A DNA stretch of 64,000 bases from a virus: the IMG/VR virus record IMGVR_UViG_3300017991_000051, positions 32,001 through 96,000 of that record. One strand, given 5' to 3'. The notes below the pieces were generated by a model. That model did no database searches. It saw only the letters and a list, made by a program, of their open reading frames with translations, and was not told where the DNA came from. Both the position numbers and the translations under genes were made by a program. Position 1 is the stretch's first letter. Every line of letters starts with the position of its first letter. Below are positions 1 to 64,000 of this stretch, one piece after another.

Positions 1-69
1 TGTAGTCGTGCTTCGTCTGCGCCTGCTGCATGAGCAACGCAGCCAATGATTGCAATGTCTGCCCCGTCT

Positions 70-360
70 TCATTCTGTATTTTCTCCTGCTTCGTCAAAC
101 AACTCACCGTCGGGATCGAAGTCCCGGTAGATGCCCCCGTTCTCGGGGACGTTCTCGTCACCGTGTATGGCGATAAACCACGTACCTTCATCGTCGTCGA
201 ACGCGACGGTACCCAACGTGCCGCCGAAGTATTCGGTCACCACGTCGGCTAGGTCCTCGAGGAAGTGCTTGTACGTGTCAGCCTCATCTATCTCACCGTG
301 ATCCGTGATCGCGCGCGAGAGTATAGTCAACAGCTCAATGTCCGTTAGTATCTTTGCCAT
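70..360 (-). CDS. hypothetical protein
   Basis: 96 aa acidic ORF, co-oriented with neighbours. Confidence 0.7.
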   Translation of the reverse strand: MAKILTDIELLTILSRAITDHGEIDEADTYKHFLEDLADVVTEYFGGTLGTVAFDDDEGTWFIAIHGDENVPENGGIYRDFDPDGELFDEAGENTE

Positions 361-367
361 AAGTAGC

Positions 368-393
368 GGGGAGCCGGCGTTAACCGGCTCCCC
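368..393 (-). terminator. GC-rich hairpin, possible terminator or processing site
   Basis: GGGGAGCCGG-cgttaa-CCGGCTCCCC intergenic inverted repeat; no clear U-tract. Confidence 0.45.
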
Positions 394-401
394 ACGCCCC
401 T

Positions 402-1256
402 TTAGCGCGCAGCCATACGCTTGTTCTCGTAGGCTTGGATCGCAATCTTGATAGCGTGTAATCTTATCGTTAGATCATGTTGCTGCTGCCGCAACGCCTC
501 CAGCATACCGCCAGCATCTTCTTCGACCACCGGTTGCGCCGTCGACTGCGATTCTTTTTTCGTCGCGGACGGCTTAGCCGCAGTGGCTTTATCGCGCTCA
601 GCGCGCCGCGCGGCCGCGCGTTTCTTTTTCTCGTCCGCTAGTTCCGCATTGGTCTTGATTTTTTGCGTTCTGCGGTAAACGCCGGCCCATTCGCGGTATA
701 TTCCGTTAAACCGATACAGCCATTTCGAACATAGTTCTTCATCGACCGACATGAACTCGTAGTATTCGTCGGTGAACTGTTTCTCGGTTACTTCCCCAGC
801 ATTGACGCACGCGACCAGTTGTGTAATGTCAACAGCCGAGATGCTCTGCATGGTTTTTGTGTGTACCGGAACAATCCACCTATGTTTGAGGAATTCCGTC
901 GCCTTAAACCAGCCTGCATCATGGACCTCAGCTGTCAGTTTTTGGACTATGATGGAGTACATAGGGTTTCCAGCTTCCCAGCCGGCCGCCGGCTCATCAC
1001 TACGCTGGCGAACTCGCGCCATCGTTTCCTCAGCCCACTCCGGTTTGAAGTCCATAAGGATTATCTCAGGATCGTCCCGCAGCTCGGGACAAAGATCTAA
1101 TTTCGTTGCCAACATGTAGCGCTTTCCGTCCAGCATTTTGCTAACATGACTGTTCGCATGCGCCCACGTTAGCGCACAAAACACAGCTGCGGCATCCTTA
1201 ATACCGGCCGTCGATACGCTGTATGGTACTTCTCTCTTCTTCTTTTTTCCCGCCAT
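402..1256 (-). CDS. hypothetical protein with C-terminal coiled coil
   Basis: 284 aa ORF with GGGAGGG RBS. Confidence 0.75.
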   Translation of the reverse strand: MAGKKKKREVPYSVSTAGIKDAAAVFCALTWAHANSHVSKMLDGKRYMLATKLDLCPELRDDPEIILMDFKPEWAEETMARVRQRSDEPAAGWEAGNPMYSIIVQKLTAEVHDAGWFKATEFLKHRWIVPVHTKTMQSISAVDITQLVACVNAGEVTEKQFTDEYYEFMSVDEELCSKWLYRFNGIYREWAGVYRRTQKIKTNAELADEKKKRAAARRAERDKATAAKPSATKKESQSTAQPVVEEDAGGMLEALRQQQHDLTIRLHAIKIAIQAYENKRMAAR

Positions 1257-1271
1257 TTGTTATCCCTCCCT

Positions 1272-2762
1272 TTACTTTGCAGCCCTCCGCAGCATCGCCT
1301 TCTTGACGAACAGCTCAGGCTCAAATTTCTTATACAGTTTGGGTTCGGATGCCAACAGCGCAGTATGCTCGTTAACCAAACGCTCGAACTCCTTATCGTA
1401 AACCCCGTCATGACCGGTACCCATACAGTGGGCTAACTCGTGGAGAACGATCGATGTCAGCTTTGACACCGGCTGCTCCAGTGCTGCCTTCTTAAGCAGC
1501 TTGACATTGAACGTTATGGACTGGCCGTGGCTGTAGAACGCCATAGTCGTGAACGAGTTCCACGTCGCGTATATGACCACAACGTTCTTCTCGTAGAACC
1601 GACGGCAGAGGAACTGCACGTACTTGCGCAGATGATCCCTCGCCGGGCTATCCTTCACCTCCCGGAAACCCTCCGGCAGCCCCGTTTTCTCCAGCTCGTC
1701 CCGGTCTCGGCAGAACCTCTCCTTCGTGGTCGCGATGCCTCCCGCACGCAGCTTGTGGTTCACGCCGGAACCGAAGGTGCGGGATGATACTATGGTAGCA
1801 CCCGACCGCGCCGCCTCCTGATCCGAGTCCGGATCGTGCGATTGGATAACCGCATTGTCACCGAACTGCTGGTGGAACATGTTGGCCGCCGTCTCCGGAT
1901 CCATCCGGTCATCCTCCATCGCCATCCGGACATGGGACTGGCCCAAATCTCCCGGTTTCATCCTGTCGTGGAGCGCCATCAGCATCTCCGCGTAGATGTC
2001 CTGTAGGAAGGACTGCGGTACCAACGTACGGTCCTGCGACAGCGGAACCTTCTGCTGTACATCGACATCGAACGTACCGCCTATAGTACAGACGGGGATC
2101 CCCATCTCACACAGGTGAGCCTTTTCCTGCCGCTTGTGGTAGAACCAGACCTTAGTGCGCCGGGATGTCTTCGTCATCATCTGTTGGCCTTTGACGGTCT
2201 TAACGTACTCGGTAGACAGCCGTGTGGAAATCTCCTTCAACGGCTTCACGTACTTTAGACGCTCGCCGTTGAGGGTGTATTTGATACCCTTCGGAACGTA
2301 CAGCGCGCAAAGGAATGCGAGCGCTTGATTCAGCTCCTTGTCGGACCAGCGCGGCAACGTTACGATCACCTTGGAGCCTTTGTCCGTCCCGTCCTTGGCG
2401 GCGTGACGGCCGCTCGCATTGAACATGATCGTACCCGTGGTGGTTCGTACCGAGGCAGATATCGCGCGCGCGATTACGAGCTTTTCTCCTAGGTTGTAGC
2501 GCCCCCGAACTGTTGGGTCGCTGCGCTTCTCGGTCGAGCCGAACAACGTATACGCGTCACGTATGTTTTTGAACCCGTCCGGATTGTCGTCCTCGACGAT
2601 CACCTTCGTAGTCTTTGCGTCCTGCTTGATCGTCACCGCACACAGCTTGCCGGCGGTATCCCAGCAGTTCTGTACGAGTTCCGACACCATCCGCTCGGGC
2701 GGAAAGTTCGCGAACATCTCCTTCAGCCCGTCTTTATCCACATCGAACCAACTCTTACTCAT
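1272..2762 (-). CDS. GHKL (HATPase_c) ATPase fused to a C-terminal HEXXH metalloprotease-like domain
   Basis: ELVQNCWD, VEDDNPDG and RGRYNLGEK GHKL motifs; C-terminal VLHELAHCMGTGHD. Confidence 0.75.
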   Translation of the reverse strand: MSKSWFDVDKDGLKEMFANFPPERMVSELVQNCWDTAGKLCAVTIKQDAKTTKVIVEDDNPDGFKNIRDAYTLFGSTEKRSDPTVRGRYNLGEKLVIARAISASVRTTTGTIMFNASGRHAAKDGTDKGSKVIVTLPRWSDKELNQALAFLCALYVPKGIKYTLNGERLKYVKPLKEISTRLSTEYVKTVKGQQMMTKTSRRTKVWFYHKRQEKAHLCEMGIPVCTIGGTFDVDVQQKVPLSQDRTLVPQSFLQDIYAEMLMALHDRMKPGDLGQSHVRMAMEDDRMDPETAANMFHQQFGDNAVIQSHDPDSDQEAARSGATIVSSRTFGSGVNHKLRAGGIATTKERFCRDRDELEKTGLPEGFREVKDSPARDHLRKYVQFLCRRFYEKNVVVIYATWNSFTTMAFYSHGQSITFNVKLLKKAALEQPVSKLTSIVLHELAHCMGTGHDGVYDKEFERLVNEHTALLASEPKLYKKFEPELFVKKAMLRRAAK

Positions 2763-3195
2763 CCTCCACGTCCTCCTGCAGGAATTCCGGTATGTCGTCC
2801 GGACACGTGTCCGGCGCGTCCACTACGTCCAACCAAGTATGCAGCTCGTCGTACTTCACCGCATTCATCAAATCCTCGTACATACACTGTTTGGCATGTT
2901 CCACCATCTCCTTGTTGTCGAGGTCGACCACGTAGTCGAGGTTCAAAACCACGCGACCCATTCGGCAGTCTGTGTGCGCTTTAGCTTCCTCGCGCGCCGG
3001 GTCATAGAAGTCGAGCCGGCCGGTGTTTATATCCTCGCATAGTGCGTCGACAGCCTCGTCCGATAACGGGGCCATACACTCCTCGTCCGGAGGCGTGCTG
3101 ACAAAGTGCTCCATGCACGCGAAGTCGATCTCGCCGGCATGTTCTTGGCAGTACCTGAGCGCTGCCAGTAAGTGCGCAACTGTTCTATCGTCCAT
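2755..3195 (-). CDS. hypothetical protein
   Basis: 146 aa, GAGG RBS, overlaps the next gene. Confidence 0.7.
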   Translation of the reverse strand: MDDRTVAHLLAALRYCQEHAGEIDFACMEHFVSTPPDEECMAPLSDEAVDALCEDINTGRLDFYDPAREEAKAHTDCRMGRVVLNLDYVVDLDNKEMVEHAKQCMYEDLMNAVKYDELHTWLDVVDAPDTCPDDIPEFLQEDVEDE

Positions 3196-3204
3196 ACAGC
3201 CTCC

Positions 3205-3402
3205 TCATTTAACAACGTGGCACGCTTCCATGTACCACTCTGCAGGTTCGCTGGGATCCGGTTCGGGGATATCACCGATACTCACGGTCAGCTTGTCCTT
3301 GTCTATTTCCGACTTATCAATGCCGATATCCCTTACCTGACCACAACAGCTACAGGATAGTCGGATAAACTGACGATTCGGATCTATTATCAGTTCAAGC
3401 AT
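3205..3402 (-). CDS. small Cys-containing hypothetical protein
   Basis: MLELII...CSCCG; start overlaps the upstream gene end. Confidence 0.55.
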   Translation of the reverse strand: MLELIIDPNRQFIRLSCSCCGQVRDIGIDKSEIDKDKLTVSIGDIPEPDPSEPAEWYMEACHVVK

Positions 3403-4063
3403 CGTCCATCCCCTTATGTTGAGCAAATGCGTGCATTAGCTCCGCCACCTCCGGAATAGCTTCCGCGTCATTTGGTGGATACTTTTCCAGCAGCGCCAGT
3501 GCTTGCTTAACTATATCGAGCATTTCACGCGTTGATTGCTGAAGCTTTCCGACCTGATTCATCAAGTCTTCTGCTATGGTGCTGGCCTTCCGACCTGTCT
3601 CGATATACTTCGCTACATCGTTCAGCAACGCACCCTCCGGCCATTCCAGCCCGTATTTCTTAAATATGCCGATCACTGCAGCAGTATCCCGCGCCTTCTC
3701 CTCACAGTTACTTTCGCTGTATATCGCGTCCAGCCACGGCTCCGCAGCATCCACCATCGCGTTGTTGATGTCGGAGTAGTCAGGGTGATAGAGCCAATAA
3801 TGGCCACCCATCTCGACCGACACACAGCCGCGGCGACGGTCAAACTGACTAAAGAACTTCCGCTTATCCTGCGGACGTACGAAATAGGTATCATAAAAGC
3901 CCAACCTGTTATAATGAGCTATGAAGGACGCATGCTGAATAAGGTGATTATAAAGCGCCTTCTTGAAGTGATCCAACTTGCACCCGTGTTTGAGGAAGGT
4001 CTTCCACTGCCGGAGTACCGTCTCCTTCTCCTTCGCTGTCATAAATTGAACATCTTTCATCAC
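3395..4063 (-). CDS. hypothetical phage protein
   Basis: 222 aa, GGAG RBS. Confidence 0.75.
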   Translation of the reverse strand: MMKDVQFMTAKEKETVLRQWKTFLKHGCKLDHFKKALYNHLIQHASFIAHYNRLGFYDTYFVRPQDKRKFFSQFDRRRGCVSVEMGGHYWLYHPDYSDINNAMVDAAEPWLDAIYSESNCEEKARDTAAVIGIFKKYGLEWPEGALLNDVAKYIETGRKASTIAEDLMNQVGKLQQSTREMLDIVKQALALLEKYPPNDAEAIPEVAELMHAFAQHKGMDDA

Positions 4064-4677
4064 TCACTCCTTCTCTCCCATATTGCGTTTTTGACCATAT
4101 CGATCACAGATTGACGATCTAATTCCGGATGATCGTCTTCGTCACACAACCACGACAGTACATGCTGTAATGCTGTATTCATAACCTCAGCACGCAGTAT
4201 CAGCCCGTCAACGCGCGCATACGACCGCGAAGAGTTTTCGAAATCGCAACGAACGCCATCGTCTAAATCTTTCTCACGCTCCATAGCATCGAGTTGATCG
4301 CGCGCTAGTTGCAACACGCACTCGATATCGTCGTCGCGGCGAGCCATAGGTATATCGTAGCGGTCGGACCATTCGCGAAGTACGTCCTCGCTACCACTAC
4401 CGATGTCTTCCCACTTCCTGATAGCTTTACGAACATAATCGTAACCGTCCGATGTCAGCGGATTATCAAGAAAACATTGACAATAATCACAGTGTTGCGG
4501 ACAGTCCGCCTCGCCTCCGCCGTCCGAGTAAGGACCCTTCGGGAAATCATCGGAATCGAATGTGGCCTCATCGTCCGGATTCTCCGGAGCCTCACCGTTA
4601 TCTGTAAGATCCTTCCGGACCTCGTCACCGCACTGCTCGCACAGCAACGCCGCTTGGTATAGATATACGTTCATCAT
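4060..4677 (-). CDS. hypothetical phage protein (CxxC...CxxC)
   Basis: 205 aa, AAGGAG RBS. Confidence 0.75.
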   Translation of the reverse strand: MMNVYLYQAALLCEQCGDEVRKDLTDNGEAPENPDDEATFDSDDFPKGPYSDGGGEADCPQHCDYCQCFLDNPLTSDGYDYVRKAIRKWEDIGSGSEDVLREWSDRYDIPMARRDDDIECVLQLARDQLDAMEREKDLDDGVRCDFENSSRSYARVDGLILRAEVMNTALQHVLSWLCDEDDHPELDRQSVIDMVKNAIWERRSE

Positions 4678-4684
4678 CGCTCCT

Positions 4685-4903
4685 TTATGTTCGTTTCCAA
4701 AACCGCGTCGCGTTTTTCCAGCGTACGCGTTCGCGTTCCGTACCTGGCGCCTGGTCGTACCCCACTACCTTGCGCCCGCAAACTGGACAACACTGCTGGT
4801 CGTCCGTTATCGCCGCCCCGCAACATTGCGTGAACATCGTACTGTTTGTTCCCTGTGGCATTAGCGGCACTATATCAACGATAACATCTTCGTTATAGTG
4901 CAT
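4685..4903 (-). CDS. small zinc-ribbon protein
   Basis: TQCCG...CPVCG, AGGAGG RBS. Confidence 0.7.
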   Translation of the reverse strand: MHYNEDVIVDIVPLMPQGTNSTMFTQCCGAAITDDQQCCPVCGRKVVGYDQAPGTERERVRWKNATRFWKRT

Positions 4904-4905
4904 GA

Positions 4906-5082
4906 TTACCTCCTCAGCTGTATCGCTGCTATAAACACAGTCGCAAACAATGCCCAGAAGAGCATCATCCCTATCGCATATTTTATTGCGTCACCATTAG
5001 TGGGACAGATATCCTGCGACGTACCGCGTTCCGGCCTGTTCACGCGTTCAGCGTTCCACCATTTTCTAAACCGATTTATCAC
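4906..5082 (-). CDS. small membrane protein (58 aa, not in the ORF track)
   Basis: AAAGGAGG RBS + GTG; hydrophobic C-terminus MMLFWALFATVFIAAI; start abuts attC1. Confidence 0.6.
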   Translation of the reverse strand: MINRFRKWWNAERVNRPERGTSQDICPTNGDAIKYAIGMMLFWALFATVFIAAIQLRR

Positions 5083-5092
5083 TACTTCCTCC

Positions 5093-5151
5093 TTTCAACG
5101 CGAAGCTGAAGGCGACGCGGTAGATCGCGCGCCTTAGCTCAATCGTTGGAA
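5093..5151 (+). repeat. attC1 (59 bp, family A)
   Basis: TTTCAAC GCGAA GCTGAAGG CGACGCGG TAGA TCGCGCG CCTTAGC TCAATC GTTGGAA. Confidence 0.9.
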
Positions 5152-5358
5152 CTCTTGATGAATCTCAAAAGCGTAAATAGTTTTCAGTACGGCTATCACT
5201 GCCTCAATATGTGGCTTGGCCACAAACTTCGGTGTGCATACTTTTCCGTCTGGGCTATGCTTCCATTCGTCGGGGCTCTCGGCCCACGCTTCCAGCTGGC
5301 CGTCATCCAGCGTCTTGAAATGAAACTGCCAATCGTGTCGAGGTAAAACCGATAACAT
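5134..5358 (-). CDS. cassette hypothetical protein (bottom strand)
   Basis: GGAGG RBS, MLSVLPRHDW..., stop inside attC1. Confidence 0.6.
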   Translation of the reverse strand: MLSVLPRHDWQFHFKTLDDGQLEAWAESPDEWKHSPDGKVCTPKFVAKPHIEAVIAVLKTIYAFEIHQEFQRLS

Positions 5359-5371
5359 AGGAGAATCCTCC

Positions 5372-5605
5372 ATGGCTCAGGTTATGAATGAACATTGCAT
5401 GCGTTTTGCTGGGCAGCTCCATACCGTTAGTCAGACATGGGACGAATACCAGCTAACCGTAACGATCAGTCCACCATCTAAGCCACTGGCGAAACGATTG
5501 TCACAGTTGTTGACACCGACGAACCAGCTAATGCTGATTTTCAACGAAGGTGCTTGGGAGTTCCAACAAGGAGCTGAAGGCGACGCGGTAAACCGCGCGC
5601 CTTAG
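5372..5605 (+). CDS. cassette hypothetical protein (top strand)
   Basis: AGGAG RBS, 77 aa, stop inside attC2. Confidence 0.55.
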   Translation: MAQVMNEHCMRFAGQLHTVSQTWDEYQLTVTISPPSKPLAKRLSQLLTPTNQLMLIFNEGAWEFQQGAEGDAVNRAP

Positions 5606-5619
5606 CTCAACCGTTGAAA
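5561..5619 (+). repeat. attC2 (59 bp, family A)
   Basis: TTCCAAC AAGGA GCTGAAGG...CCTTAGC TCAACC GTTGAAA; GAGTTCCAAC complements the cassette start GTTGGAACTC. Confidence 0.92.
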
Positions 5620-5627
5620 GGTAAACA

Positions 5628-5918
5628 TTATGGAACTTGAACAGTGTTGTCAGAATCCGGCGTGTCCGGACAAAGGTGCCCCGCTACACACTTATACCAC
5701 GGAGCTAATGGCTCACGAGGATCCAGCTCTACCCACGTCTGACACAATAGCGGATACGGACCGCCCGACTTCTCACACAGAGTGTAGCCCAACTTTTCTA
5801 CTTCTTGTCTGCTCAGCTTGCGGTCTGACACGAATGTTTCATCATGAGACACAACTGCAATCGTCCGCCCGTCATCGTCCAGAACGGGGGTCACTTTTGT
5901 AACTTGTGCTGCAAACAT
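5628..5918 (-). CDS. cassette hypothetical protein (bottom strand)
   Basis: AAAGGAGG RBS directly next to attC3, 96 aa. Confidence 0.6.
   Translation of the reverse strand: MFAAQVTKVTPVLDDDGRTIAVVSHDETFVSDRKLSRQEVEKLGYTLCEKSGGPYPLLCQTWVELDPREPLAPWYKCVAGHLCPDTPDSDNTVQVP
5630..5902 (+). CDS. cassette Cys-rich hypothetical protein (top strand)
   Basis: ATG 17 nt after the cassette GTT; CCQNPAC...CSACG. Confidence 0.5.
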   Translation: MELEQCCQNPACPDKGAPLHTYTTELMAHEDPALPTSDTIADTDRPTSHTECSPTFLLLVCSACGLTRMFHHETQLQSSARHRPERGSLL

Positions 5919-5928
5919 TATAACCTCC

Positions 5929-5987
5929 TTTCAACAAGGAGCTGAAGGCGACGCGGTTGCCCGCGCGCCTTAGCTCAACCGTTGTCT
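5929..5987 (+). repeat. attC3 (59 bp, family A)
   Basis: TTTCAAC...GTTGTCT, same core as attC2. Confidence 0.92.
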
Positions 5988-6226
5988 GCATTGAACTGGC
6001 GCTGTACTGGCTGCGCCATGATGATGTGCTGTGCTGCGTGAATCGCGCGGCGAAATTCGGTAGTTTCGTCGGAATGCACCGAGTTAAGTCGCACAAACTA
6101 GTTCCATGCGTCTGCCAGTCTGCTCACGACCGAATTTTCGGCGGCAGACAACAAAGAGGTGGACGGCGACACGGAAACCGCGCCGACCTCCTCTGTTGCT
6201 TCGTTGCGTTGTTCAGCGGTTTCCAT
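5975..6226 (-). pseudogene. cassette gene interrupted by an in-frame TAG at 6098-6100
   Basis: GGAGGTGA RBS + ATG inside attC4; reads METAEQ...LADAWN*FVRLNSVHSDETTEFRRAIHAAQHIIMAQ. Confidence 0.55.
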
Positions 6227-6249
6227 GCGCGTCACCTCCAGCGTTGGCA
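6146..6249 (+). repeat. attC4 (104 bp)
   Basis: AGACAAC AAAGA GGTGGACG...CGTCACC TCCAGC GTTGGCA; GCAGACAAC complements GTTGTCTGC. Confidence 0.85.
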
Positions 6250-6266
6250 ATGAAAGGAATACAGAG

Positions 6267-6455
6267 ATGAAGTACGTTGTTTATCTTGTCGGCCTACCAG
6301 TTGAAAACGGTATAGAAATCCGAAGTGATGAGGATTTACTAACTCTGTTTCGACAGGACGCCGACCCAAATCGTATTATCTCCGTCTCCCGTTATAAACC
6401 AAACGACACACTACTCCGCGTGTCGTCTATCGCGCTTCTCTCCAAGAAAGATTGA
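6267..6455 (+). CDS. cassette hypothetical protein (top strand, 62 aa)
   Basis: AAAGGA RBS, MKYVVYLVG... Confidence 0.6.
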   Translation: MKYVVYLVGLPVENGIEIRSDEDLLTLFRQDADPNRIISVSRYKPNDTLLRVSSIALLSKKD

Positions 6456-6584
6456 CGCGGCACGCTCAGCCGCGTTCGCAAGAGTAACTACGCGATCGAA
6501 AAACACCTTGTCCGGTTCTGCCGGATCTTTTTTACTGAGTTCACACTGAAGCACAATATTGAATCGTTCCTGCTTATAGTTCAT
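6411..6584 (-). CDS. cassette hypothetical protein (bottom strand, 57 aa, not in the ORF track)
   Basis: TAGGAGG RBS, MNYKQERFNIVLQCELSKKD...RRHAE*. Confidence 0.55.
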   Translation of the reverse strand: MNYKQERFNIVLQCELSKKDPAEPDKVFFDRVVTLANAAERAASIFLGEKRDRRHAE

Positions 6585-6865
6585 TTTAACCTCCTAATGA
6601 AATTGCCAACAACGCACTGCACGCTATCGGCGTAGGACGCCGAAGCGTGAGTGCAAACGTTCTGCTTTAGGGTTTCCAGCGCCACCAATGCTTCGTCAAT
6701 GTCGCGGATGTTCTCTTGCTCGGCGTCGTCACCGTCAAGGAAGCGTGCCATGTATGCTCTGGCTTTCCACGATTTCCGTGTGTCACGCAGCACCCGCTCG
6801 ATTGTGTGCAAAGCAGAACAATCGGATGGACAACTACCTTCATTCGCCGCGCTTCGCTTTCTCAT
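6581..6865 (-). CDS. cassette hypothetical protein reading through attC5
   Basis: Starts in the attC6 loop; stop overlaps the next ATG (ATGA). Confidence 0.55.
   Translation of the reverse strand: MRKRSAANEGSCPSDCSALHTIERVLRDTRKSWKARAYMARFLDGDDAEQENIRDIDEALVALETLKQNVCTHASASYADSVQCVVGNFIRRLK
6604..6665 (+). repeat. attC5 (62 bp)
   Basis: TGCCAAC AACGC ACTGCACG...CGTGAGT GCAAAC GTTCTGC. Confidence 0.85.
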
Positions 6866-6892
6866 TTCGGAGTGTCATCCTTTCCGTTAGAC
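6813..6892 (+). repeat. attC6 (80 bp)
   Basis: GCAGAAC AATCG GATGGACA...TGTCATC CTTTCC GTTAGAC; AAAGCAGAAC complements GTTCTGCTTT. Confidence 0.82.
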
Positions 6893-6898
6893 AGCAAC

Positions 6899-7144
6899 TC
6901 AGCGTGCAACGCCGCGAAGCTGCATGAACTTCTTTCCGATGCTTTCCACAACGCACTTAGCCTCTGCACCTTCCTCGTTGCGGACGTAGACCGTCTCACC
7001 GTTGCGGAAGATCGGCCACAACCTCTCATCTTGTAGGCTGTTGCGCTTCGGGCCTTCCATGCGGTCGAGGATCTCATCCCTCATGGACTTCAGGGTGGCC
7101 ACATCTTCCGCCGTCTCAAACGTTCCTGTATCTGGTCTTTGCAT
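6899..7144 (-). CDS. cassette hypothetical protein
   Basis: AGAAAGGA RBS, 81 aa, fills the cassette. Confidence 0.7.
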   Translation of the reverse strand: MQRPDTGTFETAEDVATLKSMRDEILDRMEGPKRNSLQDERLWPIFRNGETVYVRNEEGAEAKCVVESIGKKFMQLRGVAR

Positions 7145-7163
7145 GTCTGTCCTTTCTGTTGCT

Positions 7164-7220
7164 GTCTAACAACTCACTTGAACCGACGCCTAAAGGCGCG
7201 GCTCACTTCGGGCGTTAGAT
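7164..7220 (+). repeat. attC7 (57 bp)
   Basis: GTCTAAC AACTC ACTTGAAC...GTTAGAT; 13-bp cassette-end complement GTTAGACAGCAAC/GTTGCTGTCTAAC. Confidence 0.85.
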
Positions 7221-7469
7221 TGCCCTTGTGTTCCAGTTGTCCAACGCCTTTTCAAGCGTTTCTCCTGTTGTCTGCGGAGTCACAGGGCATTCCTCGTTGT
7301 CACAGCCCACAAAGTGTTTGGTCGGTGCGCCTCCGTGCCACGGCTCAATGTCTGGCAACATGCCGCAGAATGGGCAATCTAACAAAGCACTGGACTGTAC
7401 TTCTGAAAGCCGCACGTCCGACTTGCCTGAGTGTGATTCAAACACATAGCATCCATTCTCATTTATCAT
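7215..7469 (-). CDS. Lar family restriction alleviation-like protein (cassette)
   Basis: LLDCPFCG...FVGCDNEEC...EKALDNWNTRA is the Lar-like pattern; RBS and ATG lie in the attC8 loop. Confidence 0.75.
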   Translation of the reverse strand: MINENGCYVFESHSGKSDVRLSEVQSSALLDCPFCGMLPDIEPWHGGAPTKHFVGCDNEECPVTPQTTGETLEKALDNWNTRAI

Positions 7470-7519
7470 CGTTGTTCCTTTCCCCGGCTTTCAGAAGCCA
7501 GTCAGTTTATGCGTTGGGT
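7377..7519 (+). repeat. attC8 (143 bp, long loop)
   Basis: ATCTAAC AAAGC ACTGGACT..CTTCTGAAAGCCG...CGGCTTTCAGAAG..AGTCAGT TTATGC GTTGGGT. Confidence 0.85.
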
Positions 7520-7522
7520 TGC

Positions 7523-7714
7523 TCAGTCCTGTCCCTGTCCATGTGACGGCCCCTGTACGAGCCGGTACATCTCCGGCGGAAGGCTGAAGTTTAGAAACTG
7601 ATCGCAGTCCTTCCAACCGTCTTCCCTCAACGCTTGCAGTTTGGTATCCGTCATTCCCCATGCAATCATCAGCTTGCCCATTTCGACTGCCTGTTCTCTT
7701 GTGTAGCCTTTCAT
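7523..7714 (-). CDS. cassette phage-type hypothetical protein
   Basis: AAGGAGAAGG RBS; MKGYTREQA...WKDCD...YRLV. Confidence 0.7.
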   Translation of the reverse strand: MKGYTREQAVEMGKLMIAWGMTDTKLQALREDGWKDCDQFLNFSLPPEMYRLVQGPSHGQGQD

Positions 7715-7736
7715 CGTCCTTCTCCTTTCGTTCGCA

Positions 7737-7794
7737 ACCCAACAACCCCGTGCACCCGACTCGCTAAGGCTCGCGGGTAACGGCGGCGTTAGAT
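7737..7794 (+). repeat. attC9 (58 bp)
   Basis: ACCCAAC AACCC CGTGCACC...GGTAACG GCGGC GTTAGAT. Confidence 0.85.
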
Positions 7795-8043
7795 TTCCAG
7801 CCTTAGCAACTCAACAACTTTACGGTCCTGTTCGTTTCCTGTCTCAATCGTCAAACGGCCTTCCTCGAACGCCCTTCGCACGAATGGTCCCAACAAGCCG
7901 ACTTGATCCCCGTACACTTTCATCTTGTCATAGATGTAACCGATACTGTTGCCCATGTAGGTCTGGTTTGCCAACGAATGTTGTAGGTGCTCGATTTCAT
8001 CCTTCAACTCATTCAGATCGTCCAACTCAACCTCAACCTTCAT
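7789..8043 (-). CDS. cassette hypothetical protein
   Basis: AAGGAGG RBS, MKVEVELDD..., stop on the GTT(A) crossover site. Confidence 0.7.
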   Translation of the reverse strand: MKVEVELDDLNELKDEIEHLQHSLANQTYMGNSIGYIYDKMKVYGDQVGLLGPFVRRAFEEGRLTIETGNEQDRKVVELLRLEI

Positions 8044-8067
8044 ACCTGCCTCCTTTTGCGGCTGGAA

Positions 8068-8127
8068 ATCTAACAACTGCGTGGACGTTATCGGCTACCC
8101 GCCGAAACGTCACGCGACGCGTTGGAC
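8068..8127 (+). repeat. attC10 (60 bp)
   Basis: ATCTAAC AACTG CGTGGACG...CGTCACG CGACGC GTTGGAC; 15-bp cassette-end complement. Confidence 0.87.
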
Positions 8128-8306
8128 ATATTGACTGCCGCGTGCGCAACGGGCTTGCCGCAGATCACGCATTTCCCGGCGCTGTCCGGCCTGACTTTGT
8201 GCTTGCCGCCCATGTAGCAAGCGCCATAATACAACCCGCACCACTTACGATGCTTGGCCCAGTCGAACACCATGAGTCCGCATCTCGGGCACTTGTCACA
8301 CGTCAC
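8088..8306 (-). CDS. cassette Cys-rich small protein
   Basis: AAGGAG RBS + GTG; CPRCG...CVICG. Confidence 0.6.
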   Translation of the reverse strand: MTCDKCPRCGLMVFDWAKHRKWCGLYYGACYMGGKHKVRPDSAGKCVICGKPVAHAAVNMSNASRDVSAGSR

Positions 8307-8322
8307 GTTGGTTCTCCTTCCT

Positions 8323-8358
8323 GCCCAACAACTCACTTGAACCGACGCCTATCGGGCG
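8323..8358 (+). repeat. attC11, truncated or internally deleted
   Basis: Left arm identical to attC7 (AAC AACTC ACTTGAACCGACGCCTA); right arm missing. Confidence 0.65.
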
Positions 8359-8360
8359 TA

Positions 8361-8561
8361 TCATCCTCGCCTCGCTTTCTCGCACCGCTTGCACAGGCGA
8401 CGGTTCGGTGGGGGGTGGGTGGTTTCGTGCCAGCCAGCCCATTCGTGCCAAACAGTTAAGCAGTTGGTTATCCCCCAATGCTCGCGCTCGGTGACGTGAA
8501 ACCTGTGGCGGATTACATGGTACACCCTGCCTCGGGCGGTGTGGGCGTAGCGGGGGGTCAT
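8361..8561 (-). CDS. hypothetical protein (non-cassette segment)
   Basis: MTPRYAH...LCKRC; coupled to the upstream ORF. Confidence 0.5.
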   Translation of the reverse strand: MTPRYAHTARGRVYHVIRHRFHVTEREHWGITNCLTVWHEWAGWHETTHPPPNRRLCKRCEKARRG

Positions 8562-8761
8562 AATGCACCATCCTCGTCGGGCCGCTGGTGGTCGCTGGCA
8601 AGACGCCCCAAGCGCACCCGCACGTCGGGGTGCAGAAGGTTGTTGCCATCCAGCCAACACTCAAACTCATGTAGGATGCCGTTGACGCCAACAGTCACGA
8701 GGCACTCCTGAATGTTCTCTACGCGCTGGTCTAGGAATGTTCCGAATAATGATGGTCCCAT
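8558..8761 (-). CDS. hypothetical protein (non-cassette segment)
   Basis: AAGGAGG RBS, MGPSLFG... Confidence 0.55.
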   Translation of the reverse strand: MGPSLFGTFLDQRVENIQECLVTVGVNGILHEFECWLDGNNLLHPDVRVRLGRLASDHQRPDEDGAL

Positions 8762-8858
8762 TTTGCCCTCCTTTGTCGTGCCTTCCTCATATCGCCTTCC
8801 GGCAAATCTGCTCGCCACGGGGTCCAATATCCTGTTATCAGGCAAAATCGCCTGTCAA

Positions 8859-9065
8859 TCAGTGGTTGGGCGTATCACTTTCACCGCCTCCCACGAAATG
8901 CGGAATGGTACACCCCGCAAACATCGCCGCCTTTTGCAGAAAGTCCTGCCGACCCTCGGCGGTGTCATCGGGAGGCCACACAAACTTCTCGATGATTTCC
9001 TTGGCCCGCGTCAGTTCCTCGTTCAACTCCGTGATCTTGATCGCTCGTCTGTCTGCCTTGTTCAT
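8859..9065 (-). CDS. cassette hypothetical protein
   Basis: GAGGAGG RBS, MNKADRRA... Confidence 0.65.
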   Translation of the reverse strand: MNKADRRAIKITELNEELTRAKEIIEKFVWPPDDTAEGRQDFLQKAAMFAGCTIPHFVGGGESDTPNH

Positions 9066-9076
9066 CGGTCCTCCTC

Positions 9077-9138
9077 GCCCAACCAAGGGCTGCAATCTAC
9101 CTCGCTATTCGCTCGGAGCTTGAGCCCCGGCGTTCTGC
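9077..9138 (+). repeat. attC12 (62 bp)
   Basis: GCCCAAC CAAGG GCTGCAAT...CTTGAGC CCCGGC GTTCTGC. Confidence 0.8.
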
Positions 9139-9368
9139 GCCATTCGTTTCTTGGCCTCATTCTCAAGCTCAAGCCGTCGTATTTCATTTTCAACCTTCAT
9201 TTCCCAATCAAGCTCTTGCAGATTGTGGGCCTTAATCCATGAATCTACTCGCCGCTTCTTGATCCACTCCGTATAGCGCAGAACAAGGCGCTGGACACTA
9301 CGGCTTGCCCGCAGTTTCCAAACCCGACCCATTCTGCACAGCCATTGCCACAGATTCTCGTGCATCAC
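9105..9368 (-). CDS. cassette hypothetical protein starting in the attC13 loop
   Basis: AAGGAGG RBS inside attC13; 87 aa. Confidence 0.65.
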   Translation of the reverse strand: MMHENLWQWLCRMGRVWKLRASRSVQRLVLRYTEWIKKRRVDSWIKAHNLQELDWEMKVENEIRRLELENEAKKRMAQNAGAQAPSE

Positions 9369-9413
9369 GCCTCCTTGTTGTCGGCAAGCCGAGTGTCAGC
9401 TTGCACGTTGGAG
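9278..9413 (+). repeat. attC13 (136 bp, long loop)
   Basis: GCAGAAC AAGGC GCTGGACA..CGGCTTGCC...GGCAAGCCG..TGTCAGC TTGCAC GTTGGAG. Confidence 0.85.
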
Positions 9414-9424
9414 TAACCAAAACA

Positions 9425-9667
9425 ATGAATAATGAAAATACCTTATGGGAGCAACTTGATGATGCTCTGAAGCGTATCGAGCAACTTGAGCACCAAGTAG
9501 CTACGATCCGGAGGAAGACTAGCGCGAGCATCAATGGGTACGCCCGCGTTCTCCACAAGATCGCCGCCCACTTGGGTCTCAGCCGGTGTTTCACATTTTG
9601 CAGCACGATCGATGTCGGCGATGCTGACAGAGTCGTTATGCGGCATATTACACCTCCTTTAGATTAA
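9425..9667 (+). CDS. cassette coiled-coil protein (paralogue of 10898-11143)
   Basis: MNNENTLWEQLDDALKRIEQLEHQV...; many differences from the paralogue are synonymous in this frame. Confidence 0.75.
   Translation: MNNENTLWEQLDDALKRIEQLEHQVATIRRKTSASINGYARVLHKIAAHLGLSRCFTFCSTIDVGDADRVVMRHITPPLD
9443..9646 (-). CDS. antisense cassette ORF (paralogue of 10916-11122)
   Basis: AAAGGAGG RBS + ATG; codon-registered antisense to the top-strand gene. Confidence 0.45.
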   Translation of the reverse strand: MPHNDSVSIADIDRAAKCETPAETQVGGDLVENAGVPIDARASLPPDRSYLVLKLLDTLQSIIKLLP

Positions 9668-9671
9668 AAAA

Positions 9672-9730
9672 CTCCAACAAGGAGCTGAAGGCGACGCGGT
9701 TGCCCGCGCGCCTTAGCTCAACCGTTGGAA
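9672..9730 (+). repeat. attC14 (59 bp, family A)
   Basis: CTCCAAC...GTTGGAA. Confidence 0.92.
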
Positions 9731-9736
9731 ACCGAT

Positions 9737-9964
9737 ATGAAAAAACAAAACACAAAAGCATTGCTCGACCGCCTAGACGAACTTATCGATCAGTTGCCAA
9801 CCGATGAACAACGCCAGTTCCATGTTCACGCGCTGTGGAATTTGTTGTCTCTGCATGCCATTGCTGATGTGCAACGTAAACTTGCTCTAATGTCAGGCTT
9901 GTTCGGTCTCCTTGGCGTGCTTCTCGGCGCGGCTCTAACATACATAATACAACGGTACAAATGA
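9737..9964 (+). CDS. cassette small membrane protein (top strand)
   Basis: MKKQNTK...; C-terminal hydrophobic helix GLFGLLGVLLGAALTYII. Confidence 0.65.
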   Translation: MKKQNTKALLDRLDELIDQLPTDEQRQFHVHALWNLLSLHAIADVQRKLALMSGLFGLLGVLLGAALTYIIQRYK

Positions 9965-10016
9965 CCAAGCCGGTAACAATACCAATACAGCCACCGATAA
10001 TTCCATGGGATATCAT
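9783..10016 (-). CDS. antisense cassette membrane-anchored ORF
   Basis: AGAGGAGG RBS; N-terminal hydrophobic helix IIGGCIGIVTGLVICTVVLCML. Confidence 0.5.
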   Translation of the reverse strand: MISHGIIGGCIGIVTGLVICTVVLCMLEPRREARQGDRTSLTLEQVYVAHQQWHAETTNSTAREHGTGVVHRLATDR

Positions 10017-10035
10017 AAACACCTCCTCTAATTGT

Positions 10036-10094
10036 TTCCAACAAGGAGCTGAAGGCGACGCGGTAGATCGCGCGCCTTAGCTCAACCGTTGTGA
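10036..10094 (+). repeat. attC15 (59 bp, family A)
   Basis: TTCCAAC...GTTGTGA. Confidence 0.92.
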
Positions 10095-10097
10095 AAT

Positions 10098-10316
10098 ATG
10101 ATTATTCAAGTACCTAACTCATTACGTCGTCGGTTTGTTGCGGGCTGCCGAACGCTCGGGCTCGATCCGAGTCTAAGCGTTGATCTATCGAAAGATCAGT
10201 TGCCCGAGTATCATGTACAGACAGAGACCCCGGAACAGCGGGCGGGTTTGCATCGTCTCTGCGCAGCCTTATCGCTCTCGCAAGAACAACTGCCGCCGCA
10301 TGCCGAAGAGACGTGA
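10098..10316 (+). CDS. cassette hypothetical protein (top strand)
   Basis: 72 aa; resembles 11545-11778 (LxxLCAA...PH). Confidence 0.55.
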   Translation: MIIQVPNSLRRRFVAGCRTLGLDPSLSVDLSKDQLPEYHVQTETPEQRAGLHRLCAALSLSQEQLPPHAEET

Positions 10317-10461
10317 GTAGAAATATGTCGTCAGGTTCAACGTATTTGCGAAGCTCGGGTTTTATCTCAAGCACACCCATGTCAAAATATGCGTACTCTC
10401 CGTCTTTGTTTATCAATGAGCCCGGTACTCTATCGTTCAAAAATTCCAATATATCGATCAT
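10114..10461 (-). CDS. cassette hypothetical protein (bottom strand)
   Basis: GGAGGT RBS, MIDILEFL..., 115 aa. Confidence 0.6.
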   Translation of the reverse strand: MIDILEFLNDRVPGSLINKDGEYAYFDMGVLEIKPELRKYVEPDDIFLLTSLRHAAAVVLARAIRLRRDDANPPAVPGSLSVHDTRATDLSIDQRLDSDRARAFGSPQQTDDVMS

Positions 10462-10473
10462 GTATACCTCCAT

Positions 10474-10534
10474 TCACAACAAACGGCTGGAGCTTACCGG
10501 CTAAGGCGCCGGAAGCTCAGCCGCATCGTTGGAC
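10474..10534 (+). repeat. attC16 (61 bp, family B)
   Basis: TCACAAC AAACG GCTGGAGC TTACCGGC TAAGGC GCCGGAA GCTCAGC CGCATC GTTGGAC. Confidence 0.9.
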
Positions 10535-10809
10535 TTAAGATAGGAACACAGTTCATGAACGAAGTTATTCAACAGATCAAGGAGCACTTCGCCGCTGGGG
10601 CCTCCTCCGTGACTCTCGTCTACTCCGACCGCACTGTGTTCATACACGCTCTTCCGCGGAATCCGAGTCCGGAGCAGACCTACGCCTATCGCGCGTTCTG
10701 TTCTCGAATCGAAAAAGATCTCGATACTCTCCATGTTATTGACGTCCGGCAAGGAGTTTGGCTCCGCCAGTACGACACCGTTTCCGGAAAATTCAGTCTT
10801 GTCCGCCAT
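10501..10809 (-). CDS. antisense cassette ORF (102 aa)
   Basis: CAGGAGG RBS, MADKTEF... Confidence 0.5.
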   Translation of the reverse strand: MADKTEFSGNGVVLAEPNSLPDVNNMESIEIFFDSRTERAIGVGLLRTRIPRKSVYEHSAVGVDESHGGGPSGEVLLDLLNNFVHELCSYLKSNDAAELPAP

Positions 10810-10815
10810 GATTAA
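10555..10815 (+). CDS. cassette hypothetical protein (top strand)
   Basis: AGGA RBS, 86 aa, fills the cassette. Confidence 0.6.
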   Translation: MNEVIQQIKEHFAAGASSVTLVYSDRTVFIHALPRNPSPEQTYAYRAFCSRIEKDLDTLHVIDVRQGVWLRQYDTVSGKFSLVRHD

Positions 10816-10827
10816 AACCTCCTGATT

Positions 10828-10886
10828 GTCCAACAAGGAGCTGAAGGCGACGCGGTAAACCGCGCGCCTTAGCTCAACCGTTGGAG
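10828..10886 (+). repeat. attC17 (59 bp, family A)
   Basis: GTCCAAC...GTTGGAG. Confidence 0.92.
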
Positions 10887-10897
10887 TAACCAAAACA

Positions 10898-11143
10898 ATG
10901 AATAATGAAAATACCTTATGGGAGCAACTTGATGATGCTCTGAAGCGTATCGAGCAGCTTGAGCACCAGGTTGAAACGATCCGAAGAGAGACCAATACGG
11001 TCATTAACGGATACGCCCGCGTGCTCCACCACATCACCACCCTTCTTAAAATCAGGGATGACGTTGTGCTTTGCGACACTACCGACGTCGGTAGTGAGAA
11101 CGTGATCATGCGTCGTGCCCATAATAAACCTCCACTAGATTAA
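10898..11143 (+). CDS. cassette coiled-coil protein (paralogue of 9425-9667)
   Basis: First 25 aa identical to the paralogue. Confidence 0.75.
   Translation: MNNENTLWEQLDDALKRIEQLEHQVETIRRETNTVINGYARVLHHITTLLKIRDDVVLCDTTDVGSENVIMRRAHNKPPLD
10916..11122 (-). CDS. antisense cassette ORF (paralogue of 9443-9646)
   Basis: GGAGG RBS; same stop position as the paralogue. Confidence 0.45.
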   Translation of the reverse strand: MGTTHDHVLTTDVGSVAKHNVIPDFKKGGDVVEHAGVSVNDRIGLSSDRFNLVLKLLDTLQSIIKLLP

Positions 11144-11149
11144 AGAAGA

Positions 11150-11208
11150 CTCCAACAAGGAGCTGAAGGCGACGCGGTAGACCGCGCGCCTTAGCTCAAC
11201 CGTTCGCA
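11150..11208 (+). repeat. attC18 (59 bp, family A)
   Basis: CTCCAAC...GTTCGCA. Confidence 0.92.
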
Positions 11209-11225
11209 AATAGAAAGGAAACGTA

Positions 11226-11480
11226 ATGACTCCAGACCAGCAAGCCGATCTTGAAGGACGTCTCCTCATGCTGGAAGCGCTCGTTCAGATGTTTCTGGTG
11301 GAACATCTTCGCCGAGCGCCTGATATCGTATCGGATGCGGGAGCGCTGACCACCGACTGCCTGAAGTCGTTTGCTTCTGCGCCCCCTCCAGTTTCTGAGC
11401 GAGCTGCCGCAAGATTGCGGCAACTGCTTGACGCAAGTATCGCATGCGCATCTGTACTTCCTCCTTTTCCTTTGTATTGA
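11226..11480 (+). CDS. cassette hypothetical protein (top strand)
   Basis: AAAGGA RBS, 84 aa, stop just before attC19. Confidence 0.65.
   Translation: MTPDQQADLEGRLLMLEALVQMFLVEHLRRAPDIVSDAGALTTDCLKSFASAPPPVSERAAARLRQLLDASIACASVLPPFPLY
11266..11451 (-). CDS. antisense cassette ORF
   Basis: AAAGGAGG RBS, 61 aa. Confidence 0.45.
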   Translation of the reverse strand: MRMRYLRQAVAAILRQLAQKLEGAQKQTTSGSRWSALPHPIRYQALGEDVPPETSERALPA

Positions 11481-11483
11481 TGT

Positions 11484-11542
11484 TGCGAACAAGGAGCTGA
11501 AGGCGACGCGGTTGCCCGCGCGCCTTAGCTCAACCGTTGGCA
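11484..11542 (+). repeat. attC19 (59 bp, family A)
   Basis: TGCGAAC...GTTGGCA. Confidence 0.92.
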
Positions 11543-11896
11543 TTATGATTGTAGATCTATCCAATCTTCCTCAATCCACGCTTGTCGCGCTAACGCAAGC
11601 CAGTCGCGAGTGCGGATTGACCGTTTCGAGTTCAGCTCCGGTATCTCCACTGGGCCCGACCAGCCTACGGATATATCTTGATCGGACTGAACTTCCGATG
11701 TTACAGCAGCTTTGCGCCGCACAAGGCGTTCGGCTAAATCCTTGGCCACATCTGCCAGACGCTTTGCAAGCCACTTAGTATCCTCAAGCTCCAACGGCTG
11801 ATACGCCGCACGGACCGCCATCGCCCCAAAAACGATGCAGCGGTCATCAACAACTACGTCGATTAGCGGATGAAGAACATCTGTAACCTCTATCAT
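11543..11896 (-). CDS. cassette hypothetical protein (bottom strand)
   Basis: AAGGAG RBS, 117 aa. Confidence 0.6.
   Translation of the reverse strand: MIEVTDVLHPLIDVVVDDRCIVFGAMAVRAAYQPLELEDTKWLAKRLADVAKDLAERLVRRKAAVTSEVQSDQDISVGWSGPVEIPELNSKRSIRTRDWLALARQAWIEEDWIDLQS
11545..11778 (+). CDS. cassette hypothetical protein (top strand)
   Basis: MIVDLSNL...LQQLCAA...PH; resembles 10098-10316. Confidence 0.55.
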   Translation: MIVDLSNLPQSTLVALTQASRECGLTVSSSAPVSPLGPTSLRIYLDRTELPMLQQLCAAQGVRLNPWPHLPDALQAT

Positions 11897-11913
11897 GATA
11901 TTGACTCCTTACA

Positions 11914-11974
11914 TGCCAACAATCGGCTGGAGCTTACCGGCTATGGCGCCGGAAGCTCAGCCGCAACGTTACGC
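11914..11974 (+). repeat. attC20 (61 bp, family B), last site of the array
   Basis: TGCCAAC AATCG GCTGGAGC...GCTCAGC CGCAAC GTTACGC. Confidence 0.9.
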
Positions 11975-12130
11975 AGGCCAACACTTGAACCCAGCAGGAA
12001 GGCGCCGTACGCCTTCCCACTCTCGGGCCCACTTCCTCGCGCCCGCCTCGTCAACGGGCTCCTCGAACTCGACAGGCCCCAGCGCATACGCGTCACGGGG
12101 AAACTTTACATACCATCTCTTCGCTATCAT
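11969..12130 (-). CDS. small hypothetical protein (53 aa, not in the ORF track)
   Basis: MIAKRWYVKFP...FKCWPA*; its TAA overlaps the final GTT. Confidence 0.6.
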   Translation of the reverse strand: MIAKRWYVKFPRDAYALGPVEFEEPVDEAGARKWAREWEGVRRLPAGFKCWPA

Positions 12131-12134
12131 GACC

Positions 12135-12812
12135 TTACCTCACTACAAATCCTGTTGTGTCCCTTCGTGCATCCCCCTTCGCGCTCAATCCCACCACCGC
12201 CGGCGATGGATCGAGAAAGCGTAGATCACTGTCGTCACCCGTGAGTACGGGGTAACCCCAGTGGGTTTGCGGAATCTTCTCGAATATGACTGCTACGTTG
12301 TGCCCGGCCGCGAGGGTGCGCTTGCACGCCGCCTCGTTACATATGCCCCGACTGAGCAACAGGTAGTAGTTAGGACGCTTCACCGTCCGCACCCGCCTCG
12401 ATGAACGGGTGTAGTCGTAGAACTGGACCGATGGAAACCGCGCCATGATATTGCCGAACTCCGGCGAATACCACGGGATATCGCTCGTGCCATTCAGACG
12501 CACGGCCGGGCCCATACCCTGCCGGTACGCTTTCCTGACGAGCGCAGCGATATCGTCGCACAGCTGATCGATGAATCCCCCACGATCATCGAACAACCAG
12601 CGCGTCTTCCTGATCCTCGATTCCTTTACGCTATCAAACTGTCCTCGACCTGCCGTGTACAGGCAAGCCCTGCGACAGCCTCTGTCCGCGAATGGGCAGA
12701 CGTTATACTTTCGTCCTGCGTTTGTTGCCGACGCTAAGTGAAGAATTCCCGTGAGCCACCCCTTCTTCTCACCCTTCCGGGTCTTAGCGTTCGACGTCGT
12801 CAGTAATCTCAT
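12135..12812 (-). CDS. phage Gp88-like protein
   Basis: NVCPFA..GCRRACL..AGRG, VRLNGTSDI, VQFYDYT and GDDSDLRFLD motifs. Confidence 0.8.
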   Translation of the reverse strand: MRLLTTSNAKTRKGEKKGWLTGILHLASATNAGRKYNVCPFADRGCRRACLYTAGRGQFDSVKESRIRKTRWLFDDRGGFIDQLCDDIAALVRKAYRQGMGPAVRLNGTSDIPWYSPEFGNIMARFPSVQFYDYTRSSRRVRTVKRPNYYLLLSRGICNEAACKRTLAAGHNVAVIFEKIPQTHWGYPVLTGDDSDLRFLDPSPAVVGLSAKGDARRDTTGFVVR

Positions 12813-12823
12813 TGTGTGTCCCA

Positions 12824-12847
12824 ATTTTGTATTACGATACAAACTCT
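12824..12847 (-). promoter_or_regulatory. palindromic operator/promoter-like motif, copy 1
   Basis: ATTTTGTA-TTACGA-TACAAACTCT; related copies at 44065 and 57347. Confidence 0.55.
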
Positions 12848-12850
12848 TTA

Positions 12851-13099
12851 TCAGAGTAAACCTAGTTCATCGACCAGCTCACCGAACGTGGGAGCCGGCT
12901 CGTCCAACGCTTCTTCGACGGCTTCCTTGCCGCCCTCTATCTGCTCCGGAGCATAAACGTCCCATGTCTCCACGTGGACGCCTCCCATCTCCGTTCGTTC
13001 TTTGCGGCAGAATACGCGACCGTCCGCCGTCCATCTCAGGGGCGTCACGGACACATTACCTTTCGCAAGCGTCACCTTCGGATCGTCGTCAGTGTACAT
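12851..13099 (-). CDS. hypothetical protein
   Basis: 82 aa. Confidence 0.65.
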   Translation of the reverse strand: MYTDDDPKVTLAKGNVSVTPLRWTADGRVFCRKERTEMGGVHVETWDVYAPEQIEGGKEAVEEALDEPAPTFGELVDELGLL

Positions 13100-13174
13100 T
13101 ACGCGCCCCCATAAAGAAAACGCCCAGCGAGTCCCCCCGCTGGGCGTCGTTAACTGCTATCATGGTCGCGGCTA

Positions 13175-13939
13175 CTACCGCTTCTTGCCCTTCTTGGGCT
13201 TCGGCGGTTTGACAACCTCCGCTACGCGCTCGAACGCTTCCTTCGCAAGGTCCCGCTGCGTGTTCCACGTGCCGACGAGAGACTCGAACGCGCTGTTACC
13301 GGCGTCGAAATGCTCGTACGCCCGCTTCATCCGGTCCGGATCATCGCCGTAGCAGATGGTCTCAACATACCTGCCGATGGCCTTCAGCTTCTGCTCGAAC
13401 AGCAGAATAAGGTTCTCCGAGTTCTTCACCACGCGGACGGCCTGCGACATGTTCTTCGCATCCTGATCCACCTCCGCGGGCTTCCCGGATCCCAGCCGCT
13501 TGGCCAACGCGTCCTTGACATCGAACGCCGCCGGCTTCTGCATGCTCTTGACCGCCTCCTCGAGGATGGCATTGCGCACCTCGGGCGTGACGTTCTTGCT
13601 GCATAGCAACAGCGCCTTACGAAGCGACAGCGTCGCCTCCTGCGCCATCTGCAGCTGCTTCTCCGTGAAGTTCTTCTTGATCGACTGCGCGTCGTACAGG
13701 GATTCCTTACCGAGCCGGATCTTGCCGGCCTCGAACAGGTCCTGCGAGAACTTCTCCACGCTCTGCTTGCCGTACTTGTCGTGCTGGGACGTCAGCTCCT
13801 CGACCTTCGCACCCAGGTTCCAATAGAACTCGAGCGACCGGCTGTAGAACTGGCGGGCCATTACCACCGTCTCACCAACCAACTGTTTGTAGTTGACCGA
13901 CGGAGACTGATTCCTTCTCTTCGCTACTGCTTTACTCAT
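13175..13939 (-). CDS. protein with a DUF1016 (YhcG) N-terminal-like domain
   Basis: FYWNLGAKVEE...KYGKQSVEKFSQDL; AGGAGAGG RBS. Confidence 0.6.
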   Translation of the reverse strand: MSKAVAKRRNQSPSVNYKQLVGETVVMARQFYSRSLEFYWNLGAKVEELTSQHDKYGKQSVEKFSQDLFEAGKIRLGKESLYDAQSIKKNFTEKQLQMAQEATLSLRKALLLCSKNVTPEVRNAILEEAVKSMQKPAAFDVKDALAKRLGSGKPAEVDQDAKNMSQAVRVVKNSENLILLFEQKLKAIGRYVETICYGDDPDRMKRAYEHFDAGNSAFESLVGTWNTQRDLAKEAFERVAEVVKPPKPKKGKKR

Positions 13940-13952
13940 GTGTTCCTCTCCT

Positions 13953-14408
13953 CTAGTCCAACGGCCGCGCCTGCAACACGTGATTTTTACGTGTGCGCAT
14001 GTCGCGGAACAAGCCGCCGAATACGTTGACCATCTTGATTCTCGCCTCAATGTTGAGCAGGCTATGTGCCGTACGTCGCGATTCCAGCGACATGCCGGAG
14101 GCGTCAGCTTCCATCAGGATGCGCCGTTCCTCCGGGCTGAGTCCGTCCTGCAAGACGTTCTCGATGTCCTTCGAGCACATCACGCCCAATACCGTCTTGA
14201 GATTCATCACCAACCGAATGACGGGTGATGCGTTAGCCAATTTCTTGAATAGCCCATACGTGGGCTGTGAAAGCCGCCGTTCCAACACCTCCGCCAACAA
14301 TCTCTCCAGACGGGGTGCAGTGGTCGCAATCTGTTCCAACCGCTCTATCGGCTGTTGCATACCCAGGTCGGGCTTAGGCTTGGAAAAACCTTTACCTTTG
14401 CTGCCCAT
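13953..14408 (-). CDS. hypothetical protein
   Basis: 151 aa, GGAGG RBS. Confidence 0.7.
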   Translation of the reverse strand: MGSKGKGFSKPKPDLGMQQPIERLEQIATTAPRLERLLAEVLERRLSQPTYGLFKKLANASPVIRLVMNLKTVLGVMCSKDIENVLQDGLSPEERRILMEADASGMSLESRRTAHSLLNIEARIKMVNVFGGLFRDMRTRKNHVLQARPLD

Positions 14409-14934
14409 AACATACCTCCTTGCTCAGCCTCCAATCGAATGCACGCTTCAGCATCGCAACGAACCCGGTTAGCGGGTCTACTACGTACTCGTCTCCCGGC
14501 AACTCCACGCGCCAGTACGGCTCCTCCTTACACAGGTATGCTTCCGTACAGTTGTGGATTACCATCTCCGGCATACCGTCGCCAACGCTGGCGAAGATAA
14601 CGCCGACCAGTCCGTCGGGATAGCTGTCTCGCGCCTCCTCCATCTCGGTGTAGATCCGGCTCTTCTCCGGTTTCTTCATCAGCGCCGTGAACGGAACCTT
14701 CTTCGCGGACTTGTACGATGCGAGCCGAACCGGAAAGTTCGGGCAAGCTTGCACGAACCACGCGAGTCCGAACTCGTCACCAACGAGCTTCTGCAGTCGG
14801 GACGCAAGTCCCGCTTCCTCCTCCAGGCCGCGGAGCAGTATGAGCAGAGCCTTCTGATCAAACCGCTCCTGCTTCTGCCTGAAGTCGCTCTTCTTCTGCA
14901 GGCCGAGGAATGTCTCCATCTCCGGATCATGCAT
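14392..14934 (-). CDS. hypothetical protein
   Basis: 180 aa, coupled to the RecA-like gene. Confidence 0.7.
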   Translation of the reverse strand: MHDPEMETFLGLQKKSDFRQKQERFDQKALLILLRGLEEEAGLASRLQKLVGDEFGLAWFVQACPNFPVRLASYKSAKKVPFTALMKKPEKSRIYTEMEEARDSYPDGLVGVIFASVGDGMPEMVIHNCTEAYLCKEEPYWRVELPGDEYVVDPLTGFVAMLKRAFDWRLSKEVCYGQQR

Positions 14935-16126
14935 CCTTAGTCGGCTCCATAGTCCCGTTGAATACGGGGTGTTGCTGGATGTGCAGTGCGTCCTCTATCG
15001 CCGGACGCAGCTCGTGCCCCTCAATAAGCTCGCCGAATTCGGCGGCCTTGAGCGGACTATCCTTCTTGATGCCCAGCGTATCGGACCAGAACACGGCACC
15101 GACAACCTGCTTCTGCGTCGTGTTGATGTCGAGGATATCCGTCAGGTATCGCGCGTTGGCGGACAGTACCATCGCCGTCGCCGACGACCAGTCCCACCAC
15201 GATATCTGCTTGTTGTCCTCGAACTTCCAGCAGAACGTCACCGGCAGCTTCTTCTCTACGTCCGAGCCCATCGATGACTTACGAACGCTCAACGTCAAGC
15301 TCTTCGCTTGCAGGGAAGTTCTACTGTACGTCACTGACTTACCCATGGCGGTTACGCCGCCCTTCTTGAACTGGATATCCAGTGTCGCGTAGAAGTCGGG
15401 CGCCTTACCGCCAGCGCGACCCATCCCCTGGCCGCCTATCTTCGGCTTCTCGTGATGCGACATATGCAACGTGATCGGCCAGCCCAGCAGGGTGTTGGGA
15501 AACGACTTCATGAACTGGCTGATGAGGATTGGTGCGTCTGAAAAAGTCCTTCCTTCCGCTTCCCCCTCCGACCTGATGTGCTCCAAACCTTCGGCGCTGC
15601 CGGATCCCAGCATGGAATCGACGGCCCAGAAGATCGGAAACGACGGCTTCTTCCCCATCTTGTCCACCAGTTCGTTCAGTTTCTCATACTGCTTGTTCAG
15701 CAGCCGTTGCCACTCGTTGATCGTCGTCGCGTTCAGAATGAGCAGCCGGCGATGCTTCGGATCGTTCTCGTCGAAAAACTCCGGCGGGATGATCGATCGC
15801 ATCAGCGATCCACTCGTCTTGTACTCGGTATCGATCAGGCAGGCGAAGCCGCCAGCCTCCAGATACCACGAGATCAGCTCGAAAATGAAACTGGACTTCT
15901 GCGTTCCAAACGCGCCCCCCGATTGCGTCACGCGCGCAAGCGGCCAGCCGTTCGACTCGATAAGCCACCGCAGTGCCAGTGGTTTGATCGGCAGTACCAC
16001 CTGCCGTTTTTCGTGTTCCGCTGCCACGTAGCAGCGCTCCGTACCGAACTCGCTCTCCGCCACGGCCAGCGCCGCGTCCACGAAGTCGTCGATATCCAAT
16101 GCTACTTTTTTCTTGGCTGCTGCCAT
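14927..16126 (-). CDS. RecA/UvsX-like recombinase
   Basis: GWPLARVTQ, degenerate Walker A GAFGTQKS, LIDTE, Walker B WAVDS, GGKAPDFYAT. Confidence 0.8.
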   Translation of the reverse strand: MAAAKKKVALDIDDFVDAALAVAESEFGTERCYVAAEHEKRQVVLPIKPLALRWLIESNGWPLARVTQSGGAFGTQKSSFIFELISWYLEAGGFACLIDTEYKTSGSLMRSIIPPEFFDENDPKHRRLLILNATTINEWQRLLNKQYEKLNELVDKMGKKPSFPIFWAVDSMLGSGSAEGLEHIRSEGEAEGRTFSDAPILISQFMKSFPNTLLGWPITLHMSHHEKPKIGGQGMGRAGGKAPDFYATLDIQFKKGGVTAMGKSVTYSRTSLQAKSLTLSVRKSSMGSDVEKKLPVTFCWKFEDNKQISWWDWSSATAMVLSANARYLTDILDINTTQKQVVGAVFWSDTLGIKKDSPLKAAEFGELIEGHELRPAIEDALHIQQHPVFNGTMEPTKDA

Positions 16127-16160
16127 CTTATTTACCTCCAACCTGTGCAAAATATGCACA

Positions 16161-16182
16161 GGACCGGCCCGAAGGCCGGTCC
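16161..16182 (-). terminator. intergenic hairpin
   Basis: GGACCGGCC-CGAA-GGCCGGTCC. Confidence 0.45.
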
Positions 16183-16208
16183 CATGCGGTTATAGTCACT
16201 TGAACTGA

Positions 16209-17582
16209 CTATTGTGCTGCAGGTGTCCCTCCACGCAGCTGGCTCAGCTTCTCCATGGCCCCCTGCACGTCAGCGTCGTTGTTCGTCGCTGCCGCCGCGG
16301 GTTGTGCTGCTGCCGGTGCCTGCGCGGGTGCCCCGCCACCTGCTGCATGCAAGTCATCCGGCCTGATGTCGCGAGCGAAGCCGTTGTCGGCTGGCTCCGA
16401 GCCTTCAGGTGCCGGAGTGTTCGTATTGTCCCAATCGACAACCGCCGCACCGTCCGCTGCTGGCTGTGCGCCCTGCGCGGCTGGGGGTGGTACTGTCTGT
16501 GCCGGTTCGTCCGGCGACTGCGGGCCTGCGGCAGCCGCTTCAGGGCCACCCATAACCTGCACAGTCGCGTTCCCCTTCACGAAGTCCGGGAGGTACGCCG
16601 CGTAAGGACGCAGACACTGCAGAAGCAGCGCCGGCAGATCCTCATAGGCGCGAACGATCATGTCCACCATCTCCTTCTCGGAGAGGAATCGGATCGTCTT
16701 CTCCCATGGCGTGAACACCTGGCTTTCCACGGCGAACCGCAGTCTACCATCCGGCAGTCTCGGGAGTGGCAACGGCTGCCTGAGTTCGCACGCATAGCGC
16801 GCCAACGTCTGCTGTGACCGCTGCTGTTGGCCATTCCCCTTACCGGCATTACCCCAGTCGACGTTCTCGTTCGACGTCTCAGTGCCGGCATTGGCGTTGT
16901 AGAAAGATAGTATCCGGCCGGAATCAGCCCCGAGGATGTCGCCGCACACGAAGCGCTTATTGAAATCATCCGGGCTGCCGTTGTAACCTTCAACTTCCTT
17001 ATTCAGTGACTCCTCGAGCGCGATACACGCGGACTCGCTGAGCATCATGAGTGTCGGCAACTGCGGCCGAGTATAGTAGTCGTACGTCCCGTGTTTGAGC
17101 AGGACCGCCTGCACGAGGCCAAACGCCTTCAACTTCTTGGGAAGTGCAGGCCCTCGGTTCTGTGCTCCTTCGAGCAGGATATGCTTCAGCCGTCCGGTGG
17201 AGTCGTTCCACGCCGCCTTCTTCGCGCCGTCGATGAACTCGGTTACCGGTGTCGGATGAATATCCGTGTCCAGCGCATCGCCCGGACTGTCCGGATCTCC
17301 ATACGCGGGAATGAACGTCAGTGTACGCGCGGTACCGCCTTGGAAGATCGGTACGCGTACGATCCATGGACCGAAGTTGTTCTCTTCCGGGCCAAAGCGC
17401 CACGGAAGGAAGTCCTTCCCGTCCTCCGTGAGGGGACCGACCGGTCGGAAGTGGGTTTCCAACTTTACGTTCTTATCCCACTTCAGTTTCCAGATCGATC
17501 CTCGGTATTCCGAGGTTGTTACCAACATGCCCCGGGTACTTCTCTTCGTGTATGCCTGCGATGCGTCCTTATACGATTTCAT
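16209..17582 (-). CDS. probable single-stranded DNA-binding protein
   Basis: Lies between the polymerase and RecA; low-complexity Ala/Pro/acidic C-terminal tail; call is positional. Confidence 0.5.
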   Translation of the reverse strand: MKSYKDASQAYTKRSTRGMLVTTSEYRGSIWKLKWDKNVKLETHFRPVGPLTEDGKDFLPWRFGPEENNFGPWIVRVPIFQGGTARTLTFIPAYGDPDSPGDALDTDIHPTPVTEFIDGAKKAAWNDSTGRLKHILLEGAQNRGPALPKKLKAFGLVQAVLLKHGTYDYYTRPQLPTLMMLSESACIALEESLNKEVEGYNGSPDDFNKRFVCGDILGADSGRILSFYNANAGTETSNENVDWGNAGKGNGQQQRSQQTLARYACELRQPLPLPRLPDGRLRFAVESQVFTPWEKTIRFLSEKEMVDMIVRAYEDLPALLLQCLRPYAAYLPDFVKGNATVQVMGGPEAAAAGPQSPDEPAQTVPPPAAQGAQPAADGAAVVDWDNTNTPAPEGSEPADNGFARDIRPDDLHAAGGGAPAQAPAAAQPAAAATNNDADVQGAMEKLSQLRGGTPAAQ

Positions 17583-17602
17583 CTTTTCCTCCGTTTTTTC
17601 AG

Positions 17603-20599
17603 TTACGCCGCATTCTTCAGTTCCAGTTTCGCTTCCTCGATTGCATCTTTCAGCTTCATCTTCTCACTCCAGCGTCGCATGACTTCAGTGTCAATATTGA
17701 TATGCAGTTTCGTATTCGGAATCCGCACGGATTTGGTCATGCATAACGGCAGGACCTCGTTGAGTACTTGATCCACCTCATCCAGTGGAGTATCCAAGAA
17801 GATCGCGTCGTGCACTGGGAGCACGATCTTGAACTTCATTCCCGCCTGTGCCCTGTACAGGAATACATTGTACAATGCCACGCTAAGCGCGTCGGCTACC
17901 GTCCCCTGAATAGGCATGTTCTGTGCCTGTCTCTCCTGCGACTTCAGCGTCCCGCTATCCTTCGTAGGATAGAAGTAGCGACGCCGGCCGTAGGCGTTTT
18001 CCACATAGCCCGGGTCGATTACTGCCGCATGACAGTCGGTCACGTAGTCCCGGACCTTTGGAAACTTCTCGAAGAAGTTGTTGATCAACATCTGCATCTT
18101 CGCCGAGTCGGCTTCGACGCCCTCGGTCATCGCCTGCCGGACCAGAGCGTTAGCTCCCCGCCCGTACGCGATTCCGAAGTTCACGTTCTTCGCCATCACC
18201 CGCTGCTTGGGATGCAGTTTCTTCACCTCGTTCGGCGCACAGCCCAGATTGAAGGCTGTAACCGCCATCTCCGAGTGCAGGTCCCGCGAGCTGTCGCTCA
18301 TCACCGCGATCATGTCCGGATCCCCGGACAGATGGGCCAGTACCTGCAACTCAGCCTGAACGTAATCCGCCTCGATCAGGATATGCCCCGGCGATGCCTG
18401 TAGGCAGCTCCGAAGCGAATAGTACCCCGGGTTAAGCAGACCGAGATCCTTAAGTTCCTGTACCTGCATACCACCCCACCCATGGGTGTCCAGCAGCTTC
18501 GGGAGGTTGGTGCTGAAAATCTGTATCAGCTCCGCCTCCTGCTTCTTCGGCAGGTTCTGCAGGTTGGGCTCCGATGACTTGTACCGGCCGGTGTCAGTCA
18601 GCTGGCTGACGCTCGTGCGGATACGTTTGTCGTGATCCACCTCGTACACCAGTCCGCCGTTCCATTCCAGCTCCCCCGTCTCCTTCGACGGTTCCGGCGG
18701 TCGCAGGAAGTTCTTGATGATCTGATCGACGAATCTCAGCTTCTGCAGCTTCTCCGCCAGCGGGTGCTCCGCCCCGTAGATCTGCAGCACCTCCGCGTCC
18801 GTAGACGGGAACACGAGGTTCTTATCGATGTCCTCGATGGGGACGCGGCCCCAGTCACGCGACGGCTTCTCCGTCGTCTTGATCGGATACAGCGAGAGCG
18901 TCATCGCCCCCTCCGGACGCTTGGGCTCCTTACCGAATGTACGGCTGAACAGGAACTCCCGCACGTTGTCGACCGATCGGAAGTTGAACAACGGCCACTT
19001 GATCTCCGTCTGGAAGTCGCTGACCATCGCATCGCGCTGGCGAACGAACAACTCCGTCAACCGCTTCATACGATCGCTGTCGCTGTAGACACCCACAGTC
19101 TCCACCTCATGGAGGGGAATGCCGCAAGGCTGCACCACGTACTGATACAGGTCCCACAGCGTACGTACTTGGACGCCGGGCAACAGCTCATACGGGTGTG
19201 TAACCGCTTGGGCCTGCAACTGCTCCTTGAGATGGTCCCAGCAACGCATTACCACATCGGTATCGGCAGGCGCATACACTGGGTTCAGCAGCTCATCGGG
19301 CACGAAGGCGAAACCATGCTTCCGCATCTTCCGCTTGCCGCTGTCGCTCTTCTTGGTCTTTGACTGCGACGTGTAACCGTTCTCCGACAGCCACTGTTTG
19401 ACCGGGAGGTCGTAACGTCCCATATCAGTAAAGCGTACTGCCAAGTTCTCCAACGCGTGCCCCTCCGCCGCCGGATGGCGCATATGGTACATCAGCATCG
19501 TATCCACGCCGTTCTTAAAGAACTGATCGCTGCAATCGATACCATACCGCTTCAACCACTTCAAGTCTCCGCGGAAGTTGTGGCCGCCTATCTGCACGTC
19601 GGGCAGACACATGATCCGCTTCAACTGCTCAACAGCCGCCTTCTCCTCGCAACACGTATCCGGATCGTACAGCAGGCCGCAGCGCCGGAGGATCACGCAG
19701 TAGGATCTGTGTGACGCCGGCGAGAACTGAATAGTCCTCAGCTTTCCCTTCAGATAATCCGCGCCGTTGAGACCGCCCCACTCGCAGTCTACGCCCAGCC
19801 GTTTCGGCTGATCGGGGTGTGCTTCCCACTCCGCGAGAATGCCGTCGACCACCTCCGTCAGTCTCCAAACGGACGTGATCTCCTCGTAATTGACCGGCGC
19901 CGCCTCCGGCACCGTGCCGTCCCCCCTCACAAGGCCCACGAATGTACGGAAGTCGCGCTCAAAGCCTGGGCGTAACTCCGGTGACTTCAGCACCGCTGCC
20001 GGGTGCGTGGTCACGAGCACGCGCGCTCCATTGTATGTCAGGTTGGTCGCGCCGCGGAACTTCTTGAGGGAAGAACCCTTCCCCATCACGGCCTTTACCG
20101 CGTCCGCGCCCAGCAGGAGTATGAACTCCGGCTCGAGCAACGCCAACTCCGCATCCAACAGGGGCTTGCACTCCTTCAGCCACGCGGCCTTCAACGTCTT
20201 GGCACCGTACGGCGGCATGAACCGAACCACGTTCGTTGTATACCAGTCGTCGTATTCGACGTTCAGGCTGCTCAGCACCTCACGTATCAGCTCCCCACTG
20301 GGGCCGACGAATAGCTCACGCTTTGATTGCTCTTCGCGCCACGGCATCTTCCCGATGATAACCACTTTTGAAGGCTTCTTCAGGTCGGGCCCGCGCCTGC
20401 CGCCCAGCGTATTGCCGGGGAGGAACGTGACGTTGGTCGTGTTCCCCATCTTGTCCGTCGTCGGCAAATCGACTGCATTGTACAGCATCTTGCACGTAAA
20501 GGTCTCGATATCGACGCCCGCCAACTCAGCGCCGGCGGTAACCAATGGACCGTATCTTATCCCCGCCTCCGGCGCTTCGTCTTTTTTCTTCTTAGCCAT
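17603..20599 (-). CDS. polA: family A DNA polymerase with N-terminal UDG-like and 3'-5' exonuclease domains
   Basis: Motif A ADYVQAEL, motif B RVMAKNVNFGIAYG, motif C VHDA; exonuclease VDCE/GHNFRGD; UDG-like FVGPSG...THPAAVL. Confidence 0.93.
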   Translation of the reverse strand: MAKKKKDEAPEAGIRYGPLVTAGAELAGVDIETFTCKMLYNAVDLPTTDKMGNTTNVTFLPGNTLGGRRGPDLKKPSKVVIIGKMPWREEQSKRELFVGPSGELIREVLSSLNVEYDDWYTTNVVRFMPPYGAKTLKAAWLKECKPLLDAELALLEPEFILLLGADAVKAVMGKGSSLKKFRGATNLTYNGARVLVTTHPAAVLKSPELRPGFERDFRTFVGLVRGDGTVPEAAPVNYEEITSVWRLTEVVDGILAEWEAHPDQPKRLGVDCEWGGLNGADYLKGKLRTIQFSPASHRSYCVILRRCGLLYDPDTCCEEKAAVEQLKRIMCLPDVQIGGHNFRGDLKWLKRYGIDCSDQFFKNGVDTMLMYHMRHPAAEGHALENLAVRFTDMGRYDLPVKQWLSENGYTSQSKTKKSDSGKRKMRKHGFAFVPDELLNPVYAPADTDVVMRCWDHLKEQLQAQAVTHPYELLPGVQVRTLWDLYQYVVQPCGIPLHEVETVGVYSDSDRMKRLTELFVRQRDAMVSDFQTEIKWPLFNFRSVDNVREFLFSRTFGKEPKRPEGAMTLSLYPIKTTEKPSRDWGRVPIEDIDKNLVFPSTDAEVLQIYGAEHPLAEKLQKLRFVDQIIKNFLRPPEPSKETGELEWNGGLVYEVDHDKRIRTSVSQLTDTGRYKSSEPNLQNLPKKQEAELIQIFSTNLPKLLDTHGWGGMQVQELKDLGLLNPGYYSLRSCLQASPGHILIEADYVQAELQVLAHLSGDPDMIAVMSDSSRDLHSEMAVTAFNLGCAPNEVKKLHPKQRVMAKNVNFGIAYGRGANALVRQAMTEGVEADSAKMQMLINNFFEKFPKVRDYVTDCHAAVIDPGYVENAYGRRRYFYPTKDSGTLKSQERQAQNMPIQGTVADALSVALYNVFLYRAQAGMKFKIVLPVHDAIFLDTPLDEVDQVLNEVLPLCMTKSVRIPNTKLHINIDTEVMRRWSEKMKLKDAIEEAKLELKNAA

Positions 20600-20600
20600 G

Positions 20601-20942
20601 TTATCCTCGTATGAATTTGCTCGTTTCTATCCACATGTGAATAGCTTTCTTTCGTGACGGCTGCAGGCTCGCATGATTCGGGCCCATCCAGCCGCACTTC
20701 GGACAGCGGACCTGCCACCAGCCGGTCCATGGCCCCTTCGCCACCTCCTCCACGATCGGTTCGGTACGACACAGCTTGCATCGTCCCGGCTCCTCATCGG
20801 GTACCTCCGGAGGACGTCTACGTGACTTCGCATTGCATCCGGGGCACCGTTCGAACTGCTTAACGCTCTCGTATATGTAACCCTTCTTGCACGCGAGACA
20901 GCGTATATAGATGTCACCGTAGTGCTCGTACCACTTAGGCAT
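20601..20942 (-). CDS. zinc-finger protein with a Lar-like C-terminal domain
   Basis: CLAC..CPGC and CKLC...WQVRCPKCG...KAIHMW. Confidence 0.6.
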   Translation of the reverse strand: MPKWYEHYGDIYIRCLACKKGYIYESVKQFERCPGCNAKSRRRPPEVPDEEPGRCKLCRTEPIVEEVAKGPWTGWWQVRCPKCGWMGPNHASLQPSRKKAIHMWIETSKFIRG

Positions 20943-22008
20943 TCTGACCACCTCCTCGCAACAGCGCGGTAAGCATCTCCCACAGGGTGTCAGACGGCAT
21001 ATCGCCGACGTCCTTGCCCTTCGGAAGAGGCAGTACGCAATACCGTTTCCAGCTGCGCAACCACTCCGCGAGATCGTTGGTCTCCGCCGTCGCATCCGGA
21101 TCCAGTGCCAGTACAGCCGTACCGCCCTTCGATCCCCAATGCTCGTACAGTAGTTGGCGTTGCGTATGCGACGCCGCCTTCCCGAACAGGGCCACTCCAT
21201 ACTCCGGACCGACCCGTATCGCATCCAGCGGACCCTCGCAGACGACCACCAGCTCCGGATGGTTCCGCGCGCGGTAGCCGTTGTACAGTGTCTGCGACTT
21301 ACGCGTTCCCGGCACAGTGAAGTACTTCGCCGCATCCTTCGGCGACTTCGCCGTCAGGTCGCGCAGGTCCATCCAGCGGGCCTGCCCTCCCATGAGCACG
21401 ACCTCACCCGTGTCGTCCACATCGTACAGCGGGAAGAACAGCCGATTGTCGGGCGGCAGGACGAGACTGAAGTCGCACCATGACACACCCCACTGGCTAC
21501 CCAGCTCCCCTATGTCGAACCGCCGGACGTCGCGCATGTAGCGCACCGCCGCGTGCTGTTCCGGGAGCTTGTCTATCCGTATGAAGTTACCTTCCACGGC
21601 CGGCCGCTGGTTCGGATCGAAATCAGTATCCGCTTCCGCGGCCTTGATCGCACGTTCCGGCGGTGCCGTATACCCGGCAACGATATTCTTCAGCTTCGTT
21701 CGGAAACCTTCTTCGTGCTGCTCACAATGCTCATTGTAGCAGACGACGAGGTGATCCAGGGAAACCCCGCTGAGATGCGTGCCCCACCGGTGGTTGACCC
21801 ACAGACGGAACCGCGCATCCCCGCAGAACGGACAGGAGACGCGATAGTACTCGCCGGCGCCGCCGGGAGCGACCTCAACGCGCTTCCTGTTCTGATAGGC
21901 GAGATCCTGCACTACGCGTGCGCGTAGGGGCGCTCCCTGATTCGAGACCCTCACGTCGCCGAACACGTTGAGGAGGGCCGTATACAGTGAAATGTTCAGT
22001 ACCTTCAT
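20935..22008 (-). CDS. DNA primase (Zn finger + TOPRIM)
   Basis: CPFCGD, VVCEGPLDA, LALDPDA, KDVGD. Confidence 0.9.
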   Translation of the reverse strand: MKVLNISLYTALLNVFGDVRVSNQGAPLRARVVQDLAYQNRKRVEVAPGGAGEYYRVSCPFCGDARFRLWVNHRWGTHLSGVSLDHLVVCYNEHCEQHEEGFRTKLKNIVAGYTAPPERAIKAAEADTDFDPNQRPAVEGNFIRIDKLPEQHAAVRYMRDVRRFDIGELGSQWGVSWCDFSLVLPPDNRLFFPLYDVDDTGEVVLMGGQARWMDLRDLTAKSPKDAAKYFTVPGTRKSQTLYNGYRARNHPELVVVCEGPLDAIRVGPEYGVALFGKAASHTQRQLLYEHWGSKGGTAVLALDPDATAETNDLAEWLRSWKRYCVLPLPKGKDVGDMPSDTLWEMLTALLRGGGQNA

Positions 22009-23486
22009 CTTACGTCGTCATCCGTTATCGCCAGTCTGCGCCGCTTCTTCTTCTCGTCGTGCTTTGCTACCGACTCCAGATTACGGCTGGCTTCCTCACT
22101 GGAGCGACGGATGAACATACCGCCCGTGAACTCAAACATGTTCTCCGCCCAATTAAACTGCCAATACTCCGGATCCAGCTCAACGATAAGCGCCTGCTCG
22201 TCATCCTCGCGCGCTTTCGGTGACGCCAGCCAGCAACGCCGGTTGTGGTCCTGCGTGCCCAGCTGTACGCAAAAGTGAAGATTGTTATCGAACGACCGGT
22301 CCTCCGCCGCATCGCCCTTCTTCGGACGCCGGCTCGGAGACGCGGACTTCACCTCACTCCGGACCTGATGGAGGATGAATACGCAGCAGTTCATCTGGCT
22401 GGTCTGCGCCATCTCCCGGAGCTGCTCGATAAACAACTGCATGAAGATGCGCCGATTGTTAATGTCCTCGTTATGTGCGAGGATCCAACTGTCAACCATA
22501 GCTAGGAGCTGATCGATGATAACCACATCGATATGCTCGCCGCGGTCGTGATAGTACTTCAGCTGACTACGTAGCTCCTGCACGCCGCCAGACCCGGTGC
22601 CGTGGATGACATCCTTCTTCATATCGCAAGCTTTGATACGATGGCCGTATGCCCCCAACGCTTCCGCCAACTGCACACGATACGACTCAGGCAAGCCGTT
22701 CACGTCCTTGATGTTCTTCATCGCGTTGCGTGGGATATCCCCCGCGTAACCGTACAACTTGTTGGTCACCTGCGGGATCAGCTCAGTCTCGTAGGAGAAG
22801 AAGCCCGCGTACCGGCCATGACGCGCCACGTCGATCGTAATCGCGCTGCCCAGCGTGGTCTTCCCCCCGCCCGTAGGTCCGAGGATTCCATACACTTCGC
22901 CGGCGGATGTTCCGCCGCCCAGCAACTTATCTATACACTCCACGTGTGTGGGTACGCGCTCGGTATTCTTGAACGTGATCCCCGTGGGTGTGAACATATC
23001 GTCTAGGATCTGCGCGGTCGCCACCCGTGTTGATGCGTGTGTCGTCCGCAACGTTTCCAACTGCTTTTCGAAGTCACTACCGGCGGCTGAAAGCATAAGA
23101 CCTTGTGCCGCGGGCCTAACTCTACGCTCGTCCAGAAACTCCTGTGCGTACTTGATCATCTTCGTCGGGACGAACAGCTCATCCGGAAATGAGTATATGC
23201 CGTTGATGTCAAGGTACAGGCTCTGCACCTCACTATCCATCATCGCCCCCGGCGCGTTGTGCAGCCGCTGACGCACGTGCATCTCGAGATACTCTCTCGG
23301 TATCGTCTTGTTCTCTGACGCATACCACTCGTGCGAGATGGCCCACAACATACGGTAGCCCTGCTCGCCGGCACGGTGGAAGTCGTCAGGCTTCAGAATG
23401 TCCTGAAGCTTCTGTATCACCGGCGCACACCGTATCAGGTGCGCGACGAACAGTAACGTAAACTTAGGGTCATCAACTATCGCCAC
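22005..23486 (-). CDS. replicative DnaB-like helicase
   Basis: DKLLGGG, Walker A GPTGGGKT, SYE, IIDQ, LHQV. Confidence 0.88.
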   Translation of the reverse strand: MAIVDDPKFTLLFVAHLIRCAPVIQKLQDILKPDDFHRAGEQGYRMLWAISHEWYASENKTIPREYLEMHVRQRLHNAPGAMMDSEVQSLYLDINGIYSFPDELFVPTKMIKYAQEFLDERRVRPAAQGLMLSAAGSDFEKQLETLRTTHASTRVATAQILDDMFTPTGITFKNTERVPTHVECIDKLLGGGTSAGEVYGILGPTGGGKTTLGSAITIDVARHGRYAGFFSYETELIPQVTNKLYGYAGDIPRNAMKNIKDVNGLPESYRVQLAEALGAYGHRIKACDMKKDVIHGTGSGGVQELRSQLKYYHDRGEHIDVVIIDQLLAMVDSWILAHNEDINNRRIFMQLFIEQLREMAQTSQMNCCVFILHQVRSEVKSASPSRRPKKGDAAEDRSFDNNLHFCVQLGTQDHNRRCWLASPKAREDDEQALIVELDPEYWQFNWAENMFEFTGGMFIRRSSEEASRNLESVAKHDEKKKRRRLAITDDDVR

Positions 23487-24072
23487 GACTGAACACCTCC
23501 GGGTACGCCGATGTGTATACTTGACGATGCATCGGACGCTTGTACAATTCCATGGCCGGCTTCTCGAACCGGTCGACTATCTCCTGGAGCCCTGCCTTCT
23601 TCGCCGTGCACCAGATGAACAGTGAGCTGAATCCAGCCTTGGGATCCAGTAGGATCTTCGACAGCGGGATGTCGAGCGCCAGCTCGTCATGTATACGACG
23701 CAAGCTGCGTTGAATATCGCCCTCGATCTCATCCTTCTGTTTGGGGTTGTTGACGCGGCGGTGGTAGATACTGAGCGCGCTCTGACCAACAAGGCAGTTC
23801 CAACGCACGTGCGCGCCGTACTCCTCCGCAACCGCCAACACGAACATCTCCGGGTCGATATCGTTCTCGATCACCATCATAGCGACCTCGCGCCAGCTCA
23901 TCCTGCGTGTGCCGGCGCTCATTCGATACCCGGGCGTTATCGCCCTCCGAACGCCTATGAATGTGTTGCGGATGATTTCCACAACCTCATCCAGTTGATC
24001 CGGCACCATCTGGTGCCGAATCAGCCAGTCGTCCATAGTGGCCTGCTGCTTCAAGCGCTTCCTCGTATCCAA
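23473..24072 (-). CDS. hypothetical protein
   Basis: 199 aa, AGGAGGAG RBS. Confidence 0.7.
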   Translation of the reverse strand: MDTRKRLKQQATMDDWLIRHQMVPDQLDEVVEIIRNTFIGVRRAITPGYRMSAGTRRMSWREVAMMVIENDIDPEMFVLAVAEEYGAHVRWNCLVGQSALSIYHRRVNNPKQKDEIEGDIQRSLRRIHDELALDIPLSKILLDPKAGFSSLFIWCTAKKAGLQEIVDRFEKPAMELYKRPMHRQVYTSAYPEVFSRGDS

Positions 24073-24084
24073 CAGCTCCTCCTG

Positions 24085-24747
24085 TTATCGGCAATATTCG
24101 TCGTACAGGTATATCCTGTCCAATGACATTTCCTGGTAGTTGGCACTGAGCGTCTTCGGCATAGCCGCTAATATCTGCGGCACGCGATAGGGTTCGCTGC
24201 CGGCCTTGTACCATTTTCGACGAATGCCCACCCACGTGTAGAAATAGACGTACGCGTTTGCATACTGCGCGTACTCTCCAGTATCCAGCGGGAGCGAGAA
24301 GCGTTTGATGTTCTCCAGTGTACGCCGTTCGCAATCCCACTCACATGCCTGCGTCCGCTTGATGATCTTCAGAAGCTTCTTCCGTGAGAATTTCTTCCCA
24401 CCCAACCAATCGAACAGCAGCCCGGAAGAGTCCTCGCCGCCCACGTAACCCTCACGCCACAACGGCGCATTGAAGCGCCACTGCTCGAAGTGCGAGTACT
24501 CATGGACGAGGACCTTCAACCACAATGACATCCGATGGTTGGTAGCCACCGCCAGTGTATGGGGCGGCTCAGTATCGAAAAAGCCGTTGATGCGCTCACC
24601 CTCACAAGCTACTGTCTTTGTGGGGGTCAGCTGCAGCGTAACGCCTGCTTGCTTCGTTTCGTTGTACACGTGTAGCAGGAACTGCTTCACGTCCATATCA
24701 CGAACGCGTGACCACTTCCAGCCACGTATCTTCGGATACTTCCTCAT
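24085..24747 (-). CDS. HEXXH metallopeptidase-like protein
   Basis: VLVHEYSHFEQW...EWDCE. Confidence 0.6.
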   Translation of the reverse strand: MRKYPKIRGWKWSRVRDMDVKQFLLHVYNETKQAGVTLQLTPTKTVACEGERINGFFDTEPPHTLAVATNHRMSLWLKVLVHEYSHFEQWRFNAPLWREGYVGGEDSSGLLFDWLGGKKFSRKKLLKIIKRTQACEWDCERRTLENIKRFSLPLDTGEYAQYANAYVYFYTWVGIRRKWYKAGSEPYRVPQILAAMPKTLSANYQEMSLDRIYLYDEYCR

Positions 24748-26204
24748 AAATCAGCCCCTTTCACGATTTCCCACTTGTTCTTCCTGTACGTTGTCATTCG
24801 TCGCTTGGCGCGACTATTGGCCCACGTATCCCACTGGTCGATCGAATCGATCAGCAAACCGAACTCCTTGTCGTCGTGCAGCCTGCTGTTGCGTCCGCCC
24901 CACTGCGTGGCCGTAATAGGACTCGGCTCGCCGGACATGTTCGCCACGACGTCTAGGTGAACGAAGTCAACGCCCTCGCCCCAGCATCCGGTGGCGATGA
25001 CGCTCCGCAGCCTGCCATCCTCGAAGTCCTTGAGCATATTGTCGCGTTGCGCGGTCGTCAGCGGCTTGAAACCGTCCGGTAACAGGCCCTGCGCGCGCAG
25101 CGCAGACTGCCTGCCCTTGTCCATGCCGGCGTATACGACCTCGAAACCCGGCAGGTGTCGAGCCATCCGGAACGCGTGCTCCGTAGTCTCCGTCAGAACC
25201 AGTGTCTGCGGGTTCTTGATCCCGCACTTCTCCGGCCATGTGAGGAGAGCATTCGCGAATCGCGAATTGCGAACCTCGTTGCGCCAGTAGCACCAACGCT
25301 TTTTCGCCGGCTTGGTCTTCCGATCGCAGCTACGGATACGACAGCAGCCGGACGGCATATCCACCATCGCTACCTTGATCTTCGCGATCAGGCCGTGCTC
25401 TGCCGCCTCCTCGTACGGGATCCGGTAGATTATCGGACCGAGTAACACCTCCATCGACAGGTCCGCCCCGTCCGAACGGCCTTTGGGCGTCGCCGTCATC
25501 CCGAATATCTTGACGGGATTCCGGATACGCGCGATGTCGCCGGATATCCTCGGCGCGGCCACCCTGTGACATTCGTCAATCAGGAGGATGTCGCACTGCT
25601 CGGGATTGGCGTGCATGATACTCTGGTAGGTACTGAGCGTAACGCGCCGCGGATCCTTCTGTCCGCCGCCGACACGTCCCACCTGTGTCGTAATGTTCAG
25701 CATACGTCGGTAGGTCCCGCGCAGTAGCGCCGTGGACGGCGAGGCCATGATGATATTCGCCTTCGGATACAACGCCGCGAGCGCCAGCATGATGAACGTC
25801 TTTCCGTACGCCGTCGGCGCTACGATCACGCCGCTCCCCTTCCCGATCAGATGGGCGAGAATCTCGTCCTGCTTCAGTCGGAACTGTAGCTCCGGCATGC
25901 ACATCTTCAGATGCTCGTAATCCGGCTCCAGATTACGCTCCGATCGTAGATCCTCGTACACGCATGGCACCTTGTAGCGCTTGAATGTATCAATGACGAG
26001 CTGCAACGCGCCCTGCGTGGTGTAAAGCTTGTTCCCATCCACGCGGTACAGGTCACGTTTACGAATGAGCATACTGCGATCGGCAGCATGTGGGTCGTAG
26101 TTCATGTACCGATGGTTGTAGCTGAGTACAGGATCCAGCAGGTCCTGCATGGCGGGAATGATTTCCAAGACGTTGCCCGAGCGCCTGATCCTTACTGGCT
26201 CCAT
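24744..26204 (-). CDS. SF2 (DEAH) helicase, UvsW/Rad25-like
   Basis: APTAYGKT, LLIDECH, GMTATP, GEGVD, QWGGRNSR. Confidence 0.9.
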   Translation of the reverse strand: MEPVRIRRSGNVLEIIPAMQDLLDPVLSYNHRYMNYDPHAADRSMLIRKRDLYRVDGNKLYTTQGALQLVIDTFKRYKVPCVYEDLRSERNLEPDYEHLKMCMPELQFRLKQDEILAHLIGKGSGVIVAPTAYGKTFIMLALAALYPKANIIMASPSTALLRGTYRRMLNITTQVGRVGGGQKDPRRVTLSTYQSIMHANPEQCDILLIDECHRVAAPRISGDIARIRNPVKIFGMTATPKGRSDGADLSMEVLLGPIIYRIPYEEAAEHGLIAKIKVAMVDMPSGCCRIRSCDRKTKPAKKRWCYWRNEVRNSRFANALLTWPEKCGIKNPQTLVLTETTEHAFRMARHLPGFEVVYAGMDKGRQSALRAQGLLPDGFKPLTTAQRDNMLKDFEDGRLRSVIATGCWGEGVDFVHLDVVANMSGEPSPITATQWGGRNSRLHDDKEFGLLIDSIDQWDTWANSRAKRRMTTYRKNKWEIVKGADL

Positions 26205-26208
26205 GTGG

Positions 26209-26685
26209 TTACGACTCCTCCTGTGCCGGATGGTCGGCTTTCGCAAACGGTGCGGGCTGTGTCAAGGCCGAAACCTCAAACCGTCCGTACCCGTCCTGCC
26301 AGCCGTAGGGGGAAATACCCCTATACTCCCCGGCCAAATTGATGATGGTCCTGAATTCATTCGGCGGCAGACCGTTGGGCAGCATCGCCCTGATCACGAT
26401 TTCGTCGCCCGTCATAAATGCTTCATGCTCCGTCCACCTGTTCGCCGCGTAGAAGCGTTTGAACCGCTGGACGTGCCCCTCGATACGCGAGTTCATACGC
26501 ACCTGTCGCACCAGCTTCTGATGCTTGCCGAACGCCTTGGCCCCGTACACGAGGATTCTCCGCCACCAACTGGCCATGAATATGACGGCGCCGCTTCCAT
26601 CACGCTCGAACCGATCGTAGTCCGGCCGGCGGATGCCGCCGAGGCAGGGAGTTATGAATTTGATCTTGACTGCAACTTCTTTCAT
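26209..26685 (-). CDS. stand-alone RAMP-like protein 2
   Basis: N-terminal IKFITPCLGG strand and C-terminal G-rich loop AGEYRGISPYGWQDGYGRFEV. Confidence 0.7.
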   Translation of the reverse strand: MKEVAVKIKFITPCLGGIRRPDYDRFERDGSGAVIFMASWWRRILVYGAKAFGKHQKLVRQVRMNSRIEGHVQRFKRFYAANRWTEHEAFMTGDEIVIRAMLPNGLPPNEFRTIINLAGEYRGISPYGWQDGYGRFEVSALTQPAPFAKADHPAQEES

Positions 26686-26702
26686 TGTCGTCTTTCTCCC
26701 TC

Positions 26703-26800
26703 GCGGGTGTGTGGACGGCGTGGCATGACGCCCCACCGTCCCCCCGCATCGCGTAGCTGCGCCTCGCCGTGCCGGGCCTAGCCCCGCCTGGCTATGCAGC
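26703..26800 (-). ncRNA. candidate guide RNA: 5-nt periodic NN-GGC tract plus 3' hairpin
   Basis: Minus strand reads GC-TGC AT-AGC CA-GGC GG-GGC TA-GGC CC-GGC AC-GGC GA-GGC GC-AGC TA-CGC GA-TGC (26800-26746), followed by a stem-loop at 26747-26703. Confidence 0.65.
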
Positions 26801-26813
26801 GTTTATTCAAAAA

Positions 26814-27380
26814 TCACGACCAGCGTGTTACATGAAACTTGCCGAACACGCCCCGGTACGTACCGAGGCCGATCAGCGCGCCCCCCTGCTCGAACAACCA
26901 CTTAACCTCGTGTTCATCGATATCCTTCGACTCCAACATGGTCAGGTTGAACTCGAGCGCCCACGGCAGATTCACTACCGGCCGTGGTTTCGGGTTCGGT
27001 ATTCCATGCTTCAGCCGCGGCGTCGCCCGACTTAGCACGATCCCGTTCTTGTCGAATCCCTTAAACACTATACGCTTGCCCTTCCGTGTCAAGGGGATAA
27101 GAAACGGGTCGATGGTAACGACGCCCCGCAGCTTCGTAGCCTTCCGCTTGTACTGCTTTTCCGGGTACAGCAGTTTCGCTGCACTCGTCGTATGCTCTGC
27201 GCATATGAAGCTCATGATGTTCAATGCCGGTATCACCAAACTCTTCCCGTCCGCATCAAAATAGAATTTCTTGTCAGGCGGGAGTTGTACAGCGTTGTCC
27301 CCGCTGTAGGGATCGAACATGATGTCGACAAAGCCCTCGAGCTTCACTCGTCGCGTAATCACTTTCACCGGTGTCGGCAT
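26814..27380 (-). CDS. stand-alone Cas7-like RAMP protein 1
   Basis: VKLEGFVDIMFD, LVIPALNIMSFI, RPVVNLPWALEFNL and G-rich loop GGALIGLGTYRGVFGKFHV. Confidence 0.8.
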   Translation of the reverse strand: MPTPVKVITRRVKLEGFVDIMFDPYSGDNAVQLPPDKKFYFDADGKSLVIPALNIMSFICAEHTTSAAKLLYPEKQYKRKATKLRGVVTIDPFLIPLTRKGKRIVFKGFDKNGIVLSRATPRLKHGIPNPKPRPVVNLPWALEFNLTMLESKDIDEHEVKWLFEQGGALIGLGTYRGVFGKFHVTRWS

Positions 27381-27491
27381 CGTCTTTCTCCTCCTCACGA
27401 CTATGCATCTGCTCCAAGCGTCTACTCAACGACGCAGCGATTGATAAGCCGCGTCGTTTCGTTGCACGTTTCTGTTGCTTACACTTCACGA

Positions 27492-27755
27492 CTATGCCCC
27501 CTCGTCGGGCGGCGCTTTCAACTCCCCTTTGTTGATCGCGTCACGGAGCACCTTCTTGATGTCGGTGCCCTCCGGATCGTTGTACCACGTCGATAGATCA
27601 CGTACGTCGAACGCCTCGTCCTCCCCATGCCACGGTAGCAGGCAGTACCAGAACTCGCGAGGACCCTGATCCACATCGTCGTTCTTATACGAATGGTATA
27701 TCGTTACGCCTTTATGAGTTAGAAACTCGTACGCGTCAACCCACATCATCGGCAT
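27492..27755 (-). CDS. hypothetical phage protein
   Basis: FLTHKGVTIYHSYKNDD...FDVRDL. Confidence 0.7.
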   Translation of the reverse strand: MPMMWVDAYEFLTHKGVTIYHSYKNDDVDQGPREFWYCLLPWHGEDEAFDVRDLSTWYNDPEGTDIKKVLRDAINKGELKAPPDEGA

Positions 27756-28129
27756 CAGATCACCCCCTGCTCTTCCAGTTCCGCGGCGATGACGCTCTCG
27801 TGCTCCAAGATGTAGGCTTCGAGCGCCGGCCACTCCTCATGCAGCCAATCCTTGCCCAGGAGCCAGTCGAGATACGATGCAGGGACATCCCTCATCTTCG
27901 TACCCTTGTGCTTGCCGAACGGCATGGTATCGTCGTCCGTCAGAGGCGTTACGACCTCCTCCTGCTCCAATCGCTCGGAGACGTTGATGTACTCCACCAC
28001 CGCCGGCCAGTCACTGGTCCACTCCTGCTTCATAAACCAGCGCAGGTACTGCGTAGGGACCTCCCCCATGGGGACGCCCTTGTGTTTCCCGAACGGCATC
28101 GGGTCCGCCGCTGTCAATATGTCCGACAT
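27755..28129 (-). CDS. tandem DUF3820-like (MPFGKHKG) domain protein
   Basis: Two copies of MPFGKHKG..(M)..VP..YL.W. Confidence 0.8.
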   Translation of the reverse strand: MSDILTAADPMPFGKHKGVPMGEVPTQYLRWFMKQEWTSDWPAVVEYINVSERLEQEEVVTPLTDDDTMPFGKHKGTKMRDVPASYLDWLLGKDWLHEEWPALEAYILEHESVIAAELEEQGVI

Positions 28130-28146
28130 CTTCAACTCCTGTTATA

Positions 28147-28218
28147 TGGTGGGCGGGGATGGATTCACACCACCGACCTCCGGGTTGTAGCCCGGCGCTC
28201 TTACTGAGCTACCCGCCC
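28147..28218 (-). tRNA. atypical tRNA or pseudo-tRNA (Val-like body, 6-nt anticodon loop)
   Basis: GGGCGGG/CCCGCCC acceptor + ACCA, GCTC/GAGC D stem, CCGGG-CTACAA-CCCGG, T arm GGTGG-TGTGAAT-CCATC. Confidence 0.7.
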
Positions 28219-28224
28219 GTAATA

Positions 28225-28515
28225 TTACTTCACATGCTCACAGAAACCCTTTTCGTTCGGGGCTCCCCATTTACGCGTCTTGTTGATCTCGTGCTTTTTC
28301 CGAGCCTCCTCGTACAGATCGTAACCGCATTTGTGGGCATGATGCAGTAACAGCAGGAGACAGTCTGCGCCTTCTTCGGGCGCATTCGATTCCAACAACT
28401 CGTCAACCTCGGTCTTAAGATGTTCGACGATGCCCGCCTTCGTTGACTGCGGAAAGGTCTTCTCAGCCCACTCTCCTTTGTCCCTCTGAAAATCTGCTGG
28501 TGACATACCATCCAT
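28225..28515 (-). CDS. MazG-like / DUF550 nucleotide pyrophosphohydrolase
   Basis: WAEKTFP...HLKTEVDEL...EEGADCLLLL...KHEINKTRKW. Confidence 0.75.
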   Translation of the reverse strand: MDGMSPADFQRDKGEWAEKTFPQSTKAGIVEHLKTEVDELLESNAPEEGADCLLLLLHHAHKCGYDLYEEARKKHEINKTRKWGAPNEKGFCEHVK

Positions 28516-28530
28516 GTGTAGCTCCCTGAC

Positions 28531-28562
28531 GTTGGGGCGGCACGATAGCGTACCGCCCCAAC
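28531..28562 (-). terminator. intergenic hairpin after the SbcC-like gene
   Basis: GTTGGGGCGG...CCGCCCCAAC. Confidence 0.45.
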
Positions 28563-28565
28563 CGT

Positions 28566-30731
28566 TTAACTCAGTTCAATAAGCGTCTCGAAACAGGGTT
28601 TCATCTCCTTGTGGTGCGTGACCACAATCGTCTGCACCCCCGACTCACGGCTCACCTGATGGATCTGTTCTATCAGTTCCCCCATGTACGCCACGTTGTC
28701 GTCGTCCATAGACGCCGTTGGCTCGTCGAGTACGAGCAGCCCCATATCCTTCGCGAACAGTTCGTTGATCGCGAAACGGATTGCGACGGAGAGCACACAA
28801 CGCTGTCCACCGCTAAGCCGTCCTGCGCTGTTCGCCGCATACCCGTTGGGGAATATGCACTGCAGGTCCATATCGCGGGCGATACGCACCGCGAATGGGT
28901 TGCCGAACATGTCCAGGAACTTGTTACACAGTCTGTCCAGCTCACCGATGTAGGAGAACAGGACCTCCTGCGGAAGCCTGTCGCGGTGTAGGGTATCCCT
29001 CACCGTATTCAGTAGTTCCCTGTACTCGCGGACTGCTGTCGCCTGCTCCGCGAGCTTCGCCGTACGCTCCTCGTCGGCTGTCAGTCGCTGGATCTCCTCA
29101 CTCTTTGCCTTGAGCTGTCCACCGGCCGTCGCCTTGTCGATCGTGAGCTGGGTATGCTGAGTTTTCTCCGCTTCAGCAGCCTTTGCAGCTTCAACAGCTG
29201 GCATTGTCGCCACAACTTGTGCAAGCGACTCGCACTGCTCCTGGAGGGCCGTGACCCGCGCTTCCGAGGCCGCTTGGGAGGAACGTAGCGAACCGGAATC
29301 ATCTTCCAGGTTCCTAATCTCCGATAGTAACGCATCGTATTCTCCCAGCTTGAGCCGTAGCTCATTACCACGTTTGGGGTCCGGCGCCGGCACCTCCGGC
29401 AGCCCCGCCAACGTCTCGTTCAATGACTTCAGACGCTTCGTCGCCTGATCCACCCATGCCAAATGCTTAGCCGTCTCGGACTTGAATGACTGTTCCGCCT
29501 GCTGCAACCTCGCGATCTTGCCATTGAGGTCATCCAGCTGCGGCGCCATCGTCGCCAGTCGTGCTGTACAATCCTGCTTCTCCGTCTCCGGGTCGTCGAA
29601 CTGCTTCCCGCACGTCGGGCACACGCCGCCCTGTTGCAGAACGCTCAGCACCTTACGCAGGGCCGTCACGTCCGCTGACAGAGTATCGCGCTGTGCCTGC
29701 AACGCCGGCAACTCCGACCACGGCTTACCGCAGTCATCGGGCGCTCCCGCGGAATCGATTTCCGACAGCAACTCCTTCAGTTCCGCGTCCGTCTTCTGCC
29801 TCGTGGCGTAAACGTTCTGGTTCTGATCCATCGTCGCCAGCTCAGCTTTCGCCGCCTCGGCTTCCGGTTTCAACGCCTTCTCGGTGTCTAACATCTTAGA
29901 CAGTGCCGTGTCCGTAGTCGCCAACCGCCCAGTCAGCTCCTGTACAGCAGCCTCCCGTTCCGCCAGCTCCGTCGTCAGCGGTACGAGCTTCTTCTCCGCC
30001 TCCTGCGCGTCCGCGTACGTGGCCAGCAGCTTAAGCGCCGCCTCCACATCTATCTTCGCGCGCGCGGCTTCGATCGTCTCGTACTCGCCCTGCAGGATGT
30101 CCCAACCGTCCTTCAACTCCTTGAGCTGCTGACGCATCTCATCCAGTCGGACGGCAACAGCGATCTCCGGAAACCTGTTCATTTCCTGCTGTAGCAGTAC
30201 GCGCAGAGGCTCCGCGCGCTCGACGCCAGGGATCAGGGCCAGAAAGCTCTTCATCCTGTCCGCCTTCTGCTGGAACAGTAATTGTGACAGTTTATCCTGC
30301 GATATGAAGATGTGATCTTCGATGATGCGCGGCGTTAACCCCGTAAGGTCGTCCAAAGCCGCCGTCACCTTCTTGACGCCCGTAATGGGCTTATCCTCCC
30401 CGATCGTGAGCTTGGCCGTCGAGCGGCCGGTCTCCCGGTTCATCGGGTCCCCCTCCACGCGCTTGGCCGTGAAGGTACGTGACACTTCGCCTACCACGTC
30501 GCCCTGCGCAAACGCGCAGGCGACGACGGTCTTATCCGCTTCGAAGTTGATGTTCTCATCGATAGTGTCCTGCGCCATCTTCCCCGTCAGCGCAGTAAAC
30601 GCACCATGCAACGCATTGGACTTTCCAACACCGTTGTTGCCAACGATCCCGTTGGTACCCGGCGAGAAGTCGATCCGTCGCTTCCGGTGCTGACACCAGT
30701 CAGTCAGTTCCAGCCAGTTCAGCCTGAACAT
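28566..30731 (-). CDS. sbcC: SbcC/Rad50 (gp46-like) ATPase
   Basis: GNNGVGKS, Zn hook CPTCG, LSGGQ, LVLDEPT. Confidence 0.92.
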   Translation of the reverse strand: MFRLNWLELTDWCQHRKRRIDFSPGTNGIVGNNGVGKSNALHGAFTALTGKMAQDTIDENINFEADKTVVACAFAQGDVVGEVSRTFTAKRVEGDPMNRETGRSTAKLTIGEDKPITGVKKVTAALDDLTGLTPRIIEDHIFISQDKLSQLLFQQKADRMKSFLALIPGVERAEPLRVLLQQEMNRFPEIAVAVRLDEMRQQLKELKDGWDILQGEYETIEAARAKIDVEAALKLLATYADAQEAEKKLVPLTTELAEREAAVQELTGRLATTDTALSKMLDTEKALKPEAEAAKAELATMDQNQNVYATRQKTDAELKELLSEIDSAGAPDDCGKPWSELPALQAQRDTLSADVTALRKVLSVLQQGGVCPTCGKQFDDPETEKQDCTARLATMAPQLDDLNGKIARLQQAEQSFKSETAKHLAWVDQATKRLKSLNETLAGLPEVPAPDPKRGNELRLKLGEYDALLSEIRNLEDDSGSLRSSQAASEARVTALQEQCESLAQVVATMPAVEAAKAAEAEKTQHTQLTIDKATAGGQLKAKSEEIQRLTADEERTAKLAEQATAVREYRELLNTVRDTLHRDRLPQEVLFSYIGELDRLCNKFLDMFGNPFAVRIARDMDLQCIFPNGYAANSAGRLSGGQRCVLSVAIRFAINELFAKDMGLLVLDEPTASMDDDNVAYMGELIEQIHQVSRESGVQTIVVTHHKEMKPCFETLIELS

Positions 30732-31243
30732 TACTTCTCCTTAGATTTTGTAGCGTTGCTACCCGATTCAGCGAGTTCCAGTTCCATATCCTGTATGGTC
30801 TGCGACACCCAGCTGCCGGTATTGACATATTTCGAATCATTCTTCGTGACCACGACGGCGCCCCCGCCATACGCATCGACACGCGGCTTCGAGCAGGTAT
30901 TCGCCCACTCGAACCCGATAGCGATCGACAGGTCGAACTTCTTCAACGTCGCCTGTATCAACTCGACGCAAACATCGATGTTCGCACACTCGTCGTGATG
31001 GAACCACAACTCCGTCGGACTCTCACGTTCGACTTCGATTCCGTTCCACCATGAAACATTCGCTTGACGCTCTTTCAAGACCGCCGCAAACTCATCGTCT
31101 TCCAACTCACCGTCGGCAACCAACTGAGCGATATCGGTATCATCTTCGATACCATCACCCGCAGCGCGAAGTGCCTCCAGCCAATCACAGGCTTCTTCCG
31201 GCAGCTCCACGATGAAACTCGTCTCCGTATAGTAGTCAGCCAT
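30731..31243 (-). CDS. hypothetical phage protein
   Basis: MADYYTETSF...GFEWANTCSKPRVDAYGGGA. Confidence 0.75.
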   Translation of the reverse strand: MADYYTETSFIVELPEEACDWLEALRAAGDGIEDDTDIAQLVADGELEDDEFAAVLKERQANVSWWNGIEVERESPTELWFHHDECANIDVCVELIQATLKKFDLSIAIGFEWANTCSKPRVDAYGGGAVVVTKNDSKYVNTGSWVSQTIQDMELELAESGSNATKSKEK

Positions 31244-32073
31244 TATTGCGCCTTACAGAAGTTCTCTAGAGTCGGGGACATGTCCTCGTTTCGGTTGGTG
31301 ATGATGTACGGAACGTTCAGGTTCTTGCAGAACGTGAAGCGGTCCATGACCTGCTGATCGTTCGCGCCCTTATCCTCCGCGACCATCAACGCCATCCCGT
31401 GACCCAACTCACCGCGGATCCGATTCGAATCGAATCGCTGGTGGCAAATCAGGTCACAGTACTGCCGATGTGATACAGACGATCGAACCGGATGCAGGTA
31501 CACTGGTGCCTTCGTACGGCCGCGCGTAGCATTGGCCAGAGCAACACCGGTGTTGACGCCAGCGCTTCCGCCCTCGTCATACTCGGAGAGGGGGCAGAAC
31601 ATGACGCTGTATCGCTTCAACAGCTTCACCGTCCGCAGGTAGTCCTCCTCCAGCAAACCATGCGTATACTTTCCGAGGACGCCCTGATCGACGAACGTAT
31701 TCGCGACCACGACGCTGATGCCGGCACGGTTCGCACAAATCACGCGGTCCTCAACCTCTTCCCAGTACTTGTCGTTCCGTTTCAGAGTATTGTTGTCCTT
31801 GTACGGTGCGCCGCTACCGTTCGCTACGTACAGCGGTTTGCCCAGTCCTGGACTTCCGTACGCGACGTACAACGTGATCTTACGCTTCTTATCCTTGGCC
31901 ACCAACTTCTCAAAGTCAGAAAACCTGTTCGGCTGTACCGGCCAGTCGATCGACTTACCGAGGGGGAACCAGCGTTCACCACCACGCTCCCACTTGTCAC
32001 GGCTTACCTTAATCTCGCCGGGCCCAAACCATCCGAGCCACATGCGCCACCACCATCTTTCAAAGCTGTTCAT
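31243..32073 (-). CDS. hypothetical protein, possible glycoside-hydrolase-like TIM barrel
   Basis: 276 aa; weak resemblance only (YWEEVEDRV..AN..GI, LSEYDE, YLHP). Confidence 0.55.
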   Translation of the reverse strand: MNSFERWWWRMWLGWFGPGEIKVSRDKWERGGERWFPLGKSIDWPVQPNRFSDFEKLVAKDKKRKITLYVAYGSPGLGKPLYVANGSGAPYKDNNTLKRNDKYWEEVEDRVICANRAGISVVVANTFVDQGVLGKYTHGLLEEDYLRTVKLLKRYSVMFCPLSEYDEGGSAGVNTGVALANATRGRTKAPVYLHPVRSSVSHRQYCDLICHQRFDSNRIRGELGHGMALMVAEDKGANDQQVMDRFTFCKNLNVPYIITNRNEDMSPTLENFCKAQ

Positions 32074-32317
32074 TCTTCCTCTCCTGTTGTTTCTTCCACT
32101 CACGCATACGATCATGCGCGATACCCACAGTTGCCATCGTCATTTTCTCCCGCAGGGTATCCCACGGGATATCCGTGAACACGAACATCCGATTGCGTTC
32201 CTGTTCCAGTTTGAATTCCGCCTTCTCGTCGGACGTGACCGCCTTGCACAGTTGCTCGAGCGTCTTATCGAACTTCGCGTCCCCTATATGAATACTGTAC
32301 CATTGTCTGTCAGCCAT
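32060..32317 (-). CDS. hypothetical protein
   Basis: 85 aa, coupled to neighbours. Confidence 0.65.
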   Translation of the reverse strand: MADRQWYSIHIGDAKFDKTLEQLCKAVTSDEKAEFKLEQERNRMFVFTDIPWDTLREKMTMATVGIAHDRMREWKKQQERKNEQL

Positions 32318-33176
32318 TTTTCTTCATGTCCTTTACGACCTTGTCAATCCTCTTCAACAGATCCCCGCGGTCGTCGTCCCGCGAGTACCATTTGAGCGCT
32401 GAGCCAACCAGCGCAACGACGTCACTCAAATCGTCGAGCTTGTCCCGGTCGACGAGGCGTGACCTTATATCGTTCTCACGCATCCCGATCAACGCCGGGA
32501 TGGGTATGTTGAGCGTAGCAGATACCGCCCGGAGGACTTCTGCGCCCCCGGGCCCCCCCGCTGCCTCGTCACCCGTCACCTTCGCAACCGCACGTGACAA
32601 CTCCCACCCAAGCGCGTTAACGCGATCCTGGATAGCGCAGTTGTCCTCCAAATCGACGCGGTCCCTGAGCTGGCGGACTTTCCGTGCCGTGAAAGCACCG
32701 GACATGAGTAACGCCTGCACATTGATCGTATCCCAACCGTCGCCGGCCAAGACCTTGGGGGTCTTCACCGTATACCAGCTGTCGGGACCGCGCACGAAAA
32801 GTCCTGCCTTCTCCGGTATATCCGCCTTCTTCAGCAGCCCCTTAGGCGCCGCGAAGTAGAACCGCGTACAGTACGGGAGGTACCGCATCCACTTATCCTT
32901 CCGGAAACTCGAGTTGAAGTCCGACCGCGATACCTTGATATCGTAGATCGTAGGTGCCGGACGTGTATACGACTTGTTGAGCGTAAGCACGTCAGGCACC
33001 GAGACCTCTCCCCGTGTCAGCCACCGACTATCTACTCCGGACTCCGCGAACACGATCTTGTCGTCGAACATGAACGTCGCCAAGTCCCTGAGCAGCGTAT
33101 GGTGTTGCCACTGCGGGCCCTCATACTCCGGCTTCTTTTCCTTCTTACGCGGCAAGGGTAACTCCCATCTTCTCAC
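32310..33176 (-). CDS. MmcB-like PD-(D/E)XK nuclease-domain protein
   Basis: VPDVL...YDIKVSRSDF...KWMRYLPYCTRFYFAAPKGL. Confidence 0.75.
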   Translation of the reverse strand: MRRWELPLPRKKEKKPEYEGPQWQHHTLLRDLATFMFDDKIVFAESGVDSRWLTRGEVSVPDVLTLNKSYTRPAPTIYDIKVSRSDFNSSFRKDKWMRYLPYCTRFYFAAPKGLLKKADIPEKAGLFVRGPDSWYTVKTPKVLAGDGWDTINVQALLMSGAFTARKVRQLRDRVDLEDNCAIQDRVNALGWELSRAVAKVTGDEAAGGPGGAEVLRAVSATLNIPIPALIGMRENDIRSRLVDRDKLDDLSDVVALVGSALKWYSRDDDRGDLLKRIDKVVKDMKKNG

Positions 33177-34242
33177 GCCATTCGGCGAGCACCTTATCCG
33201 TGTCCGGCCGTTTCAGCAGGTCCGTCAGGAACTGATGCTCTCTCGACGTCGGCGGATGATACTTCTGGATACAGCTCTCCATCGTCTGGTGCTCCGTCGT
33301 CGCCTGCGCCTTGCCGTCATCCCACACAATACGGGAGGAGACAGGCTTTGGCCACAGGTAGGCGCGGCCGGCGATGGCCGCCTCCAGACGTGGTACCACA
33401 TCCAGTACCTCCGCCAGGTACTCAACGACTACGACGGGCTGCTGGTTGTCCACGTCCGGCTCCAGCTTAGCCTCCGTGAGGATGCCAACCACTGCGTCCA
33501 GCTCCGATGCTTGATTGATCGTGTACTTGATGTACTGCCGGCTCTTCAGCGGGATCCGCTCCACGGAGAGTCCCGCGATATCATGATGTTTAACGTCCAA
33601 GAACGACTTCTCAGTCGGCTCATCGATCTTACACAAGTACATGGATCCACTATACCACCCACGTCCGCCCGGTATGCCGAAGGTCACGGGCTCGTGGAAG
33701 TCGCCGAGGAACAGATACTTGATCGTCGACGGCAGGCAACTGGCATCGAAATCCCAACGCCCCTCCATGGGGAACACCTCGCGCGCCAGCTGATGGCCTA
33801 CCAAGCCAACCGCCGTCGACGGGATGTTGAGATCGTTCTTGATCACCTCCGGGTTGGCTATACGATCGAACGCATAGAACTCGGGGCCGTCTGGGATGGG
33901 ATGGAACGTTTTACCGCTGACGTACTGTACGTATGAGTGCAGAGACACAGGCCACGGCGGTGTCGCCATGTCGTGCTGTCCCTGAATCGCGTACACGGGC
34001 AGCTCGTTCTCCTCCATAGTATCCATACTGGCGCGGAATACCTCGACGGACCGGGAGTCCGGGTGTTCGCTGTTGAACAGGTCGCCCATCATCATCAGCG
34101 CGCGGTTATGCTGCACGCAGTAGGCGATAATCTGGACGAGCGCACTATACGCATCGCCATGTATCTCAGGACGCCGCGCCCACGTCTGCGGACGTAGATG
34201 CTGGTCACCCGAGAAGACGCACCCTTCTATCTTCTTGCTCAT
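33145..34242 (-). CDS. sbcD: SbcD/Mre11 (gp47-like) nuclease
   Basis: GDQHL, GDLFN, GQHD, LGDFH, YSGS. Confidence 0.88.
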   Translation of the reverse strand: MSKKIEGCVFSGDQHLRPQTWARRPEIHGDAYSALVQIIAYCVQHNRALMMMGDLFNSEHPDSRSVEVFRASMDTMEENELPVYAIQGQHDMATPPWPVSLHSYVQYVSGKTFHPIPDGPEFYAFDRIANPEVIKNDLNIPSTAVGLVGHQLAREVFPMEGRWDFDASCLPSTIKYLFLGDFHEPVTFGIPGGRGWYSGSMYLCKIDEPTEKSFLDVKHHDIAGLSVERIPLKSRQYIKYTINQASELDAVVGILTEAKLEPDVDNQQPVVVVEYLAEVLDVVPRLEAAIAGRAYLWPKPVSSRIVWDDGKAQATTEHQTMESCIQKYHPPTSREHQFLTDLLKRPDTDKVLAEWREKMGVTLAA

Positions 34243-35128
34243 ATACCTTCCTCTTCTGGAACCTGATTGTATGTTGTTTCAGTTTGGTAAATCCGTGCTC
34301 GCGCGCAATAAGCCCCTCGAACGCCGTGTGCAGCCGCATCAGGCTGCTGGCGGGGAGCGTGTTGTACAACAGTGCCGGCGGGTAATCCATATACTCAGCC
34401 AGGATCTGCTGCAGCGCATCCTCCGTCGCCGGATAGTATTTCCAGCTTCCTGCAACGCCCAGTTTCTCGCGGGCGTCCCACAATTCGTCCTTGTCTTCCT
34501 TGAGCGCGACGATCACCGCGTTCGCCACCCATATGTGCGGCGCCGCGGTCAGCTGCCGCGGAAGCGAGAGGACTTTGTCGCACTTCCACGTATTCCATCG
34601 GGAATCGTATAGCCGTGTAAGGCACTCGCGTACCTCATCGATCTGCTCCTCACACGGTATCGGATCGTCCGCGAACGGCGTGGCTATGATCCTTAGTACC
34701 GCCAGCTGAGACCCGTACTGGAGTACGGATCTCAGCGTGCAGTATGTTTTCAACAGTCTTCGATACCAGCAGCCTGGACATAACCAGTACCGCTGGCAGG
34801 TGTGATGTACGACGTTACCGTTCTCAGCGCGTTCAGTGACGTTGGGGAGACTGCAGCCGAGCATCCTGCTCACCACATGCTCCGGCAGCATCTTGGATAT
34901 ACGGCCGACCGCCTTGCGGAAGTACGTCCGGCTTACCAATCGCTCCCGTGCCATCGTCGCAAAGTAGCCGTTGTGTATCTGCACCGCCTCCTCCAGCTCA
35001 GCCGTCGGATGCGTTACCAGCTGCTTTACCTGCGCATGCCCATAATGAATCCGGCCGTAAACCGCTCGATGCAGTTTCCGGTGGTATGGTTGCGCGTCCT
35101 TGACGCCGATGACGATAACGTTCGACAT
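34205..35128 (-). CDS. hypothetical protein with a Rep-like Cys motif
   Basis: HTCQRYWLCPGCWYRR. Confidence 0.6.
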   Translation of the reverse strand: MSNVIVIGVKDAQPYHRKLHRAVYGRIHYGHAQVKQLVTHPTAELEEAVQIHNGYFATMARERLVSRTYFRKAVGRISKMLPEHVVSRMLGCSLPNVTERAENGNVVHHTCQRYWLCPGCWYRRLLKTYCTLRSVLQYGSQLAVLRIIATPFADDPIPCEEQIDEVRECLTRLYDSRWNTWKCDKVLSLPRQLTAAPHIWVANAVIVALKEDKDELWDAREKLGVAGSWKYYPATEDALQQILAEYMDYPPALLYNTLPASSLMRLHTAFEGLIAREHGFTKLKQHTIRFQKRKVYEQEDRRVRLLG

Positions 35129-35131
35129 TCG

Positions 35132-35392
35132 TTATGCTCGCAACCGCTCTCTCGCGGCCTGTACCATCACACGTGCATCCGCCAGCATGGACTTGGCAGC
35201 GACCACGCTGTACGTCACCACCTTTACGAGGATCGGAAACGTCGACATGGCTACGGCTGCCACCAAGATGGGGATGGCTATGAAATCAACGGCGTACTGC
35301 AGAAACCATCCGATGACGAGAGCCACGGATGCCATACGCAGTACCAGTACGCTAAGGCGTTCGTTATCAACTTGAGGGTTGCTTGTGTACAT
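35132..35392 (-). CDS. membrane protein
   Basis: Two hydrophobic helices; AGGAGG RBS. Confidence 0.65.
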   Translation of the reverse strand: MYTSNPQVDNERLSVLVLRMASVALVIGWFLQYAVDFIAIPILVAAVAMSTFPILVKVVTYSVVAAKSMLADARVMVQAARERLRA

Positions 35393-35717
35393 TATCCTCC
35401 TCCTTCTTCTTATCAGATGTGTCATCGATCGCTGTCTGCTTGTGAAGCTGCTGGACGGTCTCGAGCAACAACGAGCCGAGATGGTGTGACATCTTCGGCA
35501 ACTGCACCTGCATACCAGTCGTGGTCACAAATGCGTCCCCATCCGGTTGACACCGCCAGACGCCGACTGGCAACGACGCTCCCGCCGAGGGCGGAAGGTC
35601 CCAGTCTACGATGATGGCAATGGAACGGATTTCCCTGTGCTGCTTGATTAACCGATCAGCCGACTCCTCCAGCTCACGAACGATGATTTGATCGAATCGC
35701 TCGGTCTTGTCGGTCAT
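35367..35717 (-). CDS. hypothetical protein
   Basis: GGAGGAGG RBS. Confidence 0.65.
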   Translation of the reverse strand: MTDKTERFDQIIVRELEESADRLIKQHREIRSIAIIVDWDLPPSAGASLPVGVWRCQPDGDAFVTTTGMQVQLPKMSHHLGSLLLETVQQLHKQTAIDDTSDKKKEEDNVHKQPSS

Positions 35718-35910
35718 GGTGTGTGGTTCCTCCTCCACAGTCGTCACTACTAACACCGCTGAATACGATGTTGATAGCCACGATGATGATGACTGATCCG
35801 CATAACAGAAGCCCTCCCGTCGCTCGCGCGCTTGGCACGAAAAGAAGGACCAAGCCGATCAGCATCAGCATGGCGATAATGTAGTTCAGTTGCGGTGGCA
35901 AGTCAAACAT
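35674..35910 (-). CDS. small membrane protein
   Basis: Two hydrophobic helices. Confidence 0.55.
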   Translation of the reverse strand: MFDLPPQLNYIIAMLMLIGLVLLFVPSARATGGLLLCGSVIIIVAINIVFSGVSSDDCGGGTTHHDRQDRAIRSNHRS

Positions 35911-35914
35911 TTTA

Positions 35915-36103
35915 TCATCTTTCTTCTGTAACGACCTTCGTGCCCGGGGACTCCACAGGACGCAGTCTCGGCGCGGGCGTAACCGGCCGGGTGTGCGGAT
36001 GCAAAGTACCCATCCGGTACGTCGGTCGGGGTAGTTGTGGTGTTGGTATGATCTTCTTCCGTTGAAGATAATGCGTAACGCTCCGATTAAGATGTACGCT
36101 CAT
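35915..36103 (-). CDS. small hypothetical protein
   Basis: AAGGAGG RBS. Confidence 0.5.
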   Translation of the reverse strand: MSVHLNRSVTHYLQRKKIIPTPQLPRPTYRMGTLHPHTRPVTPAPRLRPVESPGTKVVTEER

Positions 36104-36284
36104 GACGTCCCTCCTTATGGTAAGAGGTTATCCTATGCAGCACCCAGAAGTCGAGCAAATCCGTTGAGAATTAACTTGATCAGGTAGGCGAATGCACGTA
36201 TTATGGGTTCGATGATGCCCTTCCACAGGGCACGTAGCCAGCATTGATAGAATTCTACGTCTGTCATTTTGGCTCTATTATAGC

Positions 36285-38138
36285 ATGAATGCCGATATTG
36301 AAAGCAAGAAATCGGCTGAAACACCGGAGGAGGTATTTCAAGCCGCGCGAGCGTTGCTACACGCAACGACTGTGTCCGATGGTGATTTTAACTCAACTCA
36401 TTACAACTCTCATGTTGATGCGTTGGCTACACTGTACGCGACAGGCAAGCTGGCATCGCTGGTCCCCATCCTCCCGCTGTTGCTGAAGCTCAAGGGCCAA
36501 CCATACAGTCTGCGCAACCACTTTCCAATGGAGCCGATGTTCTCTCTCAAGATGCCTCGTAGTTTCGTGTTCAAGTGCGGGCGGCAGGTATCAAAGAGTA
36601 CCACGCTCGGAGCACAAGGCTGTATCCAAGCCGCCGTCATCCCGTACTTTTCTTCGTTATACGTCGCGCCCCGCTTTGAGCAGACGCGACGCTTCTCCAA
36701 CAATTACGTAAAGCCTTTCCTCATCAACACACCGCTGGGCGACGCCATCCTCTCGAAGAAGGACGAGCAATCCGTGCTCCAGCGGTCGTTCAGAAACGGT
36801 TCGACACTCCACTTCTCATTCGCCTTCCTCGATCCCGACCGTGTCCGTGGTATCTCCGCCGACCAGTGCCGGTACGACGAGGTACAGGACTTGGACACGG
36901 ACTTCATCCCCATCATCAACGAAACGCTGTCCGCCAGTGAGTACGATATGCGGCAGTACACCGGCACGCCGAAGACCTTCGACAACACCCTGCAGGGGCT
37001 ATGGGAGCGATCGTCGCAGGCGGAGTGGATCATCCAATGCAGTTGCGGCTACTGGAACATCGCCACCGTCGAGTTCGATCTCCTGCGGATGATCCAGAAG
37101 AACGGCCTCAGCTGCGCAAAGTGCGATCGCTTGATCGACTCATCGACCGGTCACTGGGAACACCGGTTCCCGGAGAAGCGGTTCACCTACGCCGGCTACC
37201 ACGTCCCGCAGCCGGTGATGCCCATGCACTACCTCCCCAACCCGAAGACGGGGATGATGGACAAATGGGCCGACCTGTGGGCGGCGAAGAACACGCTGAC
37301 GAAAGCCGAGCTGTACAACGAAAAACTGGGTGAATCGTGCGATGTTCGGGTCAGCCTCGTCACGAAGACCGACCTGCAGAGCGCTTCGGTACTTAGGCAC
37401 GCCAATGAGTATAAGGCGGCGCTGAAGCTGCGGGACCAGTATACCACGTGCACAATGGGCGTCGACTGGGGCGGTGGCGGAGAGAAGGGCATCAGCCACA
37501 CGGCTATCGCCATCCTCGGCCACAGGCCCAATGGACAAATCGATGTCATCTACGGAGAGCGCCTTGTCAATATAACGGATCCGGCGGAGGAGGTCGCACT
37601 CATCCTCCACTACTACCGCGCGTTCCGCTGCTCCCTCCTCGCTCACGACTTCTGCGGGGCTGGCGCTATACGGGAAACGCTCCTGATTCAGGCCGGCTTC
37701 CCCATACGGCAGGTGTTTAACGCCGCCTACGTGCGGGCTACGGCCGCCGCCATGGTCACCTTCAAGCCACCTACCGGCTCGTCCGCGCGCTGGCAGTATA
37801 CGGTTGATAAGGCGCGGAGTCTCGTCCTCCTCTGCCAGCTGATCAAGCACGGCCATTATCGCTTCCCGCGCTTTGAAACATGGGAGAGTTTGGCCGATGA
37901 CTTCCTCGCGCTGGTGGAGGATAAGCACTCGATGGCTCGCGGCGCGGACATCTATCTCGTCACCTGCAAGGCGAACCGTTCAGACGACTTCGCACACGCC
38001 GTCAACTACGCGTCGCTGTGCCAGTGGCATGTCACGAGGAAATATCCGGACTTGGCGTCCAGGATTGGGATCCGGATTACTGCGGCGCAAGAAGCTGAGC
38101 TGAGTCCGGAAGATCTTGGTGCGACGGAAACGCTTTAA
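36285..38138 (+). CDS. terminase large subunit (lambda gpA-like)
   Basis: KCGRQVSKST, RVRGISAD..YDEVQD, GTPKT, Zn motif, nuclease MGVDWGGG and DDFAHA. Confidence 0.9.
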   Translation: MNADIESKKSAETPEEVFQAARALLHATTVSDGDFNSTHYNSHVDALATLYATGKLASLVPILPLLLKLKGQPYSLRNHFPMEPMFSLKMPRSFVFKCGRQVSKSTTLGAQGCIQAAVIPYFSSLYVAPRFEQTRRFSNNYVKPFLINTPLGDAILSKKDEQSVLQRSFRNGSTLHFSFAFLDPDRVRGISADQCRYDEVQDLDTDFIPIINETLSASEYDMRQYTGTPKTFDNTLQGLWERSSQAEWIIQCSCGYWNIATVEFDLLRMIQKNGLSCAKCDRLIDSSTGHWEHRFPEKRFTYAGYHVPQPVMPMHYLPNPKTGMMDKWADLWAAKNTLTKAELYNEKLGESCDVRVSLVTKTDLQSASVLRHANEYKAALKLRDQYTTCTMGVDWGGGGEKGISHTAIAILGHRPNGQIDVIYGERLVNITDPAEEVALILHYYRAFRCSLLAHDFCGAGAIRETLLIQAGFPIRQVFNAAYVRATAAAMVTFKPPTGSSARWQYTVDKARSLVLLCQLIKHGHYRFPRFETWESLADDFLALVEDKHSMARGADIYLVTCKANRSDDFAHAVNYASLCQWHVTRKYPDLASRIGIRITAAQEAELSPEDLGATETL

Positions 38139-40728
38139 CGATCCACTGGTTCCACGCTGTCGGCCGGATATACACGTAGCGCTCCTGCACGCTCTGTAAC
38201 GCACCGGCGTTGTCGAACGCCTCCAAGAACACATCGTTATCCGGCAGCTCGTACCCCAAGCTTGTCAGCGTCTTCAGCAGGGTCTGCAGGCGCAGCCCCA
38301 CCGGCTCACCCTTCTTCTTCGCAAAGCGTATAATGGACCATCGTGACTTAGGAAACTGTCCGCGATGCTTCCCGATCAAGCGCATGAGGGTAAGAATCAG
38401 GCGGTACGACGCCGAGTAGTTGCTGTCGTCATCACCATAGGTAAGAAGCCCGTCAGCCTCCACCAGCACGCTGATATCGAATTCCTTATACGTATCAGCC
38501 GCCCACGCGCTAAGGCTGTTGAATACGGCCTTCAACGTGGATTGACGGACCGGCAGGTTATGGTCATGATACTGTAACCACTTCAGATAGTAGCTGATGA
38601 TGGAGTCACCGCCGTCGAAAGCGCTCCCGTTGTAGGTCAGCTTCTCCATCCCAGACATAAACACCCAGTTCTCGTACAAGGATCCGGTGGTCACGACCTG
38701 CTTCGACACGGGGATGATGACGTTCGCCTGCGTACCCGTCTTCAGCCACGAACGAATCGTCTTCACGTATGCGGGAGCCGCATCCACCACCACCGGTACC
38801 GGATGCTCCGCGGCCGCCGCCTCCGCGGCTTTAACGTCCCCCGTGCGCGTCAGCCGGAACGTTCTGAGGTTGAACTTCTCCACAAACCAACGTATGACGG
38901 GATGCCTATGCGCCGTCGGCGTCGCTACGCCCATGCTGATCATGGGCCAGTTCTTCAACGAGCTGAGAAGGTTGTGCGCGATGACGGCCAACACCGCCCA
39001 ATGAGCTGCCGTCACCCCGTCGTTAGACATGATACACTTCTTCGGCGCAAGCTTCTCGGCGTATGTCAGTCCCGAGCAGGGCAGATCCAGCGGCGCTGAA
39101 AACGCCTGCAGCTGCTCTACACTGCCCTCCCGCACGCGGAAGTTGGGGAACGACCACCACTCCTGCTTAGCGTTCCAGCCGATCGTTTCGTCGACGATGG
39201 TGATCGCCGGCTGGTAGATCAGCTTCCCGATGTCGTACAGCTTGTGCTGCCACGAGCGATGTATGTAGGATGTCCCAGCGCCGGCGTCCAATACCGTGTT
39301 CTCGACCCACTCGGCCGGCTTCTTCGTTATAGTCCGTACGTCCTCGTCGAACGGTACCTCCTTATCCCCCATCATGATCTTCCCCTGACAGCGTGTGGTA
39401 CCCGCCTTCGTATAGCGCAGGAGACGCTGGGGGATGATCTTCACCGACGAGATACGAAAGGCGTCCGACGTACCCTTGGACAGGTACAGCCCGTCATCCT
39501 TCTCCTCGATCGTCTTCCCCTCGAAATTGATGGTGCGTATAACTTGGCTGGCCGGCATCAGGTCGTGGAAGATCGTACGCTCGCGACTGTCGCAAAGTGC
39601 CAATAGCTGGTCCCTATACGCTTGGTTCAGGTCACTGGTGAGGAGCAGGCCCCGCGCCTCCGGATTGGTCTTGATGTAGTCCTTGAACACCTCAACGGCC
39701 GGCTTCGCGCTCTGTTCCATCATCGCCAGGAACTTCGCGGGTCCCGTACGCGCCAGCTTGGCCGTGATCTTCTTCGGGTCCTCTTCCGGATGCCACGTGG
39801 GTGCCGTCGCGATCATGGCATTCGACCGGCCTAACCGGAAGATATTCTGGAACATCTCCACACTCGGACGCCAGTCCCAGAAGATGATACGTGAGGCGTC
39901 GAGCACATTCCACGCGTAATCGGTGTTCGCACCCCACGCCACGACCGGAGGCGCGTCCGAACTACCGCGTACCACTCGGTAGTTGATGTGGATCTGGAGG
40001 GCCAGCAACGCGTCTCCCAACGCGTATACGGTGGGTGTCCCCGGCCGTATTCGGTCGAGAAACGCCAGCCCGTCGTCGTGATACTCGGTATCGCCACCGG
40101 GCCGGATGTTCAGTTCCTTGTAGTACTGCTTGCCGTGATTGGCCAGAAAATGATAGCCGCGGGCTCTCCCCGGCATGTCCTGAAACGGCACGACCAGCGC
40201 GTACCCTTTCATGCTCGTGATCGAGGACGTGGGCAGCAGCGCAACGTCTTCCTTATGCGCGCCCCCCAGCAGGCCCTCCGTCTTGACGGGGTGCCCAGTA
40301 TACGCCCCCCACGCCATCAACAGGTTTCTGACCGGCGCCTCAAGACCGTCAACACGGCCCTGTGCCGCCTCCCAGAAGCGTTTGTAGGCCTCACGTTCCG
40401 GCCACAACACGTTCACGTAGTAGTCGATAGTGGTCCGATCGGCCTGCAAAAACAGGTTCTGATCGCGCATTTCCTCTATGGCGGCCTCCACCGTCGGGAG
40501 CTGCTTGACCGTCTTGTACAGCTCGACTGGGGCGCCTACGACGCGGCAGTTCATGCAGTGATGCCAGCGCTTCTCGACCGGATCCGAACAAATGTGAAAT
40601 TCTTGCTGGTCACACGCCGGACACTTTGCTATATTTGGTGTTGAAGATGTCTTGACTTTTACGTCGATTGCGCGTAGAAAAGTATCATCGTTCACAAAGG
40701 TGTTAATTGACTTAGGAGGAACAGCCAT
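38077..40728 (-). CDS. large protein with an N-terminal primase-like Zn finger
   Basis: 883 aa; CPAC...HCMNC; no intact Walker A seen. Confidence 0.7.
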   Translation of the reverse strand: MAVPPKSINTFVNDDTFLRAIDVKVKTSSTPNIAKCPACDQQEFHICSDPVEKRWHHCMNCRVVGAPVELYKTVKQLPTVEAAIEEMRDQNLFLQADRTTIDYYVNVLWPEREAYKRFWEAAQGRVDGLEAPVRNLLMAWGAYTGHPVKTEGLLGGAHKEDVALLPTSSITSMKGYALVVPFQDMPGRARGYHFLANHGKQYYKELNIRPGGDTEYHDDGLAFLDRIRPGTPTVYALGDALLALQIHINYRVVRGSSDAPPVVAWGANTDYAWNVLDASRIIFWDWRPSVEMFQNIFRLGRSNAMIATAPTWHPEEDPKKITAKLARTGPAKFLAMMEQSAKPAVEVFKDYIKTNPEARGLLLTSDLNQAYRDQLLALCDSRERTIFHDLMPASQVIRTINFEGKTIEEKDDGLYLSKGTSDAFRISSVKIIPQRLLRYTKAGTTRCQGKIMMGDKEVPFDEDVRTITKKPAEWVENTVLDAGAGTSYIHRSWQHKLYDIGKLIYQPAITIVDETIGWNAKQEWWSFPNFRVREGSVEQLQAFSAPLDLPCSGLTYAEKLAPKKCIMSNDGVTAAHWAVLAVIAHNLLSSLKNWPMISMGVATPTAHRHPVIRWFVEKFNLRTFRLTRTGDVKAAEAAAAEHPVPVVVDAAPAYVKTIRSWLKTGTQANVIIPVSKQVVTTGSLYENWVFMSGMEKLTYNGSAFDGGDSIISYYLKWLQYHDHNLPVRQSTLKAVFNSLSAWAADTYKEFDISVLVEADGLLTYGDDDSNYSASYRLILTLMRLIGKHRGQFPKSRWSIIRFAKKKGEPVGLRLQTLLKTLTSLGYELPDNDVFLEAFDNAGALQSVQERYVYIRPTAWNQWIVKAFPSHQDLPDSAQLLAPQ

Positions 40729-41977
40729 GGATTACCTCGCTGATACCAGTCTACAGAAACTGCATATTCTTCGCAAGCAATTTCTGGATGGTGACTTACC
40801 AGCTTTCATTAAGAATGCGAATATAGCAGAGGAGAAGCCGGATGTCAACGCTCCTCTCGGCATTTTTGGTGATCCCGTCAAGCGGGAGTTTCCGTGTCAT
40901 ACGAAGGTCGCGACATGGCTTTCCTGTCTCTACTTCTGGGGCAGCAAACACAATGACGAACAGTGGGAGAGTTCCTACCCGCAGGAGAAGGCCGCCAATC
41001 GTCTCGAGAAGGCAGCCAAGTTCTGGGGCGTACTTCCCGCCGTCAAGCAGTTCATCGACGTGATGGAGAAGAAGAGTGAGGCACCGAACCGGCGTCTCAC
41101 GGATGACGACTACGCACTGGTAGTCAACTACGGGTCCGAACGGGTCCGACGCTTCCCCATCGTCAACGCCGCAACGGTGAAGAAGGCAGCCGCCAACCTC
41201 CGGCGCTACCGGGTCAGCTACCCATATGCATGGCGGAAGAAGGCCGCACGGAACATCCTCGAGAAGGCAATGGCGTTCGACGCAAGTGTCGGTGCCGATG
41301 ACCTCGACTATCTCCTGAAAGCCTCCGGCGCCTACATGGCGGAGCCACAGGATATCGCACTCCGCTTACGTATACGGGCCCACGTATTCCCCGATGAGAT
41401 CCGTGACAGGATGCGCAAGGCAGCGGATGCGGTAGAGGATGGGCAGTCACCGAAGATCGATGTACTGTGCAACCTCCTCGACGCCGCCGACCGGCAGTGC
41501 AAGAAGTACGCGCTGTACAACGACGGTATGCCGATGCCGGAAGAAGTATGCTACGCCGGCATGGCCGAGAAGGCCGCAGCCGCCGAGGTTCCCGTTGTCC
41601 AACTGACCACGGGCACGACCTTCACCCTCGACGCGATCAAGGACGCAGGCCTCGAGCCCTTTACGGCTCTGAAATCCGACTACGTGACTGAGCTGGCAGC
41701 CAACGATAAGGGCGATCTCGATATGGATAAGGTCGCCGCCATTCTTCCCACAATTCCGCGGGACGATGCGACGCTGTTGGAAAAAGCTTTCAAGGCCGTG
41801 GGCGTGACGCCGGCGGAGAAGGAAGCTGCACGTGATACCCAAAGGGATTTCTCCATGCGGGGTATCATCGAAGTGTTCGGCCAGCCCGACAACGACTTCA
41901 GCGGTGTCTTCAAGCTTCGCCATGGTGAGGACGTGCACGAGGATCTCCGTAAGAAACAAGAAGCCATGAACAGCTAA
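40727..41977 (+). CDS. hypothetical (head-morphogenesis-associated?) protein
   Basis: AGGAGG RBS, 416 aa, same strand as the terminase. Confidence 0.7.
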   Translation: MDYLADTSLQKLHILRKQFLDGDLPAFIKNANIAEEKPDVNAPLGIFGDPVKREFPCHTKVATWLSCLYFWGSKHNDEQWESSYPQEKAANRLEKAAKFWGVLPAVKQFIDVMEKKSEAPNRRLTDDDYALVVNYGSERVRRFPIVNAATVKKAAANLRRYRVSYPYAWRKKAARNILEKAMAFDASVGADDLDYLLKASGAYMAEPQDIALRLRIRAHVFPDEIRDRMRKAADAVEDGQSPKIDVLCNLLDAADRQCKKYALYNDGMPMPEEVCYAGMAEKAAAAEVPVVQLTTGTTFTLDAIKDAGLEPFTALKSDYVTELAANDKGDLDMDKVAAILPTIPRDDATLLEKAFKAVGVTPAEKEAARDTQRDFSMRGIIEVFGQPDNDFSGVFKLRHGEDVHEDLRKKQEAMNS

Positions 41978-42008
41978 TCCGCGTGCCGGGGAGGAGGCAA
42001 GTTCCACC

Positions 42009-42734
42009 ATGCCATTCGCTAGTGACCTCAAGCGAAAGGAAGTCGCAGGCTGGTGGTCCAATCCCAACACATTCGGAACCGCGCTACTTGCGCTCGCCAT
42101 CGACGAGTTTGGTACCGAATGCTTCGGATGGGAACCTGAGACCATCAGGATGGAGGTACAGGATACCTACCATATCACCCTCCCGCAGGCTAATATGGAC
42201 AAGCTCATGGCGATGATCACCGCCCTGAGTACCAACCTCTTCTACGTCTCCGTCGAGTCCTTCACGCATATTGCCAACGCGCTAAATGATTCGGAAGCCG
42301 ACTTCTATACGTGGGATCCCGTCGACGCCGACGAGGCGGCATGGGCCATCACGGAGGTGGCGCTGTCCGACGCACCGCGGCCGCGGGAGTCCTTCGAAGA
42401 TCGCTTCTCCCACGATGTACGCCGTTACGTAGGCGTCATAGTCACCGATGAGGGTATCGTATCGCCGCCCGACGTACTCGGTATCGCGGAGATGGATCCC
42501 TCGGTGCAGAAGGCAGCGGACGTCACGTTCGCCGACGATCCGTCGATGTTCGCCGGCTTCTACCGGCTCAGCCAGGAGAAGGCGAACGACGTCACCCAGT
42601 ATGTGAGAAAGAGAACCGCTGCGCTGCTTAACCAGCTACAACGGCTCCCCCTCCAAAATCGCGATGAGAAGACGTGGAGTAAGTTCCTCGATCGGGCCCA
42701 GCACAGTAAAGCACTCTCCGGCATTGCCGGCTAA
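42009..42734 (+). CDS. hypothetical protein
   Basis: GGAGGAGG RBS, 241 aa. Confidence 0.75.
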   Translation: MPFASDLKRKEVAGWWSNPNTFGTALLALAIDEFGTECFGWEPETIRMEVQDTYHITLPQANMDKLMAMITALSTNLFYVSVESFTHIANALNDSEADFYTWDPVDADEAAWAITEVALSDAPRPRESFEDRFSHDVRRYVGVIVTDEGIVSPPDVLGIAEMDPSVQKAADVTFADDPSMFAGFYRLSQEKANDVTQYVRKRTAALLNQLQRLPLQNRDEKTWSKFLDRAQHSKALSGIAG

Positions 42735-42767
42735 TCGCGCCTCTGCCTCTCATACTCCGGCTGTTGC

Positions 42768-43043
42768 TCATCGTTTCTTCCGTTTCTTATGCTTGGCCTT
42801 GTAACGACTTTCCCGGCTTTTCAACCGTTCGATCTCGTTACACGCTTCCGTCGTCGTCATGTACTTATGGTCGGGCACCCACGTCTTCTCGGACGCGATC
42901 CATACTCGGAACTCCATCCGGATCCGGCCGCTGCCGGGCGCATCCTCCATCCTCGAGTTGGCGAACCGCTTGCTCCACGCACCCGCAGGCATCGCGATCG
43001 CCAGCTCGTTGTACTCCTTCACCACGTCCGCTGAACGTCTCAT
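42768..43043 (-). CDS. hypothetical protein
   Basis: 91 aa. Confidence 0.6.
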   Translation of the reverse strand: MRRSADVVKEYNELAIAMPAGAWSKRFANSRMEDAPGSGRIRMEFRVWIASEKTWVPDHKYMTTTEACNEIERLKSRESRYKAKHKKRKKR

Positions 43044-43255
43044 ACTATCCCCTTTATCAGCCGCTTACGTCCCCGGCTCGTAGCCTTGGGAAGCAGCCCC
43101 TTCTTCCGTGCCTTCGCAATCTGGTATGCGAGCGAGGCCGACGATATGCCGAGATCGCGCGCTAAGTCACGCTGGATGGCAATACCCTGCTCGGTGGAAT
43201 CAACCACACGCCGCAGCGTTGCCAACGACAGCGTCTTCGTCTGTTTCGACGTCAT
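43040..43255 (-). CDS. small HTH DNA-binding protein
   Basis: QRDLARDLGISSASLAYQIAKARKKGLL. Confidence 0.7.
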   Translation of the reverse strand: MTSKQTKTLSLATLRRVVDSTEQGIAIQRDLARDLGISSASLAYQIAKARKKGLLPKATSRGRKRLIKGIV

Positions 43256-43448
43256 CCGGATCCTCCTTCACAAAGTCGATGACCGCATGCTCCACGATGT
43301 CGTAACCACGGTCCACCAGTTTCTGTTCGAGTACGCGCAGGCGACCGAGATCGCTGATTCCAAAACAGTCTGCGTTTACCACCGCGTTGAATAGCTGACG
43401 ATACTCCTTCTGCAGCTCCTCATCCGTCCGATCCTTTATCCCCGACAT
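43200..43448 (-). CDS. hypothetical protein
   Basis: MSGIKDRTDEEL..., AAGGAGG RBS. Confidence 0.6.
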   Translation of the reverse strand: MSGIKDRTDEELQKEYRQLFNAVVNADCFGISDLGRLRVLEQKLVDRGYDIVEHAVIDFVKEDPDDVETDEDAVVGNAAACG

Positions 43449-44013
43449 GCTTTCCCTCCTTCCGCGGCCTGCTGATGAGCCGGCCATTTTGAAAATCATC
43501 TGCCGCCTTCTCGAATCCCGACAGTCGCGCGAGCGTCCTGAAATACAGTGCGCCAATCGACAACGATATGGTAAACACTGGCGGCGCTTCTGGAAGGGGC
43601 ACGTACCCTTCAGATGAAATATCCCACAGCTCCGGTACGTTTGCGGACGGCACCGTATCCACCGGCGCCAGGTCGGGCTTCTGCACGCCAACATATCGAT
43701 TGTCGACGATGGACATGAACAGCCACGGTATCTTCGCCGCAAGTCCGTCCACATGCGCTATCAGTGCCGATTCCAGCTCCTGTGCGTAGGCACGTATAGC
43801 TGCCACAAATGGTTCGATGCACGCCGTATAATGCTCCAACGGCATGCCCGTCGCACGAAGGAAGTCGCAGACCACGAGTACGAGTGCGCCGTGTGTGTTG
43901 ATCGTACCACACTGCAGCTCTTCCTTATATCCGACCAACCGCTGAATGAGACGGAGCGTCCGCTCATCCATGTCGATCACTTTCAGCAAATCCTTCAGTT
44001 CTATACGAGCCAT
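43420..44013 (-). CDS. hypothetical protein
   Basis: 197 aa. Confidence 0.7.
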   Translation of the reverse strand: MARIELKDLLKVIDMDERTLRLIQRLVGYKEELQCGTINTHGALVLVVCDFLRATGMPLEHYTACIEPFVAAIRAYAQELESALIAHVDGLAAKIPWLFMSIVDNRYVGVQKPDLAPVDTVPSANVPELWDISSEGYVPLPEAPPVFTISLSIGALYFRTLARLSGFEKAADDFQNGRLISRPRKEGKHVGDKGSDG

Positions 44014-44064
44014 ATCACCCTCTACACAGGGGAAGCCGACAGCCCAAAGACTGCCGGCTTCCAG

Positions 44065-44089
44065 ATTTTGTATTGATGCTACAAACTCT
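44065..44089 (-). promoter_or_regulatory. palindromic motif, copy 2
   Basis: ATTTTGTA-TTGATGC-TACAAACTCT. Confidence 0.55.
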
Positions 44090-44349
44090 TAGATACCTGG
44101 AACGAGTCTGTAGATGATCGCGTACTTGGGCTTGTCGCCCTCCTTCGCGTCCTTCGGCAGGTCCAACGGGAACGGCGCGCGCCACACCTCGATTCCGGCG
44201 TTACCGAAACCGTGGTTGAAACGATCGTTCCATGCCAGCTTCTTCGCATCCAGCGAGTTCAACTCCCCAGGTTCTTCGCCCTCTACGGCGATGAACAGAT
44301 AGCCATCCGTTATCGACGGCTTCAGCGGTCCCTTCTTAATGATCTTCAT
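44089..44349 (-). CDS. hypothetical protein
   Basis: 86 aa. Confidence 0.65.
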   Translation of the reverse strand: MKIIKKGPLKPSITDGYLFIAVEGEEPGELNSLDAKKLAWNDRFNHGFGNAGIEVWRAPFPLDLPKDAKEGDKPKYAIIYRLVPGI

Positions 44350-44351
44350 CC

Positions 44352-44951
44352 TCAGTTCTCCTTTATCCAGCTTGTATCTTCCAGAAAGCTGCGGTTCGTC
44401 TCCCGCAGCTCAGCAACGGCTGTTCGCAACGTACCAGCGTCACGAAGCATGGGATCCTGCTTACACAGCATCTTGTTCTTCAGTACCGGCCACGGTACGG
44501 GCTGATAGTCCCATACGTCTATGCCGACATCGCAACTACAGGTATCCGGATATTCCGGGAGCCTGCCGTGGCAATGCCCGTAGAAATGCCACGAGCCGTG
44601 GCACTTCGCATTCCACGACCGTAACGGGTAATGGCAGAAGATGACCATCTGACTATCGATCGACGTCTGCCATATGTCGTGTACGGCCGTAAACTGGTCG
44701 AATACCGCACGGCTCATCTTGTCATGATTGCCGCGGACCAGTATCTTCTTCCCCCGGAGCGCCTGCAGGAAGTGGGCATGCCGCTTCCACGCAAAGTCTC
44801 CGACGATGACCACCGTATCCTTCGGGTCCACCCAGTCGTTCCAGTTGCTGATAAGCAATTCGTTCATACTCTCAAGGTCGATGAACGGACGATCGGCATG
44901 CCGAATGATGTTCTTGTGGTCGAGATGTAGATCCGCGGTCACCCAATACAT
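44352..44951 (-). CDS. calcineurin-like metallophosphoesterase
   Basis: ADLHLDH, VGDFAW, RGNHD, CHYP, YGHCH. Confidence 0.9.
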   Translation of the reverse strand: MYWVTADLHLDHKNIIRHADRPFIDLESMNELLISNWNDWVDPKDTVVIVGDFAWKRHAHFLQALRGKKILVRGNHDKMSRAVFDQFTAVHDIWQTSIDSQMVIFCHYPLRSWNAKCHGSWHFYGHCHGRLPEYPDTCSCDVGIDVWDYQPVPWPVLKNKMLCKQDPMLRDAGTLRTAVAELRETNRSFLEDTSWIKEN

Positions 44952-45635
44952 TTATGCAGCCCCCTCCGACGCGTACAGGCGCTCGCAGAAGTCGCTGTCG
45001 CGCTCTTGAAGATAGTCCCATCCGGGCTCTTCCCCGTCAACAGCAATCTCGTCCACGAGGTAGTGCGCGTACGTCCACGGGTTCTCCTGCCGCTCCGACG
45101 ACACAGGGTTACTAACCTTCTTGTTCTCCCGTTTCAGGATCACACGTGCCTCTTCACTGGCCGTACAGTGTGCCCAGATCTCGATCACGTTCTTCTCCGG
45201 ATCGAGAATGTAGATCCACTCCATGAAGAGAGGGTCCGTAAAGGGATCGAAATGGTCAGCAGCGGAATCGCCATGTTGGTGCCACTTCGCCTCCGGATCC
45301 GGATGGCCCGTCTTCTTGATGTTCTCCTCGACCTCCTTCTCCTCAGCCGTTTTGGCAGCCGGCTTATTGGTGTCCGGCAGGTCGAATCCGCAAATAAGTC
45401 CGCTGATGCTGTGCGGCTGTCCCTCCTTCTTCCCGCAGTACGCGCAGATACCGCCGGACTCAAACTCCCGCCAGTCCCCGACCGACTTCAGGCCGTCAAG
45501 GACCTTGGCTATACCATCCTTCTGTACCGCGTCCCACACGGACTTTCCGAGTACTGTCGGATACGAATCCCAATGATTGTATACTCCAACGACGTTATCG
45601 CCGTCACGCCACGCAACGGATCCTCGCGTTCCCAT
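44952..45635 (-). CDS. hypothetical phage protein
   Basis: MGTRG...YNHWDSYP...EWIYILD. Confidence 0.75.
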   Translation of the reverse strand: MGTRGSVAWRDGDNVVGVYNHWDSYPTVLGKSVWDAVQKDGIAKVLDGLKSVGDWREFESGGICAYCGKKEGQPHSISGLICGFDLPDTNKPAAKTAEEKEVEENIKKTGHPDPEAKWHQHGDSAADHFDPFTDPLFMEWIYILDPEKNVIEIWAHCTASEEARVILKRENKKVSNPVSSERQENPWTYAHYLVDEIAVDGEEPGWDYLQERDSDFCERLYASEGAA

Positions 45636-45852
45636 GACCTTCCTCCTTCACTTCCACAACTCTGTAATCGTCCTCTGAATACTCCGACTCCATGTAACCG
45701 TCCGCGACGGCAGCTTTCACGTCGTCCAGCAGCACCCGCACCTCGTGCTCGGCGTCTGCCTCGGTATCGAATAGTACGGGTAGGCCGTCCCCACCCGTCC
45801 ATACGTTGACCCACCCGTCAATCAGTGTATGCGTCTGTACCTCCCACGCCAT
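45604..45852 (-). CDS. hypothetical protein
   Basis: 82 aa. Confidence 0.65.
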   Translation of the reverse strand: MAWEVQTHTLIDGWVNVWTGGDGLPVLFDTEADAEHEVRVLLDDVKAAVADGYMESEYSEDDYRVVEVKEEGHGNARIRCVA

Positions 45853-46352
45853 TATTTCTTCTCCACCGGCGGCTTAGTAGTCGCCTGCTTCTTTGGCTTC
45901 GGGGGTGGTTCCTCAACTGTCGGCAGCTCGGGATGGCCACGACGCTCAGGGGCTAGGTCGATGATTTCGAACGCCAGTATATCGGCTACGATCGCGTTCC
46001 ACGTCGACTCCTTATAGGGCCCATCCATCAGGTCCCTACCGCCCGTGAAGTCCTCACCAGGCAGCGGCATCCGGCCGGATACCGCAGCACCGAGGTAACC
46101 GTGATCCCCATTATCCAGCTCAATCTCGTCCGGCTTGAGCGGCGGTCTCGCCACAATAGCGTACACGTGCGTAGACGTATACAGGTGTACCCGCAGGTAC
46201 TCTCCCCGCTCGTCGCCGGGATATGTGCTGAACAGCAGCGCCGCCTTCATGCCGCCGAACCGTGTTATGGGTCGAAGCCACTCCTTAAGCAGGCTGTACC
46301 GCGTGTTCAGCTTCTCCTCGATCTCCGATGTCAATCGCGTCACATTTTGCAT
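45852..46352 (-). CDS. hypothetical protein
   Basis: 166 aa. Confidence 0.7.
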   Translation of the reverse strand: MQNVTRLTSEIEEKLNTRYSLLKEWLRPITRFGGMKAALLFSTYPGDERGEYLRVHLYTSTHVYAIVARPPLKPDEIELDNGDHGYLGAAVSGRMPLPGEDFTGGRDLMDGPYKESTWNAIVADILAFEIIDLAPERRGHPELPTVEEPPPKPKKQATTKPPVEKK

Positions 46353-46962
46353 CCTTCGTCTCCTTGTTGTTGATTTGTTCGAACGCCGCCTTCAGCCCCT
46401 CGAGGTGACTGACGCAGCGGAAGTTGATGATCTTACCTACGTCTCCACATTCGTAATAGCAGTCACCGAAAAACTCGTAACCGTTATCATGGAGCCACAT
46501 ATGCCACTCGAACTGTGACGACAGCGCACTCTCGCCGAGTGCTAGGGCAAACTTATCCCAGCCGCTGGTACCCTCCGTTGCATCCTCCGCCTCGTCCCCG
46601 CACTCCCGCAGGTAGTCGCGCACGTAGTCGGCGGCCACGCGAGAATCCCACTCCGTGAACTCACGGCCGGTTTCCGACGCCTCGCACTTCCCCGCGAAGT
46701 AATCGAGGCTGCATTCCGTCGCTATCCACTCCAGTGTGATGGCCGTTCCGCCCCAGCGGTAGACAGCAGCACCCAAATCACCACTAACGAAAAGTGTATT
46801 GCGATACAGGATGTAATCGACCCTGTATATAGTCGTGCCCGGATGGGCCCACACTAACCGCTCCACGCCACCGATCTTCGCGCAGTGAATTGCCTCGTGG
46901 TTCCGGTACTCATTCCGGATCAGTTTCTTGAAGTGCTCATACTTCTCCTGCGTCACCGTCAT
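46285..46962 (-). CDS. hypothetical phage protein
   Basis: LFVSGDLGAAVY...LDYFAGK. Confidence 0.7.
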   Translation of the reverse strand: MTVTQEKYEHFKKLIRNEYRNHEAIHCAKIGGVERLVWAHPGTTIYRVDYILYRNTLFVSGDLGAAVYRWGGTAITLEWIATECSLDYFAGKCEASETGREFTEWDSRVAADYVRDYLRECGDEAEDATEGTSGWDKFALALGESALSSQFEWHMWLHDNGYEFFGDCYYECGDVGKIINFRCVSHLEGLKAAFEQINNKETKDAKCDAIDIGDRGEAEHAVQPA

Positions 46963-47210
46963 CTACTCTTCCTCCATGGCTGTATCCAATAGTTCCAGAC
47001 TCCCTGACTCCACGAGTACAGGTACCATACGCTGAGCAGGAGCATGCCCCACTGCTTGTGCTTCCCGAACGTGTAGAACCAGACGGGCTGACTGAACAGG
47101 CCGAGGATGTAACCCCAGCGGCTCCAGCGCTCCTTCCGGCTCACGAACCAGATGGCCGCGCACCCGAAGGTGACGACACCGACTTGACAAATAATATCAT
47201 CGATAGCCAT
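46959..47210 (-). CDS. small multi-pass membrane protein
   Basis: Three Trp-rich hydrophobic segments. Confidence 0.65.
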   Translation of the reverse strand: MAIDDIICQVGVVTFGCAAIWFVSRKERWSRWGYILGLFSQPVWFYTFGKHKQWGMLLLSVWYLYSWSQGVWNYWIQPWRKSR

Positions 47211-47747
47211 AATCTCAGTCCAGATTGAACCGGCTCAGTTCGTTACGGAGGGTTCGCGCCTCCTTGCGTGTTATGTGAAATGAATACCGGCTCCCTATGC
47301 GCAGGATCAGGCGTCGGTCGCGTACGTCCAACAGCCTATCGCTCGCAGGATCCGAATATACGTGTATACCGCGCATACGCGTACGCATGTAGGGCCTCCT
47401 TTCTTCTCCAATAGCTAAACGAAAAGGGATCGTTGCCCGCCCTGGTAAGGGGCGGGCGATACCTACGATTTCGCGTATTATCGCCTAATGTGAAAAAGAC
47501 TCCCGACGAAAAATGTGTAGAGGGTAGTTCATCAAGGATTGAATGTACTCCACACAGGCATTCGGGAGAAAAATGTGTGCACGTGACTGCCGCCCACCCG
47601 GGACACCGGAGTAAACGGCAGCACGCACACGGGGGAAACGGCGGCTTTCGCCGTTCTTTTCCGGAACGCACGACAGAGCCGTGCGTCCCAGAAACAAGAA
47701 AAGAAGAATAAGAATGAGTGCAGCTGAACGCTAATCCGTCTGCATCT

Positions 47748-47762
47748 TATTATGCCGCAATT
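47748..47762 (-). promoter_or_regulatory. putative promoter motif CGGCATAATA, copy 1
   Basis: AATTGCGGCATAATA on the - strand; second copy at 48721. Confidence 0.45.
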
Positions 47763-47778
47763 CACCCCTTTTTTTAAC

Positions 47779-48102
47779 CTACTTCCGCTCCTCCGGTTGA
47801 CCGCAGAACAGGCACTGATCTTCCGTCTCGTACTGCGGATCAATCGCGCCCTTTGGTCTCTCTATTGTGGTCCCGTCGAGTAGCTCGACCATTCCATCCA
47901 TACTGAAGTAGTGGCACGTATGGTCCGGACTGTCCGGACACCACCACCCGAAATCCTTCTTGCAGATGTTGCAGTACACGGAATCGCCGTGCTGGAAGAT
48001 CTCATGTGGGCAGCTTTCGATCAGTCGTGACTGAATGATCTGCGCCAGCTCCAGCAACTCCGTCACGTCACTGAACAACTTCCTTCTTTCTTCCTTCTTC
48101 AT
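47779..48102 (-). CDS. Cys-rich hypothetical protein
   Basis: CNIC..WWCPDSPDHTCHY...CLFCGQPEERK. Confidence 0.7.
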   Translation of the reverse strand: MKKEERRKLFSDVTELLELAQIIQSRLIESCPHEIFQHGDSVYCNICKKDFGWWCPDSPDHTCHYFSMDGMVELLDGTTIERPKGAIDPQYETEDQCLFCGQPEERK

Positions 48103-48388
48103 ACATCCTCCTCAGCATTTGGTCGCGTGCGTTGTTGAATAGGGAGGAGCTACAGCCCTCCCCGATCGCAAGTATCTTCATACGGCGCTTCCGTTCTTCG
48201 TCGGTCGTGCCCCGTAACAGCCCGCACCAGTAACGCCCGTCGTCGAACTGTAGCGCTGGACAGCGTTCGATCTGGTAGTCGAACATCGACTGCACCAGCG
48301 CGCACGGAGCCTTCTGGCAGCAGTAGCCGCAACCGATACACGGCTTCGGCGCCACATCCGTCTCCGGTTTTCGTTTGAACCAGCTCAT
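48068..48388 (-). CDS. YkgJ-like CxxCxxCC Fe-S/Zn protein
   Basis: CIGCGYCC...CPAL...CGL. Confidence 0.7.
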   Translation of the reverse strand: MSWFKRKPETDVAPKPCIGCGYCCQKAPCALVQSMFDYQIERCPALQFDDGRYWCGLLRGTTDEERKRRMKILAIGEGCSSSLFNNARDQMLRRMYEEGRKKEVVQ

Positions 48389-48645
48389 GGCATGACCCCC
48401 GGTATTGCGTCGAGCCCGTGGCTACGATGCTCCAGTATAGCTTTTACGACGATTGCATTCATCTCCTCTGTGTCGATACCCAGCTCGCTGGCCGCAGCGT
48501 ATGCCGCGAGCATGATGCAATCCGTACTGGTGTTGCGGCACATATGCCGAGCAAAGGTTAGGACCCACTCCACTGGTATGTCGTCCACCGCGCGGTACTT
48601 CGACTTCTTCGTCACCGGCGCCTTCTTCGCTACTGCTGTTGTCAT
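48385..48645 (-). CDS. hypothetical protein
   Basis: GGAGGAGG RBS. Confidence 0.65.
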   Translation of the reverse strand: MTTAVAKKAPVTKKSKYRAVDDIPVEWVLTFARHMCRNTSTDCIMLAAYAAASELGIDTEEMNAIVVKAILEHRSHGLDAIPGVMP

Positions 48646-48720
48646 GTGAAACCTCCTCCGTAAAGCACATACAAAGAAACACGCAGCGCCGGAGCGCTGC
48701 GTGCTAACATCATTCCATTG

Positions 48721-48736
48721 TATTATGCCGTAAATT
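48721..48736 (-). promoter_or_regulatory. putative promoter motif CGGCATAATA, copy 2
   Basis: AATTTACGGCATAATA on the - strand, intergenic. Confidence 0.45.
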
Positions 48737-48745
48737 GCCGCCGGT

Positions 48746-49015
48746 TTAACTTGGCAGTTTCGCCGCCTCTTCCTTCGCCGTCTTCAGGAACAGCTCCATA
48801 CTCTCACTCGAGTACGGCTTACCCACGTCGGGGTCGTTGATGCGCGCTTGATTCGCCGCCTTGATCAACGCCTCCACGAGCCATTCGGAATCCTTGTCCA
48901 GTCCGATGATGCCCCGCGCGCGATTCAGCGCCTCTCTCCGATTGATCAGCTCCGAACCGTTCTCGTCCGAAGTGATCTCCACCATGTTACCTTTCGCCGC
49001 GATCTTACGTATCAT
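48746..49015 (-). CDS. hypothetical protein
   Basis: AAGGAGGAG RBS, MIRKIAAK... Confidence 0.65.
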   Translation of the reverse strand: MIRKIAAKGNMVEITSDENGSELINRREALNRARGIIGLDKDSEWLVEALIKAANQARINDPDVGKPYSSESMELFLKTAKEEAAKLPS

Positions 49016-49026
49016 TATCTCCTCCT

Positions 49027-49869
49027 TTAGCTGGAACTTTCCACTCCCTCGATCAACAGCGTGTAGTGATCCACGCCGTCGCGCGTGTAGTAGATGTATG
49101 TTTTGTACTCGTCGCTGATATTGCCCGAGTCCACCTCCGAACCATCCAAGTCGCACGTAAATGTATTATCTACCAGTGAAGTAGTCAAGTCCATTTGTTC
49201 CCCGCTGGGAACGCCCGTGAGCCGCCATGTCCGGCGGCAGAGTGGGACGTCACCCTGTACACCCACCTCCGCGAAGTCGGAACCTACCGGAAACTCCGGA
49301 TCGTTGCTCTCCGTAACGGTGAGGGACGCGTAGGCGTCGGGAGGACATTCAACGGCCTCCTCGCTGCCCTCAGGCTCCTCATCTTCCTCCTCAGCCGGCG
49401 CCGGCGTCGGCGGGAAGTAGCCGCCCCGGTCCACGGCCGACAACTGCAGCTCACAGATGCCGACGAGGGTCCGGATCAGCTCGTCGCGGTCGGCGACGAT
49501 ACCGTCCCACGTTTCCTCCAGAAGGATCTCGCTGCGGGACAGGAGATCGACCTCCGCGAGGCGGAAGAACTGCGGACTATCCGACTCCCGCGGGGCTCCG
49601 GACGGGTACTCCTCGAGATCGGTGGGGGAGGCCACGGCCTCGAAGGTGTCCTCCTGATTACCCTCATCGTCCGTGCCGCTACGTAGGTATACGAAGATGT
49701 TGGGATCCACGTTATAGTAGTCGGTGACGGTGACACGGAGACGCCATGCTTGTTGGCGTCCTGGGACGTCGTAGACGCCTAGCTCCTTAGTTAATTCCAG
49801 CCCAAATCTGCAATCTGCTGGCGTAGAACTAGACGAGCTGGACATTTCAAAGTTGGATGTTTCGGCCAT
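49027..49869 (-). CDS. acidic hypothetical (structural?) protein
   Basis: 280 aa with poly-Ser tracts. Confidence 0.7.
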   Translation of the reverse strand: MAETSNFEMSSSSSSTPADCRFGLELTKELGVYDVPGRQQAWRLRVTVTDYYNVDPNIFVYLRSGTDDEGNQEDTFEAVASPTDLEEYPSGAPRESDSPQFFRLAEVDLLSRSEILLEETWDGIVADRDELIRTLVGICELQLSAVDRGGYFPPTPAPAEEEDEEPEGSEEAVECPPDAYASLTVTESNDPEFPVGSDFAEVGVQGDVPLCRRTWRLTGVPSGEQMDLTTSLVDNTFTCDLDGSEVDSGNISDEYKTYIYYTRDGVDHYTLLIEGVESSS

Positions 49870-49883
49870 TTCTCAGGTCCTCC

Positions 49884-51881
49884 TTAACGCCCCGGATGCT
49901 TCTGTGACGCGCCTCTCCGGACGTAATCGCTTATTCTGACACCATTGTAGAACTGTTGTATCATAATATCGTTCTGATAGCAAGCTTCTCCCAACATGAC
50001 GTCCCCGCCGTTGTGGCTGATCCGCGGATCCGGCCAGTGCAGGCGCTTGACGGCGGAGGTGCGCATGGCCCACCATCCCCCTGTCAGGAAGTCCGTCTTC
50101 GGCATGCCGCGGCGCGTCCGTTGCGGCTTACCCTTGTACCACTTGGCCTCCTTGATCCACGTGAGCTGCCCGGGTGTCAGATGGTAGAAGTATTTCTTGC
50201 CCACCATCTTCGCCCCCGGGTTGGCTGTCACGAACTTGTCGAGGCCGGCCAGCCAGTTACCGGAGACTGCGTGGCTATCGTCATCGAACCAGATCACCCA
50301 CCGGCTATCAAGTCCTGGTTTGTAGAACATCTTGCGCATGAGCGGATACTTGTAGATGTTCGCCGTCTCCTCGTACAGCCGCACATTCCCCTTCGAAACG
50401 ATGTAGTGGTCGAGGAGCCTGCGCACCCGGGCGCTGACCGCGTTGAGGCCCAGCCGCAACTCGAACAGGGAGGGGTCGACCGTCTGGTAGATGCTCTGCA
50501 GGCAACGTTGCGAGAGGGCGGGGAAGTCCCCATACAGCAGCACACAGATTGTCACCGGCGTACGCAGGCCCTTCAGCGGCCGATCGAACGGTGCGGCACC
50601 GGGAGCCATATTCAATGCGACAGGAGGAAGCCTGCGCTCCGGGAGCTGCGGGCGCTTCCGCATCTTCTTCATGATGGTCCGCGGAGGCTTCGGCGGCTTC
50701 GGAGGTGCGGGGTTCGTGGGTGTCGTTCTCCGCTTCGGGACCTCCTTGATGAAACGCCGGCGGTTGATATGGCCCCGACCGCGACGTGCGCGCCGCACAA
50801 CACGTGACAGCTTAGGCTTCGGGCCCGGCGGGAGCATGATCGGCCGGCGAACCTTCGGGAGCGCCTCCGTGAACATAGGCGGCCGCAACCCCTTCGGCAC
50901 CGGATCGATCGGTATCTTCTCGCCGTTGAGGTACCGACGGACCCCCGCCACCACCTGATCGGGCGTAATCAGTCGCAGGCACTCCGGCAGGTGCTTACCC
51001 GACGGACCCACCACAAGGCGCTTACAGTTCTTCGCCGGGTTCTTCCGCTCGCCGACGCCGGAGCGCCAACAGCCCTGCCGCTTGCAACAGTCGAGTGTGC
51101 CACCGATCGTATGTATGAATGTATGGTCGACGAAGTCCTTAGGCACCGGGTTCTTCAGTATATTCGTCGCCCACGTAGCGCGCGTGTAGGCCTCCCACCA
51201 CCACGCCTCCCTCCCCCCGGCGACGACCACGCAAGGCTTGTTGAAGGCCGCAGCCATATGCATCGTGCACGTAACGGGGCATATGACGCCCTCAGCGTGG
51301 TACACAAGGCACAGGAGGTCCCGCAGGCGTGTCTTCCCCACCAAGTTCTTGACCCCAGCCAGTTTGGGGTGCATGTGGCTCGCGGAGCCCACCTGTACGG
51401 GGAGGATACCATCCTCCTCGCGCAAGGTATCGACTGTCTGCTGCCAGTACTTCGGATCCCATATCTTCGCCGTGAAGTCCGCCTTCCCACCGGCGACGAC
51501 GATCCAGTACGGACGCTTGACGCGCCGGTTCTCCGGATCCTTCTCCTCGTCCGTCAGGTACACGTCCGGCCGCATATCCGTCGGCTTGATCTTGATACCC
51601 AACCGTTCACTCATGTCGCGGGCGAAGCCGGTACAGAAGTGGCCGGCCCGCTGGTTGGAGCTGTTGATCGACGTACTGTAGCCGACGCGATGGTGTACGC
51701 GGTCCTTATTCCTATCCGCGTTGTGGACCAGCGGATTGTTCCGCCAGATATCCGGACATTTTGTCCGGATGCATGTCCGGAACTCGTTCGGGTACTGTTT
51801 GTGCAGGTCACGGATCGCACAGGTGAACATCAGGGAGTCGCCCGGCGCCTGCACGTTCTCGAGTATCAATTGCTTACTCAT
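49884..51881 (-). CDS. glycosyltransferase fusion: GT9 (heptosyltransferase-like) + Pro/Arg linker + GT2-like
   Basis: APGDSLM, IWRNNP, NLVGKTRLRDL, MHMAAAFNKPCVVV; C-terminal IWFDDDS and GGDVMLG. Confidence 0.8.
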   Translation of the reverse strand: MSKQLILENVQAPGDSLMFTCAIRDLHKQYPNEFRTCIRTKCPDIWRNNPLVHNADRNKDRVHHRVGYSTSINSSNQRAGHFCTGFARDMSERLGIKIKPTDMRPDVYLTDEEKDPENRRVKRPYWIVVAGGKADFTAKIWDPKYWQQTVDTLREEDGILPVQVGSASHMHPKLAGVKNLVGKTRLRDLLCLVYHAEGVICPVTCTMHMAAAFNKPCVVVAGGREAWWWEAYTRATWATNILKNPVPKDFVDHTFIHTIGGTLDCCKRQGCWRSGVGERKNPAKNCKRLVVGPSGKHLPECLRLITPDQVVAGVRRYLNGEKIPIDPVPKGLRPPMFTEALPKVRRPIMLPPGPKPKLSRVVRRARRGRGHINRRRFIKEVPKRRTTPTNPAPPKPPKPPRTIMKKMRKRPQLPERRLPPVALNMAPGAAPFDRPLKGLRTPVTICVLLYGDFPALSQRCLQSIYQTVDPSLFELRLGLNAVSARVRRLLDHYIVSKGNVRLYEETANIYKYPLMRKMFYKPGLDSRWVIWFDDDSHAVSGNWLAGLDKFVTANPGAKMVGKKYFYHLTPGQLTWIKEAKWYKGKPQRTRRGMPKTDFLTGGWWAMRTSAVKRLHWPDPRISHNGGDVMLGEACYQNDIMIQQFYNGVRISDYVRRGASQKHPGR

Positions 51882-54800
51882 AATAGACGAAATTGGGCCG
51901 TAGAATGATCTCAGTGTGCTCGAAGACGTATAGGTAGGGTCGCATCTGGTAGTACGCTTGGTGCATCTCGTGTTCCATGTGTGCGTTCGCATCCGTATAC
52001 GTATCGGTCCGTGAAAAAGGTCCTAGCCAGTTGTCATGCCATGACACCCCGCCGGGCGATAACTTCATCTGTGCGTAGTCGTACGAGTTAGTAATGTACC
52101 GTTGTCCGCCTGCATCGATGAACGTGTTTCGCCGATGGCGAAACATCGTGTTGTCGAACGACGCATGCAATGGCTTGAACGTGGTGTTCGTCACGTACAT
52201 TGTGAGAATATCATCAATGTAACGGACGCGACCGCCAGTTAGAGGGACCGGCAGCACGAATACGAAGTTTGTCTCCCCAACATCAAAGCCAAGCTCTTCA
52301 CCGATACTCTTCGGGTACAGCGGAAATGACGTGTACTTGCCGGGTCGATAATCAACGAACGTATAGATGTCAACATCTGAATCCGTACCGACGGTTGACC
52401 GAACTACCTCCACATTGCCGGTCATAGCCCAGTACCCTACACGCGGACGCCGGTCGCGTACGAATCCGGACGGCCAGTCACCCGCCGGCCACCAGCCGCC
52501 GCGGCTCATACCGGTATGCATCCAGCTCGTCCGTATGATTCCCTGATCAGATGACGCTGGTGGATCCTTCAGGACCTTCGGAATCAAGTCCCCTGTCGCT
52601 GGGTCAGGAATACCGAATAGCTTGGAGTTGCGTACTCCACGCCCTTCGACGATGCCGGCCCCGTACCACTCCACCTTACGCCCAAGCGGCTGGTTCTGAT
52701 CGTAGTAGCCACCAACGCTCCAGTACGGACGCCTGTTACGGCGTCGGAAGACGGTGCCCTCCGTAAGATCACGTGACGACGATCCGACAGGGCCTCCCTG
52801 GTACGTATTGCCAGCCTTATGTTCCCACTTCCACCACGAGTTGGTAAAGCTCCAGAAATCGTAGAAGGTTGCATTGCCTAGGTGGGACGGTGCCTTGTAA
52901 TCAGACAGCCAGCGCCCTTCTGACGACTCGGCCGTTCGAATACAGGTCATCTTGTTCAGCAGCCTATACATACCATCGAAAAAGGTCTGGTTTATCGCAT
53001 ACGATACCGGCGGGAACGGAGGAGTCCAATTGAAATCCTGATACATGGCAAACCGGTTCGTGACCGAGAACAGGATGCGCGTGCCACCAGCACCCTTACT
53101 CTGATCCACCGTCAGGACGTCGTTCGTCTGCACGAGTCGCGGGTTGATGGCGATGCGCCCGTCGTTCGTTACCGAATGTCCGATACTGGCCACGTAGTAG
53201 GTGTCAGTCACCGACGCGAGGGGCGTAACCCATACTTCCTCCGCCGTCCACACGCTCGTCGTCTTCCGCGTGGACGGTGACTCCTCTACAGCCAGCATGG
53301 GTATCCACGTGTTGGTTCCCGGCGCCGTCGCCGTGTACACCAGCGTTGTGTACGCGATATCATCACCGCCGCCCTTCAACGCCCCGAGGTCGTCAACGTA
53401 TATCGTACGGCTGCGGATATCGAAAGGCATCGGCGGTATCGTCGTCGTATTCGGGGAGGGTGCCACCACATCGACCTCGACGCCCGGCCAGTTCGTAAGC
53501 GTGTCCCACGTAAGAAAATCCAGCCTGTACGGTGCGCTATCCCAGTCACCAAACTGACCCTCTCCCCACTGGATGGTCTGTCCGCGTCGAACGTAGTACA
53601 GCTCCATCGCGTAGTCGCTTGGCCGCAAGACGCCCCCCGGATAGTAGTAGCCGGAGGGCCCGCAGCTGGGGCGCCCAATCTTGTACTCCTCTACGCGTGT
53701 GGGGAACCCCATGCGATGCAGCCTCTTGATCGCTTCCGTGTAGTCGGAGCCGAGCAGGGTCTCCCAATCGTCCCGTATCTGTTCGGCGATATCGAAATCG
53801 TTGACGAGCACCCACGTATCCTTCGCATTGTAATCCAAGCTGTCGTCTCGCCGCATCTGCACGAAGAACGCATTACTCGCTGCGTTCCGGTAGTAGCGCG
53901 GCTGCGTACTGCTCATTGTGAGCGGATCCTGCGGCGTAAACGATTGCCCGTTGATGGCCGCGATCCACTGCTGCCCGGTCACGACCGTAACCACCCCGTT
54001 CGTCTCCTCGAACCAGAATACGTCGCTGAAGCCGTACGGTACCAGCGTCTGCTCATAGATCGGCTGCATCGCGTACTCCCCCAAGAACAGATCAACGTCC
54101 CGCTCCGGATGGATGTTGATCCCCCCCTTCGACACCTGTGAGGTCCAGATATTGACGTTCTCCGCATACACGAATTCTTCGTAAGGCTGTCCAAACTCCC
54201 AACCCTCACCGAGAAGGACATCGAAAGGCCCGACGTGCTGTACGTACCCCCACCCGCTGCGTCCGGGGTAAACCGTGTTATCGATCTCGACGATCTGCCA
54301 TCCGAGGTTCGTGCCCGCGCCCGTCAAGCTGTATATCTTCTCGGGCGTCCACGTCGGCACCTCCTTGACGATCTCGTACGCGCCCGCGCCGGACGGTATG
54401 TAGCGATCGCCGTTAGTCATCTCCACCCATTGCGGCGTACCCCCGATGTCGGTCCACACATAGCTTTCCTCCGTATCGTACCACGTGTCGAACGTACCGT
54501 CGGGGTCGGCATACGTCGTGTCTAGGTAGTACTCCATCATGATCGCTATCGTCGGCAGGAGGGTGCCCAGCAACTCTGTGGGGGGCATCCCGCGGAATGG
54601 TGTGGGCGTACCGTACCGTGGATCGGCGATCAGCTTCTTGTAAGTGTTCGTCCACACCACATAGTCATCCCGTGCGTATACACGGGTGGTTATGTTACTG
54701 GCCAGTATCGACATAGGCCCCCGGCCCTCATAGACCGCAGGGATCTGCTCCGTCGTGTAGTTCGTGTAGGTGACTGCGACATCGACGTTCGTAAACTGCT

Positions 54801-55626
54801 TTGCGGTGTAATCGTAGATCCGGAATGGCATTGTCGTGCTAACCGTCGTCACGACCTGAGTGTACATGTTCCACGGCGCCTGCACGGTACCGGAGCCCAT
54901 CTCGTACCAGAATTTAGCCACGCGCTGCGTATACATTGTCGCAGTCGGCTGGAACGCTTTCATCTGGTCGGTATCAGTGTAGTAATCCTCAGGGTAGGTA
55001 TTGTCGCCGCGGTAAAAACGGGGGTGGAATACGTTGCTCGCCAGCCCCTGTTCGACAGAGGCGTAGTAGGGGAACATAGACGGCCCCTCGATGTCGTACA
55101 GCCAGTTGGTGACGTACTCACCGCCCGTACGCACCAGCTCGCGGCGGATAACTGACGTAACCATACCGTCCGGGTTGCCCGGCGTTGGGTTCGGTATAAC
55201 GGCCACGACCTCGTTGGTCGTCCACGTCCAGTTTGTGTAGACGGTCTCCACCCCAATTACGGATACGACCACCGTATTGGTTATGGGATAATACAGATTT
55301 TCAGAATAGTACGTCGGGTTGCGTACCACCAGATTGAGCTGGTCCCAGTTCGTTACACCGACCGGCCAGTTGTAGAACGTCTCGTAACGGGGGAGGTTAC
55401 CGTCAACTGTTCGGTAGATGGGGAAAGCAATGCCGGAAGAGAATTCCGTCTCCGCCGCACGTTCGTAAGCGGCGAAGAAGAGGTTGCTCATGTATACGGC
55501 GTAGTTATCCTGCGGCACGCCCGTCAGGTCCTCCAACGGCCAGTCTGGGCTCCAGCCGCCTGCGTACACGAAAACCGACACGAGCAGGCACAACAGGATT
55601 GCGATGATAATTCGTCGAACGATCAT
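51874..55626 (-). CDS. large Thr/Tyr-rich protein with an N-terminal signal peptide
   Basis: 1250 aa; MIVRRIIIAILLCLLVSVFVYA. Confidence 0.75.
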   Translation of the reverse strand: MIVRRIIIAILLCLLVSVFVYAGGWSPDWPLEDLTGVPQDNYAVYMSNLFFAAYERAAETEFSSGIAFPIYRTVDGNLPRYETFYNWPVGVTNWDQLNLVVRNPTYYSENLYYPITNTVVVSVIGVETVYTNWTWTTNEVVAVIPNPTPGNPDGMVTSVIRRELVRTGGEYVTNWLYDIEGPSMFPYYASVEQGLASNVFHPRFYRGDNTYPEDYYTDTDQMKAFQPTATMYTQRVAKFWYEMGSGTVQAPWNMYTQVVTTVSTTMPFRIYDYTAKQFTNVDVAVTYTNYTTEQIPAVYEGRGPMSILASNITTRVYARDDYVVWTNTYKKLIADPRYGTPTPFRGMPPTELLGTLLPTIAIMMEYYLDTTYADPDGTFDTWYDTEESYVWTDIGGTPQWVEMTNGDRYIPSGAGAYEIVKEVPTWTPEKIYSLTGAGTNLGWQIVEIDNTVYPGRSGWGYVQHVGPFDVLLGEGWEFGQPYEEFVYAENVNIWTSQVSKGGINIHPERDVDLFLGEYAMQPIYEQTLVPYGFSDVFWFEETNGVVTVVTGQQWIAAINGQSFTPQDPLTMSSTQPRYYRNAASNAFFVQMRRDDSLDYNAKDTWVLVNDFDIAEQIRDDWETLLGSDYTEAIKRLHRMGFPTRVEEYKIGRPSCGPSGYYYPGGVLRPSDYAMELYYVRRGQTIQWGEGQFGDWDSAPYRLDFLTWDTLTNWPGVEVDVVAPSPNTTTIPPMPFDIRSRTIYVDDLGALKGGGDDIAYTTLVYTATAPGTNTWIPMLAVEESPSTRKTTSVWTAEEVWVTPLASVTDTYYVASIGHSVTNDGRIAINPRLVQTNDVLTVDQSKGAGGTRILFSVTNRFAMYQDFNWTPPFPPVSYAINQTFFDGMYRLLNKMTCIRTAESSEGRWLSDYKAPSHLGNATFYDFWSFTNSWWKWEHKAGNTYQGGPVGSSSRDLTEGTVFRRRNRRPYWSVGGYYDQNQPLGRKVEWYGAGIVEGRGVRNSKLFGIPDPATGDLIPKVLKDPPASSDQGIIRTSWMHTGMSRGGWWPAGDWPSGFVRDRRPRVGYWAMTGNVEVVRSTVGTDSDVDIYTFVDYRPGKYTSFPLYPKSIGEELGFDVGETNFVFVLPVPLTGGRVRYIDDILTMYVTNTTFKPLHASFDNTMFRHRRNTFIDAGGQRYITNSYDYAQMKLSPGGVSWHDNWLGPFSRTDTYTDANAHMEHEMHQAYYQMRPYLYVFEHTEIILRPNFVYYE

Positions 55627-55633
55627 ACCACAA

Positions 55634-57319
55634 CTACGGTACTGTAATCGTCGGCCGAACGGCGTACAGGTAAACCTCGTCGTCGAGTGCCGTCAACACC
55701 GTCCCGTCCCATGACAGCTTCAGGAACAGTACCTCCTCCGCACTGAGTTCAATTTCCTCGCTCCGAATCATGAAATACGTATTCGTCGGGATAGCCGTGA
55801 CGTCCGCCGGCCCCGTAGACCAATCGAACGCCAGCTCCGATGTCGCAACCTCCGACAGCAACTTCGTCAGCCCCGTCGTGGGCCTCGACATGCGCGAGAG
55901 CGTCATCGTGAAGCCACCAACGATATCCAGAATCGTTGCGGCTGTCAAGGTCGGACTCCCGCTCAGCACCAGCTCGAACCGGAGCATGGACCGCCGTCCC
56001 GCCGGCGTCGAGAAGTCACGTGCCGACGCACGGTAGATGACGTCGTTGGCACCGGCTGCACTGGAAGAGGAGGATGAGCTACCGGACGCGAAGAACCGAA
56101 GGTACCGCATGGCCGTCTCCGAGAACGTACCGGATTCGATGTTGCTCCCCACCTCCAACGGTGTAAGGTCCGGCAACGCACCGATCTCCAGATCGATATG
56201 ATTCGATAACGCCATCAGCGTCGTACCATGTATCACCTTCGTGAACCACACCTCGATCCGCACCGGCCAGTCCGGATAAGGTGCCTCGGACGAGGGAGAG
56301 GACTCGGCGCTTGCCGAACTCTCACACGGGTAGTTGACGGACCACGGGGCCTTCCCGTAGTTGTCGTCCATCCACCAGATACCGTCATTGTTCACGATCA
56401 CGAGGTCGCCAACTTCTCCCACGCCGTCAACTTCCACGTACACCTGATCGATCGGCATCGGCGGCCACAACGGTGCGAGGCTCTCATCCGCGGGGATATT
56501 GTACCCGAACTTGGCTCCCTCTGGGATATCCATACCGTCGAAGGCTGGGCTGTCCGCCGGCAACCAGCCGATCGCGTCCGTGTTCGGGCTCACGATCGTA
56601 TGTGTGATACCTGGGTAAGGCCCCTCGGGCTCCATCTCCCCCCACATGAAGGCAAACTTCGTAGGCACGCAGTTGACGCCGCCTGCCGGCTGATCCGCCA
56701 GCACCACATGATAATGTCCGTGGCTCTCCAGTAACGCCCGCTGGTCGGGGTTCACAATCACGTGGTATCCGTCGTCCTGCAGGCTCGACAGGCATACCCT
56801 GACGGGCGCTACCGTCCGCAGGGACGTCATCTGCCCCGCGTAGAACGGCGACAGGTACTGGATACCGTCAATGTAATCGCCGGCGATCACGTCCGCGAAT
56901 TCGTCGCCGAATACGGCCTCGCCCTGGATGATGACCGTGCCGGTCGTGTAATAGATCCCGCCGGAGATAAACCCAGAGGCGGTATCGCTCTTCTGCAACA
57001 CGAGTCCGCCGACGTACGCCTTCGACGTCAGCTGGTACAGCGTACTGTTCGGCGCGCTCGACAGTTCTGCCAGCGCCGGATACCACAAGCCATTCGAGGC
57101 GAGATAGACGGGAGACGCCAAGTCCGTGCCCACGAGGATACGCTGTTCCGTCAGGATCAGGGACTTGCCCGTCGTCAGGTTATCAACGAGGTTCTTCAGG
57201 TAGAGAAGGTTGTTCCACAGGTCGTCCGGCGGTCGGTTCGCGACCGCGCTCTCAACGTTCTCCCCGTTCCGTATCTGGCGATAGCTCGTCCGCCATGTCA
57301 GTGTTTCACTGCCTGCCAT
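55634..57319 (-). CDS. putative tail/baseplate structural protein
   Basis: IRNGENVESAVANRP N-terminus of tail-fibre-type proteins; lies in the baseplate cluster. Confidence 0.6.
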   Translation of the reverse strand: MAGSETLTWRTSYRQIRNGENVESAVANRPPDDLWNNLLYLKNLVDNLTTGKSLILTEQRILVGTDLASPVYLASNGLWYPALAELSSAPNSTLYQLTSKAYVGGLVLQKSDTASGFISGGIYYTTGTVIIQGEAVFGDEFADVIAGDYIDGIQYLSPFYAGQMTSLRTVAPVRVCLSSLQDDGYHVIVNPDQRALLESHGHYHVVLADQPAGGVNCVPTKFAFMWGEMEPEGPYPGITHTIVSPNTDAIGWLPADSPAFDGMDIPEGAKFGYNIPADESLAPLWPPMPIDQVYVEVDGVGEVGDLVIVNNDGIWWMDDNYGKAPWSVNYPCESSASAESSPSSEAPYPDWPVRIEVWFTKVIHGTTLMALSNHIDLEIGALPDLTPLEVGSNIESGTFSETAMRYLRFFASGSSSSSSSAAGANDVIYRASARDFSTPAGRRSMLRFELVLSGSPTLTAATILDIVGGFTMTLSRMSRPTTGLTKLLSEVATSELAFDWSTGPADVTAIPTNTYFMIRSEEIELSAEEVLFLKLSWDGTVLTALDDEVYLYAVRPTITVP

Positions 57320-57346
57320 GATATTTCCTCCATATGCAGCCGTAAG

Positions 57347-57370
57347 ATTCTGTAACGCAATACAAACTCT
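57347..57370 (-). promoter_or_regulatory. palindromic motif, copy 3
   Basis: ATTCTGTA-ACGCAA-TACAAACTCT. Confidence 0.55.
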
Positions 57371-57371
57371 A

Positions 57372-57875
57372 TTAGCTGCTGGACAGCATCGACTCCCCGA
57401 ATGTATGGGGCCATACGATGCTGATCTCTTCATTCACCAACTTCAGTTTAGCCGTAAAGTCCGCGGGGGCGTAGCTCCTGCTGAACACGATATCCTGCGT
57501 CGGGTCGTCCGGATCCGGAGCCGCTACCAACGCCACCCCGTATACCACGCTCTGTGCTGCCGCGGAGAACGCATGGCCGCCGCGTCCGATGGTGTACCCG
57601 CCGCTCAAGGCCACAAACTGAACCCTGTTCGTCGAGAACTTCGTCGGGTCCGAGGACTCCAACGTAGGATCCGCCGTAAGCGGTACCCGAATGTAGTCAC
57701 GATCGGACAGTCCGGTATCCAACGCCGCGTAGTAGGAACGCCCTTCCGATGGATCCGGCGTTACTACGGGTGCCGGCAGCCCCCCGTTCCGGAACTCCAT
57801 GTACATGGTGTTGATCTCGTAGTCTTCCCCTGCAAGGAGTTTACCCAGCAAATCGATTCCGTCGTAGATGATCAT
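57372..57875 (-). CDS. putative baseplate/tail structural protein
   Basis: 167 aa in the baseplate cluster. Confidence 0.6.
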   Translation of the reverse strand: MIIYDGIDLLGKLLAGEDYEINTMYMEFRNGGLPAPVVTPDPSEGRSYYAALDTGLSDRDYIRVPLTADPTLESSDPTKFSTNRVQFVALSGGYTIGRGGHAFSAAAQSVVYGVALVAAPDPDDPTQDIVFSRSYAPADFTAKLKLVNEEISIVWPHTFGESMLSSS

Positions 57876-57893
57876 TGTATCCTATTCCTCCTG

Positions 57894-60557
57894 TTAACCA
57901 ACGACCGCGCCCTCAATGGCGTCGACCGCAACTTGTTCTGTCAATGAGACACCGATAGTCTCCTCGAAGTCAGGCCCCGCACCGAGTCTCACTTCCTCGG
58001 TCAGAGGTGTTGTGATCAGGTTATCATCAACGATGATCTCCGTGAAGACGATATACGTCATGGGCGCGGGAAGCGCTTTCCGCAACTCTTCCATCATCTC
58101 CATGCCCAATGCGTTGTCACCCTCCAGACCAGCCTTCATGGTGACAATCAGAAGATTATAGCTGAGAATGCTTCGGAGTACAAACAACATCGGGTTGATC
58201 TTCTCCGGCAGATTGGCAGCCGTTGGGTCCCAACGAGCATCCGGATTCGCATGGTCGCTCCAGTCCAACAAGCGTTTGAAGGACGATCGCTGGTCCAGAT
58301 AGTTGGCGAGGGTGTACCACTGATCGAGGCCACGCTCGTGCACGTAGTCCCAGAACAGCTCGACGTCCCCCGGATAACCCCCAACCTCGAAGCGTACGAC
58401 CGCACGGCCTTCCTCCTCCCCCACGTACTCCACGTCCACGAGCTTGTTGGGGAAGTAGAGTGATCCGCTGTAGCCCTCGCCGCCCAACAGGCCTGGGCTC
58501 AGGCTGATACCGTCGATACCCACAGGCTGCAACAGGTGTCCGGGGATGGGCACCAACGGCGGCCGGTTTTCAATGATGGCCGTGAACTTAACATTGCTGA
58601 GGATCCAGCACGGCGTTGGATAGGTAACAAACTTCTGAACCTCCCACGGAGTAGTCCCCGGCGGTGTCACCAAGCTGCCAGGCGCTGGGTAACCGAACTC
58701 CGCCTGGAACTCCGCTTCCGTGAACGGACCACCCTTGAATATGGGGTAGGTTCCGGGCGTCGATTCCGGCTCCCACTCCTGCGTTTCCGCGTTGAAGCGA
58801 GGTTCCGTCCGAATCTGATCCACGGCCATGGGGTCAACCGCGCACCATTTGGTTTCCGGCAGACCGTTGACGCGGAAGAAGATCTGGCCCCTGTCACCGA
58901 ACTCGTCCACCGTGAACTCAAAATGATAGGCGGCATTGACCTCACTGTTCGCCCCGAAAGCACGCCAGCGGATGCCGTCATTCAGCTCGCTGACTGCCGC
59001 GCCGGTATGCCGCGGGTTGTTCCCCCCGATCTCGTCTGGATAGGCCTGCGTTGCGCCAGCCACGTTGCTGAAGTTAGTCCGGAACAGGACTTGCTCCTCC
59101 ACCCTCCCCGGCTCGAAGTGGACGATCTCGAAGACGATATTGTCCTCGTTACCCCGCCAGTCCCCGACGATAATGAGATCGAACTCTATCTTCAACCCGA
59201 GACTCAGTGTGACATGCTGCTCCTCGAACGAAGCTGGTATGTCGTCCTCACCAACGAGTGTGTAGGATCCAACCCCGATGAGCCCCTTCGCACCCGTGTT
59301 ACCGTAGCACGCATACGACAGATCCAACGGGTTGGAGATGCTGAATAGGTAGTTACGCGGGTTATCGTAATCGAATGTCCCGTCCGCGAAGTAGTCGCTC
59401 CATGGCCGGCCATCAAGGTAAAGCGGTTTGATGGTATTTCTCAACTGGTACTCTGTGGTGACCGATGGCCTATAGTTCGGATCAACACCCTTCGTGGGCC
59501 CGTCCTCGGTACGTGTTATGTACGGTTTGGAGTTGATATCCGGATATGCCGACGGCTGCAGATTACCGTCGCCATCCACGAAGTATTCGGTGATCCCGTC
59601 CGGCACGTTCTTCGGGTCGATGACGTCGAAGGTATCGACCAGCCGATCATCGCGGTTGACCGTATCGCCTACGGCAACTATCGGCGTCGAGTTGAGATGA
59701 TAGGTGTACACGTTCTGATCCGTCACAATCTGCAGTTTACGGCCCTCGAGGATCGCCTCCACGGTCTCCGTCCCGCGTGCGACAGGAACATCCATTACGG
59801 CGGCGATCGTGCGCTGGAGACCATTCTGGAACGATGTGCGGGTATGCATGTCCCAGATGGCGTTGACGTAGTCGCGGTAGGGCTCACTCGAATCCGCCTT
59901 CGTCCCCAACACGTACCCGAAGTGGTTCCATATGTACTCGTAGTCCACGCTGCAAGAGAAAGCCCAGAGCAATGCCTCGTAGTCCTGCTCACCGTCGGAG
60001 TTGATAATGGAGCGGACGGCGATCCGCTCATCGTTGAATACGTCGATTGTGAAGAATATGATCCCCTGCTCAACATCCACGCCGAAGTCCACACCCTCCA
60101 CGAGCACCAAGCTCGGGTTCGTCAGCCGGTTGCAGATCAACTTGATATGCTTCACATCCGTCGGGAGCGGGAACGCATAGTTGTTATCATCGATCAGGGA
60201 GTCACCGTACTGGAATATCTGGTTGTACGGCGGGTTGAGTGCCTCCTCCCCGTACAGTGCGCGCCGCGGCCCGTACTGGAGGGGCACCGCCGCCATGTCG
60301 CTGGTAACGCCTTGCTGCAGGTAGAGAGGCTTCCACAGCTCCGTATGATATACCGGCACCGTGAATCGGGAGACGACGTCACGCATCTCGTTCGCATCCT
60401 GCGTGGCCTGCTCGAAGAGCATCGCCCGCCCTTGGAACAACCCGTCGACAACCGCTCGATCGTTGAATCGTTCGGACCAGAACGACCCGAGTGTGGCCGT
60501 CATCTGCGCCGGCTGATCCAGATCACCGCGAGGAAATACTGGAAGCACTGTACTCAT
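57894..60557 (-). CDS. putative baseplate wedge protein
   Basis: 887 aa directly downstream of the baseplate J-like gene. Confidence 0.6.
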   Translation of the reverse strand: MSTVLPVFPRGDLDQPAQMTATLGSFWSERFNDRAVVDGLFQGRAMLFEQATQDANEMRDVVSRFTVPVYHTELWKPLYLQQGVTSDMAAVPLQYGPRRALYGEEALNPPYNQIFQYGDSLIDDNNYAFPLPTDVKHIKLICNRLTNPSLVLVEGVDFGVDVEQGIIFFTIDVFNDERIAVRSIINSDGEQDYEALLWAFSCSVDYEYIWNHFGYVLGTKADSSEPYRDYVNAIWDMHTRTSFQNGLQRTIAAVMDVPVARGTETVEAILEGRKLQIVTDQNVYTYHLNSTPIVAVGDTVNRDDRLVDTFDVIDPKNVPDGITEYFVDGDGNLQPSAYPDINSKPYITRTEDGPTKGVDPNYRPSVTTEYQLRNTIKPLYLDGRPWSDYFADGTFDYDNPRNYLFSISNPLDLSYACYGNTGAKGLIGVGSYTLVGEDDIPASFEEQHVTLSLGLKIEFDLIIVGDWRGNEDNIVFEIVHFEPGRVEEQVLFRTNFSNVAGATQAYPDEIGGNNPRHTGAAVSELNDGIRWRAFGANSEVNAAYHFEFTVDEFGDRGQIFFRVNGLPETKWCAVDPMAVDQIRTEPRFNAETQEWEPESTPGTYPIFKGGPFTEAEFQAEFGYPAPGSLVTPPGTTPWEVQKFVTYPTPCWILSNVKFTAIIENRPPLVPIPGHLLQPVGIDGISLSPGLLGGEGYSGSLYFPNKLVDVEYVGEEEGRAVVRFEVGGYPGDVELFWDYVHERGLDQWYTLANYLDQRSSFKRLLDWSDHANPDARWDPTAANLPEKINPMLFVLRSILSYNLLIVTMKAGLEGDNALGMEMMEELRKALPAPMTYIVFTEIIVDDNLITTPLTEEVRLGAGPDFEETIGVSLTEQVAVDAIEGAVVG

Positions 60558-60570
60558 AAGTCACTCTTCC

Positions 60571-62364
60571 TTATACGTTTATAGTCGAAACCGGTGTCAG
60601 CGTCAGAAAGATGTCGTCGGTCGAGAGATAGTACGCAACCGTCCGTCGCGACACGCTGAGCGATGGATCATCCGTAATCACCAGCTCGGACTGGCTCTCC
60701 AAACTCTCCGTGGTGCCGTCCGGCTTGAGTACCGAGCCCCGCATCGTCAGCGGCAGTACAGCGTACCCGTTGTTGCCCAGCAGATCCGCCACCGCGTCCA
60801 CGATGGTTGCCGCCGGCAACGACGGTGCCGTAAACCTCACCGCGTTCACCGCGTTGGCAATAGCGGTCTTGACCGACGTCTCAGTCGGTGCCGTCTGTGT
60901 CGCTGGGTACGCCACCTCGACATCGATCGATACGAAACACGGGATCGCCGCGCGCACCAAGTAGTCGGCGGCCGGCGATCGACGCGACCGCGAGTTCACA
61001 AAGTTCTGGATGTCGACGATGCTAGGAATGTAGCTCATGTAGAGGTCATAGAAGCGGTAGCCGTTCGTCAGGTAGGTGTCGATCGTAACATCGCCCTCAC
61101 TGACCGGAATAGCGGTCAGGACGCCGTCAATGTACACGCTGACGGTATCGAGGCCGCGCACTGCCGCAAGTATACGCTCACGATGATCAGGCTGAGACTC
61201 CGCATCCTGCACGTTGACCGTCGCGCTCCCTTGGTAGGCGCTGAACGTCGCTTCCGACGGCTCGTTGATCGTCGGCTCGAACTCCGCGTCCGGCGGGCTA
61301 TAGATTCCCCGCTCGCCCGTCTCCAGCAGCGTCAGGTTGATCGTGGTCTCCGACGCGGGATCCATCGGCGCCGCGCGTTCGAAGCGGTAGAACGCCGGCA
61401 ACACCGTCGGCGAGATTGAGAACTGGGTGGTCACATCCATCGAACTGTAGGGAATTGTCGCCTCCGCATCCCGCACGGACATCGGCAGCGCGGCCACGGA
61501 TATCTTCGTCGTGTAGGGGGCGGCCGCCGTCCGCACGTAGATATCACCCTTTCCGCCGCAGCTGATCCCGAATATGTTGTTCCGGTCACGACGCATCTCC
61601 TCATCCCCGAAACCGATGATGCTCAGGTCGATAATGGACGCGAAATTCGTGCGAAGCATGGACTCGATGGATACGCGGTCGGCCGTTGCCTGCGCGGCAA
61701 TACCATCATCTAGACGGGATACCAAGTCCGCGTTGCTCTCCTCGACCGTACCCGCCTGGAAGTCGGAAACGGCGTAGGCCTCGACGAAGCCTGTTGGCTC
61801 CGGGGAGGCGGTGAATATGGCTCCTTGGTCGACGCGGCTTCCGCTGTCCACCTGCTCCACGACCGTGATGGTGAACCAGTAGTTACCATCCGGACGTTGC
61901 TGGATCGCCCGCTCGTTATCGGCAGTGATCAGGCTGGCATTGATCAACCCCACGTAATCTTGGTTGGGCACGAACGTACGGTCGTTGTTTGTAAACACCG
62001 TCGTCGCCGGCACTTGCGTGGTCGCCAGCGAGGATATAACGATCGCCATCTCGCCTGTCGCAGCGGTTGCGGCCGTGCGGGTGATAAAGTAGTTGCTCAT
62101 CAAGGAGTCAACGATATCTTCGTCGGCCAGTGTCGGATCATCATTGATCTCCTGCAGCGACATACTTCGGCGCATGGCGTCGACTTCGTCACGGTTCATC
62201 GTGTCGAACAGCGCGTTCGGGTACATCAACAGCTGTTGGAGAATACCACCTTTGCCAAGGTCCAGCTCCGGAAACAGTTCGGACAGCAACGTCGTGAGCA
62301 GTTGTTCCCGCTCCTCAACGGTAGCTTGATCCAGTTCGCTCAAATCAGTTGTATTGATGGTCAT
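60571..62364 (-). CDS. baseplate J-like protein
   Basis: SNYFITRTAATAATG, AGTVEESNADLVSR, GGKGDIYV. Confidence 0.8.
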   Translation of the reverse strand: MTINTTDLSELDQATVEEREQLLTTLLSELFPELDLGKGGILQQLLMYPNALFDTMNRDEVDAMRRSMSLQEINDDPTLADEDIVDSLMSNYFITRTAATAATGEMAIVISSLATTQVPATTVFTNNDRTFVPNQDYVGLINASLITADNERAIQQRPDGNYWFTITVVEQVDSGSRVDQGAIFTASPEPTGFVEAYAVSDFQAGTVEESNADLVSRLDDGIAAQATADRVSIESMLRTNFASIIDLSIIGFGDEEMRRDRNNIFGISCGGKGDIYVRTAAAPYTTKISVAALPMSVRDAEATIPYSSMDVTTQFSISPTVLPAFYRFERAAPMDPASETTINLTLLETGERGIYSPPDAEFEPTINEPSEATFSAYQGSATVNVQDAESQPDHRERILAAVRGLDTVSVYIDGVLTAIPVSEGDVTIDTYLTNGYRFYDLYMSYIPSIVDIQNFVNSRSRRSPAADYLVRAAIPCFVSIDVEVAYPATQTAPTETSVKTAIANAVNAVRFTAPSLPAATIVDAVADLLGNNGYAVLPLTMRGSVLKPDGTTESLESQSELVITDDPSLSVSRRTVAYYLSTDDIFLTLTPVSTINV

Positions 62365-62365
62365 C

Positions 62366-62791
62366 TTATCCCTCCACATTCTTTGTCGGCAGGACGATCG
62401 TACGCGACGTACCGTCCCGAGTTGTCAGCAGTACTTCCAATCGCAGACCCGGAGGGTCCAGTGTGAAATTGCTCAGTACGGCGGATACGAGGACCTCATC
62501 GTCCGGCTCGTCGCCCGTCAGCTGCGTTGCCATATACTGCAGCACGGCGTCCGCCGCTTCGTTGAAATAGGTCGTTACGTCCATCTCCGTGCGGACGATA
62601 CCATTCTTCAGTACAGTAATGAATTCCGTACCAAAATCAAGCTCGTATTCCTGCGTACCCACCTCCATGAGGAAGGCGAGTGCGAACTTCTGAGACACCT
62701 TCAGAGGCCCGGTAACCGCATACGTTATGTTCCCAAAGCCGGAGAGTGCCACGTTGCCCTCGAACAGCCCTATGTCGTATGTTGTGCTCAT
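62366..62791 (-). CDS. gp25-like baseplate wedge subunit
   Basis: VTGPLKVSQKF..FLMEVGT...DFGTEF; precedes baseplate J. Confidence 0.7.
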   Translation of the reverse strand: MSTTYDIGLFEGNVALSGFGNITYAVTGPLKVSQKFALAFLMEVGTQEYELDFGTEFITVLKNGIVRTEMDVTTYFNEAADAVLQYMATQLTGDEPDDEVLVSAVLSNFTLDPPGLRLEVLLTTRDGTSRTIVLPTKNVEG

Positions 62792-63240
62792 CTTGATAGA
62801 TCCAGTTGCATCAGTTCAATGTCCGCATCCGCCAGCGATTTCCGCCGGGAGAGCGCGGCTCCAATGTGCCTTATTCTCGAGCTGTACCGAAGGATCATCG
62901 CCTGCTGCATGGACGACAGGGCATCGCTCTGCCGTTTGGCACGCATAGCCACCCCCGCAGCCTCCTTCTTGTCTACAGCATCCTTGTATACCTTCCCCAC
63001 CGCCTCACGATCGAACAGCGGATAGATCGCATCGAAGTCCAGTATGTCCGGATCGTCCGTCTTCGTCACCGCGGGAATGGTGTCATCCTCGGCATCCGAT
63101 GGCGGCGCACTGTTATCCACGCCGCCGGTGGAGAATTTCTCCCAGATCCCGCCGGATTTGTTGAGCAGCTGCCCCTCGATGTAGCGGGCCATGACCCGCA
63201 GATCCGTGAGGCGCTTTAGCAGTGTGGCGTCGTTGCTCAT
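62788..63240 (-). CDS. hypothetical protein
   Basis: 150 aa. Confidence 0.7.
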   Translation of the reverse strand: MSNDATLLKRLTDLRVMARYIEGQLLNKSGGIWEKFSTGGVDNSAPPSDAEDDTIPAVTKTDDPDILDFDAIYPLFDREAVGKVYKDAVDKKEAAGVAMRAKRQSDALSSMQQAMILRYSSRIRHIGAALSRRKSLADADIELMQLDLSR

Positions 63241-63968
63241 AGTATCTCGTACTCCATACCCTCGGACACGCGGGCGGATAGCCGGCGCGCACGCTGCGTG
63301 ATAGCCGGTATGCTTATGCCCAGCTTGGTTGCCATCTGCGTCTTGCTTATCCGCGGCTGCCCGTGCATTCCGAGCGACCAGTCCAAGATCTTCTTATCGA
63401 TCGGATCCAGCTCGGCGTACAGGGCGTCTAACCACAACCGCTCCGACTCGTTGCCGCGCGTTGCCGGCACGTCACGGACACCGATGTCGCTCTCGAAAGC
63501 CTGCTCCGTCACCGTCGGTATCGCATACCGGCGGCGGATACTGTTGATCCGTCGTACTGATAGCCCTGACTTGTCCGCCAACTCCGGCGGCGTCGGCTCC
63601 CGGCCCAGCTCGTGTACAAGGTCGTGCTCTATCCGCTGCAGGGAGCGAAGGTCCAGTGCCGCCTGCTCAGGGATCGGGATCGCATGCTGCTGCTTCGGCC
63701 CGAACCGCTGGATGCGTTTCAACTCGTTGAACACGAATGTGTTAAGCTTGGCCCGCTTCGGATCATAACGGGGTAACGCTTTGATGACATGCAGTTGCGC
63801 CGTCGTCCTCATGTTCGGATCATCGGCGTACCCGTAGGTCCTCAGCGCGCTGTCAATAGTCGGACGCAGCGACGAGACCAGTGGCGTCAGCGTCCCAGGG
63901 TTTGGAGATGCCTTCCACTGCTTGTACAGCTGTGTCGGATCCGGTTGATTATCAGGATTGGGTTTCAT
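63237..63968 (-). CDS. sigma-70 family RNA polymerase sigma factor (phage)
   Basis: KALPRYDPKRAKLNTF (region 2), ELGREPTPPELA (region 3), C-terminal HTH MATKLGISIPAITQ. Confidence 0.88.
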   Translation of the reverse strand: MKPNPDNQPDPTQLYKQWKASPNPGTLTPLVSSLRPTIDSALRTYGYADDPNMRTTAQLHVIKALPRYDPKRAKLNTFVFNELKRIQRFGPKQQHAIPIPEQAALDLRSLQRIEHDLVHELGREPTPPELADKSGLSVRRINSIRRRYAIPTVTEQAFESDIGVRDVPATRGNESERLWLDALYAELDPIDKKILDWSLGMHGQPRISKTQMATKLGISIPAITQRARRLSARVSEGMEYEIL

Positions 63969-64000
63969 CTGTATCCACGTTCTCAATCGTTGGCGCCGCA

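Follow-up and report, generated by a model that had tools for sequence, protein, structure and literature searches.

We found a cassette array of the integron type within a phage genome, in which 19 attC sites delimit about 20 small gene cassettes. Integrons are gene-capture devices of bacteria. The array described here is a CALIN, that is, an attC cluster without an integron integrase, and an unusually large one; very probably, it belongs to a non-integrating phage whose cassettes would be moved by the integron integrase (IntI) of its host. It is a CALIN because its 19 sites are accompanied by no intI gene, the definition being at least two attC sites and no integron integrase (Cury et al. 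2016, PMC4889954). Findings that go beyond the original prediction are the inverted polarity of most of its genes, a cargo of phage type including a Lar-like gene, and a syntenic counterpart in another phage.

Results

The array and its phage

The array spans positions 5093-11974 of the 64-kb stretch of DNA under analysis (the window) and is located in the early/replication-side region of a 169,252-bp phage genome, which is complete as judged by its direct terminal repeats and apparently non-integrating. Besides the 19 complete attC sites, which measure 57-143 nt, it contains a broken site reduced to its 5' half and two 3' remnants; the attC top strand is the + strand throughout. GC content is 51-54% in the array vs 57-60% in the remainder. 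An Rfam search of the window returned a tRNA as its sole match. The sites are listed below; bits are scores of a covariance model derived from class 1 attC sites, and cassette-pair runs refer to the pairing between cassette ends described further on.

5093-5151, +, attC 1, family 1, leftmost; 34.2 bits; R'' without inverted partner upstream
5561-5619, +, attC 2, family 1; 47.1 bits
5929-5987, +, attC 3, family 1; 35.9 bits
6146-6249, +, attC 4, long variable terminal structure, 96 nt from AAC to GTT; only 13.3 bits; bottom strand folds R box and bulged L box; cassette-pair test passed on both sides
6453-6478, +, 3' half remnant of a family-2-like attC within cassette 4; repeat family D5, direct reading
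6605-6665, +, attC 5; 19.3 bits, E 0.0014 with filters off; fold
6813-6892, +, attC 6, long, weakly folding; boxes and bulged G assigned by hand; L box in fold, z +1.0; cassette-pair runs 7 and 10
7164-7220, +, attC 7, 57 nt; 45.4 bits
7377-7519, +, attC 8, 143 nt, holds the start of the Lar-like gene; canonical fold, z -2.1; cassette-pair runs 9 and 7
7737-7794, +, attC 9; 22.8 bits
8068-8127, +, attC 10; 20.4 bits
8323-8416, +, broken attC, 5' half like that of attC 7, without 3' half; 8.5 bits, E 2.1; repeat D6
8840-8871, +, attC 3' remnant with an R' (GTT at 8865) complementary to R'' of the following cassette; cassette-pair run 5
9077-9138, +, attC 11; 22.6 bits
9278-9413, +, attC 12, long, 128 nt from AAC to GTT; boxes and bulged G assigned by hand; non-canonical minimum-energy fold; cassette-pair runs 6 and 5
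9672-9730, +, attC 13, family 1; 44.6 bits; fold z -6.7
10036-10094, +, attC 14, family 1; 37.2 bits
10474-10534, +, attC 15, family 2; 21.6 bits
10828-10886, +, attC 16, family 1; 45.1 bits
11150-11208, +, attC 17, family 1; 33.3 bits
11484-11542, +, attC 18, family 1; 42.3 bits
11915-11974, +, attC 19, family 2, rightmost, followed by phage backbone; 23.8 bits; no partner downstream

The rightmost attC directly abuts the phage backbone, in which the next gene to be considered is:

12135-12842, -, GP88-family phage gene flanking the array; PF17338, E 7e-46; 52% identity to the protein whose gene likewise neighbours the array of a second phage

Two contigs of run SRR6963352 in Logan, a second assembler whose reads are possibly those of the first assembly, cross the array borders with 100% identity: on the left, phage genes run into attC 1 as far as 5133, and on the right, the contig (11511-21896) enters the array from the side of GP88 and the polymerase. 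Both junctions and the GP88-family gene agree with the original prediction that ordinary phage genes flank the array. The cassette genes are also carried by three contigs of 50-200 kb. Other large contigs with these genes mostly retain the same neighbours, so that no rearrangement is seen there.

Architecture of the attC sites

In 19 of 19 sites, both ends are marked by core sites in inverted orientation, R'' (..AAC) and R' (GTT..), and the folds reveal a second inverted pair, L''/L', which a short unpaired stretch separates from the R box and which leads into a terminal structure of variable length. At least 10 unrelated inner sequences have this one layout in common. In every short site, a G and an A in the 5' arm of the + strand are extrahelical, spaced as in dfrA, cmlA1 and estX, and energy-dense AAC...GTT hairpins with two bulged 5'-arm bases are unique to the array within the 169-kb genome. 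Eight of the 19 sites are near-identical (family 1) and two form family 2. The site inventory of the original prediction (19 complete attC sites and one broken one, 57-143 in length and in one orientation, eight near-identical copies and a second family of two) was reproduced in count, length and strand, and folds and bulge positions agree with the AAC...GTT layout with extrahelical bases that it had described.

The covariance model was seeded with only three class 1 attC sites (aadA1, aadA2 and cmlA1, from another record). With default filters it gave 13 matches (E<=0.0016), and with filters off it detected 15 of the 19 sites (E<=0.0014). All matches lie on the + strand and inside 5093-11974; the sites score 19-47 bits on this strand vs 6-15 bits on the reverse strand. 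This genome-wide check, which the original prediction had proposed, yielded no further match in the whole 169,252-bp genome, the next best hit in the 64-kb window having an E value of 0.78. In control runs, the model recovered class 1 sites outside its seed as well as the sites of phage TJE1, which have been validated experimentally (17-33 bits), and returned zero matches at E<=1 in ~94 kb of other phage DNA.

The class 1 model is narrow, being blind to four long window sites as well as to long Vibrio attC sites, and MAFFT was unable to align the long Vibrio sites with the short ones for a broader model. Since long Vibrio sites also go undetected, the four long window sites (6146-6249, 6813-6892, 7377-7519 and 9278-9413) rest on hand analysis: they were placed from their R''/L''...L'/R' boxes and the bulged G, and the canonical shape is the minimum-energy fold in only two of the four. 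At the level of sequence and predicted fold, the sites are confirmed as true integron-type attC sites.

Recombination footprint and cassette duplication

In 18 of 18 cassettes, the R'' arm finds its complement at the beginning of the same cassette rather than in the partner that it has in situ. This own-cassette pairing comprises 4-12 perfect pairs beyond AAC/GTT, with a mean run of 6.4 compared with 0.8 for in situ and 0.9 for random pairing, and was reached in 0 of 20000 permutations. The reverse-complementary cassette ends of the original prediction are thus real and general, and they bear the footprint of the integration as circles that it had proposed. As a footprint of recombination at G/TT in the R' box, this pairing indicates that each unit probably existed at one time as a circle, closed by the attC that belongs to it.

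One cassette is present twice:

9408-9724, +, duplicated cassette, second copy at 10881-11202; alignment, and blastn 78% over 327 nt

The similarity of the two copies begins and stops at both predicted G/TT crossovers, and the copies have the right-hand attC in common but not the left-hand one. At least one cassette was therefore duplicated as a whole unit. The footprint in these sequences would fit recombination by IntI at G/TT of the folded bottom strand.

Polarity and cargo of the cassette genes

Of 24 called genes, 21 are encoded on the - strand, against the canonical polarity of cassette genes and in the direction of phage transcription, while three are canonical (+ strand). The arrangement of a canonical integron gene cassette, with the ORF on the attC top strand running from R' to its own attC, does not apply to most genes. 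Placement on the bottom strand is proven by homology for three of them:

7215-7469, -, cassette gene for a Lar-like restriction alleviation protein; PF14354 E 5.5e-6 (just under the cut-off), phrog_599 E 3.2e-7
7789-8043, -, cassette gene for an 84-aa helical protein; 9 homologs, 49-63% identity
10501-10809, -, cassette gene for a 102-aa protein; 3 homologs, 42-45% identity, E 3e-14 to 9e-7

The stop codon of the 84-aa gene, TAA, is the reverse of the R' box TTA; a search of the PDB with its structure model (pLDDT 83) gave no fold match, and its homologs elsewhere lie in phage contigs without attC sites. The 102-aa gene, whose structure model is of low confidence (pLDDT 59), extends 28 nt past the crossover into the adjacent attC, and its homologs in other phages have an attC 17-23 nt upstream on the opposite strand. 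Apart from the Lar-like match, 30 ORFs from both strands had no match in Pfam and PHROGs, and homolog searches with an 80-aa + strand ORF and a 117-aa - strand ORF were empty. The cargo looks like small phage accessory genes, one of them seemingly anti-restriction.

A ribosome-binding site and start codon are found a few to ~25 nt from R'', farther away in cassette 1 and inside the attC for long sites, and this proximity on the bottom strand suggests that the genes are read by phage transcription. Several - strand ORFs cross the crossover or traverse an attC, which fits poorly with frequent cassette movement. The duplicated cassette is possibly canonical too: dN/dS is 0.36 in the + frame vs 0.57 in the SD-led - frame, and substitutions by codon position (21/14/28, p ~0.1) lean to the + frame without being decisive. 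Because the + frame is somewhat better kept here, polarity is not uniform or not settled for every cassette.

Recombinase, array head and relatives

Searches of the complete genome with PF00589 and TIGR02249, to which controls respond, gave no candidate for a tyrosine recombinase or IntI, and PF01797 gave no match for a Y1 transposase. A sub-threshold resolvase-like frame carries an in-frame stop and is not credible. A complete integron is ruled out, with no intI adjoining the array or anywhere in the replicon. The original prediction had found no tyrosine recombinase in the window and had considered IntI of the host or one encoded elsewhere in the phage; as the absence extends to the entire 169-kb genome, the second source is excluded, and any recombination would have to use a host enzyme. 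At the array head, the R'' of the first attC is partnerless and no recognisable element lies to its left. attI sites are too poorly conserved to search for.

In the second phage, the same inverted unit (attC, SD, gene) adjoins GP88, and several of its R' boxes read ATT instead of GTT. GP88 relatives at 45-46% identity have no attC sites, a 291-aa flank protein has no relative in IMG/VR, and the phage polymerase is only ~25% identical to those of cultured phages. The family-1 attC pattern gave nothing in IMG/VR, one chance match in a Verrucomicrobiota coding region among 185,579 species genomes, and in metagenomes a single contig (1.4 kb) in which a similar attC core follows a canonical ORF; the family-2 pattern gave nothing in IMG/VR. 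These pattern searches (IMG/VR, species genomes, metagenomes) revealed no IntI-bearing host or donor.

Discussion

Clusters of attC sites without intI have been described in phages, e.g. Tetrasphaera phage TJE1, with 2-4 predicted sites each, most of the tested sites being recombined by IntI1 (Qi, Rajabal, Ghaly, Tetu, Gillings 2023, PMC9892861). The short architecture of the TJE1 sites (17-33 bits) is also that of ours, but the present array has 19 sites and has a counterpart next to the same gene in a second phage, and whereas TJE1 genes occupy the attC top strand in the canonical manner, 21 of 24 are on the bottom strand here. With bacterial CALINs and sedentary chromosomal integrons (PMC4889954; Vibrio anguillarum, MK672802), the array shares its many small-gene cassettes, a dominant homogeneous attC family (8 of 19 sites) and the pairing of each cassette end with the attC of the same cassette. 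It differs in being carried by a virus with terminal repeats, without intI and without a recognised attI or Pc, and we rejected its assignment as a sedentary chromosomal integron for this direct-repeat-bounded viral replicon and because only 8 of 19 sites belong to one family. Like class 1 attC sites (aadA1, aadA2, cmlA1, dfrA, estX; MH445380), the sites read AAC, 3-5 nt, 5 bp, bulge, 6 bp, bulged A, loop, 4-6 nt, GTT, with a G as first bulged top-strand base as in cmlA1, estX and dfrA, and score up to 47 bits; unlike class 1 integrons, the array holds no resistance genes, and sequence identity is limited to the site consensus. Genes are on the top strand in both the Vibrio and the class 1 controls, the polarity being inverted in the phage.

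Cassettes of the phage would be gained, lost and reordered during infection by an IntI that the host supplies from its own integron. In the absence of attI, the first cassette could have entered through insertion by IntI at a secondary genomic site (Loot et al., preprint 10.1101/2022.09.11.507474), to be followed by attC x attC exchange, and the right-end attC abutting the backbone is in keeping with this. That route is not known for phage DNA, and the left end of the array lacks the expected bare cassette start. The bottom-strand genes would be expressed by leftward phage transcription rather than from a Pc promoter.

The original prediction holds for the attC sites, the integrase-less array, the circle footprint and the phage flanks; it did not anticipate the inverted polarity, the phage type of those genes that have homologs, or the same arrangement at the same locus in a second phage. 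In this light, the array resembles a cassette bank adapted to the phage more than a means of carrying host cassettes. Tentatively, and with somewhat more doubt than belief, we suggest that some phage lineages may keep a polarity-inverted, syntenic cassette system of their own (here beside GP88) and borrow host IntI. With the gene on the attC bottom strand, phage transcription would suffice and neither attI nor Pc would be needed, the strand that recombines would be the G-rich one, presumably the lagging-strand template, and small host-takeover and anti-defence genes could be swapped among phages via host IntI.

It is rather unlikely that the array is a frozen relic, built by IntI long ago and no longer recombining, whose hairpins now act as intergenic RNA structures such as stabilisers, processing sites or attenuators. 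The genome without integrase, the array's identity in an independent assembly and its mostly unchanged neighbours in other large contigs, the ORFs running over crossovers into adjacent sites, the ATT boxes of the second phage and the broken and half sites would all suit such a history. Decay, however, would erode what is intact in the array: AAC/GTT in 19 of 19 sites, both bulges where checkable, and perfect own-cassette R boxes of 7-15 bp. The eight near-identical sites and the ~78%-identical duplicated cassette moreover point to fairly recent events, and T-tract terminators after hairpins are at chance level (12 found vs 9.4 expected).

Quite improbable is an unrecognised recombinase, phage-encoded or at least not IntI, acting on folded hairpins in a system that is integron-like without being an integron. 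It would explain why the array occupies the same locus in two phages although no known recombinase family was found, and why gene polarity is opposite to that of IntI-driven integrons, and many phage proteins of the window have no family. Against it, sequence, spacing and bulges match class 1 sites (33-47 bits on a three-site model), a geometry that IntI reads, and the similar phage attC sites published earlier are recombined by IntI1 (PMC9892861).

We give very little credence to intergenic phage palindromes (PeSL-like elements of T4-type phages, or REP-like ones) moved by homologous recombination and unrelated to attC, even though the sites separate small genes of a plastic region and include a repeated family. 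About 10 unrelated inner sequences are built alike, with bulges that are specific to one strand, promoter-like sites are about as frequent as expected by chance (7 found vs 6.8 expected), and complementarity joins the start of a gene unit to its end rather than lying within the hairpin, as predicted by R' box recombination and not by insertion of whole palindromes. A host chromosomal integron fragment, misassembled or mispackaged, would account for the lower GC content and the homogeneous attC family reminiscent of sedentary chromosomal integrons, but its probability is negligible in view of the identical Logan contigs across both junctions (reads possibly shared), the three 50-200 kb contigs, the co-orientation of cassette and phage genes, the cargo homologs in phage contigs and the array beside GP88 in the second phage.

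The size of this integrase-less array, its inverted gene polarity, its phage-type cargo and its counterpart in another phage together suggest that phages make use of host integrases to maintain exchangeable banks of accessory genes for themselves. Chromosomal integrons of bacteria store anti-phage defence cassettes, as recent work has revealed, and if the polarity-inverted reading is true, the phage array would be the mirror of these defence banks. The array offers a testable system for the origin of cassettes, for the selection of cassette orientation, and for a common cassette pool that phages and bacteria may draw on in their arms race.

An attC array in the phage genome

Within 5093-11974 we found one repeat in eight near-identical copies and a second repeat in two, the same families that the original prediction had described. 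A scan of the whole 169-kb genome for AAC...GTT brackets around an energy-dense hairpin returned strong candidates in this array only; in every one, a G and then an A bulge out of the 5' arm on the + strand. The same scan recovers, with equal layout, the attC sites of two known integrons, i.e. the class 1 arrays in the E. coli P1 record MH445380 and the Vibrio anguillarum array in MK672802. In these controls the gene-carrying strand has its bulges on the 5' arm, and the first bulged base is also a G in the cmlA1, estX and dfrA attC sites.

A covariance model seeded solely with three class 1 attC sites (aadA1, aadA2, cmlA1) gave 13 window matches at E<=0.0016 under default filters, all on the + strand and all inside 5093-11974, and the next best match had an E value of 0.78. 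With filters off, the window gave 15 matches at E<=0.0014, with far lower reverse-strand scores. In the covariance search of the whole genome that had been proposed as a check, the array was the sole match. The model also recovers non-seed class 1 sites and attC sites of Tetrasphaera phage TJE1, some of which have been experimentally validated (Qi et al. 2023, PMC9892861), and other phage loci, about 94 kb in all, gave no match at E<=1. It is a narrow model, which long Vibrio sites and four long window sites escape; the latter were located manually through their R''/L''...L'/R' boxes with bulged G, and two of the four fold canonically and two non-canonically. Model and hand placement together bring the array to 19 complete attC sites, 57-143 nt long, alongside two 3' remnants and a 5' half-site, broken off, at 8323. 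The predicted 19 complete sites and one broken site are borne out, and the observation as a whole is confirmed.

Footprint of recombination

In integrons, the bases 3' of the G in R' belong to the next cassette, and R'' is therefore expected to be complementary to the first bases of its own cassette rather than to the adjacent R'. This was the case in 18 of 18 cassettes: perfect pairing extends 4-12 nt beyond AAC/GTT (mean 6.4), compared with 0.8 for in situ partners and 0.9 for random ones, and none of 20,000 permutations reached the observed sum. The reverse-complementary cassette ends, previously read as a sign of integration as circles, thus recur throughout the array. Moreover, cassette 9408-9724 is present again at 10881-11202, with a similarity that starts at the left GTT and ends at the right GTT; the two copies have the right-hand attC type in common, not the left-hand one. 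Such a pattern is expected if each cassette moves together with the attC found at its top-strand 3' end. Both the cassette-end pairing and the duplication speak against an insertion of whole palindromes between genes.

In the apparent cassette at 6244-6659, one gene on the + strand (6267-6455) and one on the - strand (6411-6584) run towards each other and meet at what is left of an attC, its 3' half (6453-6478). Two cassettes seem to have merged here once half a site was lost.

Phage context and assembly

The virus record of 169,252 bp, of which the window covers bases 32001-96000, has direct terminal repeats and a completeness rating of 100%. Its replication module in the window (family A polymerase, DnaB-like helicase, UvsX-like recombinase, SbcC-like protein) is only about 25% identical to proteins of cultured phages, and 79 of 89 long ORFs lie on the - strand. 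The polymerase (17603-20599, - strand) has an N-terminal uracil-DNA glycosylase domain (PF03167) according to precomputed Pfam hits, and a tRNA gene at 28147-28218 (- strand; Rfam, 53.5 bits) received no anticodon assignment from ARAGORN.

A misassembled host fragment was one concern raised for this region. Logan contigs from run SRR6963352 match the window at 100% identity, although both assemblies may derive from the same reads:

phage genes to 5133, ending inside the leftmost attC
6204-9435
11511-21896, from inside the array through the phage gene GP88 to the polymerase

These contigs break at repeated attC sites only, they run from phage genes into both array ends, and three contigs of 50-200 kb carry cassette genes. 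The array is very unlikely to be a misassembly. In 4001-12000, GC in the array is 4-7 points below that of the remaining genome. Within 10001-12000 the AT skew switches sign, so that the eight-copy-family cassettes differ in composition from the phage backbone.

Recombinase, host and known phage arrays

Six-frame searches of the complete genome detected no tyrosine recombinase, IntI or Y1 transposase. The lack of a tyrosine recombinase noted for the window hence extends to the whole genome, and the suggested option of an IntI encoded elsewhere in the phage was not borne out. The sole other recombinase-type signal is a resolvase-like frame (15.9 bits) with an internal stop. With attC sites but no integron integrase, the element fits the CALIN definition of Cury et al. 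(2016, PMC4889954), and we infer that present-day recombination, if any, must use a host enzyme. No attI was recognised for the array on inspection of the left side of the first attC. Searches with an attC pattern of the eight-copy family in IMG/VR, species genomes and metagenomes, and with one of the two-copy family in IMG/VR, recovered neither host nor donor integron. On the 1.4-kb metagenome contig L002, an attC of 19.2 bits (316-376, - strand) with a core resembling the eight-copy family follows an ORF that has the canonical orientation. Nothing else hints at a connection between the array and ordinary integron cassettes.

Among 10,705 phage genomes, 17 CALINs have been reported (Qi et al. 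2023, PMC9892861). Those listed in the supplement hold 2-4 predicted attC sites, in contrast to 19 complete sites here, and the only large array described there has 16 sites and belongs to a fragment of a Vibrio chromosomal integron, intI included, in a temperate phage (PMC9892861). Full-text searches found no later literature on large or inverted phage attC arrays. The earlier interpretation is partly supported and extended: attC sites, CALIN, circle footprint and phage flanks stand, and an IntI elsewhere in the phage genome does not.

Inverted gene polarity

In nearly every cassette, an ORF on the - strand is led by a complete Shine-Dalgarno motif and an ATG, which sit a few to about 25 nt left of the cassette's own R'', or inside the attC in long sites. 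An independent gene caller placed 21 of 24 array genes on the - strand and three on the + strand. Homology in sequence comparisons proves three - strand cassette genes real:

7215-7469, - strand, Lar-like gene
7789-8043, - strand, 84-aa gene, nine homologs
10501-10809, - strand, 102-aa gene, three homologs

The - strand genes run antisense to the attC top strand, whereas class 1, Vibrio and TJE1 arrays carry their genes on that strand. A few window cassettes may be canonical in polarity; in the duplicated cassette, conservation is somewhat higher for the + frame.

The inverted repeats of the extended R boxes are rich in purines and Shine-Dalgarno-like in both directions (5613-5640, 5916-5935, and generally in the array); GTTGAAAGG stands ahead of an ATG on the + strand, and its complement ahead of one on the - strand. 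Shine-Dalgarno-led ORFs consequently occur on both strands of many cassettes. The R-box extensions read as a ribosome-binding site either way, a possible reason for the often translatable look of both strands. The - strand genes terminate in or at the neighbouring attC (10501-10534, 5134-5147, 7789-7791), so that a cassette move would alter the protein tail: the 102-aa gene extends 28 nt beyond the crossover, and the 84-aa gene stops at a codon that is the R' box TTA in reverse.

Cargo and a second phage

Most cargo genes had no assignable function in Pfam, PHROGs and structure searches. Phage-like contigs carry homologs of the 84-aa protein amid small, densely packed genes, with no attC sites there. 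Homologs of the 102-aa protein occur in L027-L029, contigs of one second phage from three samples, and in a further contig, L030; in these contigs, attC matches lie on the strand opposite the homolog, 17-23 nt upstream of its start. The second phage (L028 2507-4359, L029, L027) has at least seven attC sites, which follow the rule of own-cassette pairing when checked by hand. One of its site families has the L box of the two-copy family of the window, and its cassette with the 102-aa homolog matches the window counterpart in its R-box ends. At the crossover base, several R' boxes of this phage carry ATT instead of GTT; decay or a different specificity may lie behind this. About 1.8 kb separate the second array from a GP88 gene, which is 52% identical to the GP88 flanking the window array (12135-12842, - strand). 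The inverted attC-gene arrangement near GP88 is therefore no isolated accident in the present genome.

Follow-up and report, generated by a model that had tools for sequence, protein, structure and literature searches.

Can a small integron cassette encode a gene on each of its strands, and how would a phage come to carry about ten cassettes of this kind? Long antiparallel gene overlaps maintained by selection are rare and disputed in prokaryotes. The question is raised by a 64-kb stretch of DNA (hereafter the window) that is part of the complete 169-kb genome of a large virus from sediment. An earlier note on this DNA had interpreted its cassettes as two-faced, with the top gene read from a host integron promoter and the bottom gene by the phage, and this interpretation is partly supported by the analyses described below.

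A cassette array lying backwards in a phage genome

The phage, which is probably lytic, encodes its own DNA polymerase A, no tyrosine or serine recombinase exceeded the cut-off in it, and no ParA was found. Since no match to PF00589 was found across the complete genome, the intI gene of a complete integron is missing, and the cluster of at least 16 attC sites at 5093-11974 thus represents a CALIN. The sites, 55-104 nt long, display R'' (AAC), the L''/L' boxes with an extra base, R' (GTT) and a bottom-strand hairpin (folds of -24 to -42 kcal/mol), and the same attC family flanks bacterial cassettes in 104 metagenome loci. The GTT is the exact start of both copies of a duplicated cassette (9407 and 10880), the preceding DNA being unrelated; this is an indirect sign of recombination by IntI at G/TT, as is the occurrence of its gene family in other arrays. 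The array may have been docked at the attI-like site at its left end. It is oriented backwards relative to phage transcription, half of its cassettes coding on both strands, and the bottom genes indeed face the phage's leftward transcription, as had been proposed: of the 186 ORFs with a strong SD across the genome, 171 belong to the minus strand (a bias of 171:15).

Table 1. Features of the cassette array. ORF coordinates include the stop codon; SD energies are in kcal/mol.
Feature	Position	Strand	Remarks
attI-like simple site	4879-4898	+	AAC, 6-nt spacer, GTT; by eye from sequence; left array end
Bottom gene of cassette 4892-5145	5082-4906	-	GTG start, SD -11.9
attC, family A	5093-5151	+	
Unit 5145-5381, top ORF	5158-5346	+	62 aa; unit without own attC
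Unit 5145-5381, bottom ORF	5358-5134	-	74 aa, SD -9.3; codon-aligned beneath top ORF
Top-only cassette gene	5384-5605	+	73 aa; cassette 5381-5565, without antisense SD
attC, family A, of top-only cassette	5561-5619	+	
Cassette 5613, top ORF	5630-5902	+	90 aa; two Cys-pair motifs (zinc-ribbon-like, by eye)
Cassette 5613, bottom ORF	5918-5628	-	96 aa, SD -13.1
attC, family A, after cassette 5613	5929-5987		
Long attC	6146-6249	+	similar sites in other sediment contigs
Cassette 6243, top ORF	6267-6455	+	62 aa; hairpin at 6455-6475
Cassette 6243, bottom ORF	6584-6411	-	57 aa, SD -11.4; tail-to-tail with top ORF, 45-nt overlap
attC, B-like, after cassette 6243	about 6604-6665		
Bottom-only ('inverted') cassettes	6659-9406	-	varied attC sites at 7164, 7737, 8068, 8323, 9077
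Lar-like gene in bottom-only stretch	7469-7215	-	
Degenerate attC, bottom-only stretch	near 9380-9413		
Cassette 9407, top gene	9425-9667	+	80 aa, coiled-coil family; C-terminal extension spans bottom ATG and SD
Cassette 9407, bottom ORF	9646-9443	-	67 aa, SD -15.5; codon-aligned
attC, family A	9672-9730	+	
Cassette 9724, top ORF	9737-9964	+	75 aa; hydrophobic C-terminal segment (membrane helix by eye)
Cassette 9724, bottom ORF	10016-9783	-	77 aa, SD -15.0; hydrophobic N-terminal segment beyond overlap
attC, family A	10036-10094	+	
Cassette 10088, top ORF	10098-10316	+	72 aa
Cassette 10088, bottom ORF	10461-10114	-	115 aa, SD -10.7; unshared N-terminus of 49 aa with real-protein composition; search for a homologue found none
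attC, family B	10474-10534	+	
Cassette 10528, top ORF	10555-10815	+	86 aa; stop between bottom SD and ATG; Atlas recognition value 2379 (protein-like)
Cassette 10528, bottom ORF	10809-10501	-	102 aa, SD -11.5; stop within preceding attC
attC, family A	10828-10886	+	
Cassette 10880, top gene	10898-11143	+	81 aa; paralogue of 9425-9667
Cassette 10880, bottom ORF	11122-10916	-	68 aa, SD -10.5; paralogue of 9646-9443
attC, family A	11150-11208	+	
Cassette 11202, top ORF	11226-11480	+	84 aa; bottom SD read through as Pro-Pro
Cassette 11202, bottom ORF	11451-11266	-	61 aa, SD -11.8
attC, family A	11484-11542	+	
Cassette 11536, top ORF	11545-11778	+	77 aa
Cassette 11536, bottom ORF	11896-11543	-	117 aa, SD -7.7; unshared N-terminus of 40 aa
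attC, family B, right array end	11914-11974	+	

Cassettes with an ORF on each strand

The two-strand cassette pattern is real. All nine dual cassettes listed in the earlier note (seven at 9407-11974, plus 5613 and 6243) were upheld, and a tenth unit, 5145-5381, had been overlooked; the locus thus holds, in one place, about ten dual pairs of some eight kinds. The ten top ORFs start, as described before, just past the GTT (ATG 9-27 nt past its G) and run toward R'' in the manner of a cassette gene, matching bacterial cassette genes in both their position and their weak SDs (-1.5 to -5.9). Five of them end 8-31 nt from R'', and four stop 76-162 nt short of it, the gap being occupied by the 5' part of the bottom gene. 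The bottom ORFs (57-117 aa) likewise proved to be placed as described, with ATGs 15-37 nt inside R'' and strong SDs (-7.7 to -15.5), and most of them extend nearly to the preceding attC. Long antiparallel overlaps, of 182-273 nt, occur in nine units; the two ORFs were said to overlap in all nine cassettes then recognized, but those of cassette 6243 share only 45 nt, tail to tail. Gene callers chose the bottom ORF in eight of nine cassettes and the top ORF in two, keeping one ORF only in most.

The pattern is not universal, contrary to the claim that every cassette with a family A or B site is dual: the cassette at 5381-5565 is top-only, and at 4892-5097 a bottom gene is accompanied on the top strand only by a GTG-start, shadow-like ORF. 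No clear gene was found in cassette 5981-6243. In the bottom-only cassettes 6688, 7228, 8142 and 8478, chance top ORFs appear once the search admits GTG starts or an offset of 30 nt. The metagenome locus L069 is also of the inverted kind, having bottom-strand genes whose SD and ATG adjoin R''.

The cassettes are also less unrelated than had been stated. Those at 9407 and 10880, which share 87% identity over a stretch of 164 nt, are paralogues, and those at 10088 and 11536 are probably old, distant ones, judging from the similarity of their top ORFs (z 4.3); no similarity was detectable between their bottom proteins (z 1.15). Both frames, the SDs and the lengths have been kept in the latter pair despite deep divergence. 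In both pairs, the top protein is the more conserved one.

The consistent placement of the ORFs had been considered unlikely to arise by chance, and the tests agree. Given the bottom protein, the top ORF is expected with per-cassette P values of 0.0003-0.25 (as high as 0.18-0.25 for 5613 and 10528) and a joint P of about 1e-14, a figure that counts paralogues separately; given the top protein, the joint P for the bottom ATG and ORF is about 1e-13, falling to 1e-22 once the SD is included. A comparison with bacterial cassettes, proposed together with the original claim, revealed an antisense SD with ATG in none of 72 bacterial cassette ends with the same attC family, and both ORFs in two of 90 complete bacterial cassettes. 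Among 78 small phage genes lying beyond the array, a comparable antisense ORF accompanies about 8%. Four of the seven independent long overlaps are in a register left open by chance in only 3-7% of cases, and chance alone would leave 16-46% of 65-codon stretches open in the codon-aligned antisense register. The unshared parts of top and bottom ORFs have the composition of real proteins (in four cassettes, over 17-49 bottom-only codons), and that of the overlaps is intermediate.

An antisense frame constrained in bacteria

Outside the phage, relatives could be traced for a single family; the remaining ORFs are singletons or yielded no relatives. The top gene of cassettes 9407 and 10880 belongs to a coiled-coil family of ~70 aa with 19 homologues, found in ordinary bacterial cassettes (canonical ones at loci L109, L117 and L118). 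Its protein yields a confident structure model with a long helix, and the model of the bottom protein is poor except for the last helix (pLDDT 58). Comparison of the two phage copies, a check suggested earlier, gave an omega of 0.38 for the top and 0.58 for the bottom frame, in line with selection on both. Single-base changes at top positions 3 and 2 stand at 14:1, so the top frame is not a mere shadow.

Across 11 bacterial loci of the family, the antisense frame contains four stops against 15.7 expected. These are confined to three of the loci; the top gene is therefore able to persist alone, a poor fit for an obligatory antitoxin. In each of two columns, CTT (antisense Lys) is the Leu codon of 10 of the 11 sequences (background 14-25%); no conserved RNA structure to account for these columns was found, and both fixed CTT codons are lost in the locus bearing two antisense stops. 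In the antisense-only stretch of L109, L118 and L125, variation falls mostly at positions synonymous in the antisense frame, and the stretch encoding the bottom C-terminal helix has only two changes, synonymous on both strands (P 0.016-0.044). Family-wide antisense identity is only slightly above the null (0.263 versus 0.238 +/- 0.008), the homologues not being independent. As the antisense frame is constrained in bacterial homologues too, the pair predates the phage, and overprinting inside the phage, one of the options raised earlier, is disfavoured for this traceable family. Conservation among homologues, however, extends to the frame and not to the strong antisense SD, which was not seen in the bacterial homologues and may thus be an addition made on the phage side; in the phage copies, the top protein is lengthened by about 14 codons that contain the bottom SD and ATG.

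Selection in both frames is hence found for the 9407/10880 family and partly for the 10088/11536 pair. Comparison shows, firmly for the one and partly for the other, what appears to be a conventional cassette gene under protein-level selection on the top strand, and an opposite strand that likewise seems to be held open and under constraint, as is the case in bacteria already. The bottom ORFs have no homologues among called proteins, and no ORF of the set has a significant match to defence, toxin or phage families in PADLOC, Pfam or PHROGs.

Origin and possible role of the paired ORFs

It is very likely that both strands are selected as ORFs, and the bottom products probably matter as proteins, to judge from the sequence comparisons. 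We also lean towards pairs born in the host rather than overprinted in the phage. The best explanation as a whole, namely integron cassettes holding antiparallel overlapping gene pairs, is plausible rather than probable. The cassettes would have been built in the host's integron, as their uniform host-type attC sites suggest, and inserted by the host integrase into the phage array. Because the array lies backwards to the leftward transcript, the phage would use the strong SDs to translate the bottom genes and would produce antisense RNA to the top genes; it would have retained mainly the rare host cassettes with a gene on the back strand. For function, the likeliest proposal, a tentative one akin to the toxin/antitoxin-like pairs named earlier, casts the top gene as an effector on the host side, either anti-phage or toxic, and the bottom gene, which evolves faster, as its antidote or regulator. 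The direction of transcription would set the switch, as it does for Tha/Ith, so that carrying the cassette backwards would supply the phage with the antidote. The retention of top frames in a lytic phage counts against the explanation as a whole unless capture was recent or repeated. A still broader proposal, rather doubtful as it stands, is that bacterial integrons contain a class of cassettes in which one strand encodes a defence or toxic gene and the other its antidote, and that lytic phages harvest these via the host integrase into a backwards array, their own transcription then making the antidotes and silencing the effectors.

Other explanations differ in whether the bottom peptides matter and where they arose. 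Captured top-strand cassettes would be untranslated on the leftward transcript, and selection may have added a start site (SD and ATG) with an open frame simply so that ribosomes cover this RNA and avert its termination or decay, the bottom peptides being irrelevant. The greater conservation of the top protein in both paralogue pairs, the restriction of the strong SD to phage copies, the reach of most bottom ORFs nearly to the previous attC, the ease with which the codon-aligned frame stays open and the poor bottom fold all agree with such relief of polarity. We consider it unlikely, as bacterial loci already show a constrained antisense frame, four of the seven overlaps use the register hardest to open, the bottom-only codons look like real protein, and the same array tolerates a top-only and an empty cassette; ribosome coupling in its pure form, suggested before, is disfavoured. 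Two accessory genes may instead share DNA without any functional link between their proteins, limits on cassette size favouring compression, with the top one serving the host or a rightward phage transcript and the bottom one the phage. All evidence for selection on both strands applies equally here, loci with the top gene alone exist, and olg1 / gene 10 of phage Fc02 (PMC9936078) provides a precedent. This plain two-faced cassette nevertheless seems improbable to us: it leaves unexplained, barring a promoter of its own, how the antisense gene is kept up in bacteria without the phage transcript, and rightward promoters in the phage are at chance level (seven found versus 7.8 expected).

Birth of the bottom genes in the phage by antisense overprinting would make dual cassettes intermediates toward the bottom-only ones within the same array (in some cassettes the top ORF would be the newer). 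It would account for bottom ORFs without called homologues, for the top extension holding the SD and ATG, and for the intermediate composition of the overlaps. We regard it as quite unlikely, given that the antisense ORF is older than the phage in the traceable family, that all ten top frames are intact with none decaying, and that the near-identical attC copies suggest a making too recent for ten separate births. Finally, the pattern may be a coincidence in which a single strand is real, either as inverted cassettes whose top ORFs are shadows or the other way round, as the preference of gene callers for the bottom ORF, the weak top SDs and the chance values for 5613 and 10528 might imply. Joint probabilities that do not exceed 1e-13 in either direction, a top family with 19 homologues and the lack of bottom SDs at the 72 control ends refute this very remote explanation for the set; single cassettes such as 5613, 10528 and 5145 may fit it.

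Comparison with known systems

CALINs and integron cassettes occur in phage genomes (Qi et al. 2023, PMC9892861), and the present array resembles them as an attC-bounded series of cassettes in a phage without an integrase; gene orientation is not discussed in that study, whereas here the array is backwards and half of it dual-coding. No dual-coded cassettes in phages were found in the published literature. The closest parallels in layout are Tha/Ith of S. aureus prophages (PMC11087260; Tha has a HEPN domain) and Tai/Ati of phi80 (PMC11364771), each a defence gene and its antisense inhibitor in a noncontiguous operon. There, as here, two small genes lie on opposite strands, the direction of transcription would set their expression and the lytic-side gene could be the antidote. 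Those are, however, prophage loci with demonstrated defence and inhibition, whereas the present putative pairs are about ten mobile attC cassettes of some eight kinds, with overlaps of up to 180-270 nt and no significant match to known defence proteins, in a phage that looks lytic rather than temperate; their layout fits opposed transcription, and promoter scans are at chance level. In Pseudomonas phage Fc02, olg1 and gene 10 are fully antiparallel overlapping genes, each with shown exclusion activity (PMC9936078), and similar in being read oppositely in different states; that single locus belongs to a temperate phage, is not cassette-borne and is likened by layout only. Cassettes of sedentary chromosomal integrons often encode small anti-phage genes (10.1101/2024.07.02.601686), which are similarly small (one or two genes, down to 64 aa) and often domainless; they are bacterial, tested and coded on a single strand, and ours have no PADLOC match.

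Significance

The approximately ten pairs are discrete, clonable units of 270-390 bp, one of them with comparative support from bacterial homologues, which opens both dual coding and the origin of backwards phage cassettes to direct tests. Because gene callers kept one ORF in most dual cassettes, annotation of integron cassettes is implied to miss a gene on one strand. Should the pairs indeed consist of an effector and its antidote, they would represent a new route of phage counter-defence, and cassette layout alone would predict defence genes together with their inhibitors. If such cassettes are harvested from hosts, the array would be an updatable anti-defence library made from the hosts' own defence cassettes.

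Two-strand layout of the cassettes

The layout described in the earlier note, in which an ORF in the canonical cassette position on the plus (top) strand overlaps a minus-strand (bottom) ORF with a strong Shine–Dalgarno (SD) sequence, is confirmed with small corrections in all seven cassettes of the region 9407-11974, and in cassettes 5613 and 6243 (each named by the window position of the G of its GTT). The top ATG of these nine lies 9-27 nt past that G and opens 62-90 codons, and the bottom ATG lies 15-37 nt inside R'' and opens 57-117 codons. The bottom SDs reach -7.7 to -15.5 kcal/mol; the top ones are weak (-1.5 to -5.9 kcal/mol), as is usual in the cassettes of bacteria (median -3.4). 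The broader claim that every cassette bounded by family A or B attC sites is dual holds for ten units, including one that has lost its own attC, but fails for two family A cassettes (5381, top-only, and 4892, bottom-only), and in 6243 a tail-to-tail pair overlaps by just 45 nt. Unit 6243 may consist of two fused cassettes. A third open frame of 202 aa was rejected as a shadow, because it has wobble positions in common with the top gene and lacks a conserved start or SD.

That such consistent placement is unlikely by chance is borne out in both directions. With the synonymous codons of the bottom genes resampled and the flanks shuffled, the top ORF arose in 0.03-25% of trials per cassette (joint ~1e-14); the reverse test, of the bottom ORF, gave a joint value of ~1e-13, or ~1e-22 when the SD was included. 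A comparable antisense ORF accompanies ~8% of small phage genes outside the array. At 104 metagenome loci (L numbers), the same attC family flanks bacterial cassettes of the ordinary kind, which allowed the comparison of phage-borne with bacterial cassettes proposed earlier: an antisense SD with ATG occurs at 0/72 bacterial cassette ends, as against the nine attC-bounded phage cassettes, and both ORFs are present in two of 90 complete bacterial cassettes. We consider it extremely improbable that the dual pattern is due to chance.

Features of the array, its surroundings and related metagenome loci (window positions unless a locus is named)
Feature	Position	Observation
attC sites (at least 16)	5093-11974	Top strand on plus for all
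attI-like simple site	4879-4898	Left end of array; recognized by eye
Phage gene	4903-4685	Start overlapped by attI-like site
Tenth dual unit	5145-5381	Own attC lost
Short cassette	5981-6150	No clear ORF on either strand; terminal attC of 104 nt, to which sites in other sediment contigs are related
Hairpin	6455-6475	Directly after top stop of 6243; similar to the right half of a family B attC including its GTT
Lar-like gene	7215-7469	Bottom-only; restriction-alleviation-like domain (E 5.5e-6, slightly short of the cut-off)
attC-like site	8323-8473	Unusually long (~150 nt), G-rich middle; first 34 nt near-repeat of attC 7164
Third open frame	11109-10501; also 9606-9298	Rejected
DNA polymerase A	17603-20599	Fused to uracil-DNA-glycosylase-superfamily domain
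IS110-family transposases	L117:4580-7573; L118:571-1683	Within bacterial cassette arrays; in L117 one lies directly behind R'' of the attC of the top-family gene
Sigma-70-like match	L109:991-1018	Weak; ends directly before antisense ATG at 990
Bottom-only genes	L069:1-1003; also L098, L045, L004	Same attC family

Evidence from the top strand

A profile of the top gene duplicated in the paralogous cassettes 9407 and 10880 (starts at 9425 and 10898) recovered 19 homologues, 31-48% identical, which form a family of ~70-aa proteins that was missed by the single-sequence search with the 9425 top; single-sequence searches with the 10461 bottom and 10555 top likewise gave no match. L109, L117 and L118 carry homologues as canonical cassette genes, and one homologue adjoins PSCyt2, PSD1 and DUF1501 genes, which are typical of Planctomycetes and Verrucomicrobia. 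The family is predicted to form one long helix with a short tail (pLDDT 82); its coiled-coil matches were generic, and none was accepted as a function. The two phage copies show an omega of 0.38 in the top frame, and their single-base differences fall on top position 3 in 14 cases and on position 2 in one, a pattern not expected from a bottom-only gene; the top strand is therefore real. The first ~78 bases of the two cassettes are identical (9407-9490 and 10880-10963), and in top codons 47-72 there are 43 differences over 78 bases, a contrast that may reflect recent recombination or a hypervariable end.

The tops of cassettes 10088 and 11536, both with family B attC, in the same register and of similar lengths, also align with each other (z 4.3, p 0.0004, or ~0.014 over 36 pairs). 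Because this likeness was detected only by global alignment against shuffles, with no BLASTP match between the 10098 and 11545 tops, their paralogy is probable, not certain.

Constraint on the bottom strand

In 11 bacterial loci of the top family, the codon-aligned antisense frame contains 4 stops, where neighbouring genes would predict 15.7 (Poisson p 5e-4, for sequences that are not independent). At each of two columns, 10 of the 11 sequences encode leucine with CTT (lysine in antisense), against a background of 14-25%, and third positions of the family are otherwise near saturation. As causes of the fixed CTT codons, we rejected RNA structure, no conserved one being predicted, and codon context, from which CTT would be expected at only 20-25%. 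The antisense frame is lost in three of these loci, and L112, with two antisense stops, has lost both CTT codons. Beyond the stop of the top ORF, L109, L118 and L125 have a common antisense-only motif, varying largely at synonymous positions. Antisense identity lies only a little above expectation (0.263 vs 0.238), and the bottom-protein model is poor apart from the last helix, in which the phage pair 9407/10880 shows only two changes, synonymous on both strands (P 0.016-0.044). The expectation that the antisense signals are conserved among homologues is thus upheld for the frame but not for the strong SD, which was detected in the phage copies alone. The sigma-70-like match in L109, at chance level, would fit a leaderless antisense transcript, and L069 resembles a further inverted array of the phage type.

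Relatives of six of the pairs were not traceable. In four of the seven independent long overlaps, each wobble base falls on the second position of the other frame, a register open by chance in 3-7% of cases vs 16-46% for the codon-aligned one; from these rates, we estimate p ~0.003 for such use of the hard-to-open register. In composition, the stretches of either ORF outside the overlap resemble real proteins, and those inside it are for the most part intermediate between real and shadow sequence. The comparison of sequences shows that both frames are selected and that, in one family (9407/10880), the pairing is of bacterial origin.

The phage and its array

The window covers bases 32001-96000 of the complete phage genome (169,252 bp, with terminal repeats), whose products include a DNA polymerase A of the phage's own, helicases and an SbcC-like ATPase. 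The genome lacks a tyrosine recombinase and ParA, and no serine recombinase in it exceeds the cut-off, so we infer that the phage is probably lytic. As many as 171 of its 186 strong-SD ORFs lie on the minus strand, and the array would therefore be read leftwards. The attI-like site overlaps the start of the adjoining phage gene, so that a rightward cassette promoter would have no evident place there, and promoter scans gave matches at chance level. By definition the array is a CALIN and not a complete integron.

The best-matching sequencing run comes from a sediment metagenome, possibly the source of the phage. No RNA dataset appears among the runs listed. Metagenome contigs aligned to the region carry no variants within the ORFs. 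Neither the viral contigs nor the GenBank phages searched included a related phage or array, and genome searches around two MAGs that carry the attC gave weak coiled-coil matches only and no further sites. A 298-nt contig (depth ~3), identical in two runs and hence one observation, fuses cassette 5613 to 9724 via two identical attC copies (5931 to 9675), omitting 3,743 bp; it could have arisen by attC x attC excision or by homologous recombination, or the assembly may have bridged the 53-nt repeat.

Possible roles of the paired genes

Phage CALINs have been described, with no comment on gene orientation (PMC9892861), and the known antiparallel gene pairs of phages occur one at a time (PMC9936078). 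Our literature search turned up neither dual-coding cassettes nor inverted arrays in phages. Pfam, PHROGs and PADLOC gave no significant family for any cassette ORF, Atlas look-alikes all scored under 0.9, and modelling the top and bottom proteins as a complex (score 0.00) weighs neither way.

We propose that host-made cassettes would be inserted by the host's integrase into an array oriented backwards to phage transcription, so that bottom genes would be translated and antisense RNA to the top genes produced, and that the phage would retain chiefly cassettes with a usable back-strand gene. Such cassettes are rare in bacteria and make up half of this array. New arrivals are expected at the attI end, and the top-only (5381) and empty (5981) cassettes sit near the attI-like site, where recent arrivals would thus lie. 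The top gene might further be an effector and the bottom gene its antidote, with the direction of transcription as the switch. This hypothesis draws on analogy with the prophage pairs Tha/Ith (PMC11087260) and Tai/Ati (PMC11364771), each a defence gene with an antisense inhibitor, on the many small defence genes of integron cassettes (10.1101/2024.07.02.601686), and on the stronger conservation of the top partner. The cassette pairs may work like Tha/Ith; they are not members of that system, since there is no homology and the phage shows no sign of lysogeny.

The earlier idea of two-faced cassettes is supported in part, as regards selection on both frames. Homology lends an effector/antidote function no support: the Pfam, PHROGs and PADLOC searches revealed no defence or toxin relatives. 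Among other explanations, relief of polarity is unlikely, as is the mere sharing of DNA by two unlinked genes, and de novo overprinting is less likely still. The Lar-like gene would represent counter-defence-type cargo of the array. As the boldest reading, we suggest, with considerable doubt, that the phage may hold an anti-defence library harvested from the cassettes of its hosts.
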